Below are positions 1-64,000 of a DNA stretch of 64,000 nucleotides, one piece after another. The stretch is from Escherichia coli. Its GTDB lineage: Bacteria > Pseudomonadota > Gammaproteobacteria > Enterobacterales > Enterobacteriaceae. Location: assembly GCF_022846255.1 (NCBI RefSeq), contig NZ_AP025682.1. The stretch is one strand, 5' to 3'. Made by a program: the position numbers and the translations under genes. Numbering within the stretch: the first letter of the stretch is position 1; every line of letters begins with the position of its first letter. The notes beneath the pieces are model-generated. The model did no database searches, was not told the DNA's origin, and saw nothing but the letters and a program-made list of their open reading frames with translations.

Positions 1-708
1 GCGGTAATCACCCGCTTTGGTGTCGCGCCCTTTATCTGCACCCTCGGTATGATGTACGTCGCCCGTGGCTCTGCCCTGCTGTTTAATGATGGCAGCACTT
101 ACCCCAATCTCAACGGCATGGAGGCACTGGGCAACACGGGTTTCGCCACCCTTGGTTCTGGCACGTTTTTAGGCGTTTATTTGCCAATCTGGCTGATGAT
201 TGGCTTTTTGATTTTAGGCTACTGGATCACGACTAAAACGCCGCTCGGTCGTTATATCTATGCCATTGGTGGCAATGAATCTGCCGCGCGACTGGCAGGC
301 GTACCCATCGTAAAAGTCAAAGTGTTCGTCTATGCGTTCTCCGGATTATGCGCCGCATTTGTCGGTTTGATTGTTGCCTCGCAGCTGCAAACCGCTCACC
401 CAATGACCGGCAATATGTTCGAAATGGATGCTATCGGTGCCACGGTTCTTGGTGGAACTGCGCTGGCAGGTGGTCGGGGACGTGTCTCTGGCTCGATTAT
501 CGGTGCCTTTGTCATTGTCTTCCTCGCCGATGGCATGGTGATGATGGGGGTCAGTGATTTCTGGCAAATGGTCATTAAAGGCCTCGTTATCGTCACCGCC
601 GTGGTAGTCGATCAGTTCCAGCAAAAATTGCAAAACAAAGTCATTTTGATGCGTCGCCATGAAGAAAAGATGGCCGCCGCACCTGCCGTAAAACCGCTTT
701 CCAGTTAA
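1..708 (+). CDS. ABC-type sugar transporter permease, C-terminal part (5' end lies outside the window)
   Basis: Frame 1 is open from position 1 to the TAA at 706-708. Hydrophobic TM-rich protein with an RbsC/AraH-family-like C-terminal region. Not present at this position in K-12 as recalled. Confidence 0.7.
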   Translation, partial: AVITRFGVAPFICTLGMMYVARGSALLFNDGSTYPNLNGMEALGNTGFATLGSGTFLGVYLPIWLMIGFLILGYWITTKTPLGRYIYAIGGNESAARLAGVPIVKVKVFVYAFSGLCAAFVGLIVASQLQTAHPMTGNMFEMDAIGATVLGGTALAGGRGRVSGSIIGAFVIVFLADGMVMMGVSDFWQMVIKGLVIVTAVVVDQFQQKLQNKVILMRRHEEKMAAAPAVKPLSS

Positions 709-721
709 TTAACATCATTCC

Positions 722-743
722 GCCGGGCATTAAATTGCCCGGC
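722..743 (+). terminator. GC-rich hairpin between permease and first dehydrogenase (gccgggca-ttaaat-tgcccggc); possible weak terminator or attenuator
   Basis: Perfect 8-bp inverted repeat seen directly; the downstream T-tract is weak (ttataca). Confidence 0.3.
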
Positions 744-761
744 TTATACAGGGGAAAAAAT

Positions 762-1559
762 ATGCAACGTAATTTTCAGGGTAAGACTGTAGTTATTACC
801 GGGGCATGCCGGGGAATTGGGGCCGGGATCGCTGAACGCTTCGCCCGCGATGGCGCAAATCTGGTGATGGTTTCTAACGCTGCACGCGTGCATGAAACTG
901 CTGAGCAACTGCGCCAATGTTATCAGGCTGACATTTTGTCATTAGAAGTCGATGTGACAGATGAAGCGCAAGTACAGGCACTCTATGAACAAGCGGCTGC
1001 ACGTTTTGGCAGCATCGATGTTTCCATTCAGAATGCAGGCATTATCACCATCGATTATTTTGATCGAATGCCGGCTGCTGATTTCGAAAAAGTGCTGGCG
1101 GTGAACACTACGGCAGTCTGGCTCTGCTGCCGGGAAGCAGCCAAATATATGGTGAAACAAAATCACGGCTGCCTGATCAACACCTCTTCTGGCCAGGGAC
1201 GTCAGGGGTTTATCTATACCCCACACTATGCAGCCAGCAAAATGGGTGTGATCGGCATTACGCAAAGCCTGGCGCACGAGTTAGCGCAGTGGAATATCAC
1301 TGTTAACGCCTTCTGCCCTGGTATTATCGAAAGCGAAATGTGGGACTACAACGACCGCGTATGGGGAGAAATTCTCAGTACCGATGACAAGCGTTATGGC
1401 AAAGGCGAGCTTATGGCGGAATGGGTGGAAGGTATTCCGATGAAGCGTGCCGGTAAACCTGAAGATGTTGCCGGACTGGTTGCCTTCCTCGCCTCTGACG
1501 ATGCGCGTTATCTCACCGGTCAAACCATCAACATCGACGGCGGCCTGATTATGTCGTAA
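762..1559 (+). CDS. Short-chain dehydrogenase/reductase, sorbitol-6-phosphate dehydrogenase-like
   Basis: ATG at 762 preceded by a purine-rich RBS (cagggga). Rossmann motif TGACRGIGAG and catalytic Y-x3-K (YAASK). The ORF-track start at 735 lies inside the upstream hairpin and is unlikely. Confidence 0.8.
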   Translation: MQRNFQGKTVVITGACRGIGAGIAERFARDGANLVMVSNAARVHETAEQLRQCYQADILSLEVDVTDEAQVQALYEQAAARFGSIDVSIQNAGIITIDYFDRMPAADFEKVLAVNTTAVWLCCREAAKYMVKQNHGCLINTSSGQGRQGFIYTPHYAASKMGVIGITQSLAHELAQWNITVNAFCPGIIESEMWDYNDRVWGEILSTDDKRYGKGELMAEWVEGIPMKRAGKPEDVAGLVAFLASDDARYLTGQTINIDGGLIMS

Positions 1560-1591
1560 TGCCCCTGCGGGCTACTAAGAGAGATATCAAA

Positions 1592-2377
1592 ATGATCGCA
1601 AAAGATTTTGCTCAACAATTGTTTGATCTCCACGATCGCGTCGCCTTTGTCACTGGCGCAGGTAGCGGTATCGGACAAATGATCGCTCTGGCTTTAGCCA
1701 GCGCAGGCGCACGAGTGGTGTGTTTTGATCTACGGGAAGATGGCGGACTCAAAGAGACGGTTAATCATATCGAAGCACTTGGCGGACAAGCCTTGTATTA
1801 CACGGGCGATGTTCGGGAATTGAGAGATCTTCGCGCAGCAGTCGCTCTGGCAAAAACACATTTTGGTCGTCTGGATATTGCCGTAAACGCCGCTGGAATC
1901 GCTAACGCAAACCCGGCGCTGGAGATGGAAAGCGAGCAATGGCAACGCGTTATCGATATCAACCTGACTGGTGTGTGGAATTCCTGTAAGGCGGAAGCCG
2001 AGTTAATGGTAGAGAACGGAGGCGGCTCGATTATAAATATTGCGTCAATGTCCGGGATTATCGTCAATCGCGGTCTGGAACAGGCTCACTACAACAGCTC
2101 CAAAGCAGGCGTGATTCATTTATCTAAAAGTCTTGCGATGGAATGGGTGAGTAAAGGGATCCGTGTGAACTCAATCAGTCCAGGATATACCGCAACACCA
2201 ATGAATACCCGACCTGAAATGGTGCATCAGACTCGGGAGTTTGAAATCCAGACGCCGATTCAGCGGATGGCGAAAGTGGAAGAGATGGCGGGTCCAGCGC
2301 TGTTCCTTGCCAGCGATGCGGCGTCGTTCTGCACTGGTGTTGATCTGGTGGTCGATGGTGGTTTTGTCTGCTGGTAA
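1592..2377 (+). CDS. Short-chain dehydrogenase/reductase, gluconate 5-dehydrogenase / KduD-like
   Basis: ATG at 1592 with RBS aagagag upstream. Motif TGAGSGIG and catalytic Y-x3-K (YNSSK). The ORF-track start at 1559 overlaps the stop of the upstream gene. Confidence 0.8.
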   Translation: MIAKDFAQQLFDLHDRVAFVTGAGSGIGQMIALALASAGARVVCFDLREDGGLKETVNHIEALGGQALYYTGDVRELRDLRAAVALAKTHFGRLDIAVNAAGIANANPALEMESEQWQRVIDINLTGVWNSCKAEAELMVENGGGSIINIASMSGIIVNRGLEQAHYNSSKAGVIHLSKSLAMEWVSKGIRVNSISPGYTATPMNTRPEMVHQTREFEIQTPIQRMAKVEEMAGPALFLASDAASFCTGVDLVVDGGFVCW

Positions 2378-2486
2378 AAATGGTTTCGCCCGCAGCCATC
2401 ACTGACCGCGGGCGAAAGTGTAAAGCAGGTGCCTTACCACCCTGACCTGACAACCGGATATGCGGGGATTGCTCCCCGCACAACGG

Positions 2487-2639
2487 CTACTTCTTCGGTT
2501 CGTAAGCGAGAACAACCTTAAACTCAATATTACGTTCCTTTACGGTAAACTCACACAGCGAGTCTCCGACCAGAAGCGTAAATCCCAGCACCGTTAAACA
2601 CAGCACTATGACTGCCACAAGGGCATATTTCGTCAGCAT
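2487..2639 (-). CDS. hokE: Hok-family type I toxin (50 aa), copy 1
   Basis: Protein [50 protein letters not shown] matches the Hok/Gef family; single TM helix; cat (ATG on the reverse strand) at 2637-2639. Confidence 0.85.
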
Positions 2640-2739
2640 GTTTATATTGCCTCCATGCGAAGAAGGGACTACCATCCAAATTGTTCAGGTTTGGGTAGGT
2701 AGCCCCAAGGTTGATAGAAATATCGTCCTGGGGCTTCAT
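2551..2739 (-). CDS. mokE: mok (modulator of killing) leader ORF overlapping the hok start, copy 1
   Basis: 62-aa ORF in a different frame overlapping the 5' end of hok, the standard hok/sok architecture; translation not verifiable from sequence. Confidence 0.5.
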
Positions 2740-2990
2740 CTTTCCAGACCTCAGAGTAAACCTGAAACCGGAAAGCTTCAGGCACCCGCAGTTATCTTAC
2801 CCTTCCTTAGCAAAATAGCTGTTTATTTATACAGTGAGTCCTGTTTAGGACTTTTCACCTGTATTATCGCCCATGCCAGTAAAACGAAATCGCCCGCAGC
2901 CATCTCTGACTGCGGGCGAAAGTGTAAAGCAGGTGCCTTACCATCCTGACCTGACAACCGGATATGCGGGGATTACTCCCCGCACAACGG

Positions 2991-3143
2991 CTACTTCTTC
3001 GGTTCGTAAGCGAGAACAGCCTTAAACTCAATATTACGTTCCTTTACGGTAAACTCACACAGCGAGTCTCCGACCAGAAGCGTAAATCCCAGCACCGTTA
3101 AACACAGCACTATGACTGCCACAAGGGCATATTTCGTCAGCAT
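2991..3143 (-). CDS. hokE: Hok-family type I toxin (50 aa), copy 2
   Basis: Same as copy 1 except Val to Ala at residue 42 (EFKAV); this version matches the K-12 HokE sequence as recalled. Confidence 0.85.
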
Positions 3144-3243
3144 GTTTATATTGCCTCCATGCGAAGAAGGGACTACCATCCAAATTGTTCAGGTTTGGGT
3201 AGGTAGCCCCAGGGTTGATAGAAATATCGTCCTGGGGCTTCAT
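3055..3243 (-). CDS. mokE: mok leader ORF, copy 2
   Basis: Overlapping ORF as in copy 1, with a Leu to Pro difference at residue 11. Confidence 0.5.
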
Positions 3244-3579
3244 CTTTCCAGACCTCAGAGTAAACCTGAAACCGGAAAGCTTCAGGCACCCGCAGTTATC
3301 TTACCCTTCCTTAGCAAAATAGCTGTTTATTTATACAGTGAGTCCTGTTTCGGACTTCTCATTTAATCAACTGAAGCTGAACCCGTTTTTTTCTGCATGC
3401 CTCAATCGTCAAAATTCTTCGCCGCCAGCCAGCTCTGCCATAACTTGTCACATTGCAAAAGTAGCCAAATTGCTTCAGTCACAATCAGTTCTCCATCACC
3501 AAAAAAAGAAACATTCCAGAACTTCCGCATCTCACCCAGCCGCTCCCACTTCTATACTGAATAGAAAACGCCAACATAA

Positions 3580-4707
<1,128 letters not shown>

Positions 4708-4772
4708 GTCGGGAATTGCCTTACAGAAGAATATCCCTGACAATGGTGTTTTAACTTACATTTAACAATGTT

Positions 4773-5021
4773 ATGAAACACCCTTTAGAAACCTTGACCA
4801 CCGCAGCAGGCATTTTGCTGATGGCTTTCCTCTCTTGCCTGCTGCTGCCCGCCCCCGCACTGGGGCTGACGCTGGCACAAAAACTGGTGACCACGTTCCA
4901 TCTGATGGATCTTAGCCAGCTTTACACGTTATTGTTTTGTCTGTGGTTTTTAGTGCTGGGCGCTATTGAGTATTTTGTTCTACGCTTTATCTGGCGACGC
5001 TGGTTCTCGCTGGCGGATTAA
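4773..5021 (+). CDS. ybdJ: Small inner-membrane protein YbdJ
   Basis: 82-aa product with two hydrophobic segments; conserved position between ybdK and ybdF. Confidence 0.8.
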
Positions 5022-5085
5022 ACGTCGATTATCGCCGAACTTCGCGGCATACTTTGCTTATTCTCCTTCGCCTAAAGGAACATTT

Positions 5086-5469
5086 ATGGATAAGCAATCA
5101 CTGCACGAAACGGCGAAACGCCTGGCTCTTGAGTTACCCTTTGTCGAGCTTTGCTGGCCTTTTGGCCCGGAGTTCGATGTTTTTAAAATTGGCGGCAAGA
5201 TTTTTATGCTGTCGTCGGAGCTGCGCGGCGTCCCCTTTATCAATCTGAAGTCCGATCCACAAAAATCCCTGCTAAATCAGCAAATATACCCAAGCATCAA
5301 GCCAGGGTATCACATGAATAAAAAGCACTGGATTTCGGTGTATCCCGGCGAGGAAATCTCCGAAGCGTTACTTCGCGATCTGATCAACGATTCGTGGAAT
5401 CTGGTGGTTGATGGTCTGGCTAAACGCGATCAAAAACGACTGCGTCCTGACTCAACCGTAAATCAATAG
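5086..5469 (+). CDS. ybdF: MmcQ/YjbR-family protein YbdF
   Basis: ATG at 5086 preceded by RBS aaagga. The ORF-track start at 4966 would overlap ybdJ and is rejected. Confidence 0.85.
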
Positions 5470-5547
5470 CGCATTTTTCTCGCTTACCATTTCATCTCGA
5501 TCCTTGTAATCTGCTGGCACGCAAAATTACTTTCACATGGAGTCTTT

Positions 5548-6201
5548 ATGGATATCATTTCTGTCGCCTTAAAGCGTCATTCCACTAAGGCATTTGATGC
5601 CAGCAAAAAACTTACCCCGGAACAGGCCGAGCAGATCAAAACTCTACTGCAATACAGCCCATCCAGCACCAACTCCCAGCCGTGGCATTTTATTGTTGCC
5701 AGCACGGAAGAAGGTAAAGCGCGTGTTGCCAAATCCGCTGCCGATAATTACGTGTTCAACGAGCGTAAAATGCTTGATGCCTCGCACGTCGTGGTGTTCT
5801 GTGCAAAAACCGCGATGGACGATGCCTGGCTAAAGCTGGTTGTTGACCAGGAAGATGCCGATGGCCGCTTTGCCACGCCGGAAGCGAAAGCCGCGAACGA
5901 TAAAGGTCGCAAGTTCTTCGCCGATATGCACCGTAAAGATCTGCATGATGATGCAGAGTGGATGGCAAAACAGGTTTATCTCAACGTCGGTAACTTCCTG
6001 CTGGGCGTGGCGGCGCTGGGTCTGGACGCGGTGCCCATCGAAGGTTTTGACGCCGCCATCCTCGATGAAGAATTTGGTCTGAAAGAGAAAGGCTACACCA
6101 GTCTGGTGGTTGTTCCGGTGGGTCATCACAGCGTTGAAGATTTTAACGCTACGCTGCCGAAATCTCGTCTGCCGCAAAACATTACCTTAACCGAAGTGTA
6201 A
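5548..6201 (+). CDS. nfsB: Oxygen-insensitive NAD(P)H nitroreductase NfsB
   Basis: 217-aa product matches NfsB ([17 protein letters not shown]...). Confidence 0.95.
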
Positions 6202-6210
6202 TTCTCCCTT

Positions 6211-6233
6211 GCCGGGCATCTGCCCGGCTATTT
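6211..6233 (+). terminator. Hairpin after nfsB (gccgggca-tc-tgcccggc followed by tattt)
   Basis: Inverted repeat 10 bp after the nfsB stop with a short T-run. Confidence 0.4.
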
Positions 6234-6260
6234 CCCCTCAGATTCTCCTGATTTGCATAA

Positions 6261-7556
<1,296 letters not shown>

Positions 7557-7565
7557 TTAAAAAAA

Positions 7566-7597
7566 CCGCTCTCATCGAATGGATGAGAGCGGCTTTC
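7566..7597. terminator. Bidirectional hairpin terminator between convergent ybdG and pheP
   Basis: 11-bp stem ccgctctcatc / gatgagagcgg, flanked by an A-run on one side and ttt on the other. Confidence 0.55.
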
Positions 7598-7613
7598 AGA
7601 TTGTTGACATCAT

Positions 7614-7695
<82 letters not shown>

Positions 7696-7713
7696 AATCA
7701 GCCTCACATCAGC

Positions 7714-9096
7714 TTAATTCACTTTCCTACGCAATGTTTTAAACGCCACAAACAGGAACACAATCCACACCGGCAGCAGAATCGCTGACAGGCGCATATC
7801 ATCCATCGTGCACATCAGCAGCAAAATCATGCCGAGGAAGGCGATGCAAAGATAGTTGCCGAACGGATAGAGCAGCGCCTTAAATTGTGTTTCACGCCCC
7901 TGACGTCGCATCGCCGCGCGAAAACGCAGATGCGCCAGGCAGATCATAATCCAGTTCAACAGCAGCGTTGCTACCACCAGCGCCATCAGCAGACCAAACG
8001 CTTTTTGCGGCAGCAGATAGTTGATTAACACCACCAGCGAAGTGATCGCTCCGGAAAGCATCAGCGAGTTAATCGGCACGCCGCGACGGCTGACGCGAGT
8101 CAAAAACTTTGGCGCATTACCCTGCACAGAAAGGCCAAACAGCATGCGGCTGTTAGAGTAAACCCCGCTGTTATACACCGACAGCGATGCCACCAGAATG
8201 ACGAAGTTCAGCGCAGAAGCCACCACGTTGCTGTCGAGATTATGGAAAATCATCACAAACGGGCTACTGTTGGATTTCACTTCCACCCACGGGTAGAGCG
8301 CCAGTAAAACCACCAGTGAACCGATATAAAACAGCAGGATGCGATACACCACCTGATTCACTGCTTTAGGGATGCTTTTTTCCGGATCGCGCGCTTCAGC
8401 CGCAGTAATCCCAATCAGCTCCAGACCGCCGAAGGAGAACATAATTACCGCCAGCGACAAAATCAGTCCATTCCAGCCGGTGGCAAAGAAACCGCCATAG
8501 CGCCAGAGGTTATCGATACTGGCTTTCTCACCGCCGTGCCCAGAAAACAGCAGCCACAGACCAAAGCCGATCATACCGATGATCGCCAGCACTTTAATCA
8601 GCGCAAACCAGAACTCGGTTTCGCCATATAAGCGCACGTTCACCAGGTTAACGGCGTTGATGATAATAAAGAAGGCGGCAGCCCAAATCCACGTTGGAAC
8701 ATCCGGGAACCAGTACTGCATATAGATGCCCGCAGCGGTCAGCTCTGCCATTCCCACCAGCACGAACATTACCCAGTAGTTCCAGCCAGAGAGGAAGCCC
8801 GCAAACGGTCCCCAGTATTTATAGGCAAAGTGGGCAAATGAACCGGATACCGGCTCTTCGACCACCATCTCGCCGAGCTGGCGCATAATCAGGAAAGCGA
8901 TGATCCCGGCGACGCCGTAGCCCAGCAATACAGCCGGACCCGCCATCTGAATCGCCGGGCCAATGCCAAGAAACAGACCAGTACCAATTGCGCCACCCAG
9001 CGCAATCAGTTGAATATGACGGTTATGTAATCCGCGATGAAGCGTCGGCTCTTGATTCGACGCAGTATCTTCCGATACGGTTGACGCGTTTTTCAC
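7714..9096 (-). CDS. pheP: Phenylalanine-specific permease PheP (APC family)
   Basis: Matches PheP. Start placed at the GTG giving MKNASTVSEDT...; the ORF track extends 12 codons further upstream. Start uncertain by a few codons. Confidence 0.9.
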   Translation of the reverse strand: MKNASTVSEDTASNQEPTLHRGLHNRHIQLIALGGAIGTGLFLGIGPAIQMAGPAVLLGYGVAGIIAFLIMRQLGEMVVEEPVSGSFAHFAYKYWGPFAGFLSGWNYWVMFVLVGMAELTAAGIYMQYWFPDVPTWIWAAAFFIIINAVNLVNVRLYGETEFWFALIKVLAIIGMIGFGLWLLFSGHGGEKASIDNLWRYGGFFATGWNGLILSLAVIMFSFGGLELIGITAAEARDPEKSIPKAVNQVVYRILLFYIGSLVVLLALYPWVEVKSNSSPFVMIFHNLDSNVVASALNFVILVASLSVYNSGVYSNSRMLFGLSVQGNAPKFLTRVSRRGVPINSLMLSGAITSLVVLINYLLPQKAFGLLMALVVATLLLNWIMICLAHLRFRAAMRRQGRETQFKALLYPFGNYLCIAFLGMILLLMCTMDDMRLSAILLPVWIVFLFVAFKTLRRKVN

Positions 9097-9197
9097 GCCT
9101 TTCCCCTGTGTGTCTTTTTTGTTGAGGGGCACCTTTTAACATTTAGTGCCCATCGTCGCAAGACACAATCCACACGGTTAAACGGGGTATCCTGCTT

Positions 9198-12100
9198 TTA
9201 TTTCCGTACCCGATGTCGGTGCAGCCACATCAGCTTATACGCCGCCGGGATAATAAACAGCGACAGCAAAGGCGCGGTGATCATGCCGCCAATCATCGGC
9301 GCGGCAATCCGGCTCATCACCTCTGACCCTGCTCCTGTTCCCCACAGAATCGGCAGCAGACCAGCGATAATCACCGCCACCGTCATCGCTTTTGGGCGCA
9401 CGCGCAGTACCGCGCCGTGATATAACGCCTCATCCAGCTTCTGCTCGCTGAATGTTTGCGGATTATTCAACGACGGCTCGGCCTCTATGGCGTGACGTAA
9501 ATACATCAGCATCACCACGCCAAATTCGGCGGCGACCCCGGCAAGGGCAATAAAACCGGTGCCCGTCGCCACGGAAAGATGAAAGCCCATCCACCACAGC
9601 AACCAGATGCCGCCCACCAGCGCAAACGGTACGCTGCTGATAATCAGCAACGCTTCGCCCACCCGACGGAACGCCAGATACAACAGCACGAAGATGATCA
9701 TCAGCGTCATCGGCACCATCAGTTTCAGCTTATGGTTGGCGCGCTCCAGTAGCTCGAACTGCCCGGAGAATGCCACGCTAGTGCCCGGTTTTAACTGCAC
9801 TTTTTCAGCTATCGCTTTTTGCAGATCGTGAACCACCGACACCATGTCACGATCGCGGGCATCGATATAAATCCAGCTCGTCGGGCGCGCATTCTCGGTT
9901 TTCAGCATCGACGGTCCGGTAGAGACTTTAACGTCGGCCACGTCCGCCAGAGTGATTTGCTGCTTCATCGGCGTGAGGATCGGCAACTGGCGCAGTGCCT
10001 GCGGGCTATCGCGCCAGCTTTGCGGATAACGCAGATTAATTGGATAACGAGCAATCCCTTCCACCGTTTCGCCAACCATCGCCCCGCCCACCGCAGAAGT
10101 CACAAACAACTGCACATCCGCCACCGTCATACCGTAACGCGCGGCTTTTTCACGGTTAATCTCAACGTTGATATAGCGCCCACCTTCCAGACGCTCAGCA
10201 AGCGCAGAAGCCACGCCTGGCACCGTTCGCGCCACTTCTTCAATTTGCTCCGCCATCGTGTCGATATCCGCCAGCACAGTGCCGGAAACTTTAATGCCGA
10301 TAGGGCTTTTAATGCCAGTCGAGAGCATATCGATACGGTTACGAATTGGCGGCACCCACAGATTCGCCAGCCCCGGCAGACGCACGGTGTTATCCAGTTC
10401 CTCAATGATTTTGTCCATCGTCATGCCAGGCCGCCACTGATCCTGCGGCTTAAGCTGGATAGTCGTTTCTACCATCTCCAGTGGAGCAGAATCGGTGGCG
10501 GTTTCCGCTTTCCCGGTTTTGCCAAATACCCGCGCCACTTCAGGTACGCTCATAATCAGCTTGTCGGTTTTTTGCAGCATACTCGCCGCCTCCGCTGCGG
10601 AAATCCCCGGCAGCGTCGATGGCATATACAACAAGTCGCCTTCATTGATCTGCGGTAAAAATTCCCCGCCCACTTTATTGAGCGGCCAGAGAACCGTCAG
10701 CACCGAAAGCGCTGCCACCAACAGCGTGGTTTTCGGCCAGTGCAGTACTTTCAGCAACAGCGGATGATAAACACGAATCAAAAAGCGATTGAGCGGGTTA
10801 CTGCTTTCTGGCGGAATTTTGCCACGGATCCAGTAGCCCATCAGGATCGGGATCACTACAATCGCCAGTAGCGCCGCGCCCGCCATCGCATAGGTTTTGG
10901 TGAACGCCAGCGGGCCAAACAGACGACCTTCCTGCCCTTCCAGGGTGAAGATCGGGATAAACGACAGCGTGATAATCAGCAGACTGATAAACAGCGCCGG
11001 CCCCACTTCAACAGATGCATCGGTGATCACCTGCCAGCGCGTTTTATTATCCAGCGTGGCGTCAGGATGCTGGTGCTGCCACTCTTCCAGCCGTTTATGC
11101 GCATTCTCGATCATGACGATAGCGGCATCGACCATCGCCCCGACGGCAATCGCAATGCCACCCAACGACATAATATTGGCGTTCAGTCCCTGAAAGTGCA
11201 TGACAATAAAAGCAATACACAACCCCAGCGGCAACGAAATAATCGCCACCAGCGCCGAGCGCACATGCCAGAGAAACAGCGCACAGACTACCGCCACCAC
11301 AATAAACTCTTCCAGCAACTTGCCGCTGAGGTTGTCAATGGCGCGGTCAATGAGCTGGCTGCGATCGTATGTTGTAACTATCTCCACGCCTTCCGGCAGA
11401 CTGCTTTTCAGCGTTTCCAGTTTGTCCTTCACGGCGGCGATTACTTCTCGGGCGTTTTTGCCGGAGCGCAGGATCACCACCCCGCCCGCCACTTCGCCTT
11501 CGCCGTTCAGTTCGGCAATGCCCCGGCGCATCTCCGGGCCAATCTGGACCTTCGCAACATCACGCAGATAAACGGGCACGCCATTTTCACTGGCTTTTAA
11601 AACGATGTGATTAAAGTCGTCGAGCGTTTGCAGATAGCCGCTGGCTCGCACCATATATTCCGCTTCCGCCAGTTCGATCGACGAACCACCCGCTTCCTGG
11701 TTTGAAGCATCCAGCGCGCTTTTTACTTCGGCGAGACTGATGCCATATTGCGCCAGGCGCTGAGGATCGATAACCACCTGATACTCTTTCACCACACCGC
11801 CTACCGACGCCACTTCCGCAACGTCAGGAATGGTTTTCAGCTCATATTTGAGAAACCAGTCCTGCAATGAGCGTAAATCGGCAAGATCGTGCTTACCGCT
11901 GCGATCCACCAGTGCATATTCATAGATCCAGCCAACACCCGTGGCATCTGGCCCCAGCTCGGCGCTGACTCCCGCAGGCAGCTTACCCTGTACCTGGTTG
12001 AGGTACTCCAGCACCCGCGAGCGCGCCCAGTACGGATCGGTGCCATCTTCGAAAATGACATACACATAAGAGTCGCCAAACTGCGAGAAACCGCGCACAG

Positions 12101-12341
12101 TCTTCGCGCCAGGCACCGACAACATGGTGGTGGTTAGCGGATAAGTCACCTGATTTTCAACGATTTGCGGTGCCTGACCGGGATAGCTGGTTTTAATAAT
12201 CACCTGCACATCAGAGAGATCCGGCAGTGCATCCACTGGCGTGTTAATGATGGTCCAGGTGCCCCAGATACTCAGAAACAACGCGCCCATCAGCACCAGA
12301 AAACGGTTCGCCACCGAGCGACGAATAATCCATTCAATCAT
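9198..12341 (-). CDS. cusA: RND copper/silver efflux pump CusA
   Basis: 1047-aa RND transporter; start [16 protein letters not shown]. Confidence 0.95.
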
Positions 12342-12352
12342 TGGTTATTCCC

Positions 12353-13576
12353 TCAATGCGCATGGGTAGCACTTTCAGAGCGCATCCGCTCCAGTGCGCC
12401 AGAAATATTGGCTTCGGAATCAATCAGGAACAGGCCGCTGGAAACCACCTTTTCACCTTCCGCCAGACCAGAGCGTAATGCGGTGACGCCTTGCGATGCC
12501 TGGAAAACGGCAACGCGTTTCGGTACAAAGCGCCCGTCGGCATCAACGGTAATCACCCGCTGTTCGCTGCCGGTATCAATCAGCGCTTGTGACGGAATGA
12601 GCAGCATCGGTTCGCTGGCGGTGTTGAGTTGCAACCAGGCGTTCATTCCCGGCTTTAGCGCCTCGTCGGTGTTGTCGACTTCCAGGCGCAGCTGCAGCGT
12701 GCGGGTTGCGGCATCCACGCCGGGTAGCAGCGTCCATTTGCGGATGGTGAGTGTTTTATCAGGTCGTGCCGGAACGGTGAGCGTAAACTGCGAGGCATCT
12801 TTCACCAGCCAGGCGATGGACTCCGGGATCGCGGCAGTGATCCACACCGGGTCCATACCCTGAATTTTCGCGACCACGTTATCTTTGGCGATATTCATTC
12901 CCGCGCGCAGATCAAACGCGGTGATCACGCCATCAATGGGCGATTTGAGCGTAAAGCGAGTCTGGATTTTTTGCGTGGCGATCAGGCGGCGAATATCCGC
13001 CTCCGGCATTCCCGCCAGTCGCAGTCGCTCAAGAATGCCTTCAGTCTGGGTCGCCGTACCGCCGGTTTCGCGCAGCAGTAAATACTCACTCTGCGCTTCC
13101 ACCCAGTCGGGAATGGTCAGGTCGAGAAGCGGCGCGCCCTTTTGCACTTTATCGCCCACGGTAAGCGGATACACCTTGTCGATAAACCCGGCGGCGCGGG
13201 CCTGCACAATGGCATACTGATACTCGTTGTAACTGACATTCGCCGGGAAACTCTGGGAAAAAGTCAGCGGCCCGCGCGTGACGGTCGCCGTTTTCACCCC
13301 CAGATTCTGCGTCTGAGTCGGGTCAATGCGCACACCAGACGCAGAACTCTCTTCATCGGCATATTTCGGCACCAGATCCATATCCATAAACGGCGATTTC
13401 CCTGGTTTATCGAACCGCGTATTGGGATACATCGGGTCGTACCAGAATAAGACTTTACGTTCTGCGGTCGACGTTTTTTCTGCGGGCGGTTCCTCCTTTG
13501 CAAACCAGGTAAAACCTGCCGCAGAAATAATACCGCCCGCGATCATGCTGCCGATAATAAGCGCGATTTTTTTCAT
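12353..13576 (-). CDS. cusB: Periplasmic adaptor (membrane fusion protein) CusB
   Basis: 407-aa product immediately upstream of cusA. Confidence 0.95.
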   Translation of the reverse strand: MKKIALIIGSMIAGGIISAAGFTWFAKEEPPAEKTSTAERKVLFWYDPMYPNTRFDKPGKSPFMDMDLVPKYADEESSASGVRIDPTQTQNLGVKTATVTRGPLTFSQSFPANVSYNEYQYAIVQARAAGFIDKVYPLTVGDKVQKGAPLLDLTIPDWVEAQSEYLLLRETGGTATQTEGILERLRLAGMPEADIRRLIATQKIQTRFTLKSPIDGVITAFDLRAGMNIAKDNVVAKIQGMDPVWITAAIPESIAWLVKDASQFTLTVPARPDKTLTIRKWTLLPGVDAATRTLQLRLEVDNTDEALKPGMNAWLQLNTASEPMLLIPSQALIDTGSEQRVITVDADGRFVPKRVAVFQASQGVTALRSGLAEGEKVVSSGLFLIDSEANISGALERMRSESATHAH

Positions 13577-13591
13577 CTCATTAAACCTGGG

Positions 13592-13924
13592 TTACTGGCT
13601 GACTTTAATATCCTGTAATAAAGAAAGGCTGCCCTGCTGGACAAAATTAAACGCCACTTTGTCGCCGGTTTTAATTTCGCTCATTTTCGTCTGCGGGGTG
13701 ATGGTAAAGCGCATAGTCATCTCCGGCCAGTTCACGGCAGCAATCGGATCGTGATGGATGGTGATTTTTTTGCTTTCCAGATCAACACCTTTTACCACCC
13801 CAGTGGCGCTAATAACCTGTGGTTGTGCTTCGCTCATGGTTTCATGATGATGTTCGTTAGCCTGGGCATTAAAGCCAATAACGGTAAACAGACTAAACAT
13901 TGCGACTTGCAGTGCTTTTTTCAT
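13592..13924 (-). CDS. cusF: Periplasmic copper chaperone CusF
   Basis: 110 aa with signal peptide and His/Met-rich metal-binding region. Confidence 0.95.
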   Translation of the reverse strand: MKKALQVAMFSLFTVIGFNAQANEHHHETMSEAQPQVISATGVVKGVDLESKKITIHHDPIAAVNWPEMTMRFTITPQTKMSEIKTGDKVAFNFVQQGSLSLLQDIKVSQ

Positions 13925-13947
13925 TTATTCTCTCCTGGAGTTAAAAA

Positions 13948-15330
13948 TTATTGCTGCCAACCGCCCCCTAAGGCGGTATATAAAGAAATTTCGTTAACCT
14001 GACGGGCATAATTCAGGTCAAGTAAAGTTTGTCGGGTTGCAAATAAAGAACGCTCGGCATCCAGCACTTCCAGATAACTTACCGCGCCGTGCTGATATAA
14101 TGCCCGCGCCCGTTGCAAAGTAATTTGCAGCGACGCAAGATAACGCTGCTGGGCGCTGATTTGATCGTTCAGGCTTTGACGTAATGCCAGCGCATCTGCC
14201 ACTTCTTTAAAGGCGTTCTGGATTTTCTGTTCATAATTCACCACCGACTGCTGCTGGCGAATTTCGGCGATATCCAGATTGGCCTGGTTGCGTCCAGCAT
14301 TAAAAATGGGGATCTCAATTTTAGGAATAAAATTCCACATCCCGCTGCTGGCATTAAATAATGACGACAGATCGCTGCTGGCGGTTGATATTCCGCTGGT
14401 CAGGCTGATAGACGGGAAAAATGCCGCACGCGCAGCACCAATATTGGCATTAGCCGCCATTAACGCGTGTTCAGCTTCCATAATATCAGGGCGCTGCAAT
14501 AAGATTTGCGACGACAAGCCCGCCGGTAATTTAACGCTTTGCAGGCTGTCGCTGTTTACTGTCTGCGCTTGCGGCAGCTTGCCGTAGCTTCCCAATAACA
14601 GTTGCAATGCATTATTTGCCTGCGCCAGTTCCCCCTGACGTTTAGCGATGTCGCTGCGGGTACTTTCTATCACCCCGCGAGCCTGTTCCAGCGCCAGAAC
14701 ATTGCTGCTACCGGTCAACAGTTGTTTTTCGACAAACGCATATGACTGCTGATAATTACGCAGCGTTTCTTCGGCTATTTGCAATTGCGCATACGCCAGT
14801 TGCTGATTGAAATAGCTTTGCGCGACATTAGAAACCAGCAAAATATGCACCGCGCGCTGAGCTTCCTCAGTGGCTAAATAATTTTGGCGCTCGGCTTCGC
14901 TCATGTTCTTTAAGCGCCCGAAAAAATCGAGATCAAAGCTGGCGTTAAGGCCAGTCGAGAACTCCCGCGTCGTGGCTGAATCGCCTTTAAGATTGCCGCT
15001 CCAGCTGCCGCTGCCCTCGCCATTGAGCTGTGGGTAGCGGTCGGCATCGGTCAGACGATATTGCGCCCGCGCTTCCTGCACTTTCAGCGCCGCCATGCGC
15101 AAATCCCGGTTATTCACCAACGCCTCGCTAATCAGCGTCTTCACCTGATTATCAACAAAAAAGGTGCGCCAGCCTGCGTTCTGGTAGTTATCTGCTGCGT
15201 TAACCAGGCCGTTCTGGCTGAGTGAGAACTGCTGAGGAACGGGCATTGCCGGACGCTGATAATCCGGTGCCAGTGAACAACCGGTTAGCGCAAGGGCCAC
15301 ACAAAATGGCAGAAGTTTACAAGGAGACAT
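13948..15330 (-). CDS. cusC: Outer-membrane efflux lipoprotein CusC
   Basis: 460-aa ORF with a lipobox (LTGC) and OMF/TolC-family repeats; exact start not verified. Confidence 0.93.
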   Translation of the reverse strand: MSPCKLLPFCVALALTGCSLAPDYQRPAMPVPQQFSLSQNGLVNAADNYQNAGWRTFFVDNQVKTLISEALVNNRDLRMAALKVQEARAQYRLTDADRYPQLNGEGSGSWSGNLKGDSATTREFSTGLNASFDLDFFGRLKNMSEAERQNYLATEEAQRAVHILLVSNVAQSYFNQQLAYAQLQIAEETLRNYQQSYAFVEKQLLTGSSNVLALEQARGVIESTRSDIAKRQGELAQANNALQLLLGSYGKLPQAQTVNSDSLQSVKLPAGLSSQILLQRPDIMEAEHALMAANANIGAARAAFFPSISLTSGISTASSDLSSLFNASSGMWNFIPKIEIPIFNAGRNQANLDIAEIRQQQSVVNYEQKIQNAFKEVADALALRQSLNDQISAQQRYLASLQITLQRARALYQHGAVSYLEVLDAERSLFATRQTLLDLNYARQVNEISLYTALGGGWQQ

Positions 15331-15399
15331 AGGCTCATAATTTCTGGTGATTTTATGCTGCCAACTTTACTCGCCAGGCTCTGATTTTCCGGTGACAGG

Positions 15400-15421
15400 A
15401 AAATGACAAAATTGTCATTTT
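15400..15421. promoter_or_regulatory. CusR box: perfect 22-bp palindrome AAAATGACAAAATTGTCATTTT in the cusC-cusR divergent promoter region
   Basis: Palindrome seen directly; matches the described CusR operator between cusC and cusR. Confidence 0.85.
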
Positions 15422-15486
15422 GCCAATAAGCGATTGCCATCTGATCCCGCTACTCTAGAATTGCCCGGGCAACATGCGGAGGAAAT

Positions 15487-16170
15487 ATGAAACTGTTGAT
15501 TGTCGAAGATGAAAAGAAAACCGGAGAATACTTGACCAAAGGGTTAACCGAAGCCGGTTTTGTGGTCGATTTGGCCGACAACGGGCTGAATGGCTACCAT
15601 CTGGCGATGACCGGTGATTATGATCTGATAATCCTCGATATTATGCTGCCGGACGTGAACGGCTGGGATATCGTGCGCATGTTGCGTTCCGCCAATAAGG
15701 GGATGCCGATTCTGTTGCTTACCGCGCTTGGCACCATTGAACATCGCGTCAAGGGGCTGGAGTTGGGGGCGGATGACTATCTGGTGAAGCCGTTCGCTTT
15801 TGCTGAACTGCTGGCGCGGGTGCGCACTCTACTGCGGCGCGGGGCGGCGGTGATTATCGAAAGTCAGTTTCAGGTTGCCGATCTGATGGTCGATCTCGTC
15901 AGCCGCAAAGTCACCCGCAGCGGCACGCGCATCACTCTGACCAGTAAAGAATTTACTCTGCTGGAGTTTTTCCTCCGCCATCAGGGCGAAGTGCTGCCCC
16001 GCTCGCTTATCGCCTCGCAGGTATGGGACATGAATTTTGACAGCGATACCAACGCCATTGATGTGGCGGTGAAGCGGCTGCGCGGCAAAATCGACAACGA
16101 CTTTGAGCCAAAGTTGATTCAGACCGTGCGCGGCGTGGGTTACATGCTAGAGGTGCCGGATGGTCAGTAA
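15487..16170 (+). CDS. cusR: Response regulator CusR (OmpR family)
   Basis: 227 aa with receiver and winged-helix domains. Confidence 0.95.
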
Positions 16171-17602
16171 GCCATTTCAGCGCCCGTTTTCGCTGGCAAC
16201 CCGCCTGACCTTTTTTATCAGCCTCGCCACCATCGCGGCGTTTTTCGCCTTTGCATGGATCATGATCCACTCGGTAAAAGTGCATTTTGCCGAGCAGGAT
16301 ATTAATGATTTAAAGGAGATTAGCGCCACCCTTGAACGGGTACTTAATCACCCTGACGAAACGCAAGCCCGACGCTTAATGACGCTGGAAGATATCGTCA
16401 GTGGTTATTCCAATGTGTTGATCTCCCTGGCAAATAGCCACGGTAAAACGGTGTATCACTCCCCAGGTGCGCCGGATATCCGCGAGTTTACGCGTGACGC
16501 CATACCCGATAAAGACGCGCAGGCTGGCGAGGTGTATCTCCTTTCCGGCCCGACGATGATGATGCCAGGGCACGGTCACGGGCATATGGAACACAGCAAC
16601 TGGCGGATGATTAACTTGCCGGTTGGCCCGCTGGTTGACGGCAAACCGATTTATACGCTCTACATCGCGCTTTCGATCGATTTTCATCTTCATTACATCA
16701 ATGATTTGATGAATAAACTTATTATGACCGCATCGGTAATCAGCATCCTGATCGTCTTTATCGTGCTGTTGGCGGTATATAAAGGTCATGCGCCGATCCG
16801 CAGCGTCAGCCGTCAAATCCAGAATATCACCTCGAAAGATCTCGACGTTCGCCTTGACCCGCAGACCGTGCCCATTGAGCTGGAACAGCTGGTACTGTCG
16901 TTCAACCATATGATCGAGCGTATTGAGGATGTCTTTACCCGCCAGTCCAATTTCTCAGCGGATATAGCCCACGAAATTCGCACACCTATTACTAATCTCA
17001 TTACGCAAACGGAAATCGCCCTCAGCCAGTCGCGCAGCCAGAAGGAGCTGGAAGATGTGCTCTACTCTAATCTCGAAGAGCTGACGCGAATGGCGAAAAT
17101 GGTCAGCGATATGCTGTTTCTTGCTCAGGCCGATAACAACCAGCTAATCCCCGAAAAGAAAATGCTCAACCTGGCGGATGAAGTCGGCAAAGTGTTCGAT
17201 TTTTTCGAGGCGTTAGCAGAAGATCGCTGCGTGGAGCTGCGGTTTGTTGGCGACGAGTGTCAGGTTGCGGGCGATCCGCTGATGCTGCGTCGGGCGTTAA
17301 GCAACCTGCTTTCTAATGCCCTGCGTTATACGCCAACCGGAGAGACAATTGTCGTGCGCTGCCAGACGGTCGATCACCTGGTGCAAGTTACCGTCGAAAA
17401 CCCCGGTACGCCCATTGCGCCCGAACACTTACCGCGATTGTTTGACCGTTTCTACCGCATTGATCCTTCCCGCCAGCGAAAAGGCGAAGGTAGCGGCATT
17501 GGTCTGGCGATAGTGAAATCGATTGTTGTCGCGCATAAAGGCACTGTTACAGTAACGTCAGATGCACGGGGGACAAGGTTTGTTATCATATTACCCGCTT
17601 AA
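16160..17602 (+). CDS. cusS: Sensor histidine kinase CusS
   Basis: 480 aa; overlaps the cusR stop by 11 nt; HAMP and HisKA/HATPase motifs. Confidence 0.95.
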
Positions 17603-17751
17603 TCCTTCAGCAAACGGCAACTTTTATAACCAGTGTAAAAATAACATGCCGCAATAGTAATACCTATTAATGATAAAAAGCTGTCACAATTCATAAAAAA
17701 CCTTAATATACGCCACCCTAAACATAACCAGCGTTAATGTAAGGTTTTTGT

Positions 17752-19989
17752 GTGGACTGGCTTCTTGATGTTTTTGCTACCTGGCTCTACGGCTTAAAAG
17801 TAATCGCGATAACGTTAGCGGTCATTATGTTCATCAGCGGGCTGGACGATTTTTTTATTGATGTCGTCTACTGGGTACGCCGCATTAAACGCAAGTTGAG
17901 TGTTTATCGCCGCTACCCGCGAATGAGTTACCGCGAACTGTATAAACCAGATGAAAAACCGTTAGCGATTATGGTTCCGGCGTGGAATGAAACGGGCGTC
18001 ATCGGCAATATGGCCGAGCTGGCGGCGACCACGCTCGACTACGAAAACTATCATATCTTTGTTGGCACCTACCCCAACGACCCCGATACTCAGCGTGATG
18101 TTGACGAAGTGTGCGCTCGCTTCCCGAACGTGCATAAGGTAGTCTGCGCGCGTCCTGGCCCCACCAGCAAAGCCGACTGTCTGAACAACGTGCTGGACGC
18201 CATCACCCAATTTGAACGTAGCGCCAATTTCGCTTTTGCTGGTTTTATTCTGCATGACGCCGAAGATGTGATTTCACCGATGGAATTGCGTCTGTTCAAC
18301 TATCTGGTCGAGCGTAAAGATCTGATTCAGATCCCAGTGTATCCGTTCGAACGCGAATGGACGCACTTCACCAGCATGACCTACATTGATGAGTTTTCAG
18401 AACTGCATGGCAAAGATGTTCCGGTGCGTGAAGCCCTCGCCGGACAGGTGCCCAGCGCAGGCGTCGGCACCTGTTTCAGCCGCCGCGCCGTGACCGCACT
18501 GTTAGCTGACGGTGACGGTATTGCTTTCGACGTGCAGAGTCTGACTGAAGATTACGACATTGGCTTCCGCCTGAAAGAGAAAGGTATGACGGAAATTTTT
18601 GTCCGTTTTCCGGTGGTGGACGAAGCCAAAGAACGCGAGCAGCGTAAATTTTTACAGCATGCGCGGACGTCAAACATGATCTGCGTGCGCGAATATTTCC
18701 CCGATACCTTTTCGACTGCGGTTCGGCAAAAATCTCGCTGGATCATCGGCATTGTTTTCCAGGGCTTTAAAACCCACAAATGGACCTCCAGCCTGACGCT
18801 GAACTACTTTCTCTGGCGCGACCGCAAAGGGGCAATCAGTAACTTTGTCAGCTTCCTCGCGATGCTGGTGATGATCCAGCTTTTGCTGTTGCTGGCGTAT
18901 GAAAGTTTGTGGCCCGATGCCTGGCATTTCCTTTCTATTTTCAGCGGCAGCGCATGGTTAATGACTCTGCTGTGGCTAAACTTTGGCTTGATGATTAACC
19001 GCATCGTGCAGCGGGTGATTTTCGTTACTGGCTACTACGGCCTGACGCAGGGGCTGCTATCTGTCCTGCGTCTTTTCTGGGGCAACCTGATTAACTTCAT
19101 GGCCAACTGGCGCGCGTTAAAACAGGTACTTCAACACGGCGATCCACGTCGCGTCGCGTGGGATAAAACAACGCATGACTTCCCCAGCGTGACTGGCGAT
19201 ACCCGCTCGTTGCGTCCGTTAGGTCAAATCCTGCTGGAAAATCAGGTCATCACTGAAGAACAACTCGATACAGCACTGCGTAATCGCGTCGAAGGTCTAC
19301 GCCTGGGCGGTTCAATGCTGATGCAGGGGCTGATTAGCGCCGAGCAACTGGCACAGGCGCTGGCAGAGCAAAACGGCGTGGCGTGGGAATCCATCGATGC
19401 CTGGCAGATCCCTTCCTCGCTGATTGCCGAAATGCCGGCCTCCGTGGCGTTGCATTATGCGGTACTGCCGCTGCGTCTGGACAATGATGAGTTAATTGTC
19501 GGCAGTGAAGATGGTATTGACCCGGTTTCGCTGGCGGCCCTGACGCGTAAAGTCGGACGCAAAGTGCGTTACGTCATTGTTCTGCGGGGACAAATTGTCA
19601 CCGGATTACGCCACTGGTATGCACGCCGACGCGGTCACGATCCGCGGGCAATGTTGTACAATGCAGTTCAGCATCAGTGGCTCACGGAACAGCAGGCCGG
19701 TGAAATCTGGCGGCAATATGTGCCGCATCAGTTCCTGTTCGCAGAAATACTGACCACGCTCGGTCATATTAATCGTTCAGCAATTAACGTGTTGTTATTG
19801 CGCCATGAACGCAGTTCTCTGCCGCTCGGCAAGTTTTTGGTCACCGAAGGCGTTATCAGCCAGGAAACGTTGGATCGCGTCCTGACAATTCAACGCGAAT
19901 TACAAGTTTCGATGCAATCACTATTACTCAAAGCAGGTTTAAACACTGAACAGGTTGCACAACTGGAGTCCGAAAATGAAGGAGAATAA
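17752..19989 (+). CDS. nfrB: NfrB, inner-membrane glycosyltransferase-family protein required for phage N4 adsorption
   Basis: 745 aa; GT2-like N-terminal region and C-terminal soluble domain. Confidence 0.93.
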   Translation: MDWLLDVFATWLYGLKVIAITLAVIMFISGLDDFFIDVVYWVRRIKRKLSVYRRYPRMSYRELYKPDEKPLAIMVPAWNETGVIGNMAELAATTLDYENYHIFVGTYPNDPDTQRDVDEVCARFPNVHKVVCARPGPTSKADCLNNVLDAITQFERSANFAFAGFILHDAEDVISPMELRLFNYLVERKDLIQIPVYPFEREWTHFTSMTYIDEFSELHGKDVPVREALAGQVPSAGVGTCFSRRAVTALLADGDGIAFDVQSLTEDYDIGFRLKEKGMTEIFVRFPVVDEAKEREQRKFLQHARTSNMICVREYFPDTFSTAVRQKSRWIIGIVFQGFKTHKWTSSLTLNYFLWRDRKGAISNFVSFLAMLVMIQLLLLLAYESLWPDAWHFLSIFSGSAWLMTLLWLNFGLMINRIVQRVIFVTGYYGLTQGLLSVLRLFWGNLINFMANWRALKQVLQHGDPRRVAWDKTTHDFPSVTGDTRSLRPLGQILLENQVITEEQLDTALRNRVEGLRLGGSMLMQGLISAEQLAQALAEQNGVAWESIDAWQIPSSLIAEMPASVALHYAVLPLRLDNDELIVGSEDGIDPVSLAALTRKVGRKVRYVIVLRGQIVTGLRHWYARRRGHDPRAMLYNAVQHQWLTEQQAGEIWRQYVPHQFLFAEILTTLGHINRSAINVLLLRHERSSLPLGKFLVTEGVISQETLDRVLTIQRELQVSMQSLLLKAGLNTEQVAQLESENEGE

Positions 19990-22948
19990 CCTTAATCGCG
20001 TCATCGGATGGTCTGGTTTACTGCTGACATCTTTATTGAGTACCAGCGCACTCGCAGACAATATCGGCACCAGCGCAGAAGAGCTGGGGCTGAGCGATTA
20101 TCGCCATTTTGTTATTTATCCCCGTCTCGATAAGGCGCTGAAGGCACAGAAAAATAACGACGAAGCAACCGCCATCCGCGAATTTGAATATATACACCAG
20201 CAGGTGCCGGATAATATTCCGCTGACTTTATACCTTGCGGAAGCCTATCGCCATTTTGGTCATGATGACCGGGCGCGGCTGTTGCTTGAGGATCAACTGA
20301 AACGTCACCCTGGAGATGATCGGCTTGAGCGCAGTCTGGCGGCTATTCCTGTTGAAGTGAAAAGCGTTACGACTGTTGAAGAACTGCTTGCCCAGCAAAA
20401 AGCGTGCGATGCTGCGCCGACCCTGCGTTGTCGCAGTGAAGTCGGGCAGAATGCCCTGCGGCTGGCACAATTACCTGTCGCCAGAGCGCAACTGAACGAT
20501 GCGACGTTTGCTGCATCGCCGGAAGGAAAAACGCTGCGAACCGATCTGCTGCAACGCGCAATCTACCTGAAACAATGGTCCCAGGCAGATACGCTATACA
20601 ATGAAGCACGCCAGCAGAACACATTAAGCGCGGCAGAACGCCGTCAGTGGTTTGACGTGCTTCTTGCCGGGCAGCTGGACGATCGGATCCTGGCGCTGCA
20701 ATCACAGGGGATCTTCACCGATCCTCAGTCATATATTACTTACGCGACCGCGCTGGCTTATCGTGGCGAAAAAGCACGCCTCCAGCATTATCTCATTGAA
20801 AATAAGCCGCTGTTTACCACGGACGCACAAGAGAAAAGTTGGCTCTATCTGTTATCTAAATACAGCGCCAACCCCGTTCAGGCGTTGGCGAATTATACGG
20901 TACAGTTTGCCGACAACCGCCAGTATGTTGTTGGCGCGACGCTACCGGTGCTGTTAAAAGAAGGTCAGTACGGCGCAGCGCAAAAACTGCTCGCCACCCT
21001 CCCCGCCAATGAAATGCTTGAGGAGCGTTATACCGTTAGCGTAGCGACCCATAACAAGGCTGAAGCTCTGCGTCTGGCACGATTGCTGTATCAGCAAGAA
21101 CCGGCAAATCTTACCCGCCTGGATCAACTGACCTGGCAACTGATGCAGAACGAACAGTCACGCGAAGCTGCCGATTTATTGCTGCAACGCTATCCTTTCC
21201 AGGGCGATGCGCGTGTCAGCCAGACTTTAATGGCGCGACTGGCGTCTCTGCTGGAAAGTCATCCTTACCTGGCAACGCCGGCGAAGGTGGCGATTTTATC
21301 GAAACCCTTACCGCTGGCGGAGCAACGTCAGTGGCAAAGTCAGTTGCCGGGTATTGCAGATAATTGCCCGGCAATAGTTCGCTTGCTGGGCGATATGTCG
21401 CCTTCCTACGATGCCGCCGCCTGGAACCGTCTGGCAAAGTGTTATCGGGACACGCTACCCGGTGTGGCGTTGTATGCATGGCTTCAGGCCGAACAACGAC
21501 AACCGAACGCCTGGCAACATCGTGCGGTAGCCTATCAGGCGTATCAGGTTGAGGACTACGCCACCGCACTGGCGGCATGGCAGAAAATCAGTCTTCACGA
21601 CATGAGCAATGAGGATCTGCTTGCTGCTGCCAATACCGCCCAGGCGGCAGGAAATGGTGCGGCTCGCGATCGCTGGCTTCAGCAGGCAGAACAACGTGGG
21701 CTGGGAAACAATGCCCTCTACTGGTGGCTGCATGCGCAACGTTACATTCATGGTCAGCCGGAACTCGCACTGAACGATCTCACGCGCTCAATCAATATTG
21801 CGCCTTCTGCCAACGCTTACGTTGCGCGGGCAACAATTTATCGCCAACGTCATAATATCCCGGCGGCGGTGAGTGATTTGCGCGCCGCGCTGGAACTGGA
21901 ACCGAATAATAGCAACACCCAGGCAGCGCTTGGTTACGCCTTGTGGGATAGCGGTGATATCGCACAGTCGCGGGAAATGCTCGAACAGGCGCATAAAGGG
22001 CTACCGGACGATCCGGCACTTATCCGACAACTGGCCTACGTGAACCAGCGTCTGGATGACATGCCTGCGACGCAGCACTACGCCCGGCTGGTGATTGATG
22101 ACATTGATAATCAGGCGCTGATAACCCCACTGACCCCAGAGCAAAATCAGCAACGCTTCAATTTCCGCCGTCTGCATGAGGAGGTCGGTCGCCGCTGGAC
22201 GTTCAGTTTCGATTCTTCTATCGGCTTGCGTTCCGGCGCAATGAGTACCGCTAACAATAATGTCGGCGGCGCAGCGCCAGGGAAAAGCTATCGTAGCTAC
22301 GGGCAACTGGAAGCCGAGTATCGCATCGGACGCAATATGCTGCTGGAAGGCGACCTGCTCTCGGTTTACAGCCGTGTATTTGCCGATACCGGAGAAAACG
22401 GGGTGATGATGCCGGTGAAAAATCCGATGTCCGGCACCGGTCTGCGCTGGAAGCCGCTGCGCGATCAGATCTTTTTCCTCACCGTCGAACAGCAGTTGCC
22501 GCTGAACGGCCAAAATGGTGCATCCGATACCATGCTGCGCGCCAGCGCCTCATTCTTTAATGGCGGCAAATACAGCGACGAATGGCACCCGAACGGTTCA
22601 GGCTGGTTTGCCCAAAACCTGTACCTCGATGCAGCGCAATATATCCGCCAGGATATTCAGGCGTGGACGGCAGATTATCGCGTCAGCTGGCATCAGAAGG
22701 TAGCTAACGGACAGACTATTGAGCCTTACGCTCACGTTCAGGACAACGGCTATCGTGATAAAGGCACTCAGGGCGCGCAGCTTGGCGGTGTCGGGGTCCG
22801 CTGGAATATCTGGACCGGCGAGACGCACTACGACGCCTGGCCGCACAAAGTCAGTCTCGGCGTCGAGTATCAACATACCTTTAAGGCGATTAATCAACGT
22901 AACGGAGAGCGCAACAATGCGTTTCTCACCATTGGAGTGCACTGGTAA
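19976..22948 (+). CDS. nfrA: NfrA, outer-membrane phage N4 receptor (TPR-rich)
   Basis: Start at ATG 19976 (MKENNLNRVIGWSGL...), overlapping the nfrB 3' end by 14 nt; the ORF track starts 7 codons earlier. Confidence 0.92.
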   Translation: MKENNLNRVIGWSGLLLTSLLSTSALADNIGTSAEELGLSDYRHFVIYPRLDKALKAQKNNDEATAIREFEYIHQQVPDNIPLTLYLAEAYRHFGHDDRARLLLEDQLKRHPGDDRLERSLAAIPVEVKSVTTVEELLAQQKACDAAPTLRCRSEVGQNALRLAQLPVARAQLNDATFAASPEGKTLRTDLLQRAIYLKQWSQADTLYNEARQQNTLSAAERRQWFDVLLAGQLDDRILALQSQGIFTDPQSYITYATALAYRGEKARLQHYLIENKPLFTTDAQEKSWLYLLSKYSANPVQALANYTVQFADNRQYVVGATLPVLLKEGQYGAAQKLLATLPANEMLEERYTVSVATHNKAEALRLARLLYQQEPANLTRLDQLTWQLMQNEQSREAADLLLQRYPFQGDARVSQTLMARLASLLESHPYLATPAKVAILSKPLPLAEQRQWQSQLPGIADNCPAIVRLLGDMSPSYDAAAWNRLAKCYRDTLPGVALYAWLQAEQRQPNAWQHRAVAYQAYQVEDYATALAAWQKISLHDMSNEDLLAAANTAQAAGNGAARDRWLQQAEQRGLGNNALYWWLHAQRYIHGQPELALNDLTRSINIAPSANAYVARATIYRQRHNIPAAVSDLRAALELEPNNSNTQAALGYALWDSGDIAQSREMLEQAHKGLPDDPALIRQLAYVNQRLDDMPATQHYARLVIDDIDNQALITPLTPEQNQQRFNFRRLHEEVGRRWTFSFDSSIGLRSGAMSTANNNVGGAAPGKSYRSYGQLEAEYRIGRNMLLEGDLLSVYSRVFADTGENGVMMPVKNPMSGTGLRWKPLRDQIFFLTVEQQLPLNGQNGASDTMLRASASFFNGGKYSDEWHPNGSGWFAQNLYLDAAQYIRQDIQAWTADYRVSWHQKVANGQTIEPYAHVQDNGYRDKGTQGAQLGGVGVRWNIWTGETHYDAWPHKVSLGVEYQHTFKAINQRNGERNNAFLTIGVHW

Positions 22949-33637: not shown

Positions 33638-35023
33638 TTACTTACGACGCCAGGTGGTCCCTTGTGGGCCATCTTCCAGCACGATCCCCATCTCGTTAAG
33701 ACGGTCACGCGCCGCATCTGCCGCCGCCCAGTCTTTCGCTTTACGGGCATCCAGACGCTGTTGAATTAACGCTTCAATCTCAGCCACTTCGCTGTCGTCT
33801 GCCTGCGCGCCGCTTTGCAGGAACGCTTCTGGTTCTTGCTCCAGCAGGCCCAATACGGCGGAAAGTTTACGCAGATGAGACGCCATTGCGTTCGCCGCTG
33901 CCATATCTTCTGCTTTCAGACGGTTCACTTCACGGGCCATATCAAACAGCACGGAATAGGCTTCCGGGGTGTTGAAATCGTCGTCCATCGCTTCAATAAA
34001 GCGCGCTTCAAACGCTTCGCCACCGGCAGGCGCAACAGTTTTATCTGTGCCGCGCAGCGCAGTGTAGAGACGCTCCAGCGCCGCACGCGCCTGCTTCAGG
34101 TTCTCTTCGCTGTAGTTCAGCTGGCTGCGATAGTGGCCCGACATCAGGAAGTAACGCACGGTTTCAGCATCGTAGTATTTCAGCACATCGCGCACGGTAA
34201 AGAAGTTACCCAGCGATTTGGACATCTTCTCGCGGTCAACCATCACCATTCCGGAGTGCATCCAGTAGTTCACATACTGACCATCATGGGCACAGGTGGA
34301 CTGCGCGATTTCGTTTTCGTGGTGCGGGAACATCAGGTCAGAACCGCCGCCGTGGATATCAAAGTGGTTACCCAGCTGCTTGCAGTTCATTGCCGAACAT
34401 TCAATGTGCCAGCCAGGACGGCCCGCGCCCCACGGAGACGGCCAGCTCGGTTCGCCCTCTTTCGACATCTTCCACAGAACGAAGTCCATCGGGTTGCGTT
34501 TGTCGTCGACCACGTCAACGCGCGCGCCTGCCTGCAGCTGGTCGAGATCCTGACGCGACAGCACGCCATATGTCGGATCGGTCGGTACGTCAAACATCAC
34601 GTCGCCGTTGTCCGCCACATAAGCGTGACCTTTGGCGATCAGTTGTTCAGTGAGTTCAATAATTTCTGCGATATGGTGCGTCGCGCGCGGCTCCATATCC
34701 GGGCGCAAAATGTTCAACGCATCAAAATCTTTATGCATTTCGGCGATCATGCGATCCACCAGCGCCACAAAGCTTTCGCCATTTTCATTGGCGCGTTTGA
34801 TGATTTTGTCGTCGATATCAGTAATGTTGCGCACATACTTCAGCTTATAGCCGAGGAAACGCAGGTAGCGCGCGACCACGTCAAAGGCAACAAAGGTACG
34901 CCCGTGACCGATATGACAGAGATCGTAAACGGTGATTCCACACACGTACATGCCGACTTCCCCGGCGTGAATAGGCTTAAATTCCTCTTTTTGGCGTGTC
35001 AGAGTATTGAAGATTTTTAGCAT
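33638..35023 (-). CDS. cysS: Cysteinyl-tRNA synthetase
   Basis: 461 aa; HIGH (HIGH at CHIGHGRT) and KMSKS motifs present. Confidence 0.97.
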
Positions 35024-35196
35024 CGAAGATTCCGTTTAGACATGTGTGGGTAATTGAGTTGCGTATAATACCCATATTTCCCGCGCGAATCAGCATACAT
35101 TGCGTGATGATCCGATCGTGCGGTTATGCTATAACACCACCCTATATATGACCCGAACCGGGTTGAAGCACCAATCAAACGGAACAGGATGCAAAA

Positions 35197-35691
35197 ATGG
35201 TTACTTTCCACACCAATCACGGCGATATTGTCATCAAAACTTTTGACGATAAAGCACCTGAAACAGTTAAAAACTTCCTGGACTACTGCCGCGAAGGTTT
35301 TTACAACAACACCATTTTCCACCGTGTAATCAACGGCTTTATGATTCAGGGCGGCGGTTTTGAGCCGGGCATGAAACAAAAAACCACCAAAGACCCGATC
35401 AAAAACGAAGCCAATAACGGTCTGAAAAATACCCGTGGTACGCTGGCAATGGCCCGTACTCAGGCACCGCACTCTGCAACTGCACAGTTCTTCATCAACG
35501 TGGTTGATAACGACTTCCTGAACTTCTCTGGCGAAAGCCTGCAAGGTTGGGGTTACTGCGTGTTTGCTGAAGTGGTTGAAGGCATGGACGTGGTAGACAA
35601 AATCAAAGGTGTTGCAACCGGTCGTAGCGGTATGCACCAGGACGTGCCAAAAGAAGACGTTATCATTGAAAGCGTGACCGTTAGCGAGTAA
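35197..35691 (+). CDS. ppiB: Peptidyl-prolyl cis-trans isomerase B (cyclophilin)
   Basis: 164-aa cyclophilin. Confidence 0.96.
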
Positions 35692-35693
35692 TC

Positions 35694-36416
35694 GTGGCGA
35701 CACTCTTTATTGCAGATCTTCATCTCTGCGCGGAAGAACCGGCGATCACCGCCGGTTTTCTGCGTTTTTTAGCGGGGGAGGCCCGCAAGGCCGATGCGCT
35801 GTATATTCTTGGCGATCTGTTTGAAGCCTGGATCGGCGACGACGATCCCAACCCGCTCCATCGCCAGATGGCGGCAGCGATCAAAGCGGTGTCCGATTCC
35901 GGCGTTCCCTGTTATTTCATTCATGGCAACCGTGATTTTCTGCTCGGCAAACGCTTTGCCCGTGAAAGCGGCATGACGTTATTGCCGGAAGAAAAGGTGC
36001 TCGAACTTTATGGTCGTCGGGTGTTGATTATGCATGGCGACACGCTGTGCACCGATGACGCGGGTTATCAGGCTTTTCGTGCCAAAGTCCACAAACCCTG
36101 GCTGCAAACGCTATTCCTCGCCCTGCCGTTGTTTGTGCGCAAACGCATTGCCGCGCGAATGCGCGCGAACAGTAAAGAAGCCAACAGCAGTAAATCGCTG
36201 GCGATCATGGACGTTAACCAAAACGCGGTGGTCAGTGCGATGGAAAAACATCAGGTGCAATGGCTGATTCACGGGCATACCCATCGCCCGGCAGTACATG
36301 AACTTATCGCCAATCAGCAACCTGCTTTCCGCGTCGTGCTGGGTGCCTGGCATACGGAAGGTTCAATGGTGAAAGTCACGGCGGATGACGTTGAGCTGAT
36401 TCATTTTCCGTTTTAA
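35694..36416 (+). CDS. lpxH: UDP-2,3-diacylglucosamine hydrolase LpxH
   Basis: 240 aa with calcineurin-like metallophosphatase motifs (DLH, GDLFE, GNRD). Confidence 0.95.
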
Positions 36417-36532
36417 ATACCCGCAACTTTGCTGATTTCACAGCCACGCAACCGTTTTCCTTGCTCTCTTTCCGTGCTATTCTCTGTGCCCTCTAAAGCC
36501 GAGAGTTGTGCACCACAGGAGTTTTAAGACGC

Positions 36533-37042
36533 ATGTCTTCCCGCAATAATCCGGCGCGTGTCGCCATCGTGATGGGGTCCAAAAGCGACTGGGCTACCAT
36601 GCAGTTCGCCGCCGAAATCTTCGAAATCCTGAATGTCCCGCACCACGTTGAAGTGGTTTCTGCTCACCGCACCCCCGATAAACTGTTCAGCTTCGCCGAA
36701 AGCGCCGAAGAGAACGGTTATCAGGTGATTATTGCGGGCGCAGGCGGCGCAGCGCACCTGCCTGGCATGATTGCCGCCAAAACGCTGGTGCCGGTGCTGG
36801 GCGTGCCAGTACAGAGCGCCGCACTGAGCGGTGTCGATAGCCTCTACTCCATCGTACAAATGCCGCGCGGCATTCCGGTGGGTACGCTGGCGATTGGTAA
36901 AGCTGGCGCGGCAAACGCGGCGTTACTGGCAGCACAAATTCTTGCGACTCATGATAAAGAACTGCACCAGCGTCTGAATGAATGGCGCAAAGCACAAACT
37001 GATGAAGTGCTGGAAAACCCGGACCCGCGAGGTGCGGCATGA
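36533..37042 (+). CDS. purE: N5-carboxyaminoimidazole ribonucleotide mutase PurE
   Basis: Start [19 protein letters not shown]...; 169 aa. Confidence 0.95.
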
Positions 37043-38106
37043 AACAGGTTTGCGTCCTCGGTAACGGGCAGTTAGGCCGTATGCTGCGTCAGGCAGGCGA
37101 ACCGTTAGGCATTGCTGTCTGGCCAGTCGGGCTGGACGCTGAACCGGCGGCGGTGCCTTTTCAACAAAGCGTGATTACCGCTGAGATAGAACGCTGGCCG
37201 GAAACCGCATTAACCCGCGAGCTGGCGCGCCATCCGGCCTTTGTGAACCGCGATGTGTTCCCGATTATTGCTGACCGTCTGACTCAGAAGCAGCTTTTCG
37301 ATAAGCTCCACCTGCCGACCGCACCGTGGCAGTTACTTTCCGAACACAGCGAGTGGCCTGCGGTGTTTGATCGTTTAGGTGAGCTGGCGATTGTTAAACG
37401 TCGCACTGGTGGCTATGACGGACGCGGTCAATGGCGTTTACGCGCCGATGAAACCGAACAGTTACCGGCTGAATGCTACGGCGAATGTATTGTCGAGCAG
37501 GGCATAAACTTCTCAGGTGAAGTGTCGCTGGTTGGCGCGCGCGGCTTTGATGGCAGCACCGTGTTTTATCCGCTGACGCATAACCTGCATCAGAACGGCA
37601 TTTTGCGCACCAGCGTCGCTTTCCCGCAGGCCAATGCACAGCAACAGGCGCAAGCTGAAGAGATGTTGTCGGCGATTATGCAGGAGCTGAGCTATGTGGG
37701 CGTGATGGCGATGGAGTGTTTTGTCACCCCACAAGGTCTGCTGATCAACGAACTGGCTCCGCGTGTGCATAACAGCGGTCACTGGACGCAAAACGGTGCC
37801 AGCATCAGCCAGTTTGAGCTACATCTGCGGGCAATTACCGATCTGCCGTTACCGCAACCAGTAGTGAATAATCCGTCGGTGATGATCAATCTGATTGGTA
37901 GCGATCTGAATTATGACTGGCTGAAACTGCCGCTTGTGCATCTGCACTGGTACGACAAAGAAGTCCGTCCGGGCCGTAAAGTGGGGCATTTGAATTTGAC
38001 CGACAGCGACACATCGCGTCTGACCGCGACGCTGGAAGCCTTAATCCCACTGCTGCCGCCGGAGTATGCCAGCGGCGTGATGTGGGCGCAGAGCAAGTTC
38101 AGTTAA
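37039..38106 (+). CDS. purK: N5-carboxyaminoimidazole ribonucleotide synthase PurK
   Basis: 355 aa ATP-grasp protein; overlaps the purE stop by 4 nt. Confidence 0.95.
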
Positions 38107-38123
38107 TTGATGCTCATTTTCTT

Positions 38124-38310
38124 GCCGGATGCGGCGTGAACGCCTTATCCGGCCTACCGTTCCAACACCGCCTGTAGGCCTGATAAGATGCGCCAGCATC
38201 GCATCAGGCATGGTGTGCCGATTGCCGCATGCGGCGTGAACGCCTTATCCGGCCTACCGTTCCAACACCGACTGTAGGCCTGATAAGACGCGCCAGCATC
38301 GCATCAGGCT
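38124..38310. repeat. BIME: two tandem units of about 101 bp, each an inverted REP pair
   Basis: gcc(g/a)(g/c)atgcggcgtgaacgccttatccggcctac ... ctgtaggcctgataaga(t/c)gcgccagcatcgcatcaggc occurs twice in direct repeat. Confidence 0.85.
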
Positions 38311-38338
38311 AGATGTGCCAATTGCCTGGTGCCCATCA

Positions 38339-39232
38339 CTACAGCGAAATACAAGTCCCCGCTTCGCCCGCCAGCGTCTCTTCAATCCGCGATAACGCCC
38401 CAATCCACGCGGGTTTACCACGGCTTCTGACATAGCCACTCACCGCCGTTACCTTCGGCCCCATCGAACCATCGGCTTTGGCAAATGGCGCTAACTCATC
38501 CGGTGTGGCATGGCGAATGGCACGTTGCTGCGGCGTTCCCCAGTTTTCATATACCGCATCAGCATCGGTGAGGATCACCAGTCCATCGGCATTAATCTGC
38601 TCGGCGAGCAACGCAGCGGCGAGATCTTTATCAATCACCGCTTCACTCCCTGCCCCGTCTTCCGTCACAGGCACACCGCCGCCGCCACTGCAAATCACCA
38701 CATGCCCCTCTTTGAGCAACAACTCGATGGCTTCGCTGTCGAGAATTTTACGCGGTTGCGGAGACGCCACCACCCGGCGTAAATATTTACCATCACGTTT
38801 CATCTGCCAGCCGTAAGCCGCTTCCAGTGCCTCTTGTTCTTCTGGCTGATAAACCGGACCAATAAATTTCTCTGGCTGTAAAAACGCCGGATCATCAGGC
38901 GAAACCTCAATGCGCGTCAGCACCGTCGTGACAGGCGGCATCTGCGGCTGTGCGCTCAAGCTCTGCGCCAGCATATAGCCAATCATCCCCTGGCTTTCCG
39001 CCACCAGTACATCCAGCGGATACGGTTCTACCTCTTTCCACGCCAGATTCTGTAACGCCAGCAGCCCCACCTGCGGTCCGTTGCCGTGAACAATCGCCAG
39101 CCGATAAGAACGGGCCAGGCGCGCCAGCGCGGGTACAGCACTGGCAATATTGCGATATTGATTTTTTGCCGTCAGCGCCTCACCGCGCTGGAGTAAGGCG
39201 TTGCCCCCAAGAGCCACAACCAGTGTTTTCAT
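38339..39232 (-). CDS. ybcF: Carbamate kinase-like protein YbcF
   Basis: Start [15 protein letters not shown] (typical carbamate kinase N-terminus); its ATG overlaps the ylbF stop; the ORF-track N-terminal extension is rejected. Confidence 0.88.
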
Positions 39233-40044
39233 GGTTTCCCTTGTAATAATTGTTGGCCAAGCCAGAACCCCAGCAGCGTATCGGCCCCTGACGTATGCCC
39301 CAGCGCCAGCAGCGAATCGATCGCCGCTGCGGTACGTTTCGGGCAACTCAGAGCATGAACAAAGTGCAGGAGTGGCGAGGCGAAATATCCTTGCGCGGCA
39401 TAACGTAAATAACTGACGCTCACCGCAGTGGTAACGAGTTGAAGATTGTCGGAACAGGCAAAAAACGGGCGACCGGAGCGCGCATCTAAAGCACCATAAT
39501 ACCAGGCCGCCAGCAGCATTCCGCTCAGCGTGTCATCATGACTTGGCGTTAATCCGGGGCCTTTACCCAGCCAGTGCCGCCAGTCGGTCTTAACGCCATT
39601 GAGCGCGGCCTGAAAACAGTGACGAAACTGGCGTAATTCAGCAGGCAGCGGATCGCTTGCCGCCAATGCCAGTGGCCCGAAAAGCCCGGTTTCCTCCGCG
39701 CGTTGCATCCATGCAACGGCAAGCGGTTGAGGATGCGCAGGCGGCGTAATACGTAGCAAACAATAACGCTGTGGCTGTTTAACCGTGAAACGCCCGAGAC
39801 GAATCCCTTGTGCCACAACCTGTGGTCGTTCATTGCCGCATAATCCACCGCATAACGCATCGAATTGCGCGCGGCGAAGCACCCATCCGCCGGGGCCGAA
39901 ACCACTCCCCTGACGATGCAGCGTTAACAGTTCGCCGCTTTCCGTCATCAGGTTAATCGCCCGCCGCCACACTCCCGCTAACCGCCAGGACTGGCGATAA
40001 TTCGGTGCGCTACGGCTGGCAAGTAGAGGATGGATGATCGTCAT
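39229..40044 (-). CDS. ylbF: YlbF (DUF2877 family), member of the fdrA-ylbE-ylbF-ybcF operon
   Basis: Start [14 protein letters not shown]...; 271 aa. Confidence 0.82.
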
Positions 40045-40054
40045 TGTGCGTTCC

Positions 40055-41314
40055 TCAACCAATCCCCATGCTTTCAGCCAGTGCTTCCAGCGCCTGTTCA
40101 AAGCACGCCAGCGGTGCCCGCACGGTGCCTGCGCCAATCTGCCCGATCCCCGCCTCTTTATGGGCGATACCGGTATTGATGAGTGGCGTAATGCCGGTTT
40201 CTACCACGCGACGAATGTCCAGCCCCAGGCACGCCCCCTGGAAATCCCAGCCGGGGATCTGCAATTGCATATTGCGTTCAAGGTAAATTTCCGCCATCTC
40301 TTCAGATACCGCTCTGGCCGCTTCCATGCCACCCGCACCGACAAAGCGCGTTACGCCAGGCGCTGCGATCATTGCCGCACCTCCGATACCAAAGGTTTCG
40401 GTAATCGCGCTATCGCCCATATCCGGGTTCGCCTGCTCCTGCGAGAAGCCGGTGAAAAACAGACCTTGCGGAGTGTTTACAGGCGCAGTAAACCAGCGTT
40501 CACCCAGCCCGCTTACCCGAATCCCGAACATATTGCCGTTGCGGGTCATAGCCGTAACGATGCTGCCTGCGCGGATCATCGCGCCTGCATCCATCGCCGC
40601 CTTGCAGTAGGCCATCGCGAGATTGAGGAAGAACTGATCGGTCACGCTGAGGAAATCCATCACTTCGGCGATGTGCTGTTTATCATGATCGAGGCGAGCA
40701 ATTTGTGGGGCCAGCGCACGCATTAACAGTGCAGAGGAAGCAATATTGCGTTGATGGAACTCATCGCCCATGGTAATGCCCTGCGCCATCATTGCCGTGA
40801 GATCGATACCGCGCTCCATGCGCCCCAGCGCCGCGCTTAATACTGGCATTAACACATCGCGCATCCAGCGATGGCGAGTCAGGACATCTTCGCCGTAAGC
40901 GCCAAAACGCATCACTTTGCCGATACCTTCGTTGAGGTTGCAGTACGCCCGGTTGCCGTCGGTCACGTTCTCGACCACCAGCATCGGCATACTGGCAGAA
41001 GTAATGCCACCCATTGGCCCGACGGCATTCACATGGTGACAAGGAATGAAGTTCACTTCCCCCTGCTCCAGTATTGCCAGCGCCTGCGCTTCATCTTTCG
41101 CCCAGCCTTCGAACAGACATGCGCCCACGCACGCCCCTTTCATGGGTCCGGTCATCTCCTGCCAGCGCATTGGCGGCCCGGCGTGAAGCAGTGTTTTGCC
41201 CTTGTTTAGTTCGCTGATAAGTGAAGAAGCCGGTTGCACATCCAGCCAGTGTGGACGAGCGCGACGAATTTGTTCGATAACCGCAGCATTGGCTTGCGCC
41301 ACTGATGTAAACAT
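40055..41314 (-). CDS. ylbE: YlbE (DUF1116 family), intact 419-aa reading frame
   Basis: Single uninterrupted ORF; recalled as a frameshifted pseudogene in MG1655. Confidence 0.85.
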
Positions 41315-41323
41315 GGGAACCCC

Positions 41324-42991
41324 TTATTGCAAACGTTCTAATAAACGAGCCAGTTTTTTATTGCCGCCGGCGACTGGCGACCATTGGTAATGCACAACCG
41401 GTTTGCTGGCGCTTTGTAGCTCCAGCGCAAAGCTGCGTAATCCGATGTTAATCACGGCGACGTTTTCCAGTAATGACGGTGTGTGTTGCTGTGTGGCAGG
41501 CGAGAGCGGATGAATTAATGCCGCCGCCAGCAAGGTGGCTTCCGGTAGCGAACTCACTACCGCGATCCCCGCATCTTCCAGCGTGGCAATTTGCTGCGAG
41601 CGACATTGCGGATCACGTTCAGTGCCTGTCACCGTGGCAATGGCATACAGTGGTTGATTGTCTGAACGCGCGGCACAGGCTTTTTGCCAGGCGCTCACCA
41701 GCGAGGCGGCAGGATCGGCGGTCGCACCGAAGCCAATCACGACATCAAGCAGCAACACGCGCACTTGCGGTTTAGCGCCGAGATCGGCAATTAACAGGTT
41801 GCGTAAGGTCGGGTCGATCATCGGATGGGGACGCCCGACGGTGTAAAAATCATCGCCCAGGTCGAGGATCTGATGTCCGTCGGCGTCCAGCATCATGCCA
41901 TGTTGATGGGTATCGTCGGCTTCCACGCCAAGGTGTCCGGCAAGTAATCCCGCCGCTTCAGCAGCCAGCGTACCGCCGGTATACAAACCGCAAATAAATC
42001 CGCTGCTGACAGGCGCTATCGCGTTACGTCGCGCAGTGACGCGTGAAAGCAGACAAGCCAGACGAGCGGCCTCATCCAGCGAGGAGGCAAACCAGACATT
42101 CTCGTCGCGGGCCACCGCTGGGGTATAACCTAAAAACAGCGCCACCGTCGGTTTGCCAGTTGCTTTCATGGCATTAACAATTTTCAGACGCACAGTTTCG
42201 GCAGGTGGTTTTGAAACAAATGCCAGCACTTCGCTTTTCTCGTCTGCACTGAGCATTTCCAGCGCCGTTAGCGCACTGATGCCGCCCACTTCACGGCTGA
42301 GATCGCGCCCGCCAAGACCAATCGCGTGAGTAATTCCCTCCCCTGCCAGCGCAATCTGTGAGCACAGCTCCTGAATCCCGGTACCGGAAGCGCCTATGAC
42401 GCCAATGTTGCCTTCCGGCATCACGTTAGCAAAAGCCAGCGGCGTGGCGGCAATCATCGACGTACCGCAGTCTGGCCCCATCACCAGCAAGCCTTTTTCC
42501 CGCGCGCGCGTTTTAAGTTGGATTTCATCTTCCAGCGTGACGTTATCGGAGAACATCATCACGTTGAGGTTGCGATCCAGCGCCTGGTTCGCCAGCTCCG
42601 CCGCATACTCACCAGCCACTGAAATCAGCGCCAGATTGGCATCGGGTAATTTCTGACTGGCACTGTCCCAGCGACGCACCTGCGTCAACGCCTGGCTGCT
42701 GCCTGAACCCTGCGCCAGTTGTTTTAGCGCCTCTTCAAGCTGCTGCATAACCGCCTGCGCGATCCCCGCATCCGCCGCTTCGCTACGAATTGCCACGCAA
42801 ATATCGTTCGGCGTGGCGTTATTAAAATCGTCATGCCAGAAACCTGTAGTATCTAATAACGCTTTATTGGCGGGCGTACCCATCATTACGGAAACATCAT
42901 CAACATTTTCTGATTCGCTGAGTTTTCGTGAAATAATCATTAAACTGACCGAATCCTGAAAACACCCTTTTTTAATAAAGGCGTGGATCAT
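41324..42991 (-). CDS. fdrA: FdrA (CoA-ligase/succinyl-CoA synthetase-like fold)
   Basis: 555 aa; sequence recognised as FdrA. Confidence 0.9.
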   Translation of the reverse strand: MIHAFIKKGCFQDSVSLMIISRKLSESENVDDVSVMMGTPANKALLDTTGFWHDDFNNATPNDICVAIRSEAADAGIAQAVMQQLEEALKQLAQGSGSSQALTQVRRWDSASQKLPDANLALISVAGEYAAELANQALDRNLNVMMFSDNVTLEDEIQLKTRAREKGLLVMGPDCGTSMIAATPLAFANVMPEGNIGVIGASGTGIQELCSQIALAGEGITHAIGLGGRDLSREVGGISALTALEMLSADEKSEVLAFVSKPPAETVRLKIVNAMKATGKPTVALFLGYTPAVARDENVWFASSLDEAARLACLLSRVTARRNAIAPVSSGFICGLYTGGTLAAEAAGLLAGHLGVEADDTHQHGMMLDADGHQILDLGDDFYTVGRPHPMIDPTLRNLLIADLGAKPQVRVLLLDVVIGFGATADPAASLVSAWQKACAARSDNQPLYAIATVTGTERDPQCRSQQIATLEDAGIAVVSSLPEATLLAAALIHPLSPATQQHTPSLLENVAVINIGLRSFALELQSASKPVVHYQWSPVAGGNKKLARLLERLQ

Positions 42992-43228
42992 AACAACTCC
43001 TTAAAAATTGCACCCATGGCAATTGCACGAGCAGTGTTAATGTGGCGATTACGGTATCGATGACAACGAGTAAATAAGGTGATGAATATCACACGTGGAT
43101 TATTAACAAAAGAATTCAAATAACCGCCAGACTATTACGCGTTATTTTTTAATAAGCATGGTTGTTTTAAAAACCAGGTTAAAAGCACGAAGATTATCAA
43201 ATAAATTCTAACTATATTTTTTTGCCTG

Positions 43229-43248
43229 TCTGGATCACATAATCCAGA
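43229..43248. promoter_or_regulatory. Inverted repeat TCTGGAT-cacata-ATCCAGA upstream of allD; candidate AllS (LysR-type) operator
   Basis: Perfect 7-bp arms seen directly, about 60-80 bp upstream of the allD ATG; assignment to AllS is inference. Confidence 0.4.
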
Positions 43249-43307
43249 TATTTTCCCTGTATGTTAATTGCAGTCATGCTTCACACCGTCGTTAAAAAGG
43301 AAGACAG

Positions 43308-44357
43308 ATGAAAATCAGTCGGGAAACACTCCACCAGCTAATCGAGAATAAACTCTGCCAGGCTGGGTTAAAACGTGAGCACGCTGCAACCGTGGCTGAA
43401 GTATTGGTTTACGCCGATGCCAGAGGGATCCACTCTCATGGCGCGGTGCGCGTTGAATACTACGCCGAACGCATTTCAAAAGGCGGCACCAACCGCGAAC
43501 CGGAGTTTCGTCTTGAGGAAACCGGACCGTGCTCGGCAATTTTACATGCCGACAATGCCGCCGGACAGGTCGCGGCGAAAATGGGTATGGAACATGCCAT
43601 CAAAACCGCCCAGCAAAAAGGCGTTGCGGTGGTCGGTATCAGCCGGATGGGTCACAGCGGCGCAATCTCTTATTTTGTGCAGCAGGCTGCCCGCGCCGGA
43701 TTGATTGGCATTTCGCTGTGCCAGTCCGATCCAATGGTGGTGCCGTTTGGCGGCGCGGAAATTTACTACGGCACTAACCCACTGGCCTTTGCCGCGCCGG
43801 GAGAAGGCGACGAGATCCTTACCTTTGATATGGCGACTACCGTACAGGCATGGGGAAAAGTGCTCGACGCCCGCTCGCGCAATATGTCTATCCCGGATAC
43901 CTGGGCAGTCGATAAAAACGGTGCACCAACAACCGATCCGTTCGCGGTACATGCTCTGCTCCCCGCCGCTGGGCCGAAAGGGTATGGCCTGATGATGATG
44001 ATTGACGTCCTCTCAGGCGTCTTACTCGGCTTACCGTTCGGGCGACAGGTTAGTTCGATGTATGACGATTTACACGCCGGGCGTAATTTGGGGCAATTAC
44101 ATATAGTTATTAACCCGAACTTTTTCTCCTCCAGCGAATTATTCCGTCAACATCTTAGCCAGACCATGCGCGAATTAAATACCATTACCCCCGCGCCCGG
44201 TTTTAATCAGGTTTATTATCCCGGACAGGATCAGGATATTAAACAACGCAAAGCCGCCGTCGAAGGCATCGAAATTGTTGATGATATTTACCAGTATTTA
44301 ATTTCCGACGCGCTTTATAACACGTCATACGAAACGAAAAATCCCTTTGCGCAATAA
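43308..44357 (+). CDS. allD: Ureidoglycolate dehydrogenase AllD
   Basis: 349 aa. Confidence 0.95.
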   Translation: MKISRETLHQLIENKLCQAGLKREHAATVAEVLVYADARGIHSHGAVRVEYYAERISKGGTNREPEFRLEETGPCSAILHADNAAGQVAAKMGMEHAIKTAQQKGVAVVGISRMGHSGAISYFVQQAARAGLIGISLCQSDPMVVPFGGAEIYYGTNPLAFAAPGEGDEILTFDMATTVQAWGKVLDARSRNMSIPDTWAVDKNGAPTTDPFAVHALLPAAGPKGYGLMMMIDVLSGVLLGLPFGRQVSSMYDDLHAGRNLGQLHIVINPNFFSSSELFRQHLSQTMRELNTITPAPGFNQVYYPGQDQDIKQRKAAVEGIEIVDDIYQYLISDALYNTSYETKNPFAQ

Positions 44358-44378
44358 TTATTGAGACAGGACTTTCTT

Positions 44379-45614
44379 ATGATTACACATTTCCGTCAAG
44401 CTATAGAAGAAACGCTGCCCTGGCTTTCCTCTTTTGGCGCTGACCCAGCGGGTGGGATGACCCGTTTACTTTATTCGCCGGAATGGCTGGAAACCCAGCA
44501 GCAGTTTAAAAAAAGAATGGCAGCAAGCGGGCTGGAAACACGTTTCGATGAAGTGGGGAATTTATACGGTCGCCTGAGTGGCACCGAATATCCACAGGAA
44601 GTGGTTCTGAGCGGTTCGCATATCGATACCGTGGTTAACGGCGGTAACCTCGACGGGCAATTCGGTGCGCTGGCGGCGTGGCTGGCAATTGACTGGCTGA
44701 AAACGCAATACGGCGCGCCGTTACGTACGGTCGAAGTGGTGGCGATGGCAGAAGAAGAAGGCAGCCGCTTCCCGTATGTCTTCTGGGGCAGTAAAAATAT
44801 CTTTGGGCTGGCGAATCCTGACGACGTGCGGAATATCTGTGATGCCAAAGGAAATAGTTTTGTCGATGCGATGAAGGCTTGCGGATTTACTCTGCCGAAC
44901 GCCCCACTAACTCCGCGTCAGGATATTAAAGCCTTTGTCGAACTGCATATCGAACAGGGCTGTGTGCTGGAAAGTAATGGGCAGTCAATTGGCGTGGTGA
45001 ATGCAATTGTCGGGCAACGTCGCTATACGGTGACGCTGAACGGTGAATCAAACCATGCAGGCACCACGCCGATGGGTTATCGTCGTGATACGGTTTACGC
45101 TTTCAGTCGCATTTGCCATCAGTCTGTCGAAAAAGCGAAAAAGATGGGCGACCCGCTGGTTCTGACCTTTGGCAAAGTAGAGCCGCGCCCGAATACGGTG
45201 AATGTAGTGCCGGGTAAAACCACGTTCACCATTGATTGTCGTCATACCGATGCTACCGTGCTGCGCGATTTCACCCAACAGTTAGAAAACGACATGCGGG
45301 CGATTTGCGATGAAATGGATATTGGTATTGATATCGATTTATGGATGGACGAAGAACCCGTGCCGATGAATAAGGAGCTGGTCGCCACCCTGACAGAATT
45401 GTGTGAAAGCGAAAAACTGAATTACCGGGTGATGCACAGTGGTGCCGGGCACGACGCGCAAATTTTCGCGCCTCGCGTGCCGACCTGCATGATTTTCATT
45501 CCCAGCATCAACGGGATCAGCCATAACCCGGCGGAACGCACCAATATTACCGACCTTGCCGAAGGGGTCAAAACGTTGGCACTCATGCTTTATCAACTTG
45601 CCTGGCAGAAATAA
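44379..45614 (+). CDS. allC: Allantoate amidohydrolase AllC
   Basis: Start MITHFRQAIEE... at ATG 44379 (411 aa); M20-peptidase family. Confidence 0.93.
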   Translation: MITHFRQAIEETLPWLSSFGADPAGGMTRLLYSPEWLETQQQFKKRMAASGLETRFDEVGNLYGRLSGTEYPQEVVLSGSHIDTVVNGGNLDGQFGALAAWLAIDWLKTQYGAPLRTVEVVAMAEEEGSRFPYVFWGSKNIFGLANPDDVRNICDAKGNSFVDAMKACGFTLPNAPLTPRQDIKAFVELHIEQGCVLESNGQSIGVVNAIVGQRRYTVTLNGESNHAGTTPMGYRRDTVYAFSRICHQSVEKAKKMGDPLVLTFGKVEPRPNTVNVVPGKTTFTIDCRHTDATVLRDFTQQLENDMRAICDEMDIGIDIDLWMDEEPVPMNKELVATLTELCESEKLNYRVMHSGAGHDAQIFAPRVPTCMIFIPSINGISHNPAERTNITDLAEGVKTLALMLYQLAWQK

Positions 45615-45624
45615 GGAGTTATAA

Positions 45625-46410
45625 ATGGGATATTTAAATAACGTCACCGGTTACCGCGAAGATTTACTGGCTAACCGTGCGATTGTTAAACACGGTAATT
45701 TCGCACTGTTAACACCAGACGGTCTGGTAAAAAATATTATTCCGGGCTTTGAAAATTGTGACGCGACAATCCTCTCCACGCCAAAGCTGGGTGCCTCTTT
45801 TGTTGATTATCTGGTCACACTGCATCAAAACGGCGGCAACCAACAGGGTTTCGGTGGCGAAGGCATTGAAACGTTCCTGTATGTGATCTCTGGAAATATC
45901 ACTGCCAAAGCCGAAGGGAAAACATTTACCTTAAGTGAAGGTGGCTATCTTTATTGCCCGCCAGGCTCCTTAATGACGTTTGTTAACGCCCAGGCCGAAG
46001 ACAGCCAAATCTTTTTATATAAGCGTCGCTATATTCCGGTAGAAGGTCATGCGCCGTGGCTGGTTTCTGGCAATGCCAGCGAACTGGAACGCATTCATTA
46101 TGAAGGCATGGACGATGTTATTCTGCTGGATTTTCTGCCCAAAGAGTTAGGTTTTGATATGAACATGCATATCCTCTCTTTTGCACCAGGTGCCAGCCAC
46201 GGTTATATCGAAACCCACGTTCAGGAACACGGTGCCTATATTCTTTCCGGTCAGGGGGTTTATAACCTCGACAATAACTGGATCCCGGTGAAAAAAGGCG
46301 ATTACATCTTTATGGGCGCTTATTCTTTACAGGCTGGTTATGGCGTAGGGCGTGGTGAAGCGTTCAGCTATATTTACTCGAAAGATTGCAACCGCGACGT
46401 AGAGATTTAA
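45625..46410 (+). CDS. allE: (S)-ureidoglycine aminohydrolase AllE (YlbA), cupin
   Basis: 261-aa bicupin. Confidence 0.93.
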   Translation: MGYLNNVTGYREDLLANRAIVKHGNFALLTPDGLVKNIIPGFENCDATILSTPKLGASFVDYLVTLHQNGGNQQGFGGEGIETFLYVISGNITAKAEGKTFTLSEGGYLYCPPGSLMTFVNAQAEDSQIFLYKRRYIPVEGHAPWLVSGNASELERIHYEGMDDVILLDFLPKELGFDMNMHILSFAPGASHGYIETHVQEHGAYILSGQGVYNLDNNWIPVKKGDYIFMGAYSLQAGYGVGRGEAFSYIYSKDCNRDVEI

Positions 46411-46452
46411 GTCATACCACTCGCCTGATTATTTTTAGCTATGTTGGATTTT

Positions 46453-46479
46453 GCCACGGTTTATACCGTGGCTTTTTTT
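46453..46479 (+). terminator. Rho-independent terminator after allE
   Basis: gccacggt-ttat-accgtggc followed by ttttttt. Confidence 0.7.
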
Positions 46480-46493
46480 GTAGTCAATTCAGG

Positions 46494-46521
46494 TAAAAAA
46501 AGATGCGATATAAATCGCATC
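46494..46521 (-). terminator. Rho-independent terminator after glxK (reverse strand)
   Basis: gatgcgat-ataa-atcgcatc with a T-run on the reverse strand (aaaaaaa on the forward strand). Confidence 0.6.
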
Positions 46522-46538
46522 CGCTTTAAAGGTAATAG

Positions 46539-47684
46539 TCAGTTTTTAATTCCCTGACCTATTTTAATGGCGCAGGCAATATTTCGCGCACTGTTGAAGA
46601 GATTGGTTTCACCGCTGGCGAGCACTTCGGCTAAAGGTGCCAGACGTGGCAAAATGCTGAATACCGCATCAATGCCGTACTGGTGCACCACTTCCACGCC
46701 ATCACCCAATACGCCAGCAATCCCAATCACCGGGACATTAAACTGCTTCGCCACCGACGCCACGCCCAGCGGAGCTTTACCGCCTGCCGTTTGCGAGTCG
46801 ATGCGCCCTTCCCCGGTGATCACCAGTGCTGCACCCTGCACCGCCTGCGCCAGATTGACCGCATTCAACACAATCTCAATACCCGGTTTAATATCCGCAT
46901 TGAGGAATACCGCCGCCGCAATGCCCATACCGCCCGCAGCGCCGCCGCCCGCCATCTGGCAGACATTAATTTCAGTTTGCTGTTGTAAAACACGGGCGTA
47001 ATTTTGCAGCCCCTGTTCCAGTTCTTCGACCATTTCCGGCGTTGCCCCTTTTTGCGGACCAAACACCGCCGCCGCGCCGCGTGCCCCTACCAGCGGGTTA
47101 TCAACATCACATGCTACTTCAATATGGCAGTTCGCCAGACGCGGATCGCATTCATCCATCTCAATGCTTGCCACGCGCGCTAAATTGCCGCCGTTAGCCG
47201 CCAGCACCTGACCGTCAGCATCAAGGAAACGCACACCGAGCGCCTGCGCCATGCCCATACCGCCGTCGACCGTCGCACTGCCGCCAATGCCGAGAATAAT
47301 ATGGCGAATGCCGTTATCCAGCGCATGGCGAATTAACTCCCCCGTACCAAAACTGGAGGCCAGCAACGGATTACGCTTTTCAGGCGCGACCAGCATCAGG
47401 CCACTTGCTGCCGCCATCTCAATCACCGCCGTTTTCCCGTCGCCGGTAATGCCATAAAAAGCTTTCACTTTTTCGCCCATCGGCCCGCAGACTTCAAGCT
47501 TCACGATGTTACCGTCCGTCGCGGCGACCATCGCCTCCACCGTCCCTTCGCCGCCATCCGCTATCGGCAAACAGATATAGTGCGCATCGGGAAAGAGGGT
47601 CGAAAACCCGGCTTTAATTGCCTGACAACATTTTTCTGCACTTAAGCTCTCTTTAAAAGAGTCTGGCGCAATGACAATCTTCAT
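46539..47684 (-). CDS. glxK: Glycerate kinase GlxK
   Basis: Start [16 protein letters not shown]; 381 aa. Confidence 0.95.
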
Positions 47685-47705
47685 TATCAATCCTTTTTCA
47701 ACAAA

Positions 47706-49013
47706 TTATTCGATGCGTTCCCACGGAATAAGGTTATCCATAAGAACAGCCAGTAAAATTCCGACCAGTAAGCCGTTACTGAGCAGAGGACGAAGCGTTA
47801 ATGGAAGGTCTTGCAGATACACAGGCGGTAATGCCATTAAAAATATGCCGACAAATAACGGCAATGCGAGTCGATAAATATTGCGAGCGGTAAACGTTAT
47901 TTGCTGGCTAAACACCAGCGCGGAAAAGAGTAAAGGCAGATAAGAAACCAGCATGACCGCACTACTCACGGGTAAAGGGATACTGCAAAACAGTCGCGTG
48001 AGTGCCGGAACCAGCGCCACCAGCAGGCAAATAACGCTGCCATAAATAAACGAACGCCGCGTGTAATCGCCAGTCTGGGTTAATAAACCAATGGATGAAA
48101 CAAACGGTGAAAATGGAATTACCGCCAGCGGCACGGTTATCAGTGTCATAAATCCGGTCGCCACAAAGCTGCGACGATAACGCGTATTCCCCGCGCCCTG
48201 CTGCGGATAAAAAACATCCGTGCCCCGAATCGCACCGTAGGTATTGCTGATATTTACCAGACCTGTAATCACCGCCGTCAGAATAATCCCCGGCGACAAA
48301 GCACCGCCACTGCCGAGCGGGAACCACTGCCAGTGCAACTCACCGGAGAGCGAATGCGAAGAAGGAAAGCAAAAGTACCACAACAACCAGCCGGTTATCG
48401 TACCGACCAGCAGGCCGTAACGGGCAAAACGTTGTGGCAGGAAAATAATCATCGCCAGTACCAGGCACATCACCGCCACCGAGAGCGCGAACGGCGGTAA
48501 TTGAATTTTAAAATTCGGGTCGGCTATGCCAAACGGCAGCCCGAGCATACCTTTGAAAAAGATAGTGGTCAGTTGCGCACCCAGCATCAACATAAACAAG
48601 ACCATCACCGACGGCGTAAATAACCGTGCCAGGCGATGGCCTAATCCGCTAAAACCAATCAACATCGTCAGCACGCCGGAGAGCGCAATCCCCACCGCCA
48701 GACTGGTAGCGATATCGTTGATCGGTGTCCCGCGCGATGCTTCGCCAAGGGTGATAGTCAGGATGGTTCCCCACCACAGGCCGCCCGGCCCCTCCATAAT
48801 AGCGCGACGATGACCGCAGAACGCCTGAGCGAAGCAGGCCAGTGCGGTAGCAAGAAAAGCATATTGCGTGAGCGTAAGCAGGCTACTTTGCGGCAACTGA
48901 AAAGCAGAAAGTAGCGTAGGAGGAACCACAACCGTGTTGCAAAAAATAAAGAAAAACCACTGAAATCCTGATAACAGGCTTTCGCGGCCCACTGCAAAAT
49001 TGAACATAAACAC
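47706..49013 (-). CDS. ybbY: Putative purine/uracil permease YbbY (NCS2 family)
   Basis: Polytopic membrane protein; start may be 2 codons downstream. Confidence 0.9.
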   Translation of the reverse strand: MFMFNFAVGRESLLSGFQWFFFIFCNTVVVPPTLLSAFQLPQSSLLTLTQYAFLATALACFAQAFCGHRRAIMEGPGGLWWGTILTITLGEASRGTPINDIATSLAVGIALSGVLTMLIGFSGLGHRLARLFTPSVMVLFMLMLGAQLTTIFFKGMLGLPFGIADPNFKIQLPPFALSVAVMCLVLAMIIFLPQRFARYGLLVGTITGWLLWYFCFPSSHSLSGELHWQWFPLGSGGALSPGIILTAVITGLVNISNTYGAIRGTDVFYPQQGAGNTRYRRSFVATGFMTLITVPLAVIPFSPFVSSIGLLTQTGDYTRRSFIYGSVICLLVALVPALTRLFCSIPLPVSSAVMLVSYLPLLFSALVFSQQITFTARNIYRLALPLFVGIFLMALPPVYLQDLPLTLRPLLSNGLLVGILLAVLMDNLIPWERIE

Positions 49014-49062
49014 ACCTTAACCGGAGAATGCCCGCCACAAGGACGGGCATTGCAGGGCCAGA

Positions 49063-50424
49063 TTACTGCTGATGTTTAAGGATAAATTGACCTTTCGGCG
49101 CAACAGGGAAGCCCTGTTCGATATCGTAAATCACATCACCACGTAAGATGGTTTTCGTGATACGCGCGCCAATAGTACGGCCAACATACGGGCTGACTTT
49201 GTGGCGATATTCCAGATCGTCATTGGTAAGAACATAGCTGCTATTCGGCTGAATGAAGACGAAGTCGGCATCTTTTCCTGGGGCGATACGGCCTTTTTGC
49301 TGCAGACCGAAAATATCTGCTGCGTTAGTCGCCATTAATTTGCCGAACATTGGCAGAGACATTCCGCGTTTCTGTACCGCTTCATCGAACATCACGTCCA
49401 TGCAGCTTTGCAGACCAGCGATACCGCCCCACGCTTTCATGATGTTACCGGCTTTCATTTCCGGCGGGCATGGAGAGTGGTCGGAAACCAGGCAGTCTAT
49501 TTCACCGTTAAACAGTTTTTCCCACATGCCTTTCTGGTTTTCCAGATCGCGGATCGGCGGTGAACACTTCGCCAGAGTACCGATTTCTTCGAACTGATCG
49601 GTATCCAGCACAAAGTAATGCGGGCAGGATTCACAAGTAACATCCTGACCTTCCTGACGTGCACGAGTCACTTCCTCAACACCTTCCGGGCTGCTGACGT
49701 GGCAAACGTGCAGACGGCAACCAGCGACTTTCGCCAGGTACAGTACGCGGCGAATCGCTTCCACTTCGGTAAATACCGGACGCGAAGCCACATAGTCATG
49801 GGCAGTTACGCGACCTTCACGCTTCGCTTCTTCGCCCAGTGCGTCACAGATCAGCGCGTTTTCGCAGTGCACCAGCACCGGCTGGCCTAGTTCACCCAGC
49901 TTCTGCGCGCCTTTGAAGAATTGCCAGTCATTGACGTCACGGAAGTCGTTGTCGATACCGCGATCGCCACAGGTCGCAACGAAGCATTTGAAACCGACAA
50001 CACCCACTTCATCCAACTCATGCAGACGGTCAATGTTGTAAGACACCAGGCCACCGAGTTGTGCCGCATCGATAGTCAGCTTTCCTTTAGCGGCATCGAA
50101 CTTCAGTTCAATTGAGGCGCGGTCAACCGTTGCAGGCAGCTGGTTGAGCGGCATTTCGATCATGGTGGTGATACCACCTTTTGCTGCTGCGCGAGTACCG
50201 GTTTCATAACCTTCCCAGTGGCTGCGACCCGGTTCAGAAATATGGGTGTGCGCATCAACCATGCCCGGCGAAACCACCAGACCAGACGCATCCATAACGT
50301 CTTTTGCATCGCCCAGATCCTGGCCGATAGCAGCAATTTTTCCGTCTTTAACGGCGATATCTACAACGCGAGCTTCGTTTTCTAAAATAACGGTGCCGTT
50401 TTTAATGATTAAATCAAAAGACAT
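49063..50424 (-). CDS. allB: Allantoinase AllB
   Basis: 453-aa amidohydrolase with metal-binding His motifs (DAHTH). Confidence 0.96.
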
Positions 50425-50483
50425 AACAAACTCCTTGTAAAATACAGATTGGTTTTTAACTCAATGTTCAATATCGTGATTAA

Positions 50484-51938
50484 TTAACCTATGGTTTTTT
50501 GTTCTCCTGTTTTTTCTGCTGTTGTACGTTTCTTTAATAAGGCGTAGGCCGCAAAGGCGACGATGACGCCGACAAACCATGAAACACGTGATAACGGTTC
50601 CATAAAGGGAATAAACTTACCGCCAAGAGATAAAATAACGGCCACCAGAGTTACTGAAAACGCGGTGAGGTTAAAACCGTTATCGTAATATTTATAATCG
50701 CCAGGTGCGGTGTACAGTTCATCAAGATTAATTTGCCCACGCATCACCACAAAATAATGCGCCATCATCACACCAATTACCGGACCAAGCATTCCGCCGA
50801 TAATATCGAGGAACAGATAAATACTGTCCTGATTTTCCATTAATTTCCACGGGCAGATCAGCAGGCTGATAATACTGGCAATCAGTACGCCGTTTTTATA
50901 GGTCAGTTTCGTCGGTGCAATGGCGGCAATCTGATAACCAGCCGGAATAATATTACCGGTGGCGTTAGTAGAGATAGTCGTCATCAGAATAACCAGTACC
51001 GCAAAGAACGAGGCGAACAGGCTGTCCCAACGCTGAACAATATCCAGCACGTTCCAGGTGTCAGCGCCGTAATGAATACTGGCTCCGGCAATAATACATA
51101 CCCCGGCGACCGCAAACAGAATATAGGCCACAACTAAACCCAGCGTTTGCCCCAGCGCCTGCTCACGAAACGAGTGGGCGTTTTGCGTAAAGTCGGATGC
51201 GCTCACCGCCGGTGCCGCCCAGACCGCAACCACCGCGTTTATCACCACCAGAAACAGGAAGCCACTGTTTTCTGCTTTCTGAATACCGCCCGGAATGTAG
51301 TCAAAGATTGGACCGATCCCGACCAGCGAAATCGCCCAAATCGCCATACCGCCGAAAACGATATAGATGCACGGGTTAAGAATGGCAGTGAATTTATTTA
51401 AAACTTTTCCGCCGCCAAAACCAATACCAACGTTAACCAGCCAGAAGAGTAAAAAAGTAATTAATCCCGGTAGAGAAAGGCCTAACAGCGTGAAATCGCC
51501 ACCGAGAGTCAAAAATCCCGGCCAGATTTTGCCAATCAGAATCAAGCAGGCCAGTGACCCCGCGTAACATTGCAGGCCAAACCACATAATGGCAGCAATA
51601 CCGCCTCTTAATAATCCGGGAAACAGTGCACCACGTACGCCGTAAGAAGCACGCAGGATCATGGCAAACGGTACGCCGTATTTACTGCCCGCAGCACCGT
51701 TTAATACCATTACCGCGGCAATGAAAAAGGCACTGAGGATAATTGCCAGCATAATACTAAAGGTAGACAAGCCGAGAATAAAAAAGCCGCCAACCATCAC
51801 ATAATTGGGAACGTTATGAACCGAACCCATCCATAAGGTAAAATAGTTAAATGTTTTCCAGGTCCGCTGACTTTGCGTTTTCGGCAGTAGATCTTCGCTA
51901 TAGCCGCGTTGCTGGAATAGTTTTCTCTGATGTTCCAT
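50484..51938 (-). CDS. ybbW: Allantoin permease (NCS1 family)
   Basis: 484-aa membrane transporter. Confidence 0.93.
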   Translation of the reverse strand: MEHQRKLFQQRGYSEDLLPKTQSQRTWKTFNYFTLWMGSVHNVPNYVMVGGFFILGLSTFSIMLAIILSAFFIAAVMVLNGAAGSKYGVPFAMILRASYGVRGALFPGLLRGGIAAIMWFGLQCYAGSLACLILIGKIWPGFLTLGGDFTLLGLSLPGLITFLLFWLVNVGIGFGGGKVLNKFTAILNPCIYIVFGGMAIWAISLVGIGPIFDYIPGGIQKAENSGFLFLVVINAVVAVWAAPAVSASDFTQNAHSFREQALGQTLGLVVAYILFAVAGVCIIAGASIHYGADTWNVLDIVQRWDSLFASFFAVLVILMTTISTNATGNIIPAGYQIAAIAPTKLTYKNGVLIASIISLLICPWKLMENQDSIYLFLDIIGGMLGPVIGVMMAHYFVVMRGQINLDELYTAPGDYKYYDNGFNLTAFSVTLVAVILSLGGKFIPFMEPLSRVSWFVGVIVAFAAYALLKKRTTAEKTGEQKTIG

Positions 51939-52107
51939 AAATCCCTCTTAATTTCACGTATCGAATAACGTTGTTTTAATCTAGCTATGAGGAACAAATA
52001 AAATAAAAATATTATTTTTAATACTGAAGCAACATCTTTGGCTGCTTTCTTTTTTTAATATTGCTGGCCGATTCATTTTCTGATATCGGCCATTTTTATT
52101 GCGGGTA

Positions 52108-52986
52108 TCAGGCCAGTTTATGGTTAGCCATTAATTCCAGCGCCTGCACTAATGCAGAGTGATCCAACTGGCTGCCACCGTTTGCCGCACAGGTATTAAA
52201 CAATTCCTGGCAGGTCGCGGTGTTTGGCAGGTTCAGCGCCAGTGCTTTCGCACTTTGCAGTGCCAGGTTGAGATCTTTCTGGTGCAGCGCAATTTTGAAA
52301 CCTGGATTAAAGGTGCGTTTAATCATGCGCTCACCGTGAACTTCCAGAATACGTGAGGAAGCAAAGCCGCCCATCAGCGCCTGGCGCACACATACCGGGT
52401 CCGCACCGGCTTTTGAAGCAAACAACAAGGCTTCAGAAACCGCTTCAATATTGAGCGCCACGATAATCTGATTTGCCACTTTGCAGGTTTGACCGTCGCC
52501 GTTACCGCCCACGAGAGTGATATTTTTACCGAGCAGTTCAAACAGCGGTTTTACACGTTCAAATACTGCTTCATCACCGCCAACCATAATCGATAACGTC
52601 CCTTCACGCGCGCCGATTTCACCGCCGGAGACTGGCGCATCGAGATAATCGCCGCCCAGTTCATTCACCTGACGAGCGAAACGTTTAGTTTCAATCGGGG
52701 AAATGGAGCTCATATCAACAATGGTTTTGCCCTTCAGCGAGGCTTTGGTACAACCATTTTCACCAAACAGAACGTCTTCAACCTGCGGTGTATCCGGCAC
52801 CATAATAAAAATGATGTCCGATGCATCTGTTACCTGGCGCGCAGTTTCAACACTAACGGCGCCCAGTAACAGTAATTCATCAGCAACCGGACCAATGGTT
52901 GTGACATGCAGTTGATGACCGGCACGCGCCAGATTAATGGCCATCGGTGTACCCATAATGCCTAAGCCAATAAATCCCAGTTTCAT
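52108..52986 (-). CDS. glxR: Tartronate semialdehyde reductase GlxR
   Basis: 292 aa; NAD-binding GxGxxG at the N-terminus. Confidence 0.95.
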   Translation of the reverse strand: MKLGFIGLGIMGTPMAINLARAGHQLHVTTIGPVADELLLLGAVSVETARQVTDASDIIFIMVPDTPQVEDVLFGENGCTKASLKGKTIVDMSSISPIETKRFARQVNELGGDYLDAPVSGGEIGAREGTLSIMVGGDEAVFERVKPLFELLGKNITLVGGNGDGQTCKVANQIIVALNIEAVSEALLFASKAGADPVCVRQALMGGFASSRILEVHGERMIKRTFNPGFKIALHQKDLNLALQSAKALALNLPNTATCQELFNTCAANGGSQLDHSALVQALELMANHKLA

Positions 52987-53085
52987 AATTAACCTCTTTT
53001 AAATTTCGCTTTTCCTGAATTCAGACAACACGATCCCCTGCCAACTTAGCGGCCTAAAAAAGCATTGTCTGAATAGCGTTACGTT

Positions 53086-53862
53086 TTAACGGTACGGATC
53101 CATCCAGCCTAAACCGGCTTCCGTGGTGGTTTGGGGTTTATATTCACAGCCAACCCAACCGTTGTAGTCAGAATTTTCAATTACCGTAAAGAGATATTCG
53201 TAATTAATTTCTCCGGTTCCCGGTTCGCCGCGATGCGGATTATCAGCGATTTGCAGGTGACCAATTTTATCGGCCCACTGAGTCATGGTATTAGTTAATT
53301 CACCTTCCATCCGCTGCATGTGATAAATGTCATACTGAATTTTCAAATTGCAGCAACCAACATCGTCAATCAGTTTCAGTGCCTGCCGGGTTCCGGTGAG
53401 ATGGAAACCAGGAATATCAAAATGGTTGATAGGTTCAATCAGTAATAAAATATCTTCTTTCATCAGCATATTCGCGGCATAACGCAGGTTTTCTACAAGC
53501 GTTGCGTGAATCTGTTCACTGCTGAAACCAGCTGGCATTTTACCGACCAGACAGTTAATTTTTTTATTACCCAGCGCACGAGCATAACGAATAGCTGCTG
53601 CTACGCCATCCCGAAACTCTTCTTCACGGCCAGGAATACAGGCAATACCCCGCTCGCCCACCGCCCAGTCACCTGCCGGTAAATTGTGCAGCGTATGTTC
53701 GAGTTTATTACTCGCCAGCACCTGTTTTAATTCTTCAATGTCGTAGTCATAAGGGAACATAAATTCAACGCCGCGAAAACCACACTGCGCAGCTTTCTCA
53801 AAACGGGCGAGAAAATCATATTCACCAAATAACATCGATAAATTAGCAGAGAAACGTAACAT
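53086..53862 (-). CDS. hyi: Hydroxypyruvate isomerase Hyi
   Basis: 258 aa. Confidence 0.95.
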   Translation of the reverse strand: MLRFSANLSMLFGEYDFLARFEKAAQCGFRGVEFMFPYDYDIEELKQVLASNKLEHTLHNLPAGDWAVGERGIACIPGREEEFRDGVAAAIRYARALGNKKINCLVGKMPAGFSSEQIHATLVENLRYAANMLMKEDILLLIEPINHFDIPGFHLTGTRQALKLIDDVGCCNLKIQYDIYHMQRMEGELTNTMTQWADKIGHLQIADNPHRGEPGTGEINYEYLFTVIENSDYNGWVGCEYKPQTTTEAGLGWMDPYR

Positions 53863-53874
53863 TATTTATCTCCC

Positions 53875-55656
53875 TTATTCATAGTGCATGAAACAGGTTT
53901 CAGTCGGTGCGTCCGCTGCGTTATCGGCGATATCTTCAAATTCCATGACGTTATCCAGTTCACTGCCCATCGAAATATTGGTCACACGCTCGAGAATAAC
54001 TTCCACGACTACCGGTACCCGATATTGCGCCATTAAGACTTTCGCCTGTTCAAAGGCTGGTGCAATATCTTCCGGTTTGAAAACGCGAATTGCTTTACAA
54101 CCTAAACCTTCCGCTACTTTTACGTGGTCGACGCCGTAACCGTTCACTTCGCTGGAGTTGATATTCTCGAAAGCGAGTTGCACGCAGTAGTCCATGTCAA
54201 AGGCGCGTTGTGACTGACGAATCAGGCCGAGATAGGCGTTATTCACCAGCACATGGATGTACGGAATGTTGAACTGCGCGCCAACGGCTAACTCTTCAAT
54301 CAGGAACTGGAAGTCGAAGTCACCGGAAATCGCCACCACATTGCGCTCTGGATCAGCGGCACACACGCCCAGCGCCGCCGGAATGGTCCAGCCCAACGGG
54401 CCTGCCTGCCCACAGTTGATCCAGTGGCGGTCTTTAAAGACATGCAGCATTTGTGCCGCAGCGATTTGTGACAGACCAATGGTGGTGACATAACAAACAT
54501 CGCGACCAAAGGCTTTGTTCATCTCTTCATACACGCGCTGCGGTTTCACCGGCACGTTGTCGAAGTGGGTTTTGCGCAGCAAAGTGCGTTTGCGCTGCTG
54601 GCAGTCGGCGACCCATTCTTTACGACACGGCAGACGACCCGCTTTTTGCATCTCCTGCGCCACTTCAACCAGTAGTGTCAGCGCCGCTTTAGCATCAGAG
54701 ACAATGCCGAGATCCGGACACAGCACGCGGCCAATTTGCGTCGGCTCAATATCGATATGAACGATTTTGCGCCCTTCGGTGTATTTCTCTACCGAACCGG
54801 TATGACGGTTAGCAAAACGGTTACCGATACCAAACACCATGTCGGACGCCAGTAGCGTTGCGTTACCGTAACGATGCGCGGTTTGCAGACCCACCATCCC
54901 GGCCATCAGTTCATGATCGTCGGGAATACAGCCCCAGCCCATCAGCGTTGGGATCACCGGAACGCTGGTCAGTTCAGCAAACTGTTGTAACAGTGCAGCT
55001 GCGTCAGCATTAATTACCCCGCCCCCGGCAACAATCACCGGACGTTCGGCCTGGATTAACATTTCTACAGCTTTTTCGATCTGCATACGGCTGGCAGCAG
55101 GTTTGTAGACCGGCAGCGGTTCGTACATGTCAGGATCAAACTCGATTTCCGCAACCTGAACGTCGAACGGTAAATCCACCAGTACCGGACCCGGACGACC
55201 AGAACGCATCAGGTGAAATGCCTGTTGCAGCACGCGAGGCACCAGCGCCGCTTCACGAACTGTAACCGCCATTTTGCTGACCGGTTTAGCAATTGCTTCA
55301 ATATCAACGGCCTGGAAATCTTCTTTATGCAGACGGGCGCGCGGAGCCTGGCCGGTAATACACAGAATAGGAATGGAATCAGCAGAAGCGGAATAGAGCG
55401 CGGTGATCATGTCCGTGCCCGCAGGACCGGAAGTCCCCAGACATACGCCGATATTCCCTGCCGTTGCGCGGGTATAACCTTCCGCCATGTGCGAAGCACC
55501 TTCCACATGACGCGCCAGAATGTGACGAATACCGCCGTGCTTACGCATCGCTGAGTAGAACGGATTGATTGCAGCTCCCGGAACGCCGAAGGCGGTGGTG
55601 ATACCTTCTTTCTCCAGCACATACATTGCCGCGTCAACGGCTCTCATTTTTGCCAT
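53875..55656 (-). CDS. gcl: Glyoxylate carboligase Gcl (ThDP-dependent)
   Basis: Start [18 protein letters not shown]... (593 aa); the ORF track adds 30 upstream codons that would run through the promoter/operator. Confidence 0.95.
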
Positions 55657-55676
55657 TTTATTCCTACCTCTATTAA

Positions 55677-55693
55677 TTGGAAAAATTTTCCAA
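55677..55693. promoter_or_regulatory. AllR operator palindrome TTGGAAAAATTTTCCAA in the gcl promoter
   Basis: Perfect palindrome about 21 bp upstream of the gcl start. Confidence 0.75.
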
Positions 55694-55708
55694 CTTTCAA
55701 ATTTTGTC

Positions 55709-55733
55709 AAAAAAACCCGCTCCGCAGAGCGGG
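55709..55733 (-). terminator. Rho-independent terminator after allR (reverse strand)
   Basis: cccgctc-cgca-gagcggg hairpin followed on the reverse strand by a run of seven T. Confidence 0.7.
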
Positions 55734-55745
55734 ATGCGACAGACA

Positions 55746-56561
55746 CTATGGATGTGCTTTCAGTCCCAACGCCGTGCTGATATCGCGGGCGGTGTCTCTG
55801 ACCAGCTCACCCTGGCTGACAAAACGATCTTCTGTCAGTCTTGATGAAGGCCCGGAGATGGAGATAGCGGCAACAACACTACCTACATCATCGTAAATTG
55901 CTGAAGCTATACAATTCAGGCCGACAACATGCTCTTCTTTATCTACGGTATAGCCCAGTTCACGCGCTTGTTCCAGGTCCTTCAGCAAGGTGGGCATATC
56001 CACAAGCGTCGTTGGCGTAAACTGCTGCAAACCGGTTTGCAGAATGATGCTCATCAACTCTTCTTCCGCCAGCGGATAAAGCAGCGCCTTGCCCGCTCCG
56101 GAAGCATGCAGCGGCAGACGACTGCCCAGCGGCGCACACATTCTGACCATCGATTTACACTCTAACTGACCAATTAATACCGCTTCATTGCCGTTACGGA
56201 TCGCGACATTGACCGTTTCGCCGGAAAGTAACATCAGGCGGCGCATAAACGGCCCGGCGACGGAGAGGACATCGCGGTTATGGATGTACGCTGCACCGAC
56301 GTTAAAGACACCTAATCCTATATGCCACCAGCCTAACTGACTGTCCTGATAGACAAAATCCGCTGCCTGTAAAACCTTCAGCAAGCGAAAGGTCGTGGAG
56401 AGCGGCAAATCCAGATTGAGAGAGATATCGCTAACCGACGAACTTCCCCCACTTTTTTCCAGATATTGCAGAATCGCAATTCCCCGCTCTAACGCCTGTG
56501 CACCCTTCTGTGCCACAGGCTCCGCCTGTCCTGGCCTGCCGCGCCGTCTAACTTCCGTCAT
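55746..56561 (-). CDS. allR: Allantoin regulon repressor AllR (IclR family)
   Basis: 271 aa. Confidence 0.95.
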
Positions 56562-56638
56562 ACCTACGTTAACTCCGACCTACAAATGAGCATAAACAAT
56601 GAACAATTCGTTTATCTTATGCAAGTCGGTTGCAGGCG

Positions 56639-64000: not shown

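Follow-up and report, generated by a model that had tools for sequence, protein, structure and literature searches.

The 64,000-nucleotide stretch of Escherichia coli DNA analysed here (the window) opens with part of a sugar-type ABC permease gene followed by two adjacent SDR genes (SDR1 and SDR2), which raises the question of which catabolic system these genes belong to and what a pair of dehydrogenases contributes to it. An earlier note had read the three genes, ending at position 2386, as one end of a catabolic island peculiar to certain strains, with the rest lying to the left of the window. This reading is borne out by contigs identical to the window and by annotated genomes: the 3' part of the permease gene and both SDR genes are present and intact where the note had placed them, and the window's first 2.4 kb form the right end of a D-apiose utilisation island of 11.1 kb and ten genes. 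The full interpretation, in which positions 1-2384 are the distal end of a chromosomal D-apiose island working by the transketolase route (MetaCyc PWY-8089) with the SDR mechanism proposed below, is in our judgement probable.

The island lies between entD and hokE in annotated genomes. Its left part consists of aptB and aptA, which encode a split transketolase and are transcribed leftward; the eight genes that follow are transcribed rightward and encode a regulator of the SorC type, a kinase of the FGGY family, a periplasmic binding protein, a DUF2291 protein, the ATPase and permease of an ABC transporter, and finally SDR1 and SDR2. The contigs that are 100% identical to window positions 1-2734 (L089-L091) hold nine of these genes whole, with aptB cut by the contig edge; what looks in L089 like 190 bp inserted between the aptA and regulator genes is a scaffolding run of N and not real. 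Based on blastn against the island-less strain MS20657 and K-12, the right border falls at 2384/2385, 7 bp past the SDR2 stop codon and very near the end point given in the earlier note, and homology to island-less strains begins at 2385. The equivalent locus of MG1655 reads ybdK-sokE-hokE-IS186B-entD, and this synteny comparison confirms the K-12 arrangement given in the note (IS186 followed by entD). Genome comparison indicates that the island is absent from K-12 and from island-less B2 strains, and that its insertion replaced 128 bp, among them the 3' end of entD. The same genes were thus not found in K-12, nor did the dehydrogenases prove unrelated to sugars, the two outcomes that the note had named as counting against it. 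The cargo comprises ten metabolic genes and nothing else; no integrase or transposase, tRNA target, flanking direct repeats or deviant composition was found for the island. Its GC content is 49.4% against 52.5% in the flanks, and no signal of foreign origin was seen in this compositional comparison. Homology to other genera is largely confined to the gene module.

The features of the window's left edge are collected in Table 1. Frame 1 of the permease segment is free of stops over 235 aa, matches PF02653 (BPD_transp_2) with an E value of 7.8e-30, and is collinear with the annotated permease of E. coli MCJCHV-1 (355 aa) over residues 121-355. In the RbsC and AraH models of NCBIfam the fragment covers the C-terminal two-thirds, with scores below cut-off, and the full-length protein reaches 273 bits against an equivalog cut-off of 398 bits in these best-scoring named models. 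The island permease therefore shares the membrane-domain family of RbsC and AraH but is a paralogous transporter component with its own binding protein and DUF2291 partner. Relative to the ST1193 allele, the window's island genes show 26 nucleotide differences and a single amino-acid change, from which it follows that the genes are real and that the SDRs are under strong purifying selection.

Table 1 Features at the left edge of the window, with positions counted from its first nucleotide
Feature	Position	Strand	Details
ABC permease, 3' part (ribose/arabinose-type, PF02653)	1..708	+	708 nt, 235/355 codons plus stop
SDR1, 265-aa classical SDR	762..1559	+	PF13561 and PF00106, intact motifs
SDR2, 261-aa classical SDR, NAD-type motif	1592..2377	+	PF13561 and PF00106, intact motifs
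Divergent patch within SDR2	1999..2362	+	18 substitutions/364 bp (4.9%), 17 synonymous
GC-rich hairpin at right island border	2384..2417	-	Terminator scan; recurs at 2890-2919
Two tandem hokE/sokE units, context outside the island	2385..3361	-	2385-2857 and 2890-3361, 32-bp filler between

This cluster has already been identified, and the remark in the earlier note on an unknown substrate no longer holds. A D-apiose degradation cluster of Escherichia was described by Royer et al. (J Bacteriol 2026; PMC13001218) in STc131, STc14 and some E. fergusonii, where it lies between the enterobactin genes and cusS; the authors cite Carter et al. 2018 (Nat Chem Biol) as the source of the apiose-cluster prediction. 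The published cluster sits at this very locus (enterobactin genes to hokE/ybdK), and its ten genes agree in content and order with those found here, the last two encoding putative oxidoreductases; the window allele differs from it by the divergent patch in SDR2 and by belonging to a lineage absent from complete genomes. Cluster-positive E. coli and E. fergusonii grew on 10 mM apiose and K-12 did not, the evidence being a correlation of cluster presence or absence with growth in five strains versus K-12 (PMC13001218). The same study noted that apsI is missing from the cluster and hypothesised that the two oxidoreductases are its functional replacement.

The reference system is the D-apiose transketolase pathway of Pectobacterium (MetaCyc PWY-8089; Carter et al. 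2018 as cited in PMC13001218), which employs ApsI, AplK and AptA/AptB. Common to both clusters are a SorC-type regulator, a split transketolase, a kinase of the FGGY family and an ABC transporter of the ribose type accompanied by DUF2291. The adjacent genes for AptA and AptB lie outside the window, on L089-L091 and in L001, and their products are 78% and 71% identical, respectively, to the Pectobacterium pair. The E. coli island differs in having two SDRs and no ApsI, the Pectobacterium isomerase built as a xylose-isomerase-like TIM barrel (PF01261); none of the island genes encodes a member of PF01261 or PF02952. The kinase and the binding protein are each only about 44% identical to their Pectobacterium counterparts, so that orthology does not guarantee the substrate transported or phosphorylated. 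This leaves room for a reading in which the main substrate is another small polyol or sugar (erythritol, apiitol or another tetrose or pentose derivative), the SDRs serve as polyol entry dehydrogenases, and growth on apiose stems from a side activity or from other genes. Consistent with it, the binding protein is publicly labelled 'D-ribose' by NCBI and 'erythritol transport system substrate-binding protein' by one source, the kinase resembles glycerol kinase (E 8e-148, below cut-off), and the published growth link holds at the level of the cluster and not of the gene (PMC13001218). We nevertheless regard this reading as quite unlikely, as the island holds only a kinase of the Brucella-type erythritol genes, AptAB show the 78% and 71% identity to the Pectobacterium apiose-cluster pair given above, cluster presence tracks growth on apiose, and E. 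coli-type kinases also occur beside AptAB together with FucI-like isomerases. The closest PDB match to the island binding protein is that of R. etli (5IBQ/4RY0, E 2.6e-79), of which 5IBQ is presumably an apiose complex.

Both window dehydrogenases, publicly labelled only 'SDR family oxidoreductase', match Pfam PF13561 and PF00106 with E values of about 1e-55 to 1e-66, and both display the hallmarks of classical SDRs, namely a TGxxxGxG cofactor motif, the catalytic Ser, YxxxK and a length of about 250-270 aa. SDR1 carries TGACRGIG, LVMVSNAAR (without the NAD-type Asp), NTSSG and YAASK, while SDR2 carries TGAGSGIG, the NAD-type VVCFDLRED, NIASMSG and YNSSK. The SDR1 motif suggests NADP(H) as cofactor; this residue is not conserved, with Asp at the same site in some orthologues. 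The likeness to sorbitol-6-phosphate dehydrogenase (SDR1) and to gluconate 5-dehydrogenase and KduD (SDR2) put forward in the earlier note amounts to generic SDR resemblance, with all three models below their curated cut-offs: SDR1 scored 189.6 bits against the sorbitol-6-phosphate dehydrogenase model NF009050 (cut-off 307), ranking 11th among generic SDR matches, and SDR2 scored 209.7 bits against gluconate 5-dehydrogenase NF006070 (cut-off 279) and 191.7 bits against KduD TIGR01832 (cut-off 338.85). All top NCBIfam matches of SDR1 (FabG, glucose 1-dehydrogenase, butanediol dehydrogenase and sorbitol-6-P dehydrogenase) fell below cut-off, and the sole equivalog passed by SDR2 is the function-less PRK06114 (506.5 bits, cut-off 360). 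A PDB sequence search with both SDRs returned generic relatives (best E 5.5e-53 and 1.4e-46) and no structure with a defining substrate; the solved structures nearest SDR2 include galactitol dehydrogenase (2wdz) and a putative polyol dehydrogenase (3awd).

Glucose 1-dehydrogenase-type SDRs are among the top family matches of both proteins. One of the two could be an apiose 1-dehydrogenase starting the oxidative route of other bacteria, from apiose through apionolactone to apionate. We consider this highly improbable, given that the glucose 1-dehydrogenase subfamily model is marginal for SDR2 and below cut-off for SDR1, that the island is without a lactonase, an oxidoisomerase, an acid-sugar kinase or a RuBisCO-like enzyme, and that its kinase and transketolase need a ketose phosphate.

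Support for replacement of the isomerase by the SDR pair comes from gene co-occurrence in 62 complete AptAB+kinase loci. The SDR1+SDR2 pair occurs without an isomerase in 19 of these, an isomerase, either FucI-like (PF02952) or xylose-isomerase-like (PF01261), occurs without the pair in 27/62, and the two coincide in one of the 62, a locus with two AptAB sets. A further 11/62 loci combine an SDR1 orthologue with a distant second SDR and no isomerase. The alternation of pair and isomerase is near-exclusive (Fisher p = 6.6e-6, ignoring shared ancestry) and lends support to the published idea of the pair as a substitute for the apiose isomerase; this result is new here, whereas the cluster itself has been published. 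Three related clusters (L018, L022 and L086) have neither the pair nor an isomerase, indicating that the conversion step can be encoded elsewhere. Orthologues of SDR1 with 51-93% identity lie within AptAB clusters of Klebsiella, Pseudomonas, Marinomonas and Trueperaceae (62% in Rhizobium), and those of SDR2 with 63-92% identity adjoin AptAB across many genera. Klebsiella has the identical ten-gene order in another chromosomal context, and in Pseudomonas, Marinomonas and Trueperaceae both orthologues accompany AptAB in rearranged clusters with other kinases and transporters. A Rhizobium plasmid cluster encodes an SDR2 homologue (67% identical) and also tpiA, which fits a transketolase step linked to DHAP and G3P.

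Based on these comparisons, we propose that D-apiose would be imported by the ABC system that includes the window permease, and that SDR1 and SDR2 would jointly perform the aldose-to-ketose conversion carried out by ApsI in Pectobacterium. The likeliest route would have the C1 aldehyde of apiose reduced to give D-apiitol, and C2 then oxidised with NAD+ to give apulose. Apulose would be converted to apulose-4-phosphate by the FGGY kinase, and AptA/AptB would move its C1-C2 glycolaldehyde unit onto glyceraldehyde-3-phosphate, forming xylulose-5-phosphate and dihydroxyacetone phosphate. A two-step oxidoreductive conversion of aldose to ketose is known from fungal xylose reductase and xylitol dehydrogenase; the proposed route shares with it the sequence of aldose, polyol and C2 oxidation to the ketose before phosphorylation, but both island enzymes, with putative activities, are SDRs and not an aldo-keto reductase and a medium-chain dehydrogenase. 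With D-apiitol, a polyol, as the likely intermediate, the suggestion of a polyol or sugar-acid substrate in the earlier note was a fair hint in its polyol part, while the candidates it listed (sorbitol, galactitol, gluconate and idonate) are not supported. We lean towards SDR1 as the reductase and SDR2 as an NAD+-dependent apiitol 2-dehydrogenase, although this assignment of steps may be reversed because the SDR1 motif suggests NADP(H) and the catalogued apiose reductase uses NADH. It also speaks against the proposed route that SDR enzymes oxidise an aldose at C1 to a lactone more commonly than they reduce an aldehyde.

The other redox order, in which the C2 hydroxyl is oxidised first to a 2-keto-aldehyde (osone) and the C1 aldehyde is then reduced to apulose, with no free apiitol, would account equally well for why two SDRs are needed and why they alternate with isomerases; one NAD-type and one possibly NADP-type site would suit oxidation followed by reduction. 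However, osones are reactive and uncommon as bacterial intermediates, and D-apiose reductase (EC 1.1.1.114), the enzyme of the apiitol reaction, was reportedly purified by Neal and Kindel in 1970 from apiose-grown Aerobacter (Klebsiella) aerogenes, a species that has orthologues of the kinase and SDR2. The interconversion of D-apiose and NADH with D-apiitol is also catalogued (KEGG R03577; PMC1686944), and on these grounds we consider the osone order unlikely. A literature search on apulose transketolase, DUF2291 or apiose reductase found no publications. Whether the pair acts more generally as a dedicated redox bypass from D-apiose through D-apiitol to apulose, repeatedly displacing two unrelated isomerase families from Alphaproteobacteria to Enterobacteriaceae, is a proposal to which we give about an even chance. 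If true, it would supply gene identities for the long-orphan D-apiose reductase and for apiitol 2-dehydrogenase, and would predict apiitol as an extra growth substrate of pandemic ST131 and ST1193 E. coli.

The island is carried by 628 of 5,426 complete E. coli genomes and marks the pandemic ExPEC lineages ST131 and ST1193/ST14, to which it opens up a sugar of plant pectin in the gut; the possible benefit for colonisation has already been published. Given the generic public labels of its proteins, correct functional annotation would make for better metabolic models of both E. coli and Klebsiella. The window allele shares 98.0-98.9% nucleotide identity with the ST131 and ST1193 versions and comes from a lineage that has no member among the complete genomes. 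The SDR2 patch, probably a small recombination tract, is present in none of the 628 island-carrying complete genomes, with a best identity of 95.4% in each. Over the stretch from ybdK to pheP (3589-9000), the backbone matches island-less strains at 99.9% identity.

A promoter and terminator scan of positions 1-3700 gave no more sites than shuffled sequence, and the border hairpin and its counterpart, which lies in the second hok copy, are alone convincing because they recur. The border hairpin carries its T-run on the minus strand and is thus a hok-side terminator; given its position 7 bp after the SDR2 stop, it may also end the island operon. A link between the hokE duplication and the island was considered and rejected, as the same tandem duplication, with the same 32-bp filler, occurs in the island-less strains MP1 and Trh52, and an origin of the filler as a remnant of the native entD end was likewise rejected on comparison. 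Rfam sok matches fall at 2631-2787 and 3135-3291.

In K-12 MG1655 the gene order is ybdK-sokE-hokE-IS186B-entD, in line with the earlier note, and in E. coli MCJCHV-1 a ten-gene block lies between entD and hokE, the three genes at the left end of the window being its last three. The window therefore opens, as that note had proposed, on the edge of a strain-specific catabolic island whose remainder lies to the left, the block being absent from MS20657, in which entD directly adjoins hokE. In MCJCHV-1 the two genes of a split transketolase (aptB-like, then aptA-like) stand at the left end and are read leftward. The other eight are read rightward and encode, in order, a sugar-binding regulator of SorC/DeoR type, an FGGY kinase, a binding protein of ribose type, DUF2291, the ATPase and the permease of the ABC transporter, and two short-chain dehydrogenases (SDR1 and SDR2). 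No mobility genes are among the ten. Comparison with MS20657 places it at 7280-18384 of the MCJCHV-1 locus L001 (11,105 bp), where it replaces 128 bp including the last ~109 bp of entD, so that EntD is 219 aa with a different C-terminus in island-bearing strains and 206 aa otherwise. The replaced entD end corresponds to L001 7280-7427 versus 13173-13281 of the island-less locus L003, and the stop codons of aptB and entD are 1 bp apart. In the window the right border falls at 2384/2385, 7 bp past the SDR2 stop, and is abutted by a GC-rich hairpin of the hok flank. GC content is 49.4% in the island and 52.5% in its flanks.

The window was extended leftward by proxy, using contigs that encode its exact SDR2 protein. 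These comprised a draft E. coli contig (GCA_005387665.1) together with metagenome and Logan contigs, all 100% identical to the window across 2,414-2,734 bases. On three of them (L089-L091) the nine other genes of the island are found in unchanged order, the contig edge truncating aptB, and the rest of the island is thus present in the window's lineage.

Features of the window, with profile matches (bit score, curated cut-off in brackets)
Feature	Position	Size	Evidence or remark
ABC permease gene, 3' part	1-708	235 residues, frame 1 open	PF02653 (branched-chain/ribose-type), E 7.8e-30
SDR1	762-1559	265 aa	PF00106 and PF13561; glycine-rich and Ser/YxxxK motifs complete; sorbitol-6-phosphate dehydrogenase 189.6 (307)
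SDR2	1592-2377	261 aa	PF00106 and PF13561; glycine-rich and Ser/YxxxK motifs complete; gluconate 5-dehydrogenase 209.7 (279); KduD 191.7 (338.85); PRK06114, which carries no function, 506.5 (360)
hokE/sokE, first copy	2385-2857		tandem duplication
Filler between copies	2858-2889	32 bp	matches neither flank
hokE/sokE, second copy	2890-3361		tandem duplication
Segment in ybdG-pheP gap	7646-7723	~77 bp	alignment break
tRNA	24831-24904 (-)		Rfam
naRNA4	38177-38254 (-)		Rfam
STnc480	46417-46483 (-)		Rfam
naRNA4	59520-59597 (-)		Rfam

Against the RbsC and AraH models the permease residues align with the C-terminal two-thirds, at scores well under the curated cut-offs. Likewise, the sorbitol-6-phosphate dehydrogenase label given earlier to SDR1 and the gluconate 5-dehydrogenase/KduD label given to SDR2 do not amount to family membership, all three scores being below cut-off. 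The intergenic gaps (53 bp between permease and SDR1, 32 bp between SDR1 and SDR2) suggest that both dehydrogenases are co-transcribed with the transporter genes.

Based on gene content alone (split transketolase, FGGY kinase, DUF2291-type transporter and two SDRs) D-apiose was guessed as the substrate, and this guess is confirmed by Royer et al. 2026 (PMC13001218), who identify the cluster downstream of the enterobactin genes as a D-apiose degradation cluster (MetaCyc PWY-8089). They report that nearly every STc131 and STc14 genome has it, as do a few other B2 sequence types and about a quarter of E. fergusonii; cluster-positive strains grew on 10 mM apiose and K-12 did not, and the authors call for further biochemical work on the additional enzymes (PMC13001218). 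The island is therefore already published, and the first reading of it was correct save that the substrate, then called unknown, is now known. The database names of the binding protein ('erythritol' or 'D-ribose') and the 44% identity of kinase and binding protein to their Pectobacterium versions would suggest another main substrate, but the orthology of AptAB and the growth on apiose argue against it.

In the simplest chemistry for the island, apiose would first be reduced at C1, giving D-apiitol, whose only secondary alcohol (C2) would then be oxidised to give apulose; phosphorylation to apulose-4-phosphate and transketolase cleavage would yield xylulose-5-phosphate and DHAP. The enzyme for the first of these steps (EC 1.1.1.114) was reportedly purified from apiose-grown Aerobacter aerogenes. 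An oxidative route through apionate is excluded, since the island lacks any downstream genes for it. In SDR2 and all its orthologues strand beta-2 ends in the Asp of NAD-type sites (VVCFDLRED in SDR2), and galactitol and polyol dehydrogenases are among the closest relatives of SDR2 with a solved structure. E. coli SDR1 has Ser at this position, accompanied by Arg residues of the kind usual in NADP(H) sites (TGACRGIG, VMVSNAAR), but some SDR1 orthologues have Asp there. On these motifs and relatives we lean, with low confidence, towards SDR1 as putative reductase and SDR2 as putative apiitol dehydrogenase; the catalogued reduction of apiose to apiitol (KEGG R03577) uses NADH, however, and the roles could be reversed.

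A scan with a kinase alignment, limited to one genome per species, yielded 80 loci, which were classified from blastp comparisons with the E. coli proteins and, for unassigned genes, from Pfam. Counting was confined to the 62 loci that have both AptAB and the kinase and extend 5 kb or more to either side. The SDR pair occurred without an isomerase in 19 of these, and an isomerase occurred without the pair in 27, resembling either L-fucose isomerase (PF02952) or xylose isomerase (PF01261, the type present in Pectobacterium). Both were present in a single locus, an SDR1 orthologue with a distant second SDR and no isomerase in 11, and neither pair nor isomerase in four, including L047 with a frameshifted FucI-like gene. 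Pair and isomerase are nearly mutually exclusive (Fisher p = 6.6e-6, with no correction for phylogeny), a pattern to be expected if a redox route of two enzymes had displaced the isomerase non-orthologously. An osone route, in which the SDR pair would oxidise C2 first, fits the genomics equally well.

The pair is conserved as a unit while the surrounding genes shuffle. All ten genes recur in the same order in Klebsiella, elsewhere on the chromosome, and in Pseudomonas, Marinomonas and a Trueperaceae MAG the pair is combined with other kinase and transporter types. On plasmid pRCCGE532c of Rhizobium sp. CCGE532 (L095 1941-12370) a regulator, kinase, split transketolase and ABC transporter without DUF2291 are followed by SDR2 (67%), tpiA and SDR1 (62%); the triose-phosphate isomerase encoded by tpiA fits a transketolase step that consumes glyceraldehyde-3-phosphate and releases dihydroxyacetone phosphate.

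Other cluster types were also observed. Many AptAB-kinase clusters (Phytobacter, Kosakonia, Yersinia, Necropsobacter, Bryobacteraceae and others) encode a 470-aa PF02952 protein (L019 8547-9965, L064 11483-12901, L051 16663-18075), a second isomerase type at the same pathway position, unrelated to the xylose-isomerase-like type of Pectobacterium. A variant in Erwinia, Pantoea, Dickeya, Brenneria and Serratia (L033-L039, L041, L059) has a binding protein (72-89%), permease, kinase (61-66%) and SDR1 (78-87%) closely orthologous to those of E. coli, combined with a distant transketolase (~45% identity) and a second SDR ~33% identical to SDR2. The one locus with both pair and FucI-like isomerase (Vibrio salinus, L030) has two AptAB sets and looks like two pathway versions side by side.

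Among 5,426 complete E. coli genomes, 628 have a match to window positions 1-2400, in every case a single chromosomal copy at 98.0-98.9% identity. Relative to the ST1193-type allele the three genes differ at 26 nucleotides with one amino-acid change (SDR2 S219I), which indicates purifying selection. Eighteen of these differences, almost all synonymous, cluster at 1999-2362 in the 3' third of SDR2 (4.9% divergence). Its substitutions are absent from all 628 island-bearing genomes, none of which exceeds 95.4% identity over the patch, and a small recombination event with an unsampled donor is its probable origin. Immediately right of the island, 3589-9000 (ybdK to pheP) is 99.9% identical to several island-less B2 strains, whereas elsewhere the window consists of ordinary backbone reaching only 98.7-99.0% to the best of the complete genomes, which places the source strain in a lineage that is poorly sampled and mosaic beside the island. 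The backbone at 12000-60000 includes cus, nfrAB, sfm fimbriae, cysS and allantoin/gcl genes.

The hokE/sokE unit bordering the island is tandemly duplicated, with two full sok RNAs (Rfam), and the exact junction recurs in 102 of the 5,426 complete genomes. Since the same duplication and filler occur in the island-less strains MP1 and Trh52, it is independent of the apiose island. The segment in the ybdG-pheP gap, which may be a REP-type element, is shared by the window and MS20657, and both MCJCHV-1 and K-12 lack it.

Follow-up and report, generated by a model that had tools for sequence, protein, structure and literature searches.

Stem-loops at gene ends and between cistrons

Intercistronic REP hairpins in transporter operons act as barriers to 3′ exonucleases and thereby give higher mRNA levels of the gene upstream. 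REP/BIME elements are imperfect palindromes of ~35 nucleotides (nts). A second class of gene-end hairpin, the intrinsic terminator, is exemplified in Escherichia coli K-12 by those of the thr operon, tsx and cof, in which a GC-rich stem with a GCCGG or CCGGG base stands just past the stop codon and is followed by 6–8 T. [quoted passage not shown] The two stem-loops analyzed here lie in one 64,000-nt stretch of E. coli chromosomal DNA (the window) and resemble each of these classes in part.

Site 1 stem-loop, 722–743, + strand: GCCGGGCA-TTAAAT-TGCCCGGC, full sequence GCCGGGCATTAAATTGCCCGGC
Site 2 stem-loop, 6211–6228, + strand: GCCGGGCA-TC-TGCCCGGC, full sequence GCCGGGCATCTGCCCGGC
ABC transporter permease gene, 3′ part, 49–708, + strand: upstream of site 1 (open reading frame; annotated in a RefSeq strain of 98.6% identity)
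SDR family oxidoreductase gene, 762–1559, + strand: downstream of site 1 (open reading frame listing, annotation)
nfsB, oxygen-insensitive NAD(P)H nitroreductase, 5548–6201, + strand: upstream of site 2 (open reading frame listing, annotation)
ybdG (mscM), mechanosensitive channel gene, 6309–7556, + strand: follows site 2 in the same orientation (annotation)

Two hairpins with the same arms

The initial annotation had pointed to hairpins with the same arms and different loops 3′ of unrelated genes, and both sequences were confirmed exactly. They are the only matches in the window to GCCGGGCA-N0–12-TGCCCGGC, and their likeness is confined to the arms, as both the loops and the flanks differ. 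The 8-bp arms ascribed to the pair hold for site 1, in which a UUAAAU loop sits on an 8-bp stem of GCCGGGCA and TGCCCGGC (centroid fold, −18.4 kcal/mol). At site 2 the stem is effectively 7 bp (GCCGGGC/GCCCGGC) below an AUCU loop, since the eighth pair, A-T, is impossible across a 2-nt loop; its minimum free energy is −21.3 kcal/mol (z = −4.0). Site 1 begins 14 nts 3′ of the permease stop codon, within the 53-nt spacer that separates the permease gene from the SDR gene, and site 2 begins 10 nts 3′ of the nfsB stop codon.

Like the K-12 intrinsic terminators, both sites thus present a GC-rich stem-loop just 3′ of a gene. The similarity extends to sequence: the cof terminator (ACCGGGCA-AT-TGCCCGGT) has 7 bp of the arm common to sites 1 and 2, and the GCCGGG/CCCGGC of both sites recurs in the thrC and tsx terminators. 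What sets the two sites apart from these terminators is the tail. With a U-tract defined as at least 5 U in the 8 nts directly 3′ of the stem, site 1 (UUAUACAG, 3 U) and site 2 (UAUUUCCC, 4 U) both fall short, and neither was listed by a simple scan for intrinsic terminators. The resemblance to REP/BIME elements is slighter, the GCCGG...CCGGC base of 5 bp being the sole shared feature of sequence. Sites 1 and 2 are perfect hairpins of 18–22 nts, unlike the longer, imperfect REP palindromes; neither strand of either site carries a GCCGGATG-type core or a CTAC tail, and a covariance-model scan against Rfam 15 returned no match at 722–743 or 6211–6228 (E ≤ 1).

The hairpin at the 3′ end of nfsB

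Two further features adjoin site 2.

UAUUU tail, 6229–6233, + strand: in K-12, the dominant nfsB RNA 3′ ends map to the positions equivalent to 6232 and 6233
C-rich, G-poor stretch, 6234–6273, + strand: 12 C and 4 G in 40 nts, read from the sequence

The initial annotation had proposed a terminator or RNA-stability role, to be checked by 3′-end RNA mapping, and for site 2 such a map already exists. K-12 Term-seq places the dominant nfsB 3′ ends at NC_000913.3 604739(−) and 604740(−) (PMC7815308, supplementary file 1), where they are classed as primary in two conditions (PMC7815308). By these coordinates the K-12 nfsB RNA ends in ...GCCCGGCUAUU(U), 4–5 nts 3′ of the site 2 stem, a signal that termination and processing alike are expected to give. 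Site 2 is the one of the two hairpins with a mapped RNA 3′ end in its tail, known from the K-12 literature. The published K-12 Term-seq thus shows that the 3′ end of nfsB mRNA is defined by the site 2 hairpin, which is already visible in published 3′-end maps; nfsB transcripts of the present strain would likewise end 4–5 nts past the stem.

How this end is generated admits two answers. As an intrinsic terminator, site 2 would be leaky at best, given its poor U-tract (UAUUUCC), the C-rich, G-poor stretch that follows and the bicyclomycin-raised read-through into ybdG. The alternative is that site 2 serves as an exonuclease-blocking stem-loop left behind after Rho-dependent termination ~100 nts downstream. 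A Rho termination region has been reported at K-12 604637(−) (PMC7815308, supplementary file 2). It has a Rho score of 2.55 (p = 6.5e-8) and lies ~100 nts 3′ of the site 2 hairpin, in the first part of ybdG; the score rests on 800-nt windows, too coarse to assign it to the hairpin, and bicyclomycin has indirect effects. For the 80 nts 3′ of site 2, C/G comes to 1.33 (window median, 1.10), with the 12 C and 4 G falling in the first 40 nts, and from its composition the stretch at 6234–6273 is possibly a rut-like region.

Site 2 resembles the protective stem-loops described by Dar and Sorek (2018) in that it is stable, lacks a proper U-run and has an RNA 3′ end directly downstream, with a C-rich stretch next to it and a reported Rho region ~100 nts on. 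It departs from them in a tail with 4 U in 7 nts and in having a canonical intrinsic terminator as its Salmonella ortholog; moreover, a dependence of this 3′ end on Rho, and its trimming by PNPase or by RNase II, would be presumptive. On balance, a blocking stem-loop that remains after Rho termination seems somewhat more likely than a leaky intrinsic terminator.

In S. enterica, nfsB is followed by AAGCCGGAC-GCCC-GTCCGGCTT and then by a run of T6, making 8 T in a row when the last two of the stem are included, so that the T-run comes directly after the stem; its stem contains GCCGGAC/GTCCGGC, and S. bongori has GCCGGAT-GTCC-GTCCGGC in the same place. Both Salmonella hairpins have the outer GCCGG/CCGGC of E. 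coli, with A-T in place of an inner G-C pair. Citrobacter, Pseudescherichia and Trabulsiella have unrelated hairpins 3′ of nfsB.

An intercistronic stem-loop in an accessory operon

Site 1 is an intercistronic stem-loop in an accessory operon that encodes a sugar-type ABC transporter and SDR enzymes. Of 5426 E. coli genomes, 628 carry this operon, and K-12 is without the site 1 island. In its placement between cistrons of a transporter operon, site 1 is like the stabilizer hairpins of the malE-malF type. No U-tract follows the stem, a translated gene begins 19 nts later, and the sequence 3′ of the site is G-rich (C/G 0.44). The first two of these features suggest that site 1 would serve as a barrier to 3′ exonucleases or as a boundary of mRNA decay, perhaps with weak pausing or attenuation. 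Such a barrier could set the mRNA of the transporter genes at a level different from that of the dehydrogenase genes downstream, an effect known from REP and other intercistronic hairpins. A further fold, in which UUCC (718–721) pairs with the SDR Shine-Dalgarno GGAA (753–756), was set aside, as it appears only in the minimum-energy fold, has an ensemble frequency of 0.15 and is absent from the centroid.

Support for selection on the structure comes from orthologous spacers. An SDR gene ortholog of 93% identity is preceded by a hairpin of GCCGGACG-CACTGC-CGTCCGGC. In Enterobacter hormaechei the SDR gene follows CGGGTAC-GUAA-GUACCCG and then AUUUUC, in a spacer that has AATTAACA in common with E. 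coli, and in Entomohabitans the corresponding hairpin has the arms TGCCGGAG/CTCCGGCA. In Dickeya, Pantoea and Serratia there is no spacer before the SDR gene. At the site 1 position, three other lineages thus have GC-rich hairpins that differ in sequence and show compensatory pair changes, which argues that the structure itself has been selected.

This conservation also bears on the reading that site 1 has no role as RNA structure, being instead a neutral palindrome or else contributing to an internal promoter of the SDR genes. A promoter-like scan does report the site, with a −35 TTAACA at 709–714 and a −10 TAAATT at 731–736, in the loop (9 of 12 matches); in addition, no U-tract follows the stem, and the majority of genomes have lost its outermost pair, the outer G being a minority allele (80 of 628 genomes) and A standing in its place in the other 548. 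The promoter match carries little weight, as promoter-like sites in the region are fewer than in shuffles (4 versus 9.7 expected), and the three lineages that retain a hairpin with compensatory changes do not conserve the −10-like hexamer. A site 1 devoid of RNA function is accordingly judged unlikely.

A dispersed family or independent stem-loops

The initial annotation had also raised the idea of a small dispersed hairpin family. Descent of both hairpins from such a family, of mini-REP or MITE-like nature, with its members now serving as terminators, would account for the identical nominal 8-nt arms, of which 100 dinucleotide-preserving shuffles of the window gave 0 matches (GCCGGGCA-N0–12-TGCCCGGC). 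E. coli REP elements have the same GCCGG/CCGGC base, and a Nitrospinota MAG harbors a real REP-like family with exactly these arms and a CTACC tail. In E. coli, the evidence runs the other way. By BLAST with hairpin plus flank, which is blind to copies with other loops (the arms being only 8 nts), site 2 is kept 3′ of nfsB in 5321 of 5426 genomes and site 1 is found once in each of 628, always at one place per genome and hence unlike the multicopy REP/BIME elements. The proposed search for the arm sequence, run over 500 kb of K-12 (~11% of one E. coli genome), found 0 further copies, a null that gives a loose bound of at most ~28 copies per genome at 95% and is compatible with a handful elsewhere. 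Beyond the arms the likeness stops: the loops differ, neither site has a CTAC tail or an Rfam match, the Salmonella ortholog of site 2 has different inner pairs, and site 1, whose outer G is the minority allele, sits on an accessory island at a spot where other genera have different hairpins. These observations speak against a dispersed family, and origin of the two hairpins from one is very unlikely. We give just as little credence to the broader version, in which both, like many GCCGG-clamped gene-end hairpins, are decayed REP-type remnants whose shared arm is a trace of common descent.

The arms themselves are generic. Across 100,044 species genomes, GCCGGGCA-N2–10-TGCCCGGC occurs at at least 120 loci, and among the matches listed, 97 of 121 lie in loci with a GC content of at least 0.6. 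A third GCCGGG...CCCGGC site in the window, at 21346, has a 3′ half similar to that of site 1; it lies inside an open reading frame of 997 aa and was dismissed.

Conceivably, identity of the arms could have been selected, through a common trans-acting factor or pairing of the two RNAs, so as to couple nfsB with the ABC/SDR operon. Nothing other than the identity itself speaks for such coupling, which we regard as close to negligible in probability: site 1 is absent from 4798 of 5426 genomes, most strains that bear the island have another outer base there, loops and flanks differ, orthologs change their arms freely, and the arms of the two hairpins largely do not co-vary across strains.

What remains is chance, the other option that had been offered at the outset. 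Two copies in 64 kb are a large excess over shuffled sequence. Shuffled sequence is the wrong null, however, and the coincidence is unexceptional when real E. coli hairpins are the reference: among 3655 pairs of GC-rich perfect hairpins in 564 kb, 12 have a common 7-mer arm, and 6 of these 12 are unrelated chance pairs. GCCGG is the commonest 5-mer in the arms of GC-rich hairpins, and GCCGG/CCGGC their commonest stem base. The 500 kb of K-12 contain 59 GCCGG...CCGGC hairpins, REPs and many terminators among them. The aceF and map terminators, 61 kb apart and both with GCCGGC arms, are a comparable chance pair, and five GCCGGAT(G) hairpins stand after hpt, erpA, crl, fadM and htpG. By a rough estimate, about 7 GCCGGGC/GCCCGGC hairpins per genome are expected from the GCCGG-clamp class. 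Because gene-end hairpins rely so heavily on the GCCGG/CCGGC base, only two more pairs must match for the arms to agree. Sites 1 and 2 are thus very probably two independent, ordinary RNA stem-loops that evolved in place, with arms that are identical by coincidence, and chance was the right option, its odds raised by a very common stem base.

Implications

As a methodological by-product, this case indicates that shared hairpin arms in E. coli look far more significant against shuffled sequence than they are, since the stem bases of real gene-end hairpins come from a small, recurring vocabulary, above all GCCGG/CCGGC. Comparison of orthologs offers a quick way to settle descent versus convergence. 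Were the improbable REP-remnant origin nevertheless true, a considerable fraction of the gene-end stem-loops of enterobacteria would derive from mobile REPs instead of independent point mutation. The significance of the finding for E. coli itself is small: a low-priority lead is closed, and site 1 takes its place as another intercistronic stem-loop in an accessory operon.

Two hairpins with identical arms

The initial annotation described two GC-rich hairpins with the same 8-nt arms downstream of unrelated genes, and it was correct for both sequences as read from the window:

722–743: site 1, stem-loop between an ABC permease gene and an SDR gene, GCCGGGCA-TTAAAT-TGCCCGGC
6211–6228: site 2, stem-loop after nfsB, GCCGGGCA-TC-TGCCCGGC

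With a loop of 0–12 nt, the arm pair matches only these two places in the window, and nothing in 100 dinucleotide-preserving shuffles. Site 1 folds into an 8-bp stem with a 6-nt loop (centroid −18.4 kcal/mol). Because a 2-nt loop is impossible, the effective stem of site 2 is 7 bp, GCCGGGC/GCCCGGC capped by an AUCU loop (MFE −21.3 kcal/mol, z = −4.0).

The first 7 kb of the window is 98.5–98.9% identical to other E. coli chromosomes, and gene order was taken from the annotation of a near-identical RefSeq strain:

Ribose-type ABC transporter genes (binding protein, DUF2291 protein, ATPase, permease), then two SDR oxidoreductase genes
hokE/sokE, two tandem copies, after the SDR genes
ybdK, ybdJ, ybdF, nfsB and ybdG, after hokE/sokE; next pheP, on the opposite strand

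Site 1 occupies a 53-nt spacer (permease stop 708, first SDR start 762), and site 2 sits between nfsB, which stops at 6201, and ybdG, which starts at 6309. E. coli K-12 (NC_000913.3) carries site 2 unchanged and lacks the ABC/SDR island. That island (window 1–2400), beside hokE, is found in only about 11–12% of complete E. coli genomes; Enterobacterales associated with plants or insects (Dickeya, Erwinia, Pantoea, Brenneria, Sodalis) carry orthologs of its SDR at 80–88% identity, often preceded there by an FGGY sugar kinase rather than the permease. The hokE/sokE type I toxin–antitoxin locus, single-copy and adjoining IS186 in K-12, is tandemly duplicated here (2380–3300, minus strand), with two Rfam sok matches (2631–2787, 3135–3291) and near-identical long hairpins (2384–2417 and 2890–2919; 2461–2480 and 2965–2984) that, unlike sites 1 and 2, are a true paralogous pair. 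The convergent ybdG–pheP spacer (7566–7694) holds an 11-bp perfect hairpin (7566–7592) and, on the minus strand at 7599–7647, a weak match to the REP-derived RNA naRNA4 that scores 38 bits, below the gathering score of 59.5.

Convergence rather than a dispersed family

Membership in a small dispersed family, also suggested at first, was judged wrong on four lines: BLAST copy number, arm search, allele frequency and orthologs. Among 5426 complete E. coli genomes (BLAST, E ≤ 10), site 2 with its flank is found in 5321 (median, one place per genome), and all the matches listed are at nfsB; site 1 with its flank is found in 628, at exactly one place apiece, in every case in the spacer that separates permease and SDR genes. 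Of 5345 places matching the nfsB 3′ region, 20 are on plasmids, and some genomes hold up to four, so nfsB is occasionally duplicated or plasmid-borne. The arm search found no GCCGGGC/GCCCGGC hairpin in the first 500 kb of K-12; the nearest relative there is cof's canonical terminator, ACCGGGCA-AT-TGCCCGGT, which has a long T-run after it. Exact 8-bp identity is itself in the minority: of the 628 genomes with the island, 548 read ACCGGGCA at site 1, breaking the outer pair, and only 80 have the G of the window.

Orthologous positions carry different arms. After nfsB, Salmonella enterica has a textbook terminator, AAGCCGGAC-GCCC-GTCCGGCTT with more T's next, and S. bongori has GCCGGAT-GTCC-GTCCGGC; the outer GCCGG/CCGGC is common to all three species, and an inner pair that is G-C in E. 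coli is A-T in both Salmonella, a compensatory change. Unrelated structures follow nfsB in Citrobacter sedlakii, Pseudescherichia vulneris (REP-like elements) and Trabulsiella. On the SDR side, a contig with a 93%-identical SDR and the same permease upstream has, ahead of the SDR gene, GCCGGACG-CACTGC-CGTCCGGC, differing from site 1 at two inner pairs, both sides changed. Enterobacter hormaechei has CGGGTAC-GTAA-GTACCCG, then ATTTTC, in a spacer still sharing AATTAACA with E. coli; Entomohabitans has TGCCGGAG-CAGC-CTCCGGCA; and Dickeya, Pantoea and Serratia lack a spacer before the gene altogether. At each of the two loci, then, the hairpin structure is maintained although the sequence drifts, and the identical E. 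coli arms arose by convergence.

How cheap is such a coincidence? The K-12 500 kb and the window together (564 kb) hold 86 perfect, GC-rich hairpins whose stems reach 7 bp or more; of their 3655 pairs, 12 have a 7-mer arm in common. Six pairs remain as unrelated once the finding itself and true repeats (boxC-like CCCTCTCCC, the hokE duplication, one REP pair) are set aside, an underestimate because the GC filter lost stems extended by A-T pairs. The commonest arm 5-mer is GCCGG, and a direct search for GCCGG...CCGGC gave 59 sites in the K-12 500 kb and five in the window, a class that takes in REP elements and many gene-end hairpins. Compared with the K-12 annotation, the latter include:

thr operon terminator: GCCGGG...CCCGGC, then T6
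tsx terminator: GCCGGGA/TCCCGGC
aceF and map terminators: GCCGGC arms in both, 61 kb between them
Five short non-REP hairpins after hpt, erpA, crl, fadM and htpG: REP-like GCCGGAT(G) arms, differing loops

Those five may be decayed REPs or may be convergent. E. coli gene-end hairpins reuse a small set of stem bases; a shared arm is cheap because, given the 5-bp base, just two further pairs need agree. At about three hairpins per 500 kb on a GCCGGG base, and a one-in-four chance that the next pair agrees, a genome would hold on the order of seven GCCGGGC hairpins, a rough estimate compatible with the observed numbers. Chance, the other option first raised, is the one borne out. The arm is also generic, since a species-wide genome scan returned at least 120 loci, spread over very diverse bacteria that are mostly GC-rich. 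In contigs of the Nitrospinota MAG ETNP2_MAG_31 (loci L073–L083), the same arms form a real REP-like family, GGTAG-GCCGGGCA-TCT-TGCCCGGC-CGGAA or the reverse orientation (...GGA...-CTACC), with more than 10 copies on separate contigs and a CTAC-type tail resembling that of enterobacterial REP.

Function of the two stem-loops

A terminator or RNA-stability role, as initially suggested, is right for site 2, which is already present in published 3′-end maps. In K-12 the hairpin spans 604761–604744 (minus strand), and the dominant curated Term-seq ends, assigned to nfsB as its primary 3′ ends under two growth conditions, lie just after the stem at 604739(−) and 604740(−) (Adams et al., 2021, PMC7815308, supplementary file 1); the nfsB RNA therefore ends ...GCCCGGCUAUU(U). 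The tail has just four U in 8 nt, site 2 fails a simple terminator scan, and the following 40 nt are C-rich and G-poor (12 C, 4 G). A Rho termination region maps to 604637(−) (PMC7815308, supplementary file 2), at about window 6335, within the first 30 nt of ybdG; there, bicyclomycin raised downstream-to-upstream coverage from 58/168 to 240/273 (Rho score 2.55, p = 6.5e-8; PMC7815308). Dar and Sorek (2018, PMC6061677) describe Rho-dependent transcripts that end precisely just 3′ of stable stem-loops without U-runs, which shield them from 3′–5′ exonucleases, and site 2 fits this picture in its 3′ end just past the stem and its poor U-tail; the C-rich stretch and the Rho region may do so as well. 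Rho would end transcription, and the hairpin would protect the nfsB RNA. We lean slightly toward this mechanism; a leaky intrinsic terminator is nearly as probable, because the Salmonella ortholog is a canonical one. Under either mechanism, site 2 defines and stabilizes the 3′ end of the nfsB RNA and curbs read-through into ybdG.

For site 1 the same suggestion is plausible. This hairpin has no U-tract (UUAUACAG), the sequence 3′ of it is G-rich (C/G 0.44), and SDR translation starts 19 nt past it. Because structure at this position is conserved across lineages, with compensatory changes, we infer that site 1 would be an intercistronic 3′-exonuclease barrier or decay boundary, acting as REP-type intercistronic stabilizers do although not itself a REP; it may possibly be a weak attenuator.

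Against canonical intrinsic terminators, the two hairpins are a partial match, with the stem present, the U-tract absent, and a 3′ end mapped at site 2 only. Neither hairpin is a REP/BIME by copy number, length, core sequence or CTAC tail, and Rfam has no match at either site. The closest functional description of both is a gene-end or intercistronic protective stem-loop. Both hairpins are ordinary biology, and the Rho region at the start of ybdG/mscM suggests that Rho limits channel-gene expression from nfsB read-through.

Follow-up and report, generated by a model that had tools for sequence, protein, structure and literature searches.

Results

Two hok/mok modules in direct repeat beside ybdK

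Comparison of the window (the whole stretch of 64,000 nucleotides of Escherichia coli DNA that was analysed) with itself revealed a direct repeat whose two copies begin 504 bp apart. When its two 472 bp modules (Table 1) were compared in register, mismatches were found at positions 2401, 2407, 2440, 2471, 2515, 2708, 2847 and 2854, corresponding to an identity of 98.3%, which is far beyond chance. The original prediction had described tandem units of about 504 bp that differ by at least eight substitutions; the spacing and the substitutions, exactly eight over the 472 bp, were borne out, whereas the repeated unit proved to be the 472 bp module followed by an unrepeated spacer, no second copy of which was found right of unit 2. 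Tandem Repeats Finder reported no repeat in this region because its longest period, 500 bp, is shorter than the spacing. Sub-threshold Rfam matches to Hammerhead_1 and mir-1990 were set aside as chance matches to hairpins, the former being caused by the small hairpin at the outer edge of the module.

Table 1. Positions of the genes, predicted RNAs and RNA elements of the hokE pair in the window.
Feature	Position	Strand	Basis
hokE-type module 1, from the terminator to the hairpin upstream of the hok promoter	2386-2857	-	In-register repeat with 2890-3361
Inter-unit spacer, 32 bp, 'type A'	2858-2889	.	Single occurrence in the window
hokE-type module 2	2890-3361	-	100% identity to the single-copy locus of MS20657, including the ybdK flank to 3700
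hok-1 CDS, 50 aa, V42	2487-2639	-	ORF list; Pfam HOK_GEF, E=3e-8
hok-2 CDS, 50 aa, A42; same protein as RefSeq WP_000956465.1 'HokE'	2991-3143	-	ORF list
mok-1 ORF, 62 aa, other frame, overlaps hok-1	2551-2739	-	ORF list
mok-2 ORF, 62 aa, overlaps hok-2	3055-3243	-	ORF list
Predicted full-length hok-1 mRNA, 404 nt	2384-2787	-	RF01794 match 2631-2787, 84.0 bits
Predicted full-length hok-2 mRNA, 404 nt	2888-3291	-	RF01794 match 3135-3291, 86.2 bits
Tac-like 5' element of mRNA-1, GGGUGCCU, predicted to pair with 2427-2434	2780-2787 (unit 2: 3284-3291)	-	MFE fold
Fbi-like 3' fold-back element of mRNA-1, AGGCACCU	2427-2434 (unit 2: 2931-2938)	-	MFE fold
Predicted hok-1 terminator hairpin, then U-rich tail	2384-2417	-	Terminator scan; -27.2 kcal/mol, z -6.4
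Predicted hok-2 terminator hairpin	2890-2919	-	Terminator scan; -26.8 kcal/mol, z -7.6
Predicted Sok-1, unpaired 5' end and stem-loop	2683-2743	+	Homology to annotated K-12 sokE b4835; fold -21.7 kcal/mol
Predicted Sok-2, 5' tail identical to that of Sok-1	3187-3247	+	Homology to K-12 sokE
Candidate Sok-1 promoter, TTGCCT, 17 nt, TACCAT	2647-2675 (unit 2: 3151-3179)	+	By eye; below the promoter-scan threshold
Small hairpin AGTCCT-GTTT-AGGACT, promoter-distal edge of module 1	2839-2854 (unit 2: 3343-3358)	.	Read directly from the sequence

Each module carries an intact hok frame and a mok frame that starts upstream of hok and overlaps its start. These frames, their coordinates and the V42/A42 (Hok) and L11/P11 (Mok) exchanges between the units had all been read correctly, as judged from the ORF list. 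The two Hok proteins, whose start codons lie 504 bp apart, are 98% identical and end in ...(V/A)VLAYEPKK. Their match to Pfam PF01848 (HOK_GEF) spans the model from end to end (positions 1-42 of 42), and the NCBIfam Hok family models are their best matches, yet with scores below the curated cut-offs. Identity to HokE of K-12 amounts to 49/50 residues for the hok-2 product and 48/50 for the hok-1 product, and the V42 allele occurs also in unit 2 of strain C11. The mok frame varies among hokE units: in some it has 62 aa and overlaps hok, in others it runs for 83 aa in the frame of hok, and a third form of 22 aa stops short of hok. Since mok is not conserved, an effect of L11/P11 on the Mok protein is unlikely, and any influence of the exchange would come from the base that it alters in the Sok-target stem. 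Transcription of hokE is reported for K-12, where TadA edits codon 46 of the mRNA (PMC5630033), and the UACG editing site is kept in both hok copies of the window.

To the right of unit 2 lie ybdK (start at 3589, 228 bp beyond the unit), ybdJ, ybdF, nfsB and ybdG, the same synteny that surrounds hokE/sokE in K-12. To the left, an SDR gene that belongs to an accessory island and is found in 628 of the 5,426 complete E. coli genomes ends at 2377, 8 bp before unit 1, so that the pair does sit, as had been proposed, at the boundary between the ybdK block and non-K-12 DNA. A match to strain SCU-111 in two pieces had suggested that the 32 bp spacer is a copy of the entD-side flank. This was rejected: three unrelated left flanks emerged from the alignment, shuffle tests gave no significant similarity of the spacer to the flank on the entD side or to that of the island (p>=0.2), and inspection by eye revealed nothing like it in the flank towards ybdK. 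Exactly the same spacer lies between both hokE genes of strain NRG857c, and that of SCU-111 is identical as well.

Predicted folding of the hok mRNAs

Both units matched the Rfam model of the hok mRNA leader (RF01794) on the hok strand, over its full length and above the gathering score of 59; the first base of the match was taken as the 5' end of the mRNA. The minimum free energy (MFE) folds of the resulting transcripts reached -179.7 kcal/mol for hok-1 and -176.1 kcal/mol for hok-2 (z of -8.3 and -8.4 against shuffled controls), and in both of these in silico folds nucleotides 1-8 are paired with nucleotides 354-361. Apart from one G-U wobble, this 5'-3' helix is retained in 25 of 25 hokE units, and, being invariant, it draws no support from covariation. 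Across the same units the 132 consensus pairs are 99.5% paired, three of them being compensatory. The closed 'fold-back' architecture predicted for the hok mRNAs is that known from the hok mRNA of plasmid R1.

The terminator hairpins had been described as having arms of 7 bp in unit 1 and 9 bp in unit 2. This is true of the plus strand of the DNA and does not hold for the RNA: on the transcribed minus strand they contain 14 pairs in unit 1 and 13 in unit 2, with similar energies (Table 1), and the unit 1 terminator is not the weaker one because the change at 2407 gives a G-U pair on that strand. Six of the eight differences between the units fall within the predicted hok transcript. Those at 2401 and 2471 lie in hairpin loops, and those at 2407 (terminator), 2515 (the V42/A42 codon, in a predicted helix) and 2708 (Sok-target stem) turn a Watson-Crick pair into a G-U pair on the mRNA strand. 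The sixth, at 2440, falls where the predicted folds of the two units diverge; a covariation of this position with the cluster of changes in the Sok tail was looked for, and nothing consistent was found.

A consensus promoter scan of positions 2300-3600 detected no sigma-70-like promoter. A candidate -10 element, TAAGAT, was read by eye ahead of each hok 5' end (2794-2799 in unit 1) and is, like the candidate Sok promoter, a weak match.

The predicted antisense RNA and its variable 5' tail

The ends of the predicted Sok RNAs were carried over from the annotated 60 nt sokE of K-12, to which 43 nt of the predicted Sok are 95-98% identical; both stretches are predicted to fold into a stable stem-loop behind an unpaired 5' end, and a candidate promoter was recognized by eye only. 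The predicted transcription of Sok from the forward strand agrees with the original prediction, and the homology to sokE moves its position about 20-30 nt to the left of the ranges proposed there (2700-2770 and 3204-3274). In the fold of Sok-1, about 10 nt are unpaired at the 5' end, and 18-19 nt precede the main stem.

In the alignment of 25 hokE units, the most variable stretch comprises the 18-20 nt complementary to the predicted 5' tail of Sok, with a diversity (pi) of 0.15-0.19 as compared with 0.04 overall, and eight tail variants were distinguished. Directly after it come 50 columns without any variation among the 25 units; they contain the candidate Sok promoter as well as the ribosome-binding site and the start of hok. 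In 11 of 11 other arrays the tail differs between the copies at 2-7 positions; in the window pair it is identical. This tail, designated T1, differs from that of K-12 at 5 of 18 positions. A T1-specific 49-mer matched 2,392 genomes at 2,397 places, so that at most five of the 5,426 complete genomes can hold two T1 units. By these sequence comparisons the window array appears mildly unusual, in that both of its copies carry the same predicted Sok 5' tail.

hokE arrays in complete E. coli genomes

A usable frequency count was obtained with a query limited to the conserved core, from the hok ORF to the Sok promoter, against the 5,426 complete E. coli genomes. It matched 5,374 of them and gave 7,981 places in 5,379 records (mean 1.48 places per record, median 1, maximum 4); of 39 rows drawn at even intervals from the ranking, 14 had two or more places. 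From these place counts and the 39-row sample, rather than from a per-genome table, we estimate that roughly 35-45% of complete E. coli genomes carry more than one copy of hokE. Two other counts were discarded. For a 1,401 bp query, 3,371 genomes reached a coverage of >=80%, a number that is unsafe as a count of two-copy genomes, since a single hokE copy can align to each unit in turn and the two pieces be joined. The approximately 102 complete genomes that match a 91-mer specific for the junction with the type A spacer (at 98-100%) do not give the frequency of arrays, as other arrays use a different spacer.

All nine multi-copy genomes that were opened contain tandem arrays at the hokE site, between entD (or the SDR island) and ybdK, with each copy annotated as hokE by RefSeq. 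Two copies are present in FDAARGOS_536, SCU-111, FDAARGOS_1373, SK1144, C11, F3398, ST69 and NRG857c, and three in MFDS1022581, so that the arrays range from two to at least three copies; in FDAARGOS_1373, an IS150 is inserted in one of them. The closest full-length match to the window array among the 5,426 complete genomes is 98.2% identical, and the exact combination of island, T1 unit, spacer A and T1 unit is absent from them.

Local multiplication of hok genes has been reported before. Ten per cent of Hok genes were found in 'islets' of 2-6 copies that stem from local duplication, the share being 13.5% for the chromosomal hok genes of Escherichia (bioRxiv 10.1101/2025.08.07.668861), and the window pair falls under the definition of an islet used there, namely at least two hok genes of the same cluster less than 2 kb apart. 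Tandem repetition is in general a recognized trait of type I toxin-antitoxin loci (PMC2887945). The tandem arrangement of hokE is thus common in E. coli, annotated by RefSeq and already published, and is in itself ordinary.

Relatives of the two units

A scan of one genome per species located hokE pairs spaced by 502-503 bp in three other lineages, namely E. whittamii, Escherichia sp. MOD1-EC7003, which has the SDR island too, and the divergent 'E. coli' SCPM-O-B-8794; E. albertii and Escherichia sp. E1V33 have a single copy. An exact 24-mer of the window spacer gave no match when one genome per species was searched. The spacers of the three paired lineages form a related group with a 'type B' spacer found in many E. 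coli, and share only the last ~11 nt with the type A spacer of the window. As the three-copy array contains an A-like spacer followed by a B-type spacer, two-copy arrays of both types may have arisen by deletion.

In E. whittamii and SCPM-O-B-8794, lineage-specific substitutions are common to both copies, and a neighbour-joining tree of hokE units did not separate 'position 1' from 'position 2' copies, for which reason simple orthology by position in the array was dropped. Together, the shared substitutions and the indifference of the tree to position point to gene conversion and recombination between hokE units. Judged from these comparisons, the hokE array is old, widespread and polymorphic, and neither private to this strain nor a recent duplication.

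The window array itself is, by its pattern of identities, a mosaic, recombinant haplotype. From unit 2 to position 3700 in the ybdK flank, the window does not differ from the single-copy hokE locus of MS20657 (100% identity), and 99.9% identity extends over the next 4 kb; unit 2 is 100% identical also in D8. Unit 1 with its spacer is 99.4% identical to the corresponding segment of FDAARGOS_536, and the island to the left of unit 1 reaches at most 98.2-98.9% identity to anything in the complete genomes. Since unit 2 equals a single-copy allele found elsewhere, the eight differences are those between two alleles circulating in the species. A fresh duplication in situ would have a junction composed of the present flanks and two copies that are each other's closest relatives; neither is seen here. 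Of the tandem duplication of a hok/mok/sok locus that had been proposed, the head-to-tail pair, of hokE type, therefore stands, and in view of the identities to MS20657 and FDAARGOS_536 it is neither recent nor private.

Discussion

We consider it very probable that the window holds two copies of the chromosomal hokE/sokE type I toxin-antitoxin module, arrayed at the site where this module normally lies, mosaic in origin and most likely working by a mechanism like that of plasmid R1. The hokE-type identity follows from the HOK_GEF domain, the two RF01794 matches, the synteny with K-12 and the naming of hokE by RefSeq.

The mechanism of hok/sok of plasmid R1 is well established. If the copies of the window behave likewise, a weakly transcribed and very stable hok mRNA of ~400 nt would be made in a closed form, in which the 3' fold-back element pairs with the 5' end, leaving mok and hok untranslated and Sok unable to bind. 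Slow trimming of the 3' end would open the mRNA again, and the short, unstable Sok, transcribed from the opposite strand over the mok start, would then pair with the opened mRNA via its 5' tail, block translation of mok and thereby of hok, and trigger cleavage by RNase III. Once Sok is exhausted, the 50 aa Hok would enter the inner membrane and collapse the membrane potential. The array as such is an old feature of several Escherichia species, with 1 to at least 3 copies that appear to be reshuffled by homologous recombination and gene conversion between units.

With hok/mok/sok of R1, the window locus shares the Hok/Gef toxin, the overlapping mok, the predicted closure of the mRNA between its 5' and 3' parts and the RF01794 leader, and an antisense RNA over the mok start is predicted here too; identity to what we take to be the R1 Hok sequence is 41% over 41 aa. 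Unlike R1, the locus is chromosomal and tandem and has no replicon to stabilize, and post-segregational killing is not expected of it. K-12 MG1655 hokE/sokE (b4415/b4835) resembles the window in its position beside ybdK and in the mRNA architecture, and differs in having one copy only, with IS186B inserted beyond the hok stop codon and ahead of the 3' fold-back/terminator region, and a mok frame of 83 aa that runs in frame into hok, as opposed to the overlapping 62 aa of the window. Arrays of toxin and antisense RNA modules in one intergenic region are also formed by ldrABC/rdl, ibs/sib and zorO-orzO/zorP-orzP, which have other toxin families and other RNA control. For Ibs/Sib, discrimination between copies has been demonstrated experimentally and non-cross-reacting Sib/Ibs are known; in the hokE arrays, such discrimination is only suggested by the variable Sok tail. 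As in the hokE arrays, the copy number of these ldr, ibs and zor modules varies between E. coli strains (PMC2887945, PMC11264685).

The closest described system is that of the adherent-invasive E. coli NRG857c, for which Hok-2.1 (577,301-577,453), 'homologous to hokE', and Hok-2.2 (577,805-577,957), a 'duplication of hok-2.1', were reported 504 bp apart (Bustamante et al., Front Microbiol 2020, PMC7232551). They occupy the same entD-hokE-hokE-ybdK locus with the same spacing and exactly the same 32 bp spacer as in the window, and the two arrays are 97.6% identical over 1,035 bp. In contrast to the window, NRG857c lacks an SDR island at the site and encodes the same Hok protein twice. The alignment of its ybdK-proximal unit shows K-12-type indels, so that this unit probably carries a K-12-type Sok tail, whereas both units of the window have T1.

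Whether the hok copies of the window are active in vivo is uncertain; chromosomal copies might serve persistence, phage exclusion or the stabilization of adjacent DNA, or have no role at all. According to Pedersen and Gerdes (1999), in the statements quoted in PMC7232551 and bioRxiv 10.1101/2025.08.07.668861, chromosomal hok loci do not stabilize plasmids, and the K-12 copies were called inactive. The modules might accordingly be decayed relics that are neither expressed nor toxic now, like the hok loci of K-12, a view that would fit the absence of post-segregational killing by the chromosomal loci tested earlier (as quoted in the same two sources), the failure of the consensus scan to find a promoter and the drift of the mok frame. 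We regard it as unlikely: the window has no IS insertion, unlike K-12 (IS186B) or FDAARGOS_1373 (IS150), and the ORFs, the ribosome-binding site, the 5'-3' pairing and the terminator are intact and conserved across species. Furthermore, K-12 HokE is reported to be toxic when over-expressed (bioRxiv 10.1101/2025.08.07.668861), and the K-12 hokE mRNA is both transcribed and edited (PMC5630033).

The origin of the pair can be explained in other ways, none of which we find at all convincing. That the SDR/ABC island carried unit 1 with it and landed next to a resident hokE, which would imply two independent acquisitions, is very unlikely, as arrays follow directly after entD without any island in SCU-111, C11, ST69, F3398, MFDS1022581 and NRG857c, and the identical spacer A occurs in the island-free SCU-111 and NRG857c. 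These genomes outweigh, in our opinion, the proximity of the island end to unit 1 (8 bp), the presence of two hokE copies in three of three island-bearing genomes inspected, and the fact that the island and unit 1 have nearest relatives other than those of unit 2.

A recent tandem duplication in the strain's own lineage, with the eight differences accumulated since, appears more improbable still. The units of the window do differ less (1.7%) than those of the other arrays examined (2.5-5.8%); however, unit 2 together with 340 bp of flank shows 100% identity to the single-copy allele of MS20657 and unit 2 is unchanged in D8 as well, unit 1 and its spacer are 99.4% identical to unit 1 of another strain, the exact spacer is found in NRG857c and the junction, at 98-100%, in ~100 other genomes, the spacer is not composed of the present flanks as a fresh junction would be, and hokE pairs exist in other Escherichia species. 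An assembly artefact, in which a single hokE locus was written twice or joined as a chimera, is scarcely credible even though repeats of ~500 bp can be mis-assembled from short reads and the exact island, T1, spacer A and T1 combination is absent from the 5,426 complete genomes, since the variant set of each unit matches real alleles elsewhere and two- and three-copy arrays occupy the hokE site in many independently finished genomes, which upholds the earlier argument from the divergence of the units.

Within the preferred reading of a mosaic hokE array, the Sok tail deserves attention. The copies of an array might be kept different in the 18 nt tail, such that each Sok controls only its own hok mRNA, and the window pair would then be a rare 'homotypic', cross-regulating array. 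We offer this tentatively and think it rather less than likely; descent from a few array haplotypes could equally produce the pattern of Sok tails without any selection. It is nevertheless the only lead for the specialist, the question being whether cross-talk between the copies of an array is prevented by their variable Sok tail.

For work on hok genes, near-identical copies of hokE confuse read mapping, qPCR and pangenome counts. For the chromosome of the strain, the pair provides 472 bp of homology for deletion, gene conversion and exchange of flanks at the edge of an accessory island. For E. coli in general, the single, IS-disrupted hokE of K-12 is not representative of the species, as wild E. 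coli commonly carry intact arrays with at least two copies.

Boundaries and copy number of the hokE units

All hokE units share two fixed boundaries regardless of the sequence lying outside them, and in every unit the promoter-distal edge carries the small hairpin AGTCCT-GTTT-(A/C)GGACT, to which a sub-threshold Hammerhead_1 match was also traced. In the three-copy array of MFDS1022581, the spacer between units 1 and 2 is A-like and that between units 2 and 3 is of type B, suggesting that both kinds of two-copy array derive from a longer one by deletion. A further unit variant, seen in both SCU-111 and FDAARGOS_1373, is an AAACCTG duplication within the leader of the unit 2 hok mRNA, in its first hairpin.

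Sequences flanking and interrupting the units

Unit 1 of the window starts 8 bp past the end of an accessory island that was found in 628 of the 5,426 complete E. coli genomes; Escherichia sp. MOD1-EC7003 carries it as well. The island copy in the window is at most 98.2-98.9% identical to the copies in other genomes, whereas the ybdK side reaches 99.9-100% identity to MS20657, a strain with single-copy hokE. The hokE units were themselves repeated targets of insertion sequences, namely IS150 in FDAARGOS_1373 and IS186B in K-12. Further along, the 16-40 kb part of the window (cusS, nfrA/nfrB, sfm fimbrial genes, cysS) is collinear with genomes in which this part carries no prophage.

Features of the window and of the comparison loci (L-numbers); positions without an L-number refer to the window
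Feature	Position	Strand	Remark
Accessory island	1-2377		ABC-transporter permease gene and two SDR oxidoreductase genes
UACG TadA editing motif	2501-2504; 3005-3008	-	Hok codon 46 plus next base
mok ORFs	2551-2739; 3055-3243	-	compared with L001-L014
Antisense ORF, 113 aa	2608-2949	+	opposite strand to hok
Antisense ORF, 84 aa	3112-3366	+	opposite strand to hok
Small hairpin	2839-2854; 3343-3358		promoter-distal edge of units
tRNA-Arg(TCT)	24828-24904	-
naRNA4 (REP-derived) elements (two)	38177-38254; 59520-59597	-	Rfam, above gathering score
STnc480 sRNA	46417-46483	-	Rfam, above gathering score
IS186B in K-12	L002 4008-5352		between hok stop codon and 3' fold-back element
IS150 in FDAARGOS_1373	L003 1462-2831		unit 1 broken upstream of hok ORF, in mok/Sok region
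7-nt tandem duplication	L003 3061-3538 (FDAARGOS_1373); L004 3503-3912 (SCU-111)	+
Three-copy hokE array, MFDS1022581	L012 1402-2877

Reading frames of the units

Both window copies retain UAC followed by G at Hok codon 46, the position of the Tyr46-to-Cys editing reported for the K-12 hokE mRNA (PMC5630033); the V42/A42 difference between them lies four codons upstream, inside a predicted helix. The two plus-strand ORFs are probably spurious gene calls, since their RefSeq counterparts, annotated as 'hypothetical protein', are mostly flagged as frameshifted or partial. The mok frame varies among the hokE units compared, occurring in three forms: a 62-aa frame that overlaps hok, an 83-aa frame that continues in phase into hok (the type found in K-12 hokE), and a 22-aa frame that ends before hok. 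It is only the translation of mok, and not its product, that can be conserved.

Follow-up and report, generated by a model that had tools for sequence, protein, structure and literature searches.

The CusR operator of the cusC-cusR spacer in an Escherichia coli genome and its putative asymmetric extension toward cusC

The spacer between the divergent cusC and cusR genes of this Escherichia coli genome contains the element AAAATGACAAAATTGTCATTTT, located at positions 15400-15421 of the window (the whole 64,000-nucleotide stretch of DNA that we analyzed). We are nearly certain that this element is the copper/silver operator of CusSR, a single site from which both divergent promoters, those of cusCFBA and cusRS, are activated. 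The operator is already known, and its binding at the spacer, its copper dependence, and its dual activation are shown in the literature. Our analysis demonstrated identity of the window element to the published box, its gene context, and its deep conservation, and we found nothing that contradicted the CusR-operator reading. These results confirm a known operator, one that governs the efflux of copper and silver in E. coli and is widely used in copper biosensors.

A repeat finder resolved the element into two arms of 10 nt each, AAAATGACAA (15400-15409) and TTGTCATTTT (15412-15421), which are 100% complementary and flank a 2-nt gap (AA at 15410-15411; the box as a whole is unstranded). Core half-sites were TGACA at 15404-15408 and TGTCA at 15413-15417. 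The first-pass annotation had described a perfect 22-bp inverted repeat at exactly this location. The location and the perfect complementarity of the arms both held, but the central AA is not self-complementary, which makes the box a hyphenated inverted repeat (10+2+10), not a strict 22-bp palindrome, and “perfect 22-bp” a slight overstatement. A nonpalindromic AA center fits the “nn” of the published CusR consensus. The spacer extends over 156 bp (15331-15486) from the cusC start to the cusR start at 15487; with the box center at 15410.5 and the spacer midpoint at 15408.5, only 2 bp apart, it was fair to describe the box as centered between the divergent operons.

Within the 64-kb window, the pattern AAAATGACAANNTTGTCATTTT matched once even when 3 mismatches were allowed, against 0.02 matches expected, and the sequence at 15400-15421 had no mismatches to AAAATGACAA-NN-TTGTCATTTT. 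When we counted perfect inverted repeats whose arms were 10 nt or longer and whose gap did not exceed 4 nt, the window had 2, compared with a mean of 0.37 in dinucleotide shuffles, and the naive expectation for such a repeat within the 156-bp spacer was 0.0007. The other perfect repeat of this kind in the window, CCGGATGCGA-AAAC-TCGCATCCGG at 33603-33626, occupies a 35-bp gap between convergent open reading frames (ORFs) at 33081-33602 (plus strand; 173 aa, the size of ybcI) and 33638-35023 (minus strand; 461 aa, the size of cysS) and looks like a shared terminator-type hairpin.

The identity of the flanking genes was established with NCBIfam models and with the RefSeq annotation of identical and 98.7%-identical E. 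coli loci, which placed cusCFBA on the minus strand and cusRS on the plus strand around the box. On the plus strand, cusR (15487-16170) encodes a 227-aa response regulator of the OmpR/PhoB family (RefSeq annotation; equivalog NF007346 at 507.9 bits, with a cutoff of 420), and cusS (16160-17602) encodes the Cu(I)/Ag(I) sensor histidine kinase (NF007345, 980 bits). On the minus strand, cusC (13948-15330), the first gene of the activated operon, encodes the 460-aa outer-membrane channel (NF007347, 906.7 bits) and is accompanied by cusF (13592-13924; NF007348, 204 bits), cusB (12353-13576), and cusA (9198-12341), the last two identified by their ORFs and by how the identical locus is annotated in strain A20. 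Over 556 bp around the spacer, the window matched E. coli strain A20 at 100% identity and K-12 at 98.7%, and this region was found in 5,332 of 5,426 complete E. coli genomes. All 22 bases of the box are the same in K-12 and the window; in the spacer, K-12 and the window differ by two substitutions outside the box, 15359 T/C and 15399 G/A.

Several other features of the locus were observed. CusC is 460 aa in both the window and A20 and 457 aa in K-12 (1,374-nt coding sequence), a difference of three codons. Collinearity between the window and A20 is confined to the surroundings of the cus region, and gene coordinates diverge at approximately 1-3600 and beyond approximately 23800; the window has a tRNA at 24831-24904 (minus strand), and A20 has a tRNA-Arg at locus position 27399-27475. 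In A20, nfrB carries a 1-nt deletion that causes a frameshift, whereas nfrB in the window is intact as a 745-aa ORF (17752-19989). The window also contains a tandem duplication at 2377-3291 with a 504-bp period, whose copies (2377-2676 and 2881-3180) are 97% identical. Two Rfam matches to the sok antitoxin RNA (2631-2787 and 3135-3291) fall within it, indicating that a hok/sok-type toxin-antitoxin unit has been duplicated; A20, which is otherwise nearly identical, has an ISL3 transposase in its place. Additional Rfam matches were two copies of naRNA4 (minus strand) and the enterobacterial small RNA STnc480, at 38177-38254, 59520-59597, and 46417-46483.

Published data on this spacer agree with the operator assignment. 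The E. coli CusR box has been reported to lie between cusRS and cusC(F)BA as the palindrome AAAATGACAAnnTTGTCATTTT, with a related box at pcoE (PMC11195947, in which the consensus is credited to earlier work), and the box is attributed in the citing literature to Yamamoto and Ishihama 2005 and Munson et al. 2000. At every specified base, the window box agreed with AAAATGACAAnnTTGTCATTTT. ChIP-chip in K-12 yielded a single CusR peak genome-wide, at the cusC-cusR spacer, and an earlier conclusion cited in the same report was that the CusR box is found only there (bioRxiv 10.1101/2020.08.17.251918). Likewise, the single high peak of unphosphorylated CusR in genomic SELEX with K-12 was at this spacer, where unphosphorylated CusR was described as a repressor of cusCFBA; CusR~P acquires additional targets (PMC8249747), and more than 10 have been reported for it. 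The box is stated to be required for copper/silver-dependent activation of both operons (PMC10920338, PMC12589874). The gene context, the published consensus, and the ChIP-chip and genomic SELEX results at the spacer support the proposal of the first-pass annotation that the box is the CusR operator, and we found no data in the literature that place CusR elsewhere in the spacer.

We observed deep conservation of the box. With a 30-nt BLAST query comprising the box and 8 additional nucleotides (15400-15429), 5,148 of 5,334 E. coli records were 100% identical, and the median copy number per genome was one; the other records fell in the 95-99% identity band (184 records with one mismatch) or in the 90-95% band (2 records with two mismatches). 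One two-mismatch case was inspected, a natural variant in E. coli N96, AAAATGACAATACTGTCATTTT (locus positions 101-122), in which the changes affect a single spacer base and the right-arm base closest to the spacer, giving CTGTCAT; this innermost base is that of Citrobacter and Klebsiella. Genome-wide uniqueness of the box rests on the literature (bioRxiv 10.1101/2020.08.17.251918) and on the single BLAST copy per genome.

For a broader view of the spacer, we aligned seven enterobacterial spacers, namely two from E. coli, one each from Citrobacter (an enterobacterial locus among the CusR matches listed) and Klebsiella, and three from sil plasmids, with the Klebsiella and sil spacers taken from a plasmid collection. 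Both arms were invariant in this alignment (15402-15409 and 15413-15421), as were islands on the cusC side (15364-15369, ACT-TA; 15381-15385, CTG-T; 15392-15396, GTGAC) and on the cusR side (15434-15436, TTG; 15456-15461, TA-AAT; and the cusR Shine-Dalgarno sequence). Between these islands, the alignment varied freely. Farther afield, among the homologue matches listed, the core ATKACAANNTTGTMAT was present 60 to 95 nt upstream of cusR/copR homologues in beta- and gammaproteobacteria and occurred upstream in nearly all listed loci with a regulator identity of at least 55%; hiuH-hprR had this core as well. The dyad ATKACAA-NN-TTGTMAT was found within 3 mismatches in 33 of approximately 80 homologue loci listed, nearly all of them likewise with at least 55% regulator identity. 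As a dyad upstream of regulator and targets, the window box thus belongs with the “copper box” of the heavy-metal response regulators (CusR/SilR/PcoR/CopR/HprR).

The box also serves as the anchor for promoter architecture on both sides that the first-pass annotation had taken it to be, with a candidate cusR promoter and a candidate cusC -10 at conserved distances from it. On the plus strand, the putative cusR promoter (15434-15461) combines a -35 TTGCCA (15434-15439), a 16-bp spacer, and a -10 TAGAAT (15456-15461), and it is near consensus, with 10 of 12 matches in a promoter scan. The predicted cusR start at approximately 15468 would put the box center near -57, an upstream (class-I-like) activator position. 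A Shine-Dalgarno sequence for cusR, GGAGG, follows at 15478-15482 (plus strand), and its GG at 15481-15482 was invariant. On the minus strand, the cusC promoter appears to consist of a -10 TAAAGT (15364-15369), seen as the invariant ACT-TA of the enterobacterial spacers, without a recognizable -35. Transcription of cusC is predicted to start at approximately 15357, which would position the box center near -53.5. The promoter scan also returned a minus-strand TTGGCA-16-AATTAT (15364 to 15337), which we rejected as the main cusC promoter because its start would fall at the ATG and because its position is not conserved in Citrobacter, Klebsiella, and sil, whereas TAAAGT is.

Conservation outside the palindrome was asymmetric. 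When 31 nonredundant loci from the homologue matches listed were aligned on the palindrome center, with the flanks not used as an anchor, flank conservation was one-sided and strong away from the regulator gene: ten flank columns on the left and one on the right were conserved in at least 20 of the 31 loci, compared with a mean of 0.0025 after random re-registering. One of these blocks is a putative third half-site, GTGACA at 15392-15397 (unstranded; TGTCAC on the cusC-sense strand), recognized by its sequence conservation. Its center is 11 bp from the TGACA of the left arm, making it a direct repeat with that arm. The TGAC at the position of 15393-15396 was found in 23, 20, 27, and 26 of the 31 loci, base by base, and GTGAC was invariant in the seven enterobacterial cus/sil spacers; equivalents are GTGACT at pcoE and CTTACA at hiuH. 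Another 11 to 12 bp toward cusC lies the block CTGAT (15381-15385, unstranded), for which the family consensus is C-T-G-n-C. Its specified bases occurred in 26, 18, 21, and 23 of the 31 loci, with E. coli differing at the last C; in the enterobacterial alignment, no variation was seen at 15381-15383 (C, T, and G) or at 15385 (T). The 31 loci also tended to retain, at an unchanged distance from the box, the T and A of a minus-strand TAnnnT -10 (plus-strand A at 15364 in 23 of 31 loci and T at 15368 in 26 of 31). In most of the aligned loci, crude ORF calls placed on the extension side a divergently oriented gene whose product is an exported, copper-related protein.

These patterns, seen in comparisons with Citrobacter, Klebsiella, sil/pco plasmids, and about 25 cusR/copR loci of beta- and gammaproteobacteria, suggest to us, tentatively, that the 22-bp CusR palindrome may form just the central part of an operator-promoter module that is longer and asymmetric, shared from E. 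coli to the Burkholderiales and Pseudomonas, on which CusR-family regulators would activate in the manner of PhoB through phased protomers. As judged from sequence, the module would comprise the inverted arm, the left arm, the third half-site, the CTGnC block, and the -10, at fixed distances on the side of the target operon. The element at 15392-15397 would then be an additional CusR contact adjoining the missing -35 of the cusC promoter, and 15381-15385 could be either a fourth, degenerate half-site in the phased series or a promoter spacer element. Read in the cusC sense, the operator is TGACAA-TT-TTGTCAT-N5-TGTCAC, with half-site centers predicted near -58, -49, and -38. If the proposed module is correct, phased protomers reach the -35 of the target promoter and the inverted arm serves the promoter of the regulator itself. 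We found no description of the asymmetric extension in the literature searched; older footprint papers on the “cop box” or “copper box” may already cover it. Full-text searches returned no relevant direct-repeat or start-site description for the cusC promoter and none for CopR motifs, and a biosensor paper gave no details of promoter anatomy. An extension that is both real and previously undescribed would explain how a regulator of the OmpR/PhoB family, whose members normally bind direct repeats, uses an apparently palindromic site, and it would provide a rational basis for engineering PcusC-based sensors.

A refinement of the operator reading, which we consider quite plausible while placing it somewhat short of an even chance, is that the unit that activates cusC is a PhoB-type direct repeat, TGTCAT-N5-TGTCAC (cusC sense, 15408 to 15392), possibly continuing to 15385 to 15381, and that the palindrome arises from an abutting half-site of opposite orientation (15413-15418) that serves cusR. 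The like-oriented TGACA pentamers at 15393-15397 and 15404-15408, conserved and 11 bp apart, agree in sequence with the phased direct repeats of OmpR/PhoB-family regulators, in which like-oriented half-sites recur every 10 to 11 bp beside or across the -35. The members of this family solved with DNA (PhoB, KdpE, PmrA, and PhoP) use direct, tandem repeats; the PDB contains no CusR-DNA structure, the closest solved structures being those of other OmpR/PhoB regulators and of the PcoR DNA-binding domain. The fixed 11-bp phasing of the third half-site in the 31 loci and in all enterobacterial cus/sil spacers, the lack of comparable conservation on the cusR side, and the similar layout at pcoE and hiuH all argue for the direct repeat. 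However, the inverted arm is conserved as much as the direct arm. All 13 loci picked solely by the third half-site and the left arm also had the inverted right arm with at most 1 mismatch, and since these loci were chosen without the right arm, its presence is not an anchoring artifact. Furthermore, a clear third half-site is absent at pcoA, and in the homologous Pseudomonas palindrome, neither of the divergent promoters was induced by copper once 4 bases of one arm had been mutated (PMC11195947).

Genomic SELEX revealed a single high peak at the cusC-cusR spacer for HprR (YedW) as well, and this peak was higher than the one at its own hiuH/hprR spacer (PMC8249747). The site could on this evidence be mainly an HprR operator that ties peroxide/HOCl stress to cus, with CusR secondary. 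We consider such a hierarchy very unlikely in view of the location of the site next to cusR and the dependence of copper induction on CusSR (PMC10920338; bioRxiv 10.1101/2020.08.17.251918; PMC9302797). The HprR and CusR readings are in any case not exclusive, and cross-binding has already been documented.

Still less probable, to the point of being scarcely credible, is that the palindrome functions as a nucleic acid hairpin (a terminator, an RNA element, or a cruciform) instead of as a protein site. Its fold as single-stranded DNA has an energy of -7.7 kcal/mol (z = -3.1), but any palindrome folds, so this value is automatic. No terminator-like site was detected in 15250-15560, the stem is A/T-rich, and the box has neither the G+C-rich stem nor the T run of an intrinsic terminator. 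Because it lies upstream of both putative promoters, the box would not be transcribed; the spacer had no Rfam match, and it is half-site identity rather than compensatory pairing that has been kept across taxa. A functionless chance palindrome, in favor of which only the A/T richness of the spacer can be cited, has a negligible probability given that the pattern is expected 0.02 times per window and any such inverted repeat 0.0007 times per spacer, and it is refuted by conservation across bacterial families and by the published binding data.

In the CusR-operator reading, whose main steps are established in the literature, periplasmic Cu(I) or Ag(I) activates CusS, which phosphorylates CusR, and CusR binds AAAATGACAA-NN-TTGTCATTTT in the middle of the spacer. 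From this single box, expression of both the efflux pump (cusCFBA) and the regulators (cusRS, by positive autoregulation) is activated. The cusR promoter, with good -35 and -10 elements of its own, would be activated from the box at about -57. With a third half-site at 11 bp, predicted to be centered near -38, and a fixed-distance -10 without a recognizable -35, CusR~P probably reaches the cusC -35 via phased, PhoB-like protomers, a protomer arrangement that we infer from sequence features of the operator. HprR, a paralogue that responds to peroxide and HOCl, recognizes the CusR box too, and because both regulators recognize one box, the site is also a point of cross-regulation.

Among known systems, the element corresponds most directly to the CusR box of E. 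coli K-12, to which it is identical in its 22 bases, in its position between cusC and cusR, and in its consensus. On a pco/sil plasmid, ATKACAANNTTGTMAT was found at pcoE, pcoA, silC-silR, and silE; 45 kb yielded 6 hits, including 5 within the pco/sil island, compared with 0.78 expected. The alignment of the silC-silR spacer with the cusC-cusR spacer covers the box, the third half-site, and both promoters, and pcoE has the layout CTGTTT-N5-GTGACT-N5-ATGACAA with a TATAAT -10 at a cus-like distance. The pco/sil boxes differ from the cus box in being carried on mobile elements with the paralogous regulators PcoR and SilR and, at pcoA, in having no third half-site. In the pco/sil record of the Salmonella IncHI2 plasmid CP082444.1 (19400-21650), the silR/silS region downstream of the silC-silR box contained only short ORFs (91 and 171 aa), which suggests that the regulator genes carry frameshifts or sequencing errors, and the boxes were intact.

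The palindrome of Pseudomonas CusR/CopR/CzcR, ATTACATnnATGTAAT, resembles the cus box in lying between divergent regulator and target operons and in serving both promoters and several regulators from one site; it differs as a TTACA-type variant for which three regulators compete (PMC11195947). The HprR/CusR box of hiuH-hprR has been printed as CATTACAAAATTGTAATG (PMC9302797, citing Urano et al. 2015). In one E. coli genome, we read this box as CATTACAATTTTGTAATG, with a central TT and not the printed AA. Like the cus box, it separates a regulator gene from a divergent target and has a 6+4+6 core; its third half-site, of the TTACA type, and a hexamer resembling a -10 stand at cus-box distances. 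In contrast to the TGACA/TGTCA half-sites of cus, those of hiuH-hprR are TTACA/TGTAA and lack the A4/T4 extensions.

The pho box of PhoB, CTGTCAT-AWAW-CTGTCAY, replaces the -35 of its promoters. Its cusC-sense counterpart, TTGTCAT-TTTC-CTGTCAC (15419 to 15392), has the same heptad, 11-bp phasing, and orientation, with a downstream promoter that lacks a recognizable -35. The cus repeats differ from the pho box in being located about one helical turn further from the -10, in having an inverted third arm, and in the regulator that they serve.

Follow-up and report, generated by a model that had tools for sequence, protein, structure and literature searches.

The window analysed here is a stretch of 64,000 nt of Escherichia coli DNA (contig NZ_AP025682.1 of RefSeq assembly GCF_022846255.1), in which the genes purK and ybcF are convergent. 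Both gene identities are supported by NCBIfam equivalog models, with PurK scoring 673.9 bits against NF004678 (cut-off 444) and YbcF scoring 619.6 bits against the carbamate kinase model NF006926 (cut-off 416), and both names are identical in the RefSeq annotation of the matching E. coli genomes. What separates the stop codons of the two genes is exactly the interval 38107-38338. The repeat array that occupies it is wholly extragenic and sits in the 3' region common to the purEK and ybcF transcription units, as expected of a BIME-2, an element found mostly in 3' untranslated regions. The features of the junction are collected in Table 1.

Table 1. The purK-ybcF junction and its repeat array, in window coordinates
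Feature	Coordinates	Strand	Remarks
purK, 5-(carboxyamino)imidazole ribonucleotide synthase	37039..38106	+	355 aa; stop ends at 38106; from the ORF list
Unique lead, 15 nt	38107..38121	.	between purK stop and array
BIME-2 unit 1, 100 nt	38122..38221	+	Y REP, S linker, inverted Z2 REP, head-to-head linker; repeat search, Tandem Repeats Finder
Y-type REP 1	38124..38157	+	hairpin 38124-38153, then CTAC 38154-38157; inverted repeat, tail motif
Tail-to-tail S-type linker 1, 16 nt	38158..38173	.	CGTTCCAACACCGCCT
Z2-type REP 1, inverted	38174..38209	-	GTAG 38174-38177, hairpin 38178-38209; inverted repeat
Head-to-head linker, 14 nt	38210..38223	.	ATGGTGTGCCGATT; aligned with the linker in naRNA4 (Rfam)
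BIME-2 unit 2, 100 nt	38222..38321	+	repeat search, Tandem Repeats Finder, direct comparison
Y-type REP 2	38224..38257	+	CTAC 38254-38257; G-to-C at 38228 weakens the stem
Tail-to-tail linker 2, 16 nt	38258..38273	.	CGTTCCAACACCGACT
Z2-type REP 2, inverted	38274..38309	-	GTAG 38274-38277; first hairpin for a ybcF transcript; inverted repeat
Tail, 17 nt	38322..38338	.	TTGCCTGGTGCCCATCA; apparent degenerate Y-head remnant; Tandem Repeats Finder carries the array to 38326
ybcF, carbamate kinase	38339..39232	-	297 aa; stop at 38339; convergent with purK

The original prediction, made from the letters alone, was that a direct two-copy unit of about 101 bp, each copy an inverted pair of REPs, fills the gap between the two convergent genes, and that the idea would fall if the copies proved not to be homologous on alignment. 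A direct-repeat search returned two head-to-tail copies of 100 nt that are 93% identical and spaced by 100, and Tandem Repeats Finder reported, for 38122-38326, a period of 100 with 2.0 copies, 93% matches, 0 indels and a score of 361. When the two units are compared directly, 93 of the 100 positions are identical. The tandem repeat is far beyond chance, and the duplication and its placement are as predicted; only the unit length needs correction, the period being 100 nt.

Each unit is composed of a 34-nt REP ending in CTAC, a 16-nt linker, a 36-nt REP starting with GTAG and a 14-nt linker (34+16+36+14 = 100). Following the published consensus, we take the 34-nt REP to be of the Y type and the 36-nt REP to be of the Z2 type, an assignment backed by the Rfam match described below and by fuzzy matching. 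The Y and Z2 strings used in the fuzzy matching were the copies in the window itself, labelled after that consensus, and they place the REPs in the order Y>, <Z2, Y>, <Z2. The hairpin arms were resolved with a 6-nt inverted-repeat seed, the default 9-nt seed having given none. There are 10 occurrences of the REP tail motif CTTATCMGGCCTAC in the 64 kb of the window, where 0.04 would be expected. Four of the 10 are in the array, and the others mark two more BIMEs, one near 7.6 kb and one near 59.5 kb. From its sequence, the short tail TTGCCTGGTGCCCATCA on the ybcF side looks like the degenerate start of a third unit.

A REP is defined as an imperfect palindrome of 30-40 nt whose stem contains a mismatch and whose foot carries GTAG, or CTAC when read on the complementary strand, and a BIME-2 as y and z2 REPs in inverse orientation with a short S linker and flanking s, l or r motifs, present in tandem copies whose number varies between strains (PMC3333891). 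The four palindromes of the array are 34-36 nt in length, have CTAC/GTAG feet and an internal mismatch, and align with Y and Z2 REPs of other loci in an identity check. The alternation of inversely oriented Y and Z2 REPs is seen both in the fuzzy matching and in an end-to-end alignment with the naRNA4 model. Both tail-to-tail linkers are 16 nt, as in the S linker, and the tandem arrangement is present in two copies in the window and in 1, 2, 3 or 5 in-register units in other genomes. The head-to-head linker ATGGTGTGCCGATT aligns with the l linker of naRNA4 with several mismatches, in a comparison made with the l class. The purK-ybcF array is a BIME-2 of the E. coli REP/BIME family, with two units and four REPs, and the predicted duplicated BIME of inverted REP pairs can accordingly be given its type, Y plus Z2 with short linkers.

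The Rfam naRNA4 model (RF02564) matches 38177-38254 on the minus strand, the sense of ybcF read-through, at 75.6 bits against a gathering score of 59.5; on the plus strand the score is 51.8 bits, which is below threshold. The alignment comprises the Y hairpin, the linker and the Z2 hairpin, with one non-standard pair caused by the G-to-C change at 38228. naRNA4 itself is one 77-nt Z2-l-Y unit of REP325, a 12-hairpin array between yjdM and yjdN (PMC4550694). Since the model also passes its threshold at a different BIME of the window (59520-59597, 70.0 bits), it detects generic Z2-l-Y pairs of BIME-2 elements and not the purK-ybcF locus specifically. Other kinds of element were considered and rejected. 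The array is not a BIME-1, because its linker is 16 nt and not the long L, the partner of the Y REP is a 36-nt Z2 and not a Z1, and the units are tandem and not single. CRISPR repeats and microRNAs gave Rfam matches far under threshold.

Several other features of the window were recorded along the way. The more distal of the further BIMEs, at ~59469-59664, consists of a Y REP, a 16-nt linker, a Z2 REP, a linker, another Y REP, a 34-nt A/T-rich L-like linker (ACAATCTTGCAAAATCAATATATTGCTCGATCCTC) and a short Z1-like REP; by its sequence it looks like an 'atypical' BIME in which BIME-2 and BIME-1 parts are mixed. The other, at ~7620-7697, is a single REP pair, in which a 16-nt linker joins a Y-like REP to a short Z1-like one. 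Among the RNA families, the Rfam 'sok' antitoxin RNA has two minus-strand matches 504 nt apart, at 2631-2787 (84.0 bits) and 3135-3291 (86.2 bits; gathering score 59), and this sequence pattern suggests a tandemly duplicated hok/sok-type toxin-antitoxin locus. A tRNA-Arg gene with anticodon TCT lies at 24828-24904 (minus strand), and there is a match to the STnc480 sRNA at 46417-46483 (minus strand; 87.1 bits against a gathering score of 72).

To follow the junction across the species, 5,426 complete E. coli genomes were searched with a 600-nt query made of the two flanks only, and the purK-ybcF locus was found once in 5,425 of them. Gap lengths were read from 60 rows evenly spaced down the ranking, and the length classes were decomposed from fetched representative alleles (Table 2). 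The original prediction had pointed out that REP copy number at such sites often differs between strains, and this proved true of the purK-ybcF junction, where the gap ranges from 126 to 533 bp and holds 0, 2, 3, 4, 6 or 10 REPs. The K-12 form (194-204 bp) carries a Y and a Z2, followed by a truncated Y head and another Z2.

Table 2. Gap-length classes among 60 sampled rows of the locus search
Gap	Sampled rows (of 60)	Content
126 bp	2	one unit
136-138 bp	20	one unit
152 bp	5	spacer without any REP
194 bp	17	K-12 form, three REPs
204 bp	4	K-12 form, three REPs
233 bp	1	two units (232-233 bp)
332 bp	2	three units
532-533 bp	8	five units
ybcF side deleted	1	

A search with the REP-free 152-bp spacer matched it nearly full-length in 238 of the 5,426 genomes. 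From that search and the 60-row sample, at least one REP pair is kept in about 92-96% of genomes. An example of the REP-free spacer is found in E. coli ExPEC XM (NZ_CP025328.1, extracted segment 401-552), where a weak hairpin followed by TTTT comes after purK. The central ~50 nt of this spacer (CCCTCACCCTAACCCTCTCCCC...GGGGCGAGGGG) also match other loci in some genomes and may be another small repeat family. A different kind of loss was seen in NZ_AP022107.1, where allE comes directly after purK; this genome has lost the part of the allantoin gene cluster on the ybcF side, and the BIME along with it.

Among the 60 best-ranked genomes, in which the flanks are 100% identical, 34 have one unit, 17 have three and nine have five, and none of these 60 has two or four units, an apparent excess of odd unit numbers in the allelic series. 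The two-unit form is present in E2348/69 and at least 39 other genomes. The exact allele of the window was found in none of the matches listed, the best being 99.1% identical over 532 nt. Totals of matches covering 80% of a query with the three- and five-unit alleles (1580 and 1669) are not copy-number counts, as BLAST joins pieces of shorter arrays. In NZ_CP098214.1, whose two-unit allele is the closest, the RefSeq annotation has a CDS of 330 nt for a 'hypothetical protein' (extracted segment 1-238) that ends 95 nt before purE; the matching position upstream of purE is occupied by the end of lpxH in K-12 and in the window, and the CDS may be an annotation or frameshift issue of that assembly. 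Repeat assemblies of one strain are concordant in unit number, as seen for Nissle 1917 and its derivatives, CFT073, ATCC 25922, the DS566 series and E2348/69. Unit number is therefore a character of the lineage and does not flicker in culture.

The structure of the alleles indicates how they arise. The period is exactly 100 in all arrays. The tail is common to six alleles of the window unit type, TTGCCTGGTGCCCATCA being identical in CFT073, Z0117EC0036, HCM-27C-1, FDAARGOS_536, AF5 and Z247, and in these six the internal units end with CATGGTGTGCCGAT, and the last unit ends with CT(A/G)GATGTGCCAAT. The lead of the window (about 15-16 nt) is shared with CFT073, FDAARGOS_536 and AF5 (600-nt flanks 100% identical to the window) and with Z0117EC0036, and the remaining lineages that were decomposed have a different lead of 16-17 nt. 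Unit 1 of the window matches, at 98% identity, the opening units of the arrays in several other strains and also the internal unit 3 of Z247, and unit 2 matches the last units of arrays in other strains at 95-96%. The constant period, the shared tail and the matches of first and last units show that whole, in-register units are gained and lost inside the array. Units within the purK-ybcF locus are 88-99% identical, against about 79-85% for arrays at other loci and 81% for another BIME of the window, and higher identity within a locus than between loci is the pattern that local amplification predicts. In the five-unit array of AF5 (extracted segment 401-932), units 2 and 4 and units 3 and 5 form near-identical pairs, a sequence pattern that points to a 200-bp higher-order repeat.

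At the RNA level, all four REPs of the window are predicted to form stable hairpins on both strands, with energies from -14 to -21 kcal/mol and z-scores mostly from -3 to -4. On the plus and minus strands, respectively, the values are -21.3 and -20.9 kcal/mol for Y REP 1 (z about -4), -20.5 and -20.0 for Z2 REP 1, -14.4 and -16.6 for Y REP 2, and -17.3 and -19.8 for Z2 REP 2. The predicted hairpins carry an internal mismatch, and two of the four REPs have changes that weaken the stem. The entire gap folds at -104.1 kcal/mol (z = -5.9) on the plus strand and at -103.3 kcal/mol (z = -3.9) on the minus strand. A transcript reaches the foot of its first hairpin 17 nt past the purK stop and, on the other strand, 29 nt past the ybcF stop. 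A scan of 37800-38700 gave 0 terminator-like sites on either strand, inspection of the sequence revealed no U-run after any of the four REP hairpins, and a scan around the array found no promoter on either strand.

Every REP-bearing allele examined keeps a REP beside each gene, and the energies of these hairpins range from -21 to -31 kcal/mol except in two alleles. In these two, the purK-proximal Y is degenerate, at -12.8 and -16.7 kcal/mol. The hairpins of the REP-free 152-bp spacer are much weaker (-11.7 and -12.9 kcal/mol).

What the array does for its neighbors can be approached from the literature on comparable elements. The REP325 array limits transcription of the downstream gene about ten-fold, in part through Rho, and protects the upstream mRNA, and a four-hairpin sub-array of REP325 gives rise to discrete hairpin-ended RNAs (bioRxiv 10.64898/2026.03.23.713779). 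The same study found a REP between about 30% of convergent gene pairs and reported that such pairs are more highly expressed. Moreover, Term-seq has shown that Rho-dependent transcripts end just past stable stem-loops lacking U-tracts, as a result of trimming by PNPase and RNase II (PMC6061677). Because of these reports, and because an intrinsic terminator is missing, we favor the view that the array is a two-sided 3'-end module. The original prediction, that the units likely stabilise or terminate both convergent mRNAs, is in keeping with the stable hairpins on both strands and the missing intrinsic terminator. In our judgment it is likely that the array protects the 3' ends of both convergent mRNAs and partially attenuates transcription through Rho, with the number of units changing by recombination or slippage. 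The retention of a REP beside each gene in REP-bearing alleles, bar the two with a degenerate Y, fits such a role.

The sequence of events would be as follows. Transcripts of purEK or ybcF would run into the array; indeed, with no intrinsic terminator at hand, RNA polymerase coming from either side would have to enter it. Each REP hairpin would then block the 3'-to-5' exonucleases PNPase and RNase II. For the purEK mRNA, a protective stem-loop would form the end, the first one met being the Y REP 17 nt past the stop, and the same would hold for the ybcF mRNA, with the Z2 REP 29 nt past its own stop as the first. At the same time, the array could serve as a leaky attenuator, assisted by Rho, that reduces antisense transcription running into the opposite gene. 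The array could expand and contract when its 100-bp units recombine unequally by homology or slip during replication, possibly aided by a REP-associated transposase. In K-12, the expression of purK is far higher than that of ybcF (baseMean 1170 vs 73; supplement of bioRxiv 10.64898/2026.03.23.713779), so the purEK side is likely to matter more. The entries for purK and ybcF in that supplement are expression values only, and a literature search on REPs at purK-ybcF returned no relevant paper.

The most serious alternative is that the array is essentially neutral or selfish repeated DNA, whose copy number shifts through unequal recombination, through slippage or through the action of the REP-associated tyrosine transposase and brings neither purK nor ybcF any locus-specific benefit. 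We regard this as a real possibility, with the balance somewhat against it. The spread from 0 to 10 REPs in one gap, the REP-free allele, the internally deleted K-12 form with its three REPs and the degenerate stems of some units are all what such DNA would be expected to display, TnpA-REP cleaves and recombines BIMEs in vitro, and the number of copies at one locus is known to differ (PMC3333891). Against it stand the retention of at least one REP pair in the great majority of genomes, the persistence of gene-proximal REPs in every array allele, and the genome-wide correlation of REPs between convergent genes with higher expression. It should also be noted that this explanation is about selection and not about mechanism, and is compatible with molecular effects of the kind proposed above. 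The existence of the REP-free allele in 238 genomes, together with one to five units on identical flanks, does count against strong selection on the array. It implies that the array is dispensable and that its length is probably near neutral, the exact unit number included.

A less likely alternative, though still one to be taken into account, is that the array acts at the level of DNA as a strong, transcription-independent site for gyrase binding and cleavage. It would then absorb the positive supercoils that build up between convergent units, and more units would mean more sites. Gyrase cleavage sites are over-represented in BIME-2 elements, with Y preferred over Z2, and cleavage does not depend on transcription, since the signal goes up, not down, with rifampicin (PMC6379681); the array has two Y REPs between convergent genes. 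However, only a subset of BIME-2s contain cleavage sites, the purK-ybcF locus is not named in the text or the searched supplements of that study (PMC6379681), and REP-free genomes exist. Gyrase action is in any case not exclusive of an explanation at the RNA level.

The allelic series could also be read in the opposite sense from near-neutrality, with the unit number (0, 1, 2, 3 or 5) being a lineage-stable 'dial' that sets purEK mRNA stability, antisense read-through or gyrase loading. We consider this improbable. If it were true, the preference for odd numbers would reflect the 200-bp higher-order repeat.

Three further explanations are very unlikely. The first is that the array is a source of a naRNA4-like noncoding RNA that binds HU, bridges REP cruciforms and condenses the nucleoid. 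The naRNA4 match above gathering score is on the ybcF-sense strand, and the HU model was first put forward for REP325 units, which share this build (PMC4550694), but the Rfam model matches the BIME at 59520-59597 as well and is thus generic, ybcF is weakly expressed in K-12, and a re-examination in 2026 found REP325/naRNA4 to be without effect on nucleoid volume and detected no REP-REP contacts (bioRxiv 10.64898/2026.03.23.713779). The HU model is now contested by its own former proponents, and we give it little weight. The second, a classical bidirectional intrinsic (Rho-independent) terminator, would account for the GC-rich hairpins on both strands, and 78 REPs do lie inside previously identified bidirectional terminators of convergent genes (bioRxiv 10.64898/2026.03.23.713779), but it is contradicted by the empty terminator scan and by the lack of a U-run behind any hairpin. 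In the third, the array would down-regulate translation, a REP near the stop codon stalling the terminating ribosome and triggering tmRNA tagging. REP hairpins do occur shortly past both stop codons. In work by Liang, Rudd and Deutscher from 2015, a REP reportedly must be within about 15 nt of the stop to stall ribosomes and provoke tagging, and the feet at the purK-ybcF junction are beyond that limit on both sides.

For biology at large, the array is of little importance, since REP/BIME elements have been known since the 1980s and variation in BIME-2 copy number is in the literature. Its value is more practical. For annotation, the whole purK-ybcF gap is now explained, and the short ORFs that overlap the array are not genes. 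The interval is a length-polymorphic site that could be used as a lineage marker, or could mislead short-read assemblies and size estimates by PCR. With its natural series of 0, 1, 2, 3 and 5 units, the locus could also serve as a test bed for whether the number of REPs tunes 3'-end stability or termination.

With respect to known systems, the array is an already known kind of element, strain-dependent copy number of BIME-2s included, and what is added here is the documentation of that variation at the purK-ybcF junction. It shares with the BIME-2 family the inversely oriented y and z2 REPs, the short S linker, the tandem copies and the strain-dependent copy number, and in these features shows no essential difference from it. 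BIME-1, composed of Y plus Z1 with a long L linker that carries an IHF site (PMC3333891), belongs to the same REP superfamily and shares the Y REP, and the array differs from it in the linker and in having Z2. The resemblance to REP325 is that Y and Z2 palindromes alternate in tandem units joined by a short linker (l in REP325), and the same roles as partial Rho-dependent attenuator and mRNA stabilizer have been proposed; however, REP325 has 12 palindromic units and is located between co-directional genes of one operon, whereas the purK-ybcF array has four and is located between convergent genes. The closest relative is the REP cluster at the same locus of K-12 MG1655 (NC_000913.3, 551333-551526), which has the same orientation and the same first unit (Y, S linker, Z2 and head-to-head linker), and whose flanks free of REPs, taken as 300 nt to either side, share 97% identity with those of the window. 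In MG1655, the gap is 194 bp with three REPs, against 232 bp with two complete units in the window; the second Y has been lost for the most part, together with some of its linker, and past the last Z2 the two sequences differ.

Follow-up and report, generated by a model that had tools for sequence, protein, structure and literature searches.

The stretch of Escherichia coli DNA analyzed in this work (64,000 nt, hereafter the window) almost certainly carries the intact allFGHK operon, also named fdrA-ylbE-ylbF-ybcF, of a wild-type, non-K-12 strain, and jointly with this reading we hold the uninterrupted ylbE frame to be the ancestral and normal state in the species. The genes of the operon, their frames and the distances between them can be read directly in the window, and the enzymology, co-transcription and regulation are carried over from K-12 on the grounds of orthology, 98.4-99.5% protein identity and a common locus, and would apply here to that extent. 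Work published between 2022 and 2025 characterized the K-12 operon together with its enzymes and regulation (PMC9843812, PMC11326118, PMC12535856; Kim & Kim 2022, 2024, 2025). The operon and its functions are thus already known, and represent little as a discovery.

Organization and conservation of the operon

The initial annotation described four tightly packed genes on the reverse strand with ylbE as a single 419-aa frame, and the ORF list and coordinates bear this out (Table 1), with zero internal stops in ylbE. The fdrA stop is separated from the ylbE start by 9 bp and the ylbE stop from the ylbF start by 10 bp, and ylbF runs 4 nt into ybcF, its stop and the ybcF start overlapping as ATGA (...CCATGAAA). 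The starts of ylbF and ybcF were taken from the annotation of MG1655 and isolate AF16 (99.7% identical), as in the mechanical ORF list both frames run further upstream, to TTG codons. A purine-rich run resembling a Shine-Dalgarno sequence precedes each of the four starts (AAGGAG, AAGGGG, GAGGAA and AAGGGA). Such close spacing, with the ATGA overlap, would be consistent with translational coupling of the subunits, a property that we infer from this layout.

In K-12 (b0518, b4572, b0520, b0521), the operon has its genes in the same order as in the window and of the same lengths (1668, 1260, 816 and 894 nt), lies likewise between allD and purK, and is preceded by a promoter region of equal length (316 bp). 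As MG1655 also has identical intergenic spacing, the layout is conserved and constitutes no oddity of the window. Nucleotide identity between the corresponding genes is 96.8-98.4%, and the proteins differ at 2-9 positions each (FdrA 9/555, YlbE 2/419, YlbF 3/271, YbcF 3/297), and each of the four genes is under strong purifying selection relative to MG1655 (dN/dS 0.03-0.08, pS 0.06-0.11). The differences are allelic only, and include 15 substitutions in the regulatory region and another arrangement of the REP-type repeat after ybcF. Furthermore, the operon was found at 80% coverage or more in 5,407 of 5,426 complete E. coli genomes.

Table 1. Coordinates of the operon and associated features in the window.
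Feature	Position	Strand	Description
fdrA (allF)	41324-42991	minus	555 aa; ATG start, TAA stop; from the ORF list and coordinate arithmetic
ylbE (allG)	40055-41314	minus	419 aa; ATG start, TGA stop; no internal stop
ylbF (allH)	39229-40044	minus	271 aa; ATG start, TGA stop
ybcF (allK)	38339-39232	minus	297 aa; ATG start, TAG stop
allD-allF divergent regulatory region	42992-43307	.	316 bp, length as in MG1655
Counterpart of K-12 fragment allFp-203/-144 (AllS EMSA)	43135-43194	minus	10 of 60 positions differ from K-12
Counterpart of K-12 fragment allFp-142/-83 (phospho-ArcA EMSA)	43074-43133	minus	5 of 60 positions differ from K-12
G5 homopolymer, ylbE nt 252-256	41059-41063	minus	alignment of the window, MG1655 v3 and W3110
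Two tandem 100-bp REP-type palindrome units	38122-38326	.	immediately past the ybcF stop, in the spacer between convergent purK and ybcF

Genomic neighborhood and operon ends

Neighboring genes were named by the gap-free collinearity of window positions 38122-62991 with an annotated record, and this collinearity with annotated genomes upholds the proposed adjacency to the allantoin regulon. The allD-allC-allE genes (43308-46410, plus strand) stand head-to-head with the fdrA operon, with allD (43308-44357) beginning 316 bp from the fdrA start, and further allantoin genes (glxK, ybbY, allB, allW, glxR, hyi, gcl, allR, allA and allS) extend to about 58.3 kb.

At the opposite end, the repeat that follows ybcF has a period of 100, 2.0 copies and 93% matches according to Tandem Repeats Finder, and both the length of the purK/ybcF spacer and the repeat copy number vary between strains, the spacer measuring 232 bp in the window vs 194 bp in K-12. 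This REP-type spacer is likely the 3' end of the operon transcript; a scan of the spacer gave no canonical hairpin-plus-T-run terminator. Across positions 38000-43400, a consensus promoter scan returned 3 matches vs 3.6 in shuffled sequence, and a terminator scan returned 5 matches inside the operon vs 5.8 in shuffled sequence, neither being in excess, and therefore these scans say nothing on the transcript ends.

Protein families and predicted function

All four products surpass curated family cut-offs (NF004760, PF06545, PF11392 and NF006926). FdrA aligns over its full length (residues 1-555) to the 555-position NCBIfam model NF004760 'FdrA' with 1038.2 bits vs a cut-off of 433, and matches PDB 3DMY 'Protein fdrA' (E=9e-303); by family membership, AllF/FdrA is the putative largest subunit of oxamic transcarbamylase, with a predicted fold similar to that of the succinyl-CoA synthetase alpha chain. 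YlbE/AllG scores 326.7 bits against Pfam PF06545 'AllG' (cut-off 27) and matches PDB 3CLQ, an uncharacterized protein (E=1e-111), and YlbF/AllH scores 102.9 bits against Pfam PF11392 'AllH' (cut-off 25), with a search for solved structural relatives of YlbF giving none; both are assigned on these profiles as oxamic transcarbamylase subunits. The presence of a carbamate-kinase-like enzyme in the cluster, pointed out in the initial annotation, is confirmed by YbcF, which reaches 619.6 bits against the NCBIfam equivalog NF006926 (cut-off 416) and 425.8 bits against the arcC equivalog TIGR00746 (cut-off 358.25), and matches carbamate kinases in the PDB (8CRV at E=3e-89); ybcF is accordingly identified, by homology, as allK, a predicted catabolic carbamate kinase. 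Database names have already been updated in this respect, as Pfam uses AllG and AllH and RefSeq the product name 'oxamate carbamoyltransferase subunit AllH family protein'.

In the pathway expected from K-12, AllD, encoded by the adjacent gene, would oxidize ureidoglycolate to oxalurate, the three-subunit AllF-AllG-AllH enzyme would phosphorolyse oxalurate to oxamate and carbamoyl phosphate, and AllK would move the phosphate to ADP, yielding ATP, NH3 and CO2; the operon products would thus catalyze the two final steps in the anaerobic degradation of allantoin. A single mRNA from the divergent promoter region of allD and allF would carry all four genes, in agreement with their spacing in the window, and AllS and ArcA would activate this region when allantoin is present under anaerobiosis. 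The carbamoyl branch of purine catabolism, via oxalurate or oxamate, that had been suggested for this cluster agrees with the K-12 experiments (PMC9843812, PMC11326118, PMC12535856), in which the enzyme assays and anaerobic allantoin expression proposed as checks are already published for K-12. Purified AllF-AllG-AllH is described as interconverting oxamate plus carbamoyl phosphate and oxalurate plus Pi, with KM and Vmax measured, and single and triple deletions of allFGH as abolishing oxamate production, full restoration requiring all three genes (PMC11326118). Further, carbamate kinase activity is reported for YbcF, and RT-PCR is reported to detect a four-gene transcript in laboratory E. coli (PMC9843812).

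Classical transcarbamylases (ATCase PyrBI, OTCase ArgI/ArgF, and YgeW) likewise transfer the carbamoyl group to or from carbamoyl phosphate, but have no sequence relationship to AllFGH. Unlike them, AllF displays a succinyl-CoA-synthetase-like fold, AllG and AllH correspond to the former DUF1116 and DUF2877, and three different subunits are needed (PMC11326118). AllK resembles ArcC of the arginine deiminase pathway in making ATP from carbamoyl phosphate; however, its carbamoyl phosphate derives from oxalurate instead of citrulline, and its gene is located inside the allantoin cluster.

Reading frame of ylbE

The initial annotation described ylbE as frameshifted in MG1655, a claim that does not hold for the current reference: NC_000913.3 carries ylbE (b4572, YP_009029994.1) annotated as an intact 1260-nt CDS, and the alignment shows the MG1655 gene to be identical in length and reading frame to that of the window, a result that the annotation itself had named as refuting; the two genes differ at 20 nucleotides and their proteins at 2 residues, with a dN/dS of 0.033. 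The description has, nonetheless, a real origin in the W3110 record and in an earlier MG1655 reference. The pseudogene allele is the same gene at the same locus as in the window; the W3110 RefSeq record (NC_007779.1) contains a 1259-nt ylbE annotated as 'frameshifted', with G4 at nt 252-256 leading to a stop at codon 87, and with A instead of G at nt 114, whereas the window has an intact G5, as in NC_000913.3. The older MG1655 reference is presumably U00096.2, in which we take ylbE to be listed as a pseudogene. Citing Freddolino et al. 2012, PMC4404585 states that ylbE in K-12 strains departs from the MG1655 reference of that time at two sites, nt 114, where the change is silent, and nt 253, where 1 nt is inserted; the W3110 RefSeq record retains exactly these two differences.

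The frequency of the G4 allele was assessed, at the G-run site only, with a 61-nt G4 probe in the 5,416 complete E. coli genomes that contain the segment. The probe matched 5 records at 99% identity or more, the four listed at 100% being W3110 and three K-12-sized genomes with the match at identical coordinates, and the MG1655 assembly NZ_CP032667.1 and strain C600 gave no exact match. The frameshift allele is therefore present in at most 5 of 5,416 genomes (W3110 and at most four other records), and thus the uninterrupted ylbE is the species norm; the G4 allele may be a mutation of the laboratory lineage or a sequencing error.

Alternative interpretations

An intact ylbE could be taken to set this strain functionally apart, with K-12 MG1655 having no working YlbE and oxamate branch and the window representing a restored or ancestral state. 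The truncated frame of W3110 and the base missing at nt 253 in the earlier MG1655 reference, as given in PMC4404585, favor this interpretation; however, the intact gene of NC_000913.3 refutes it for MG1655, the G4 allele occurs in at most the five records mentioned above, and the 419-aa allG is reported as needed for oxamate production in laboratory E. coli (PMC11326118), so these strains carry a working ylbE. We consider such a functional difference very unlikely. The G5 run might also act as a slippage-prone switch turning the oxamate branch on and off, in a manner resembling phase variation, given that the sole frameshift seen in ylbE comes from a homopolymer that differs by 1 nt in length. 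This idea, which we regard as extremely improbable, was rejected on the scarcity of the off allele among the genomes surveyed, those carriers identified being K-12 laboratory records; furthermore, at 5 nt the run is short by the standards of contingency loci, and the low dN/dS of ylbE denotes strong purifying selection.

Regarding the enzyme itself, FdrA could be an acyl-CoA synthetase or an oxamate:CoA ligase, in which case the cluster would handle a CoA thioester and not encode a CoA-independent transcarbamylase. FdrA does contain CoA_binding and Ligase_CoA domains (Pfam), is weakly similar to succinyl-CoA synthetase alpha chains (E 1e-12 to 1e-4), and is called 'acyl-CoA synthetase FdrA' in most RefSeq records, a name owed to its succinyl-CoA-synthetase-like fold. 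However, the similarity is at the domain level only, as FdrA falls far below the cut-offs of succinate-CoA ligase alpha models (NF004230, 53.6 vs 336 bits; TIGR01019, 48 vs 353.2 bits), and RefSeq already designates the MG1655 protein 'putative oxamate carbamoyltransferase'. The interconversion catalyzed by the purified complex and the in vivo requirement for allF, allG and allH, both as reported in PMC11326118, also argue against a CoA-dependent activity, to which we assign a very low probability, and in favor of a transcarbamylase.

The allD-allF regulatory region

In K-12, an allF'-'lacZ fusion is reported to yield 4,007 MU under anaerobiosis with allantoin, 105 MU under anaerobiosis with NH4Cl, and 15-19 MU aerobically, the expression of allF being lost in allS and arcA deletion mutants; in EMSA, AllS bound the fragment allFp-203/-144 and phospho-ArcA bound allFp-142/-83 (PMC12535856). 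The counterparts of these two fragments were placed in the window by the fragment coordinates. The 15 substitutions relative to K-12 are all located at -200 to -104 from the fdrA ATG, with identical flanks. In the counterpart of the AllS fragment, the A/T-rich inverted-repeat core CTTTTAACCTG(A/G)TTTTTAAAACAAC is kept but for one base, and in that of the phospho-ArcA fragment the stretch GGTTATTTGAATTCTTTTGTTAATAAT is unchanged; allS itself is present in the window, as assigned by collinearity. Since all of the differences fall within the two EMSA fragments, K-12-like regulation by AllS and ArcA is only assumed for this strain.

The allD-allF allele of this strain is found at 99% identity or more in about 911 of 5,338 genomes. 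Its substitution density (15 in 97 bp, 15.5%) is somewhat higher than the 6-11% divergence at synonymous sites in the flanking genes; the clustering is compatible with near-neutral drift in a segment bounded on both sides by strongly conserved sequence, and gives no evidence of selection. There is a small chance that this allele alters the strength or the conditions of induction of the oxamate branch, which, if true, would mean that the anaerobic scavenging of purine nitrogen is controlled in a lineage-specific manner.

Implications for the annotation of E. coli genomes

The useful outcome of this analysis is a correction, as the description of ylbE as frameshifted in MG1655 goes back to an older reference and the W3110 record, and applies neither to the reference now in use nor to the species at large. 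Newly sequenced E. coli strains should therefore not be flagged as unusual for having an intact ylbE.

Organization of the operon and its products

Four genes lying consecutively on the minus strand, namely fdrA, ylbE, ylbF and ybcF (also named allF, allG, allH and allK), were confirmed by a six-frame open reading frame list covering 36-46 kb and by direct coordinate checks, which revealed no internal stops in any of the four frames; the layout proposed in the initial annotation was exact to the base. Spacings of 9 bp and 10 bp separate fdrA from ylbE and ylbE from ylbF, respectively, ylbF and ybcF overlap by 4 nt, an ATGA that holds the stop of the first and the start of the second, and a purine-rich Shine-Dalgarno-like run precedes every start, within or adjoining the end of the preceding gene. 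This gene spacing suggests that translation may be coupled across the operon. All four products exceed the cut-offs of curated NCBIfam or Pfam families. FdrA (3DMY), an uncharacterised YlbE homologue (3CLQ) and several carbamate kinases have solved structures; the structure match search of the four proteins found none for YlbF.

Features of the operon and its surroundings (window positions)
Feature	Position	Strand	Product	Start/stop	Family profile (score; cut-off, bits)
fdrA	41324-42991	-	555 aa	ATG/TAA	NCBIfam NF004760 (1038; 433)
ylbE	40055-41314	-	419 aa	ATG/TGA	Pfam PF06545, now named 'Oxamate carbamoyltransferase subunit AllG' (326.7; 27)
ylbF	39229-40044	-	271 aa	ATG/TGA	Pfam PF11392, 'AllH' (102.9; 25)
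ybcF	38339-39232	-	297 aa	ATG/TAG	NCBIfam NF006926, carbamate kinase equivalog (619.6; 416)
ylbE G5 run	41059-41063
Tandem repeat units	38122-38326
allD-allF region	42992-43307
Substitutions vs MG1655	43095-43191
AllS-fragment counterpart	43135-43194
ArcA-fragment counterpart	43074-43133
Gap-free collinearity with AF16	38122-62991
Collinearity break, lpxH/purE	36414-36442
Collinearity lost	~23840-31808

Downstream of ybcF, the convergent purK/ybcF spacer contains two tandem 100-bp units, 93% alike, each built of palindromes that we take to be of the REP type on the basis of the consensus GCCGGATGCGGCGTGAACGCCTTATCCGGCCTAC. At 232 bp, the window's spacer is longer than that of MG1655 (194 bp) and shorter than that of isolate AF16 (332 bp, three units); therefore, the repeat copy number differs among strains. 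Hits in a scan for consensus promoters and terminators did not exceed the level of shuffled sequence.

Distribution and genomic setting

The 4,653-bp operon segment has a match in 5,423 of 5,426 complete E. coli genomes, covering at least 80% of its length in 5,407. Identity to MG1655 is 96.8-98.4% gene by gene and the top matches, strains such as NC101 among them, reach 99.7%, indicating a non-K-12 E. coli chromosome. Positions 38122-62991 of the window are collinear without gaps with annotated AF16, where the operon is flanked by purK-purE-lpxH on one side and by allD-allC-allE, glxK, ybbY, allB, allW, glxR, hyi, gcl, allR, allA and allS on the other; given this collinearity, the whole allantoin cluster is present in the window.

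Two differences from AF16 were observed by BLAST outside this stretch. Between lpxH and purE (17556-18003 of the AF16 segment, L003), AF16 carries about 450 bp extra, including an annotated 330-nt hypothetical CDS, which the window lacks here. Collinearity is also lost over about 8 kb of the window between the nfrA/ybcH and folD sides. The sole AF16 counterpart of this sequence is a 183-bp match around its tRNA-Arg; at the equivalent position AF16 carries ompT and a methyltransferase together with integrase and tail-fibre remnants, and in the window the tRNA-Arg site probably holds a different prophage or island remnant.

The ylbE reading frame in K-12 records

The initial annotation had described ylbE as uninterrupted, which holds, and had set it against a frameshifted MG1655 gene, a contrast that is outdated: in NC_000913.3, ylbE (b4572, YP_009029994.1) is annotated as an intact 1260-nt CDS of the same frame and length, differing from the window at 20 nucleotides and 2 amino acids (E38K, S355G). 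A frameshifted version nevertheless exists in the K-12 W3110 RefSeq record (NC_007779.1), where ylbE is a 1259-nt pseudogene flagged 'frameshifted' (2582-3840 of the W3110 segment, L002). Alignment of this gene with the current MG1655 version revealed exactly two differences: W3110 has A in place of G at nt 114, and a run of four G (G4) where MG1655 has five (G5) at nt 252-256, the shorter run leading to a stop at codon 87. PMC4404585 reports the same two changes as separating K-12 strains from the MG1655 reference of its day, and credits them to Freddolino et al. 2012.

An intact ylbE could be read as setting the window strain apart from K-12, a reading refuted both by NC_000913.3 and by a 61-nt G4 probe, for which only 5 genomes out of 5,416 reached the band of at least 99% identity, the remainder showing a mismatch or gap. 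Four genomes are listed at 100%, namely W3110 and, with matches at identical coordinates, three K-12-sized genomes (strains CIT, LIM and CAR); in these three, G4 may reflect reference-guided assembly on an old reference and no true mutation. It is extremely improbable that the G5 run, the form present in the window, acts as a phase-variation switch, given its shortness and the restriction of the off allele to a handful of laboratory-lineage records. Given the rarity of G4, an intact ylbE is the species norm.

Function and regulation

The function suggested for the cluster in the initial annotation, carbamoyl handling in purine catabolism, agrees with published E. coli biochemistry (PMC11326118, PMC9843812, PMC12535856), and the measurements it proposed, expression under anaerobic allantoin growth and enzyme assays, are already in print; the system is known, described and named. 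In laboratory strains, purified AllF-AllG-AllH interconverts oxamate plus carbamoyl phosphate and oxalurate plus Pi, as an oxamic transcarbamylase (OXTCase) with KM values for carbamoyl phosphate and oxamate of 1.3 mM and 36.9 mM, respectively; deleting fdrA, ylbE or ylbF singly leaves little or no oxamate production from allantoin, which is fully restored only with all three together (PMC11326118). FdrA resembles the succinyl-CoA ligase alpha subunit, but at the domain level only and with scores far under cut-offs, and with OXTCase activity measured for the complex, a role as an acyl-CoA synthetase is very unlikely. YbcF (AllK) is the catabolic carbamate kinase, and RT-PCR detected all two-, three- and four-gene transcripts of the operon (PMC9843812). 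Under anaerobic conditions, an allF'-'lacZ fusion yielded 4,007 MU with allantoin and 105 MU with NH4Cl, against 15-19 MU under aerobic conditions, and deletion of allS or arcA lowered expression to about 100 MU; AllS bound fragment -203/-144 and phospho-ArcA fragment -142/-83 (PMC12535856).

The allD-allF region is 316 bp long, as in MG1655; its 15 substitutions relative to that strain are confined to positions -200 to -104 upstream of fdrA, with identical flanks of 116 bp on the allD side and 103 bp on the fdrA side. Ten of the substitutions fall in the AllS-fragment counterpart and five in that of ArcA, with the A/T-rich cores (CTTTTAACCTGNTTTTTAAAACAAC and GGTTATTTGAATTCTTTTGTTAATAAT) essentially kept. 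At 15.5%, divergence within the -200 to -104 stretch somewhat exceeds synonymous divergence in the flanking genes, and we read it as near-neutral drift between promoter flanks that are conserved; about 911 complete genomes carry this allele at 99% identity or more. Against MG1655, dN/dS was 0.076, 0.033, 0.040 and 0.049 for the four genes in order, with pS of 0.06-0.11. By orthology, backed by this strong purifying selection, the enzymology and regulation established in K-12 would carry over to the window.
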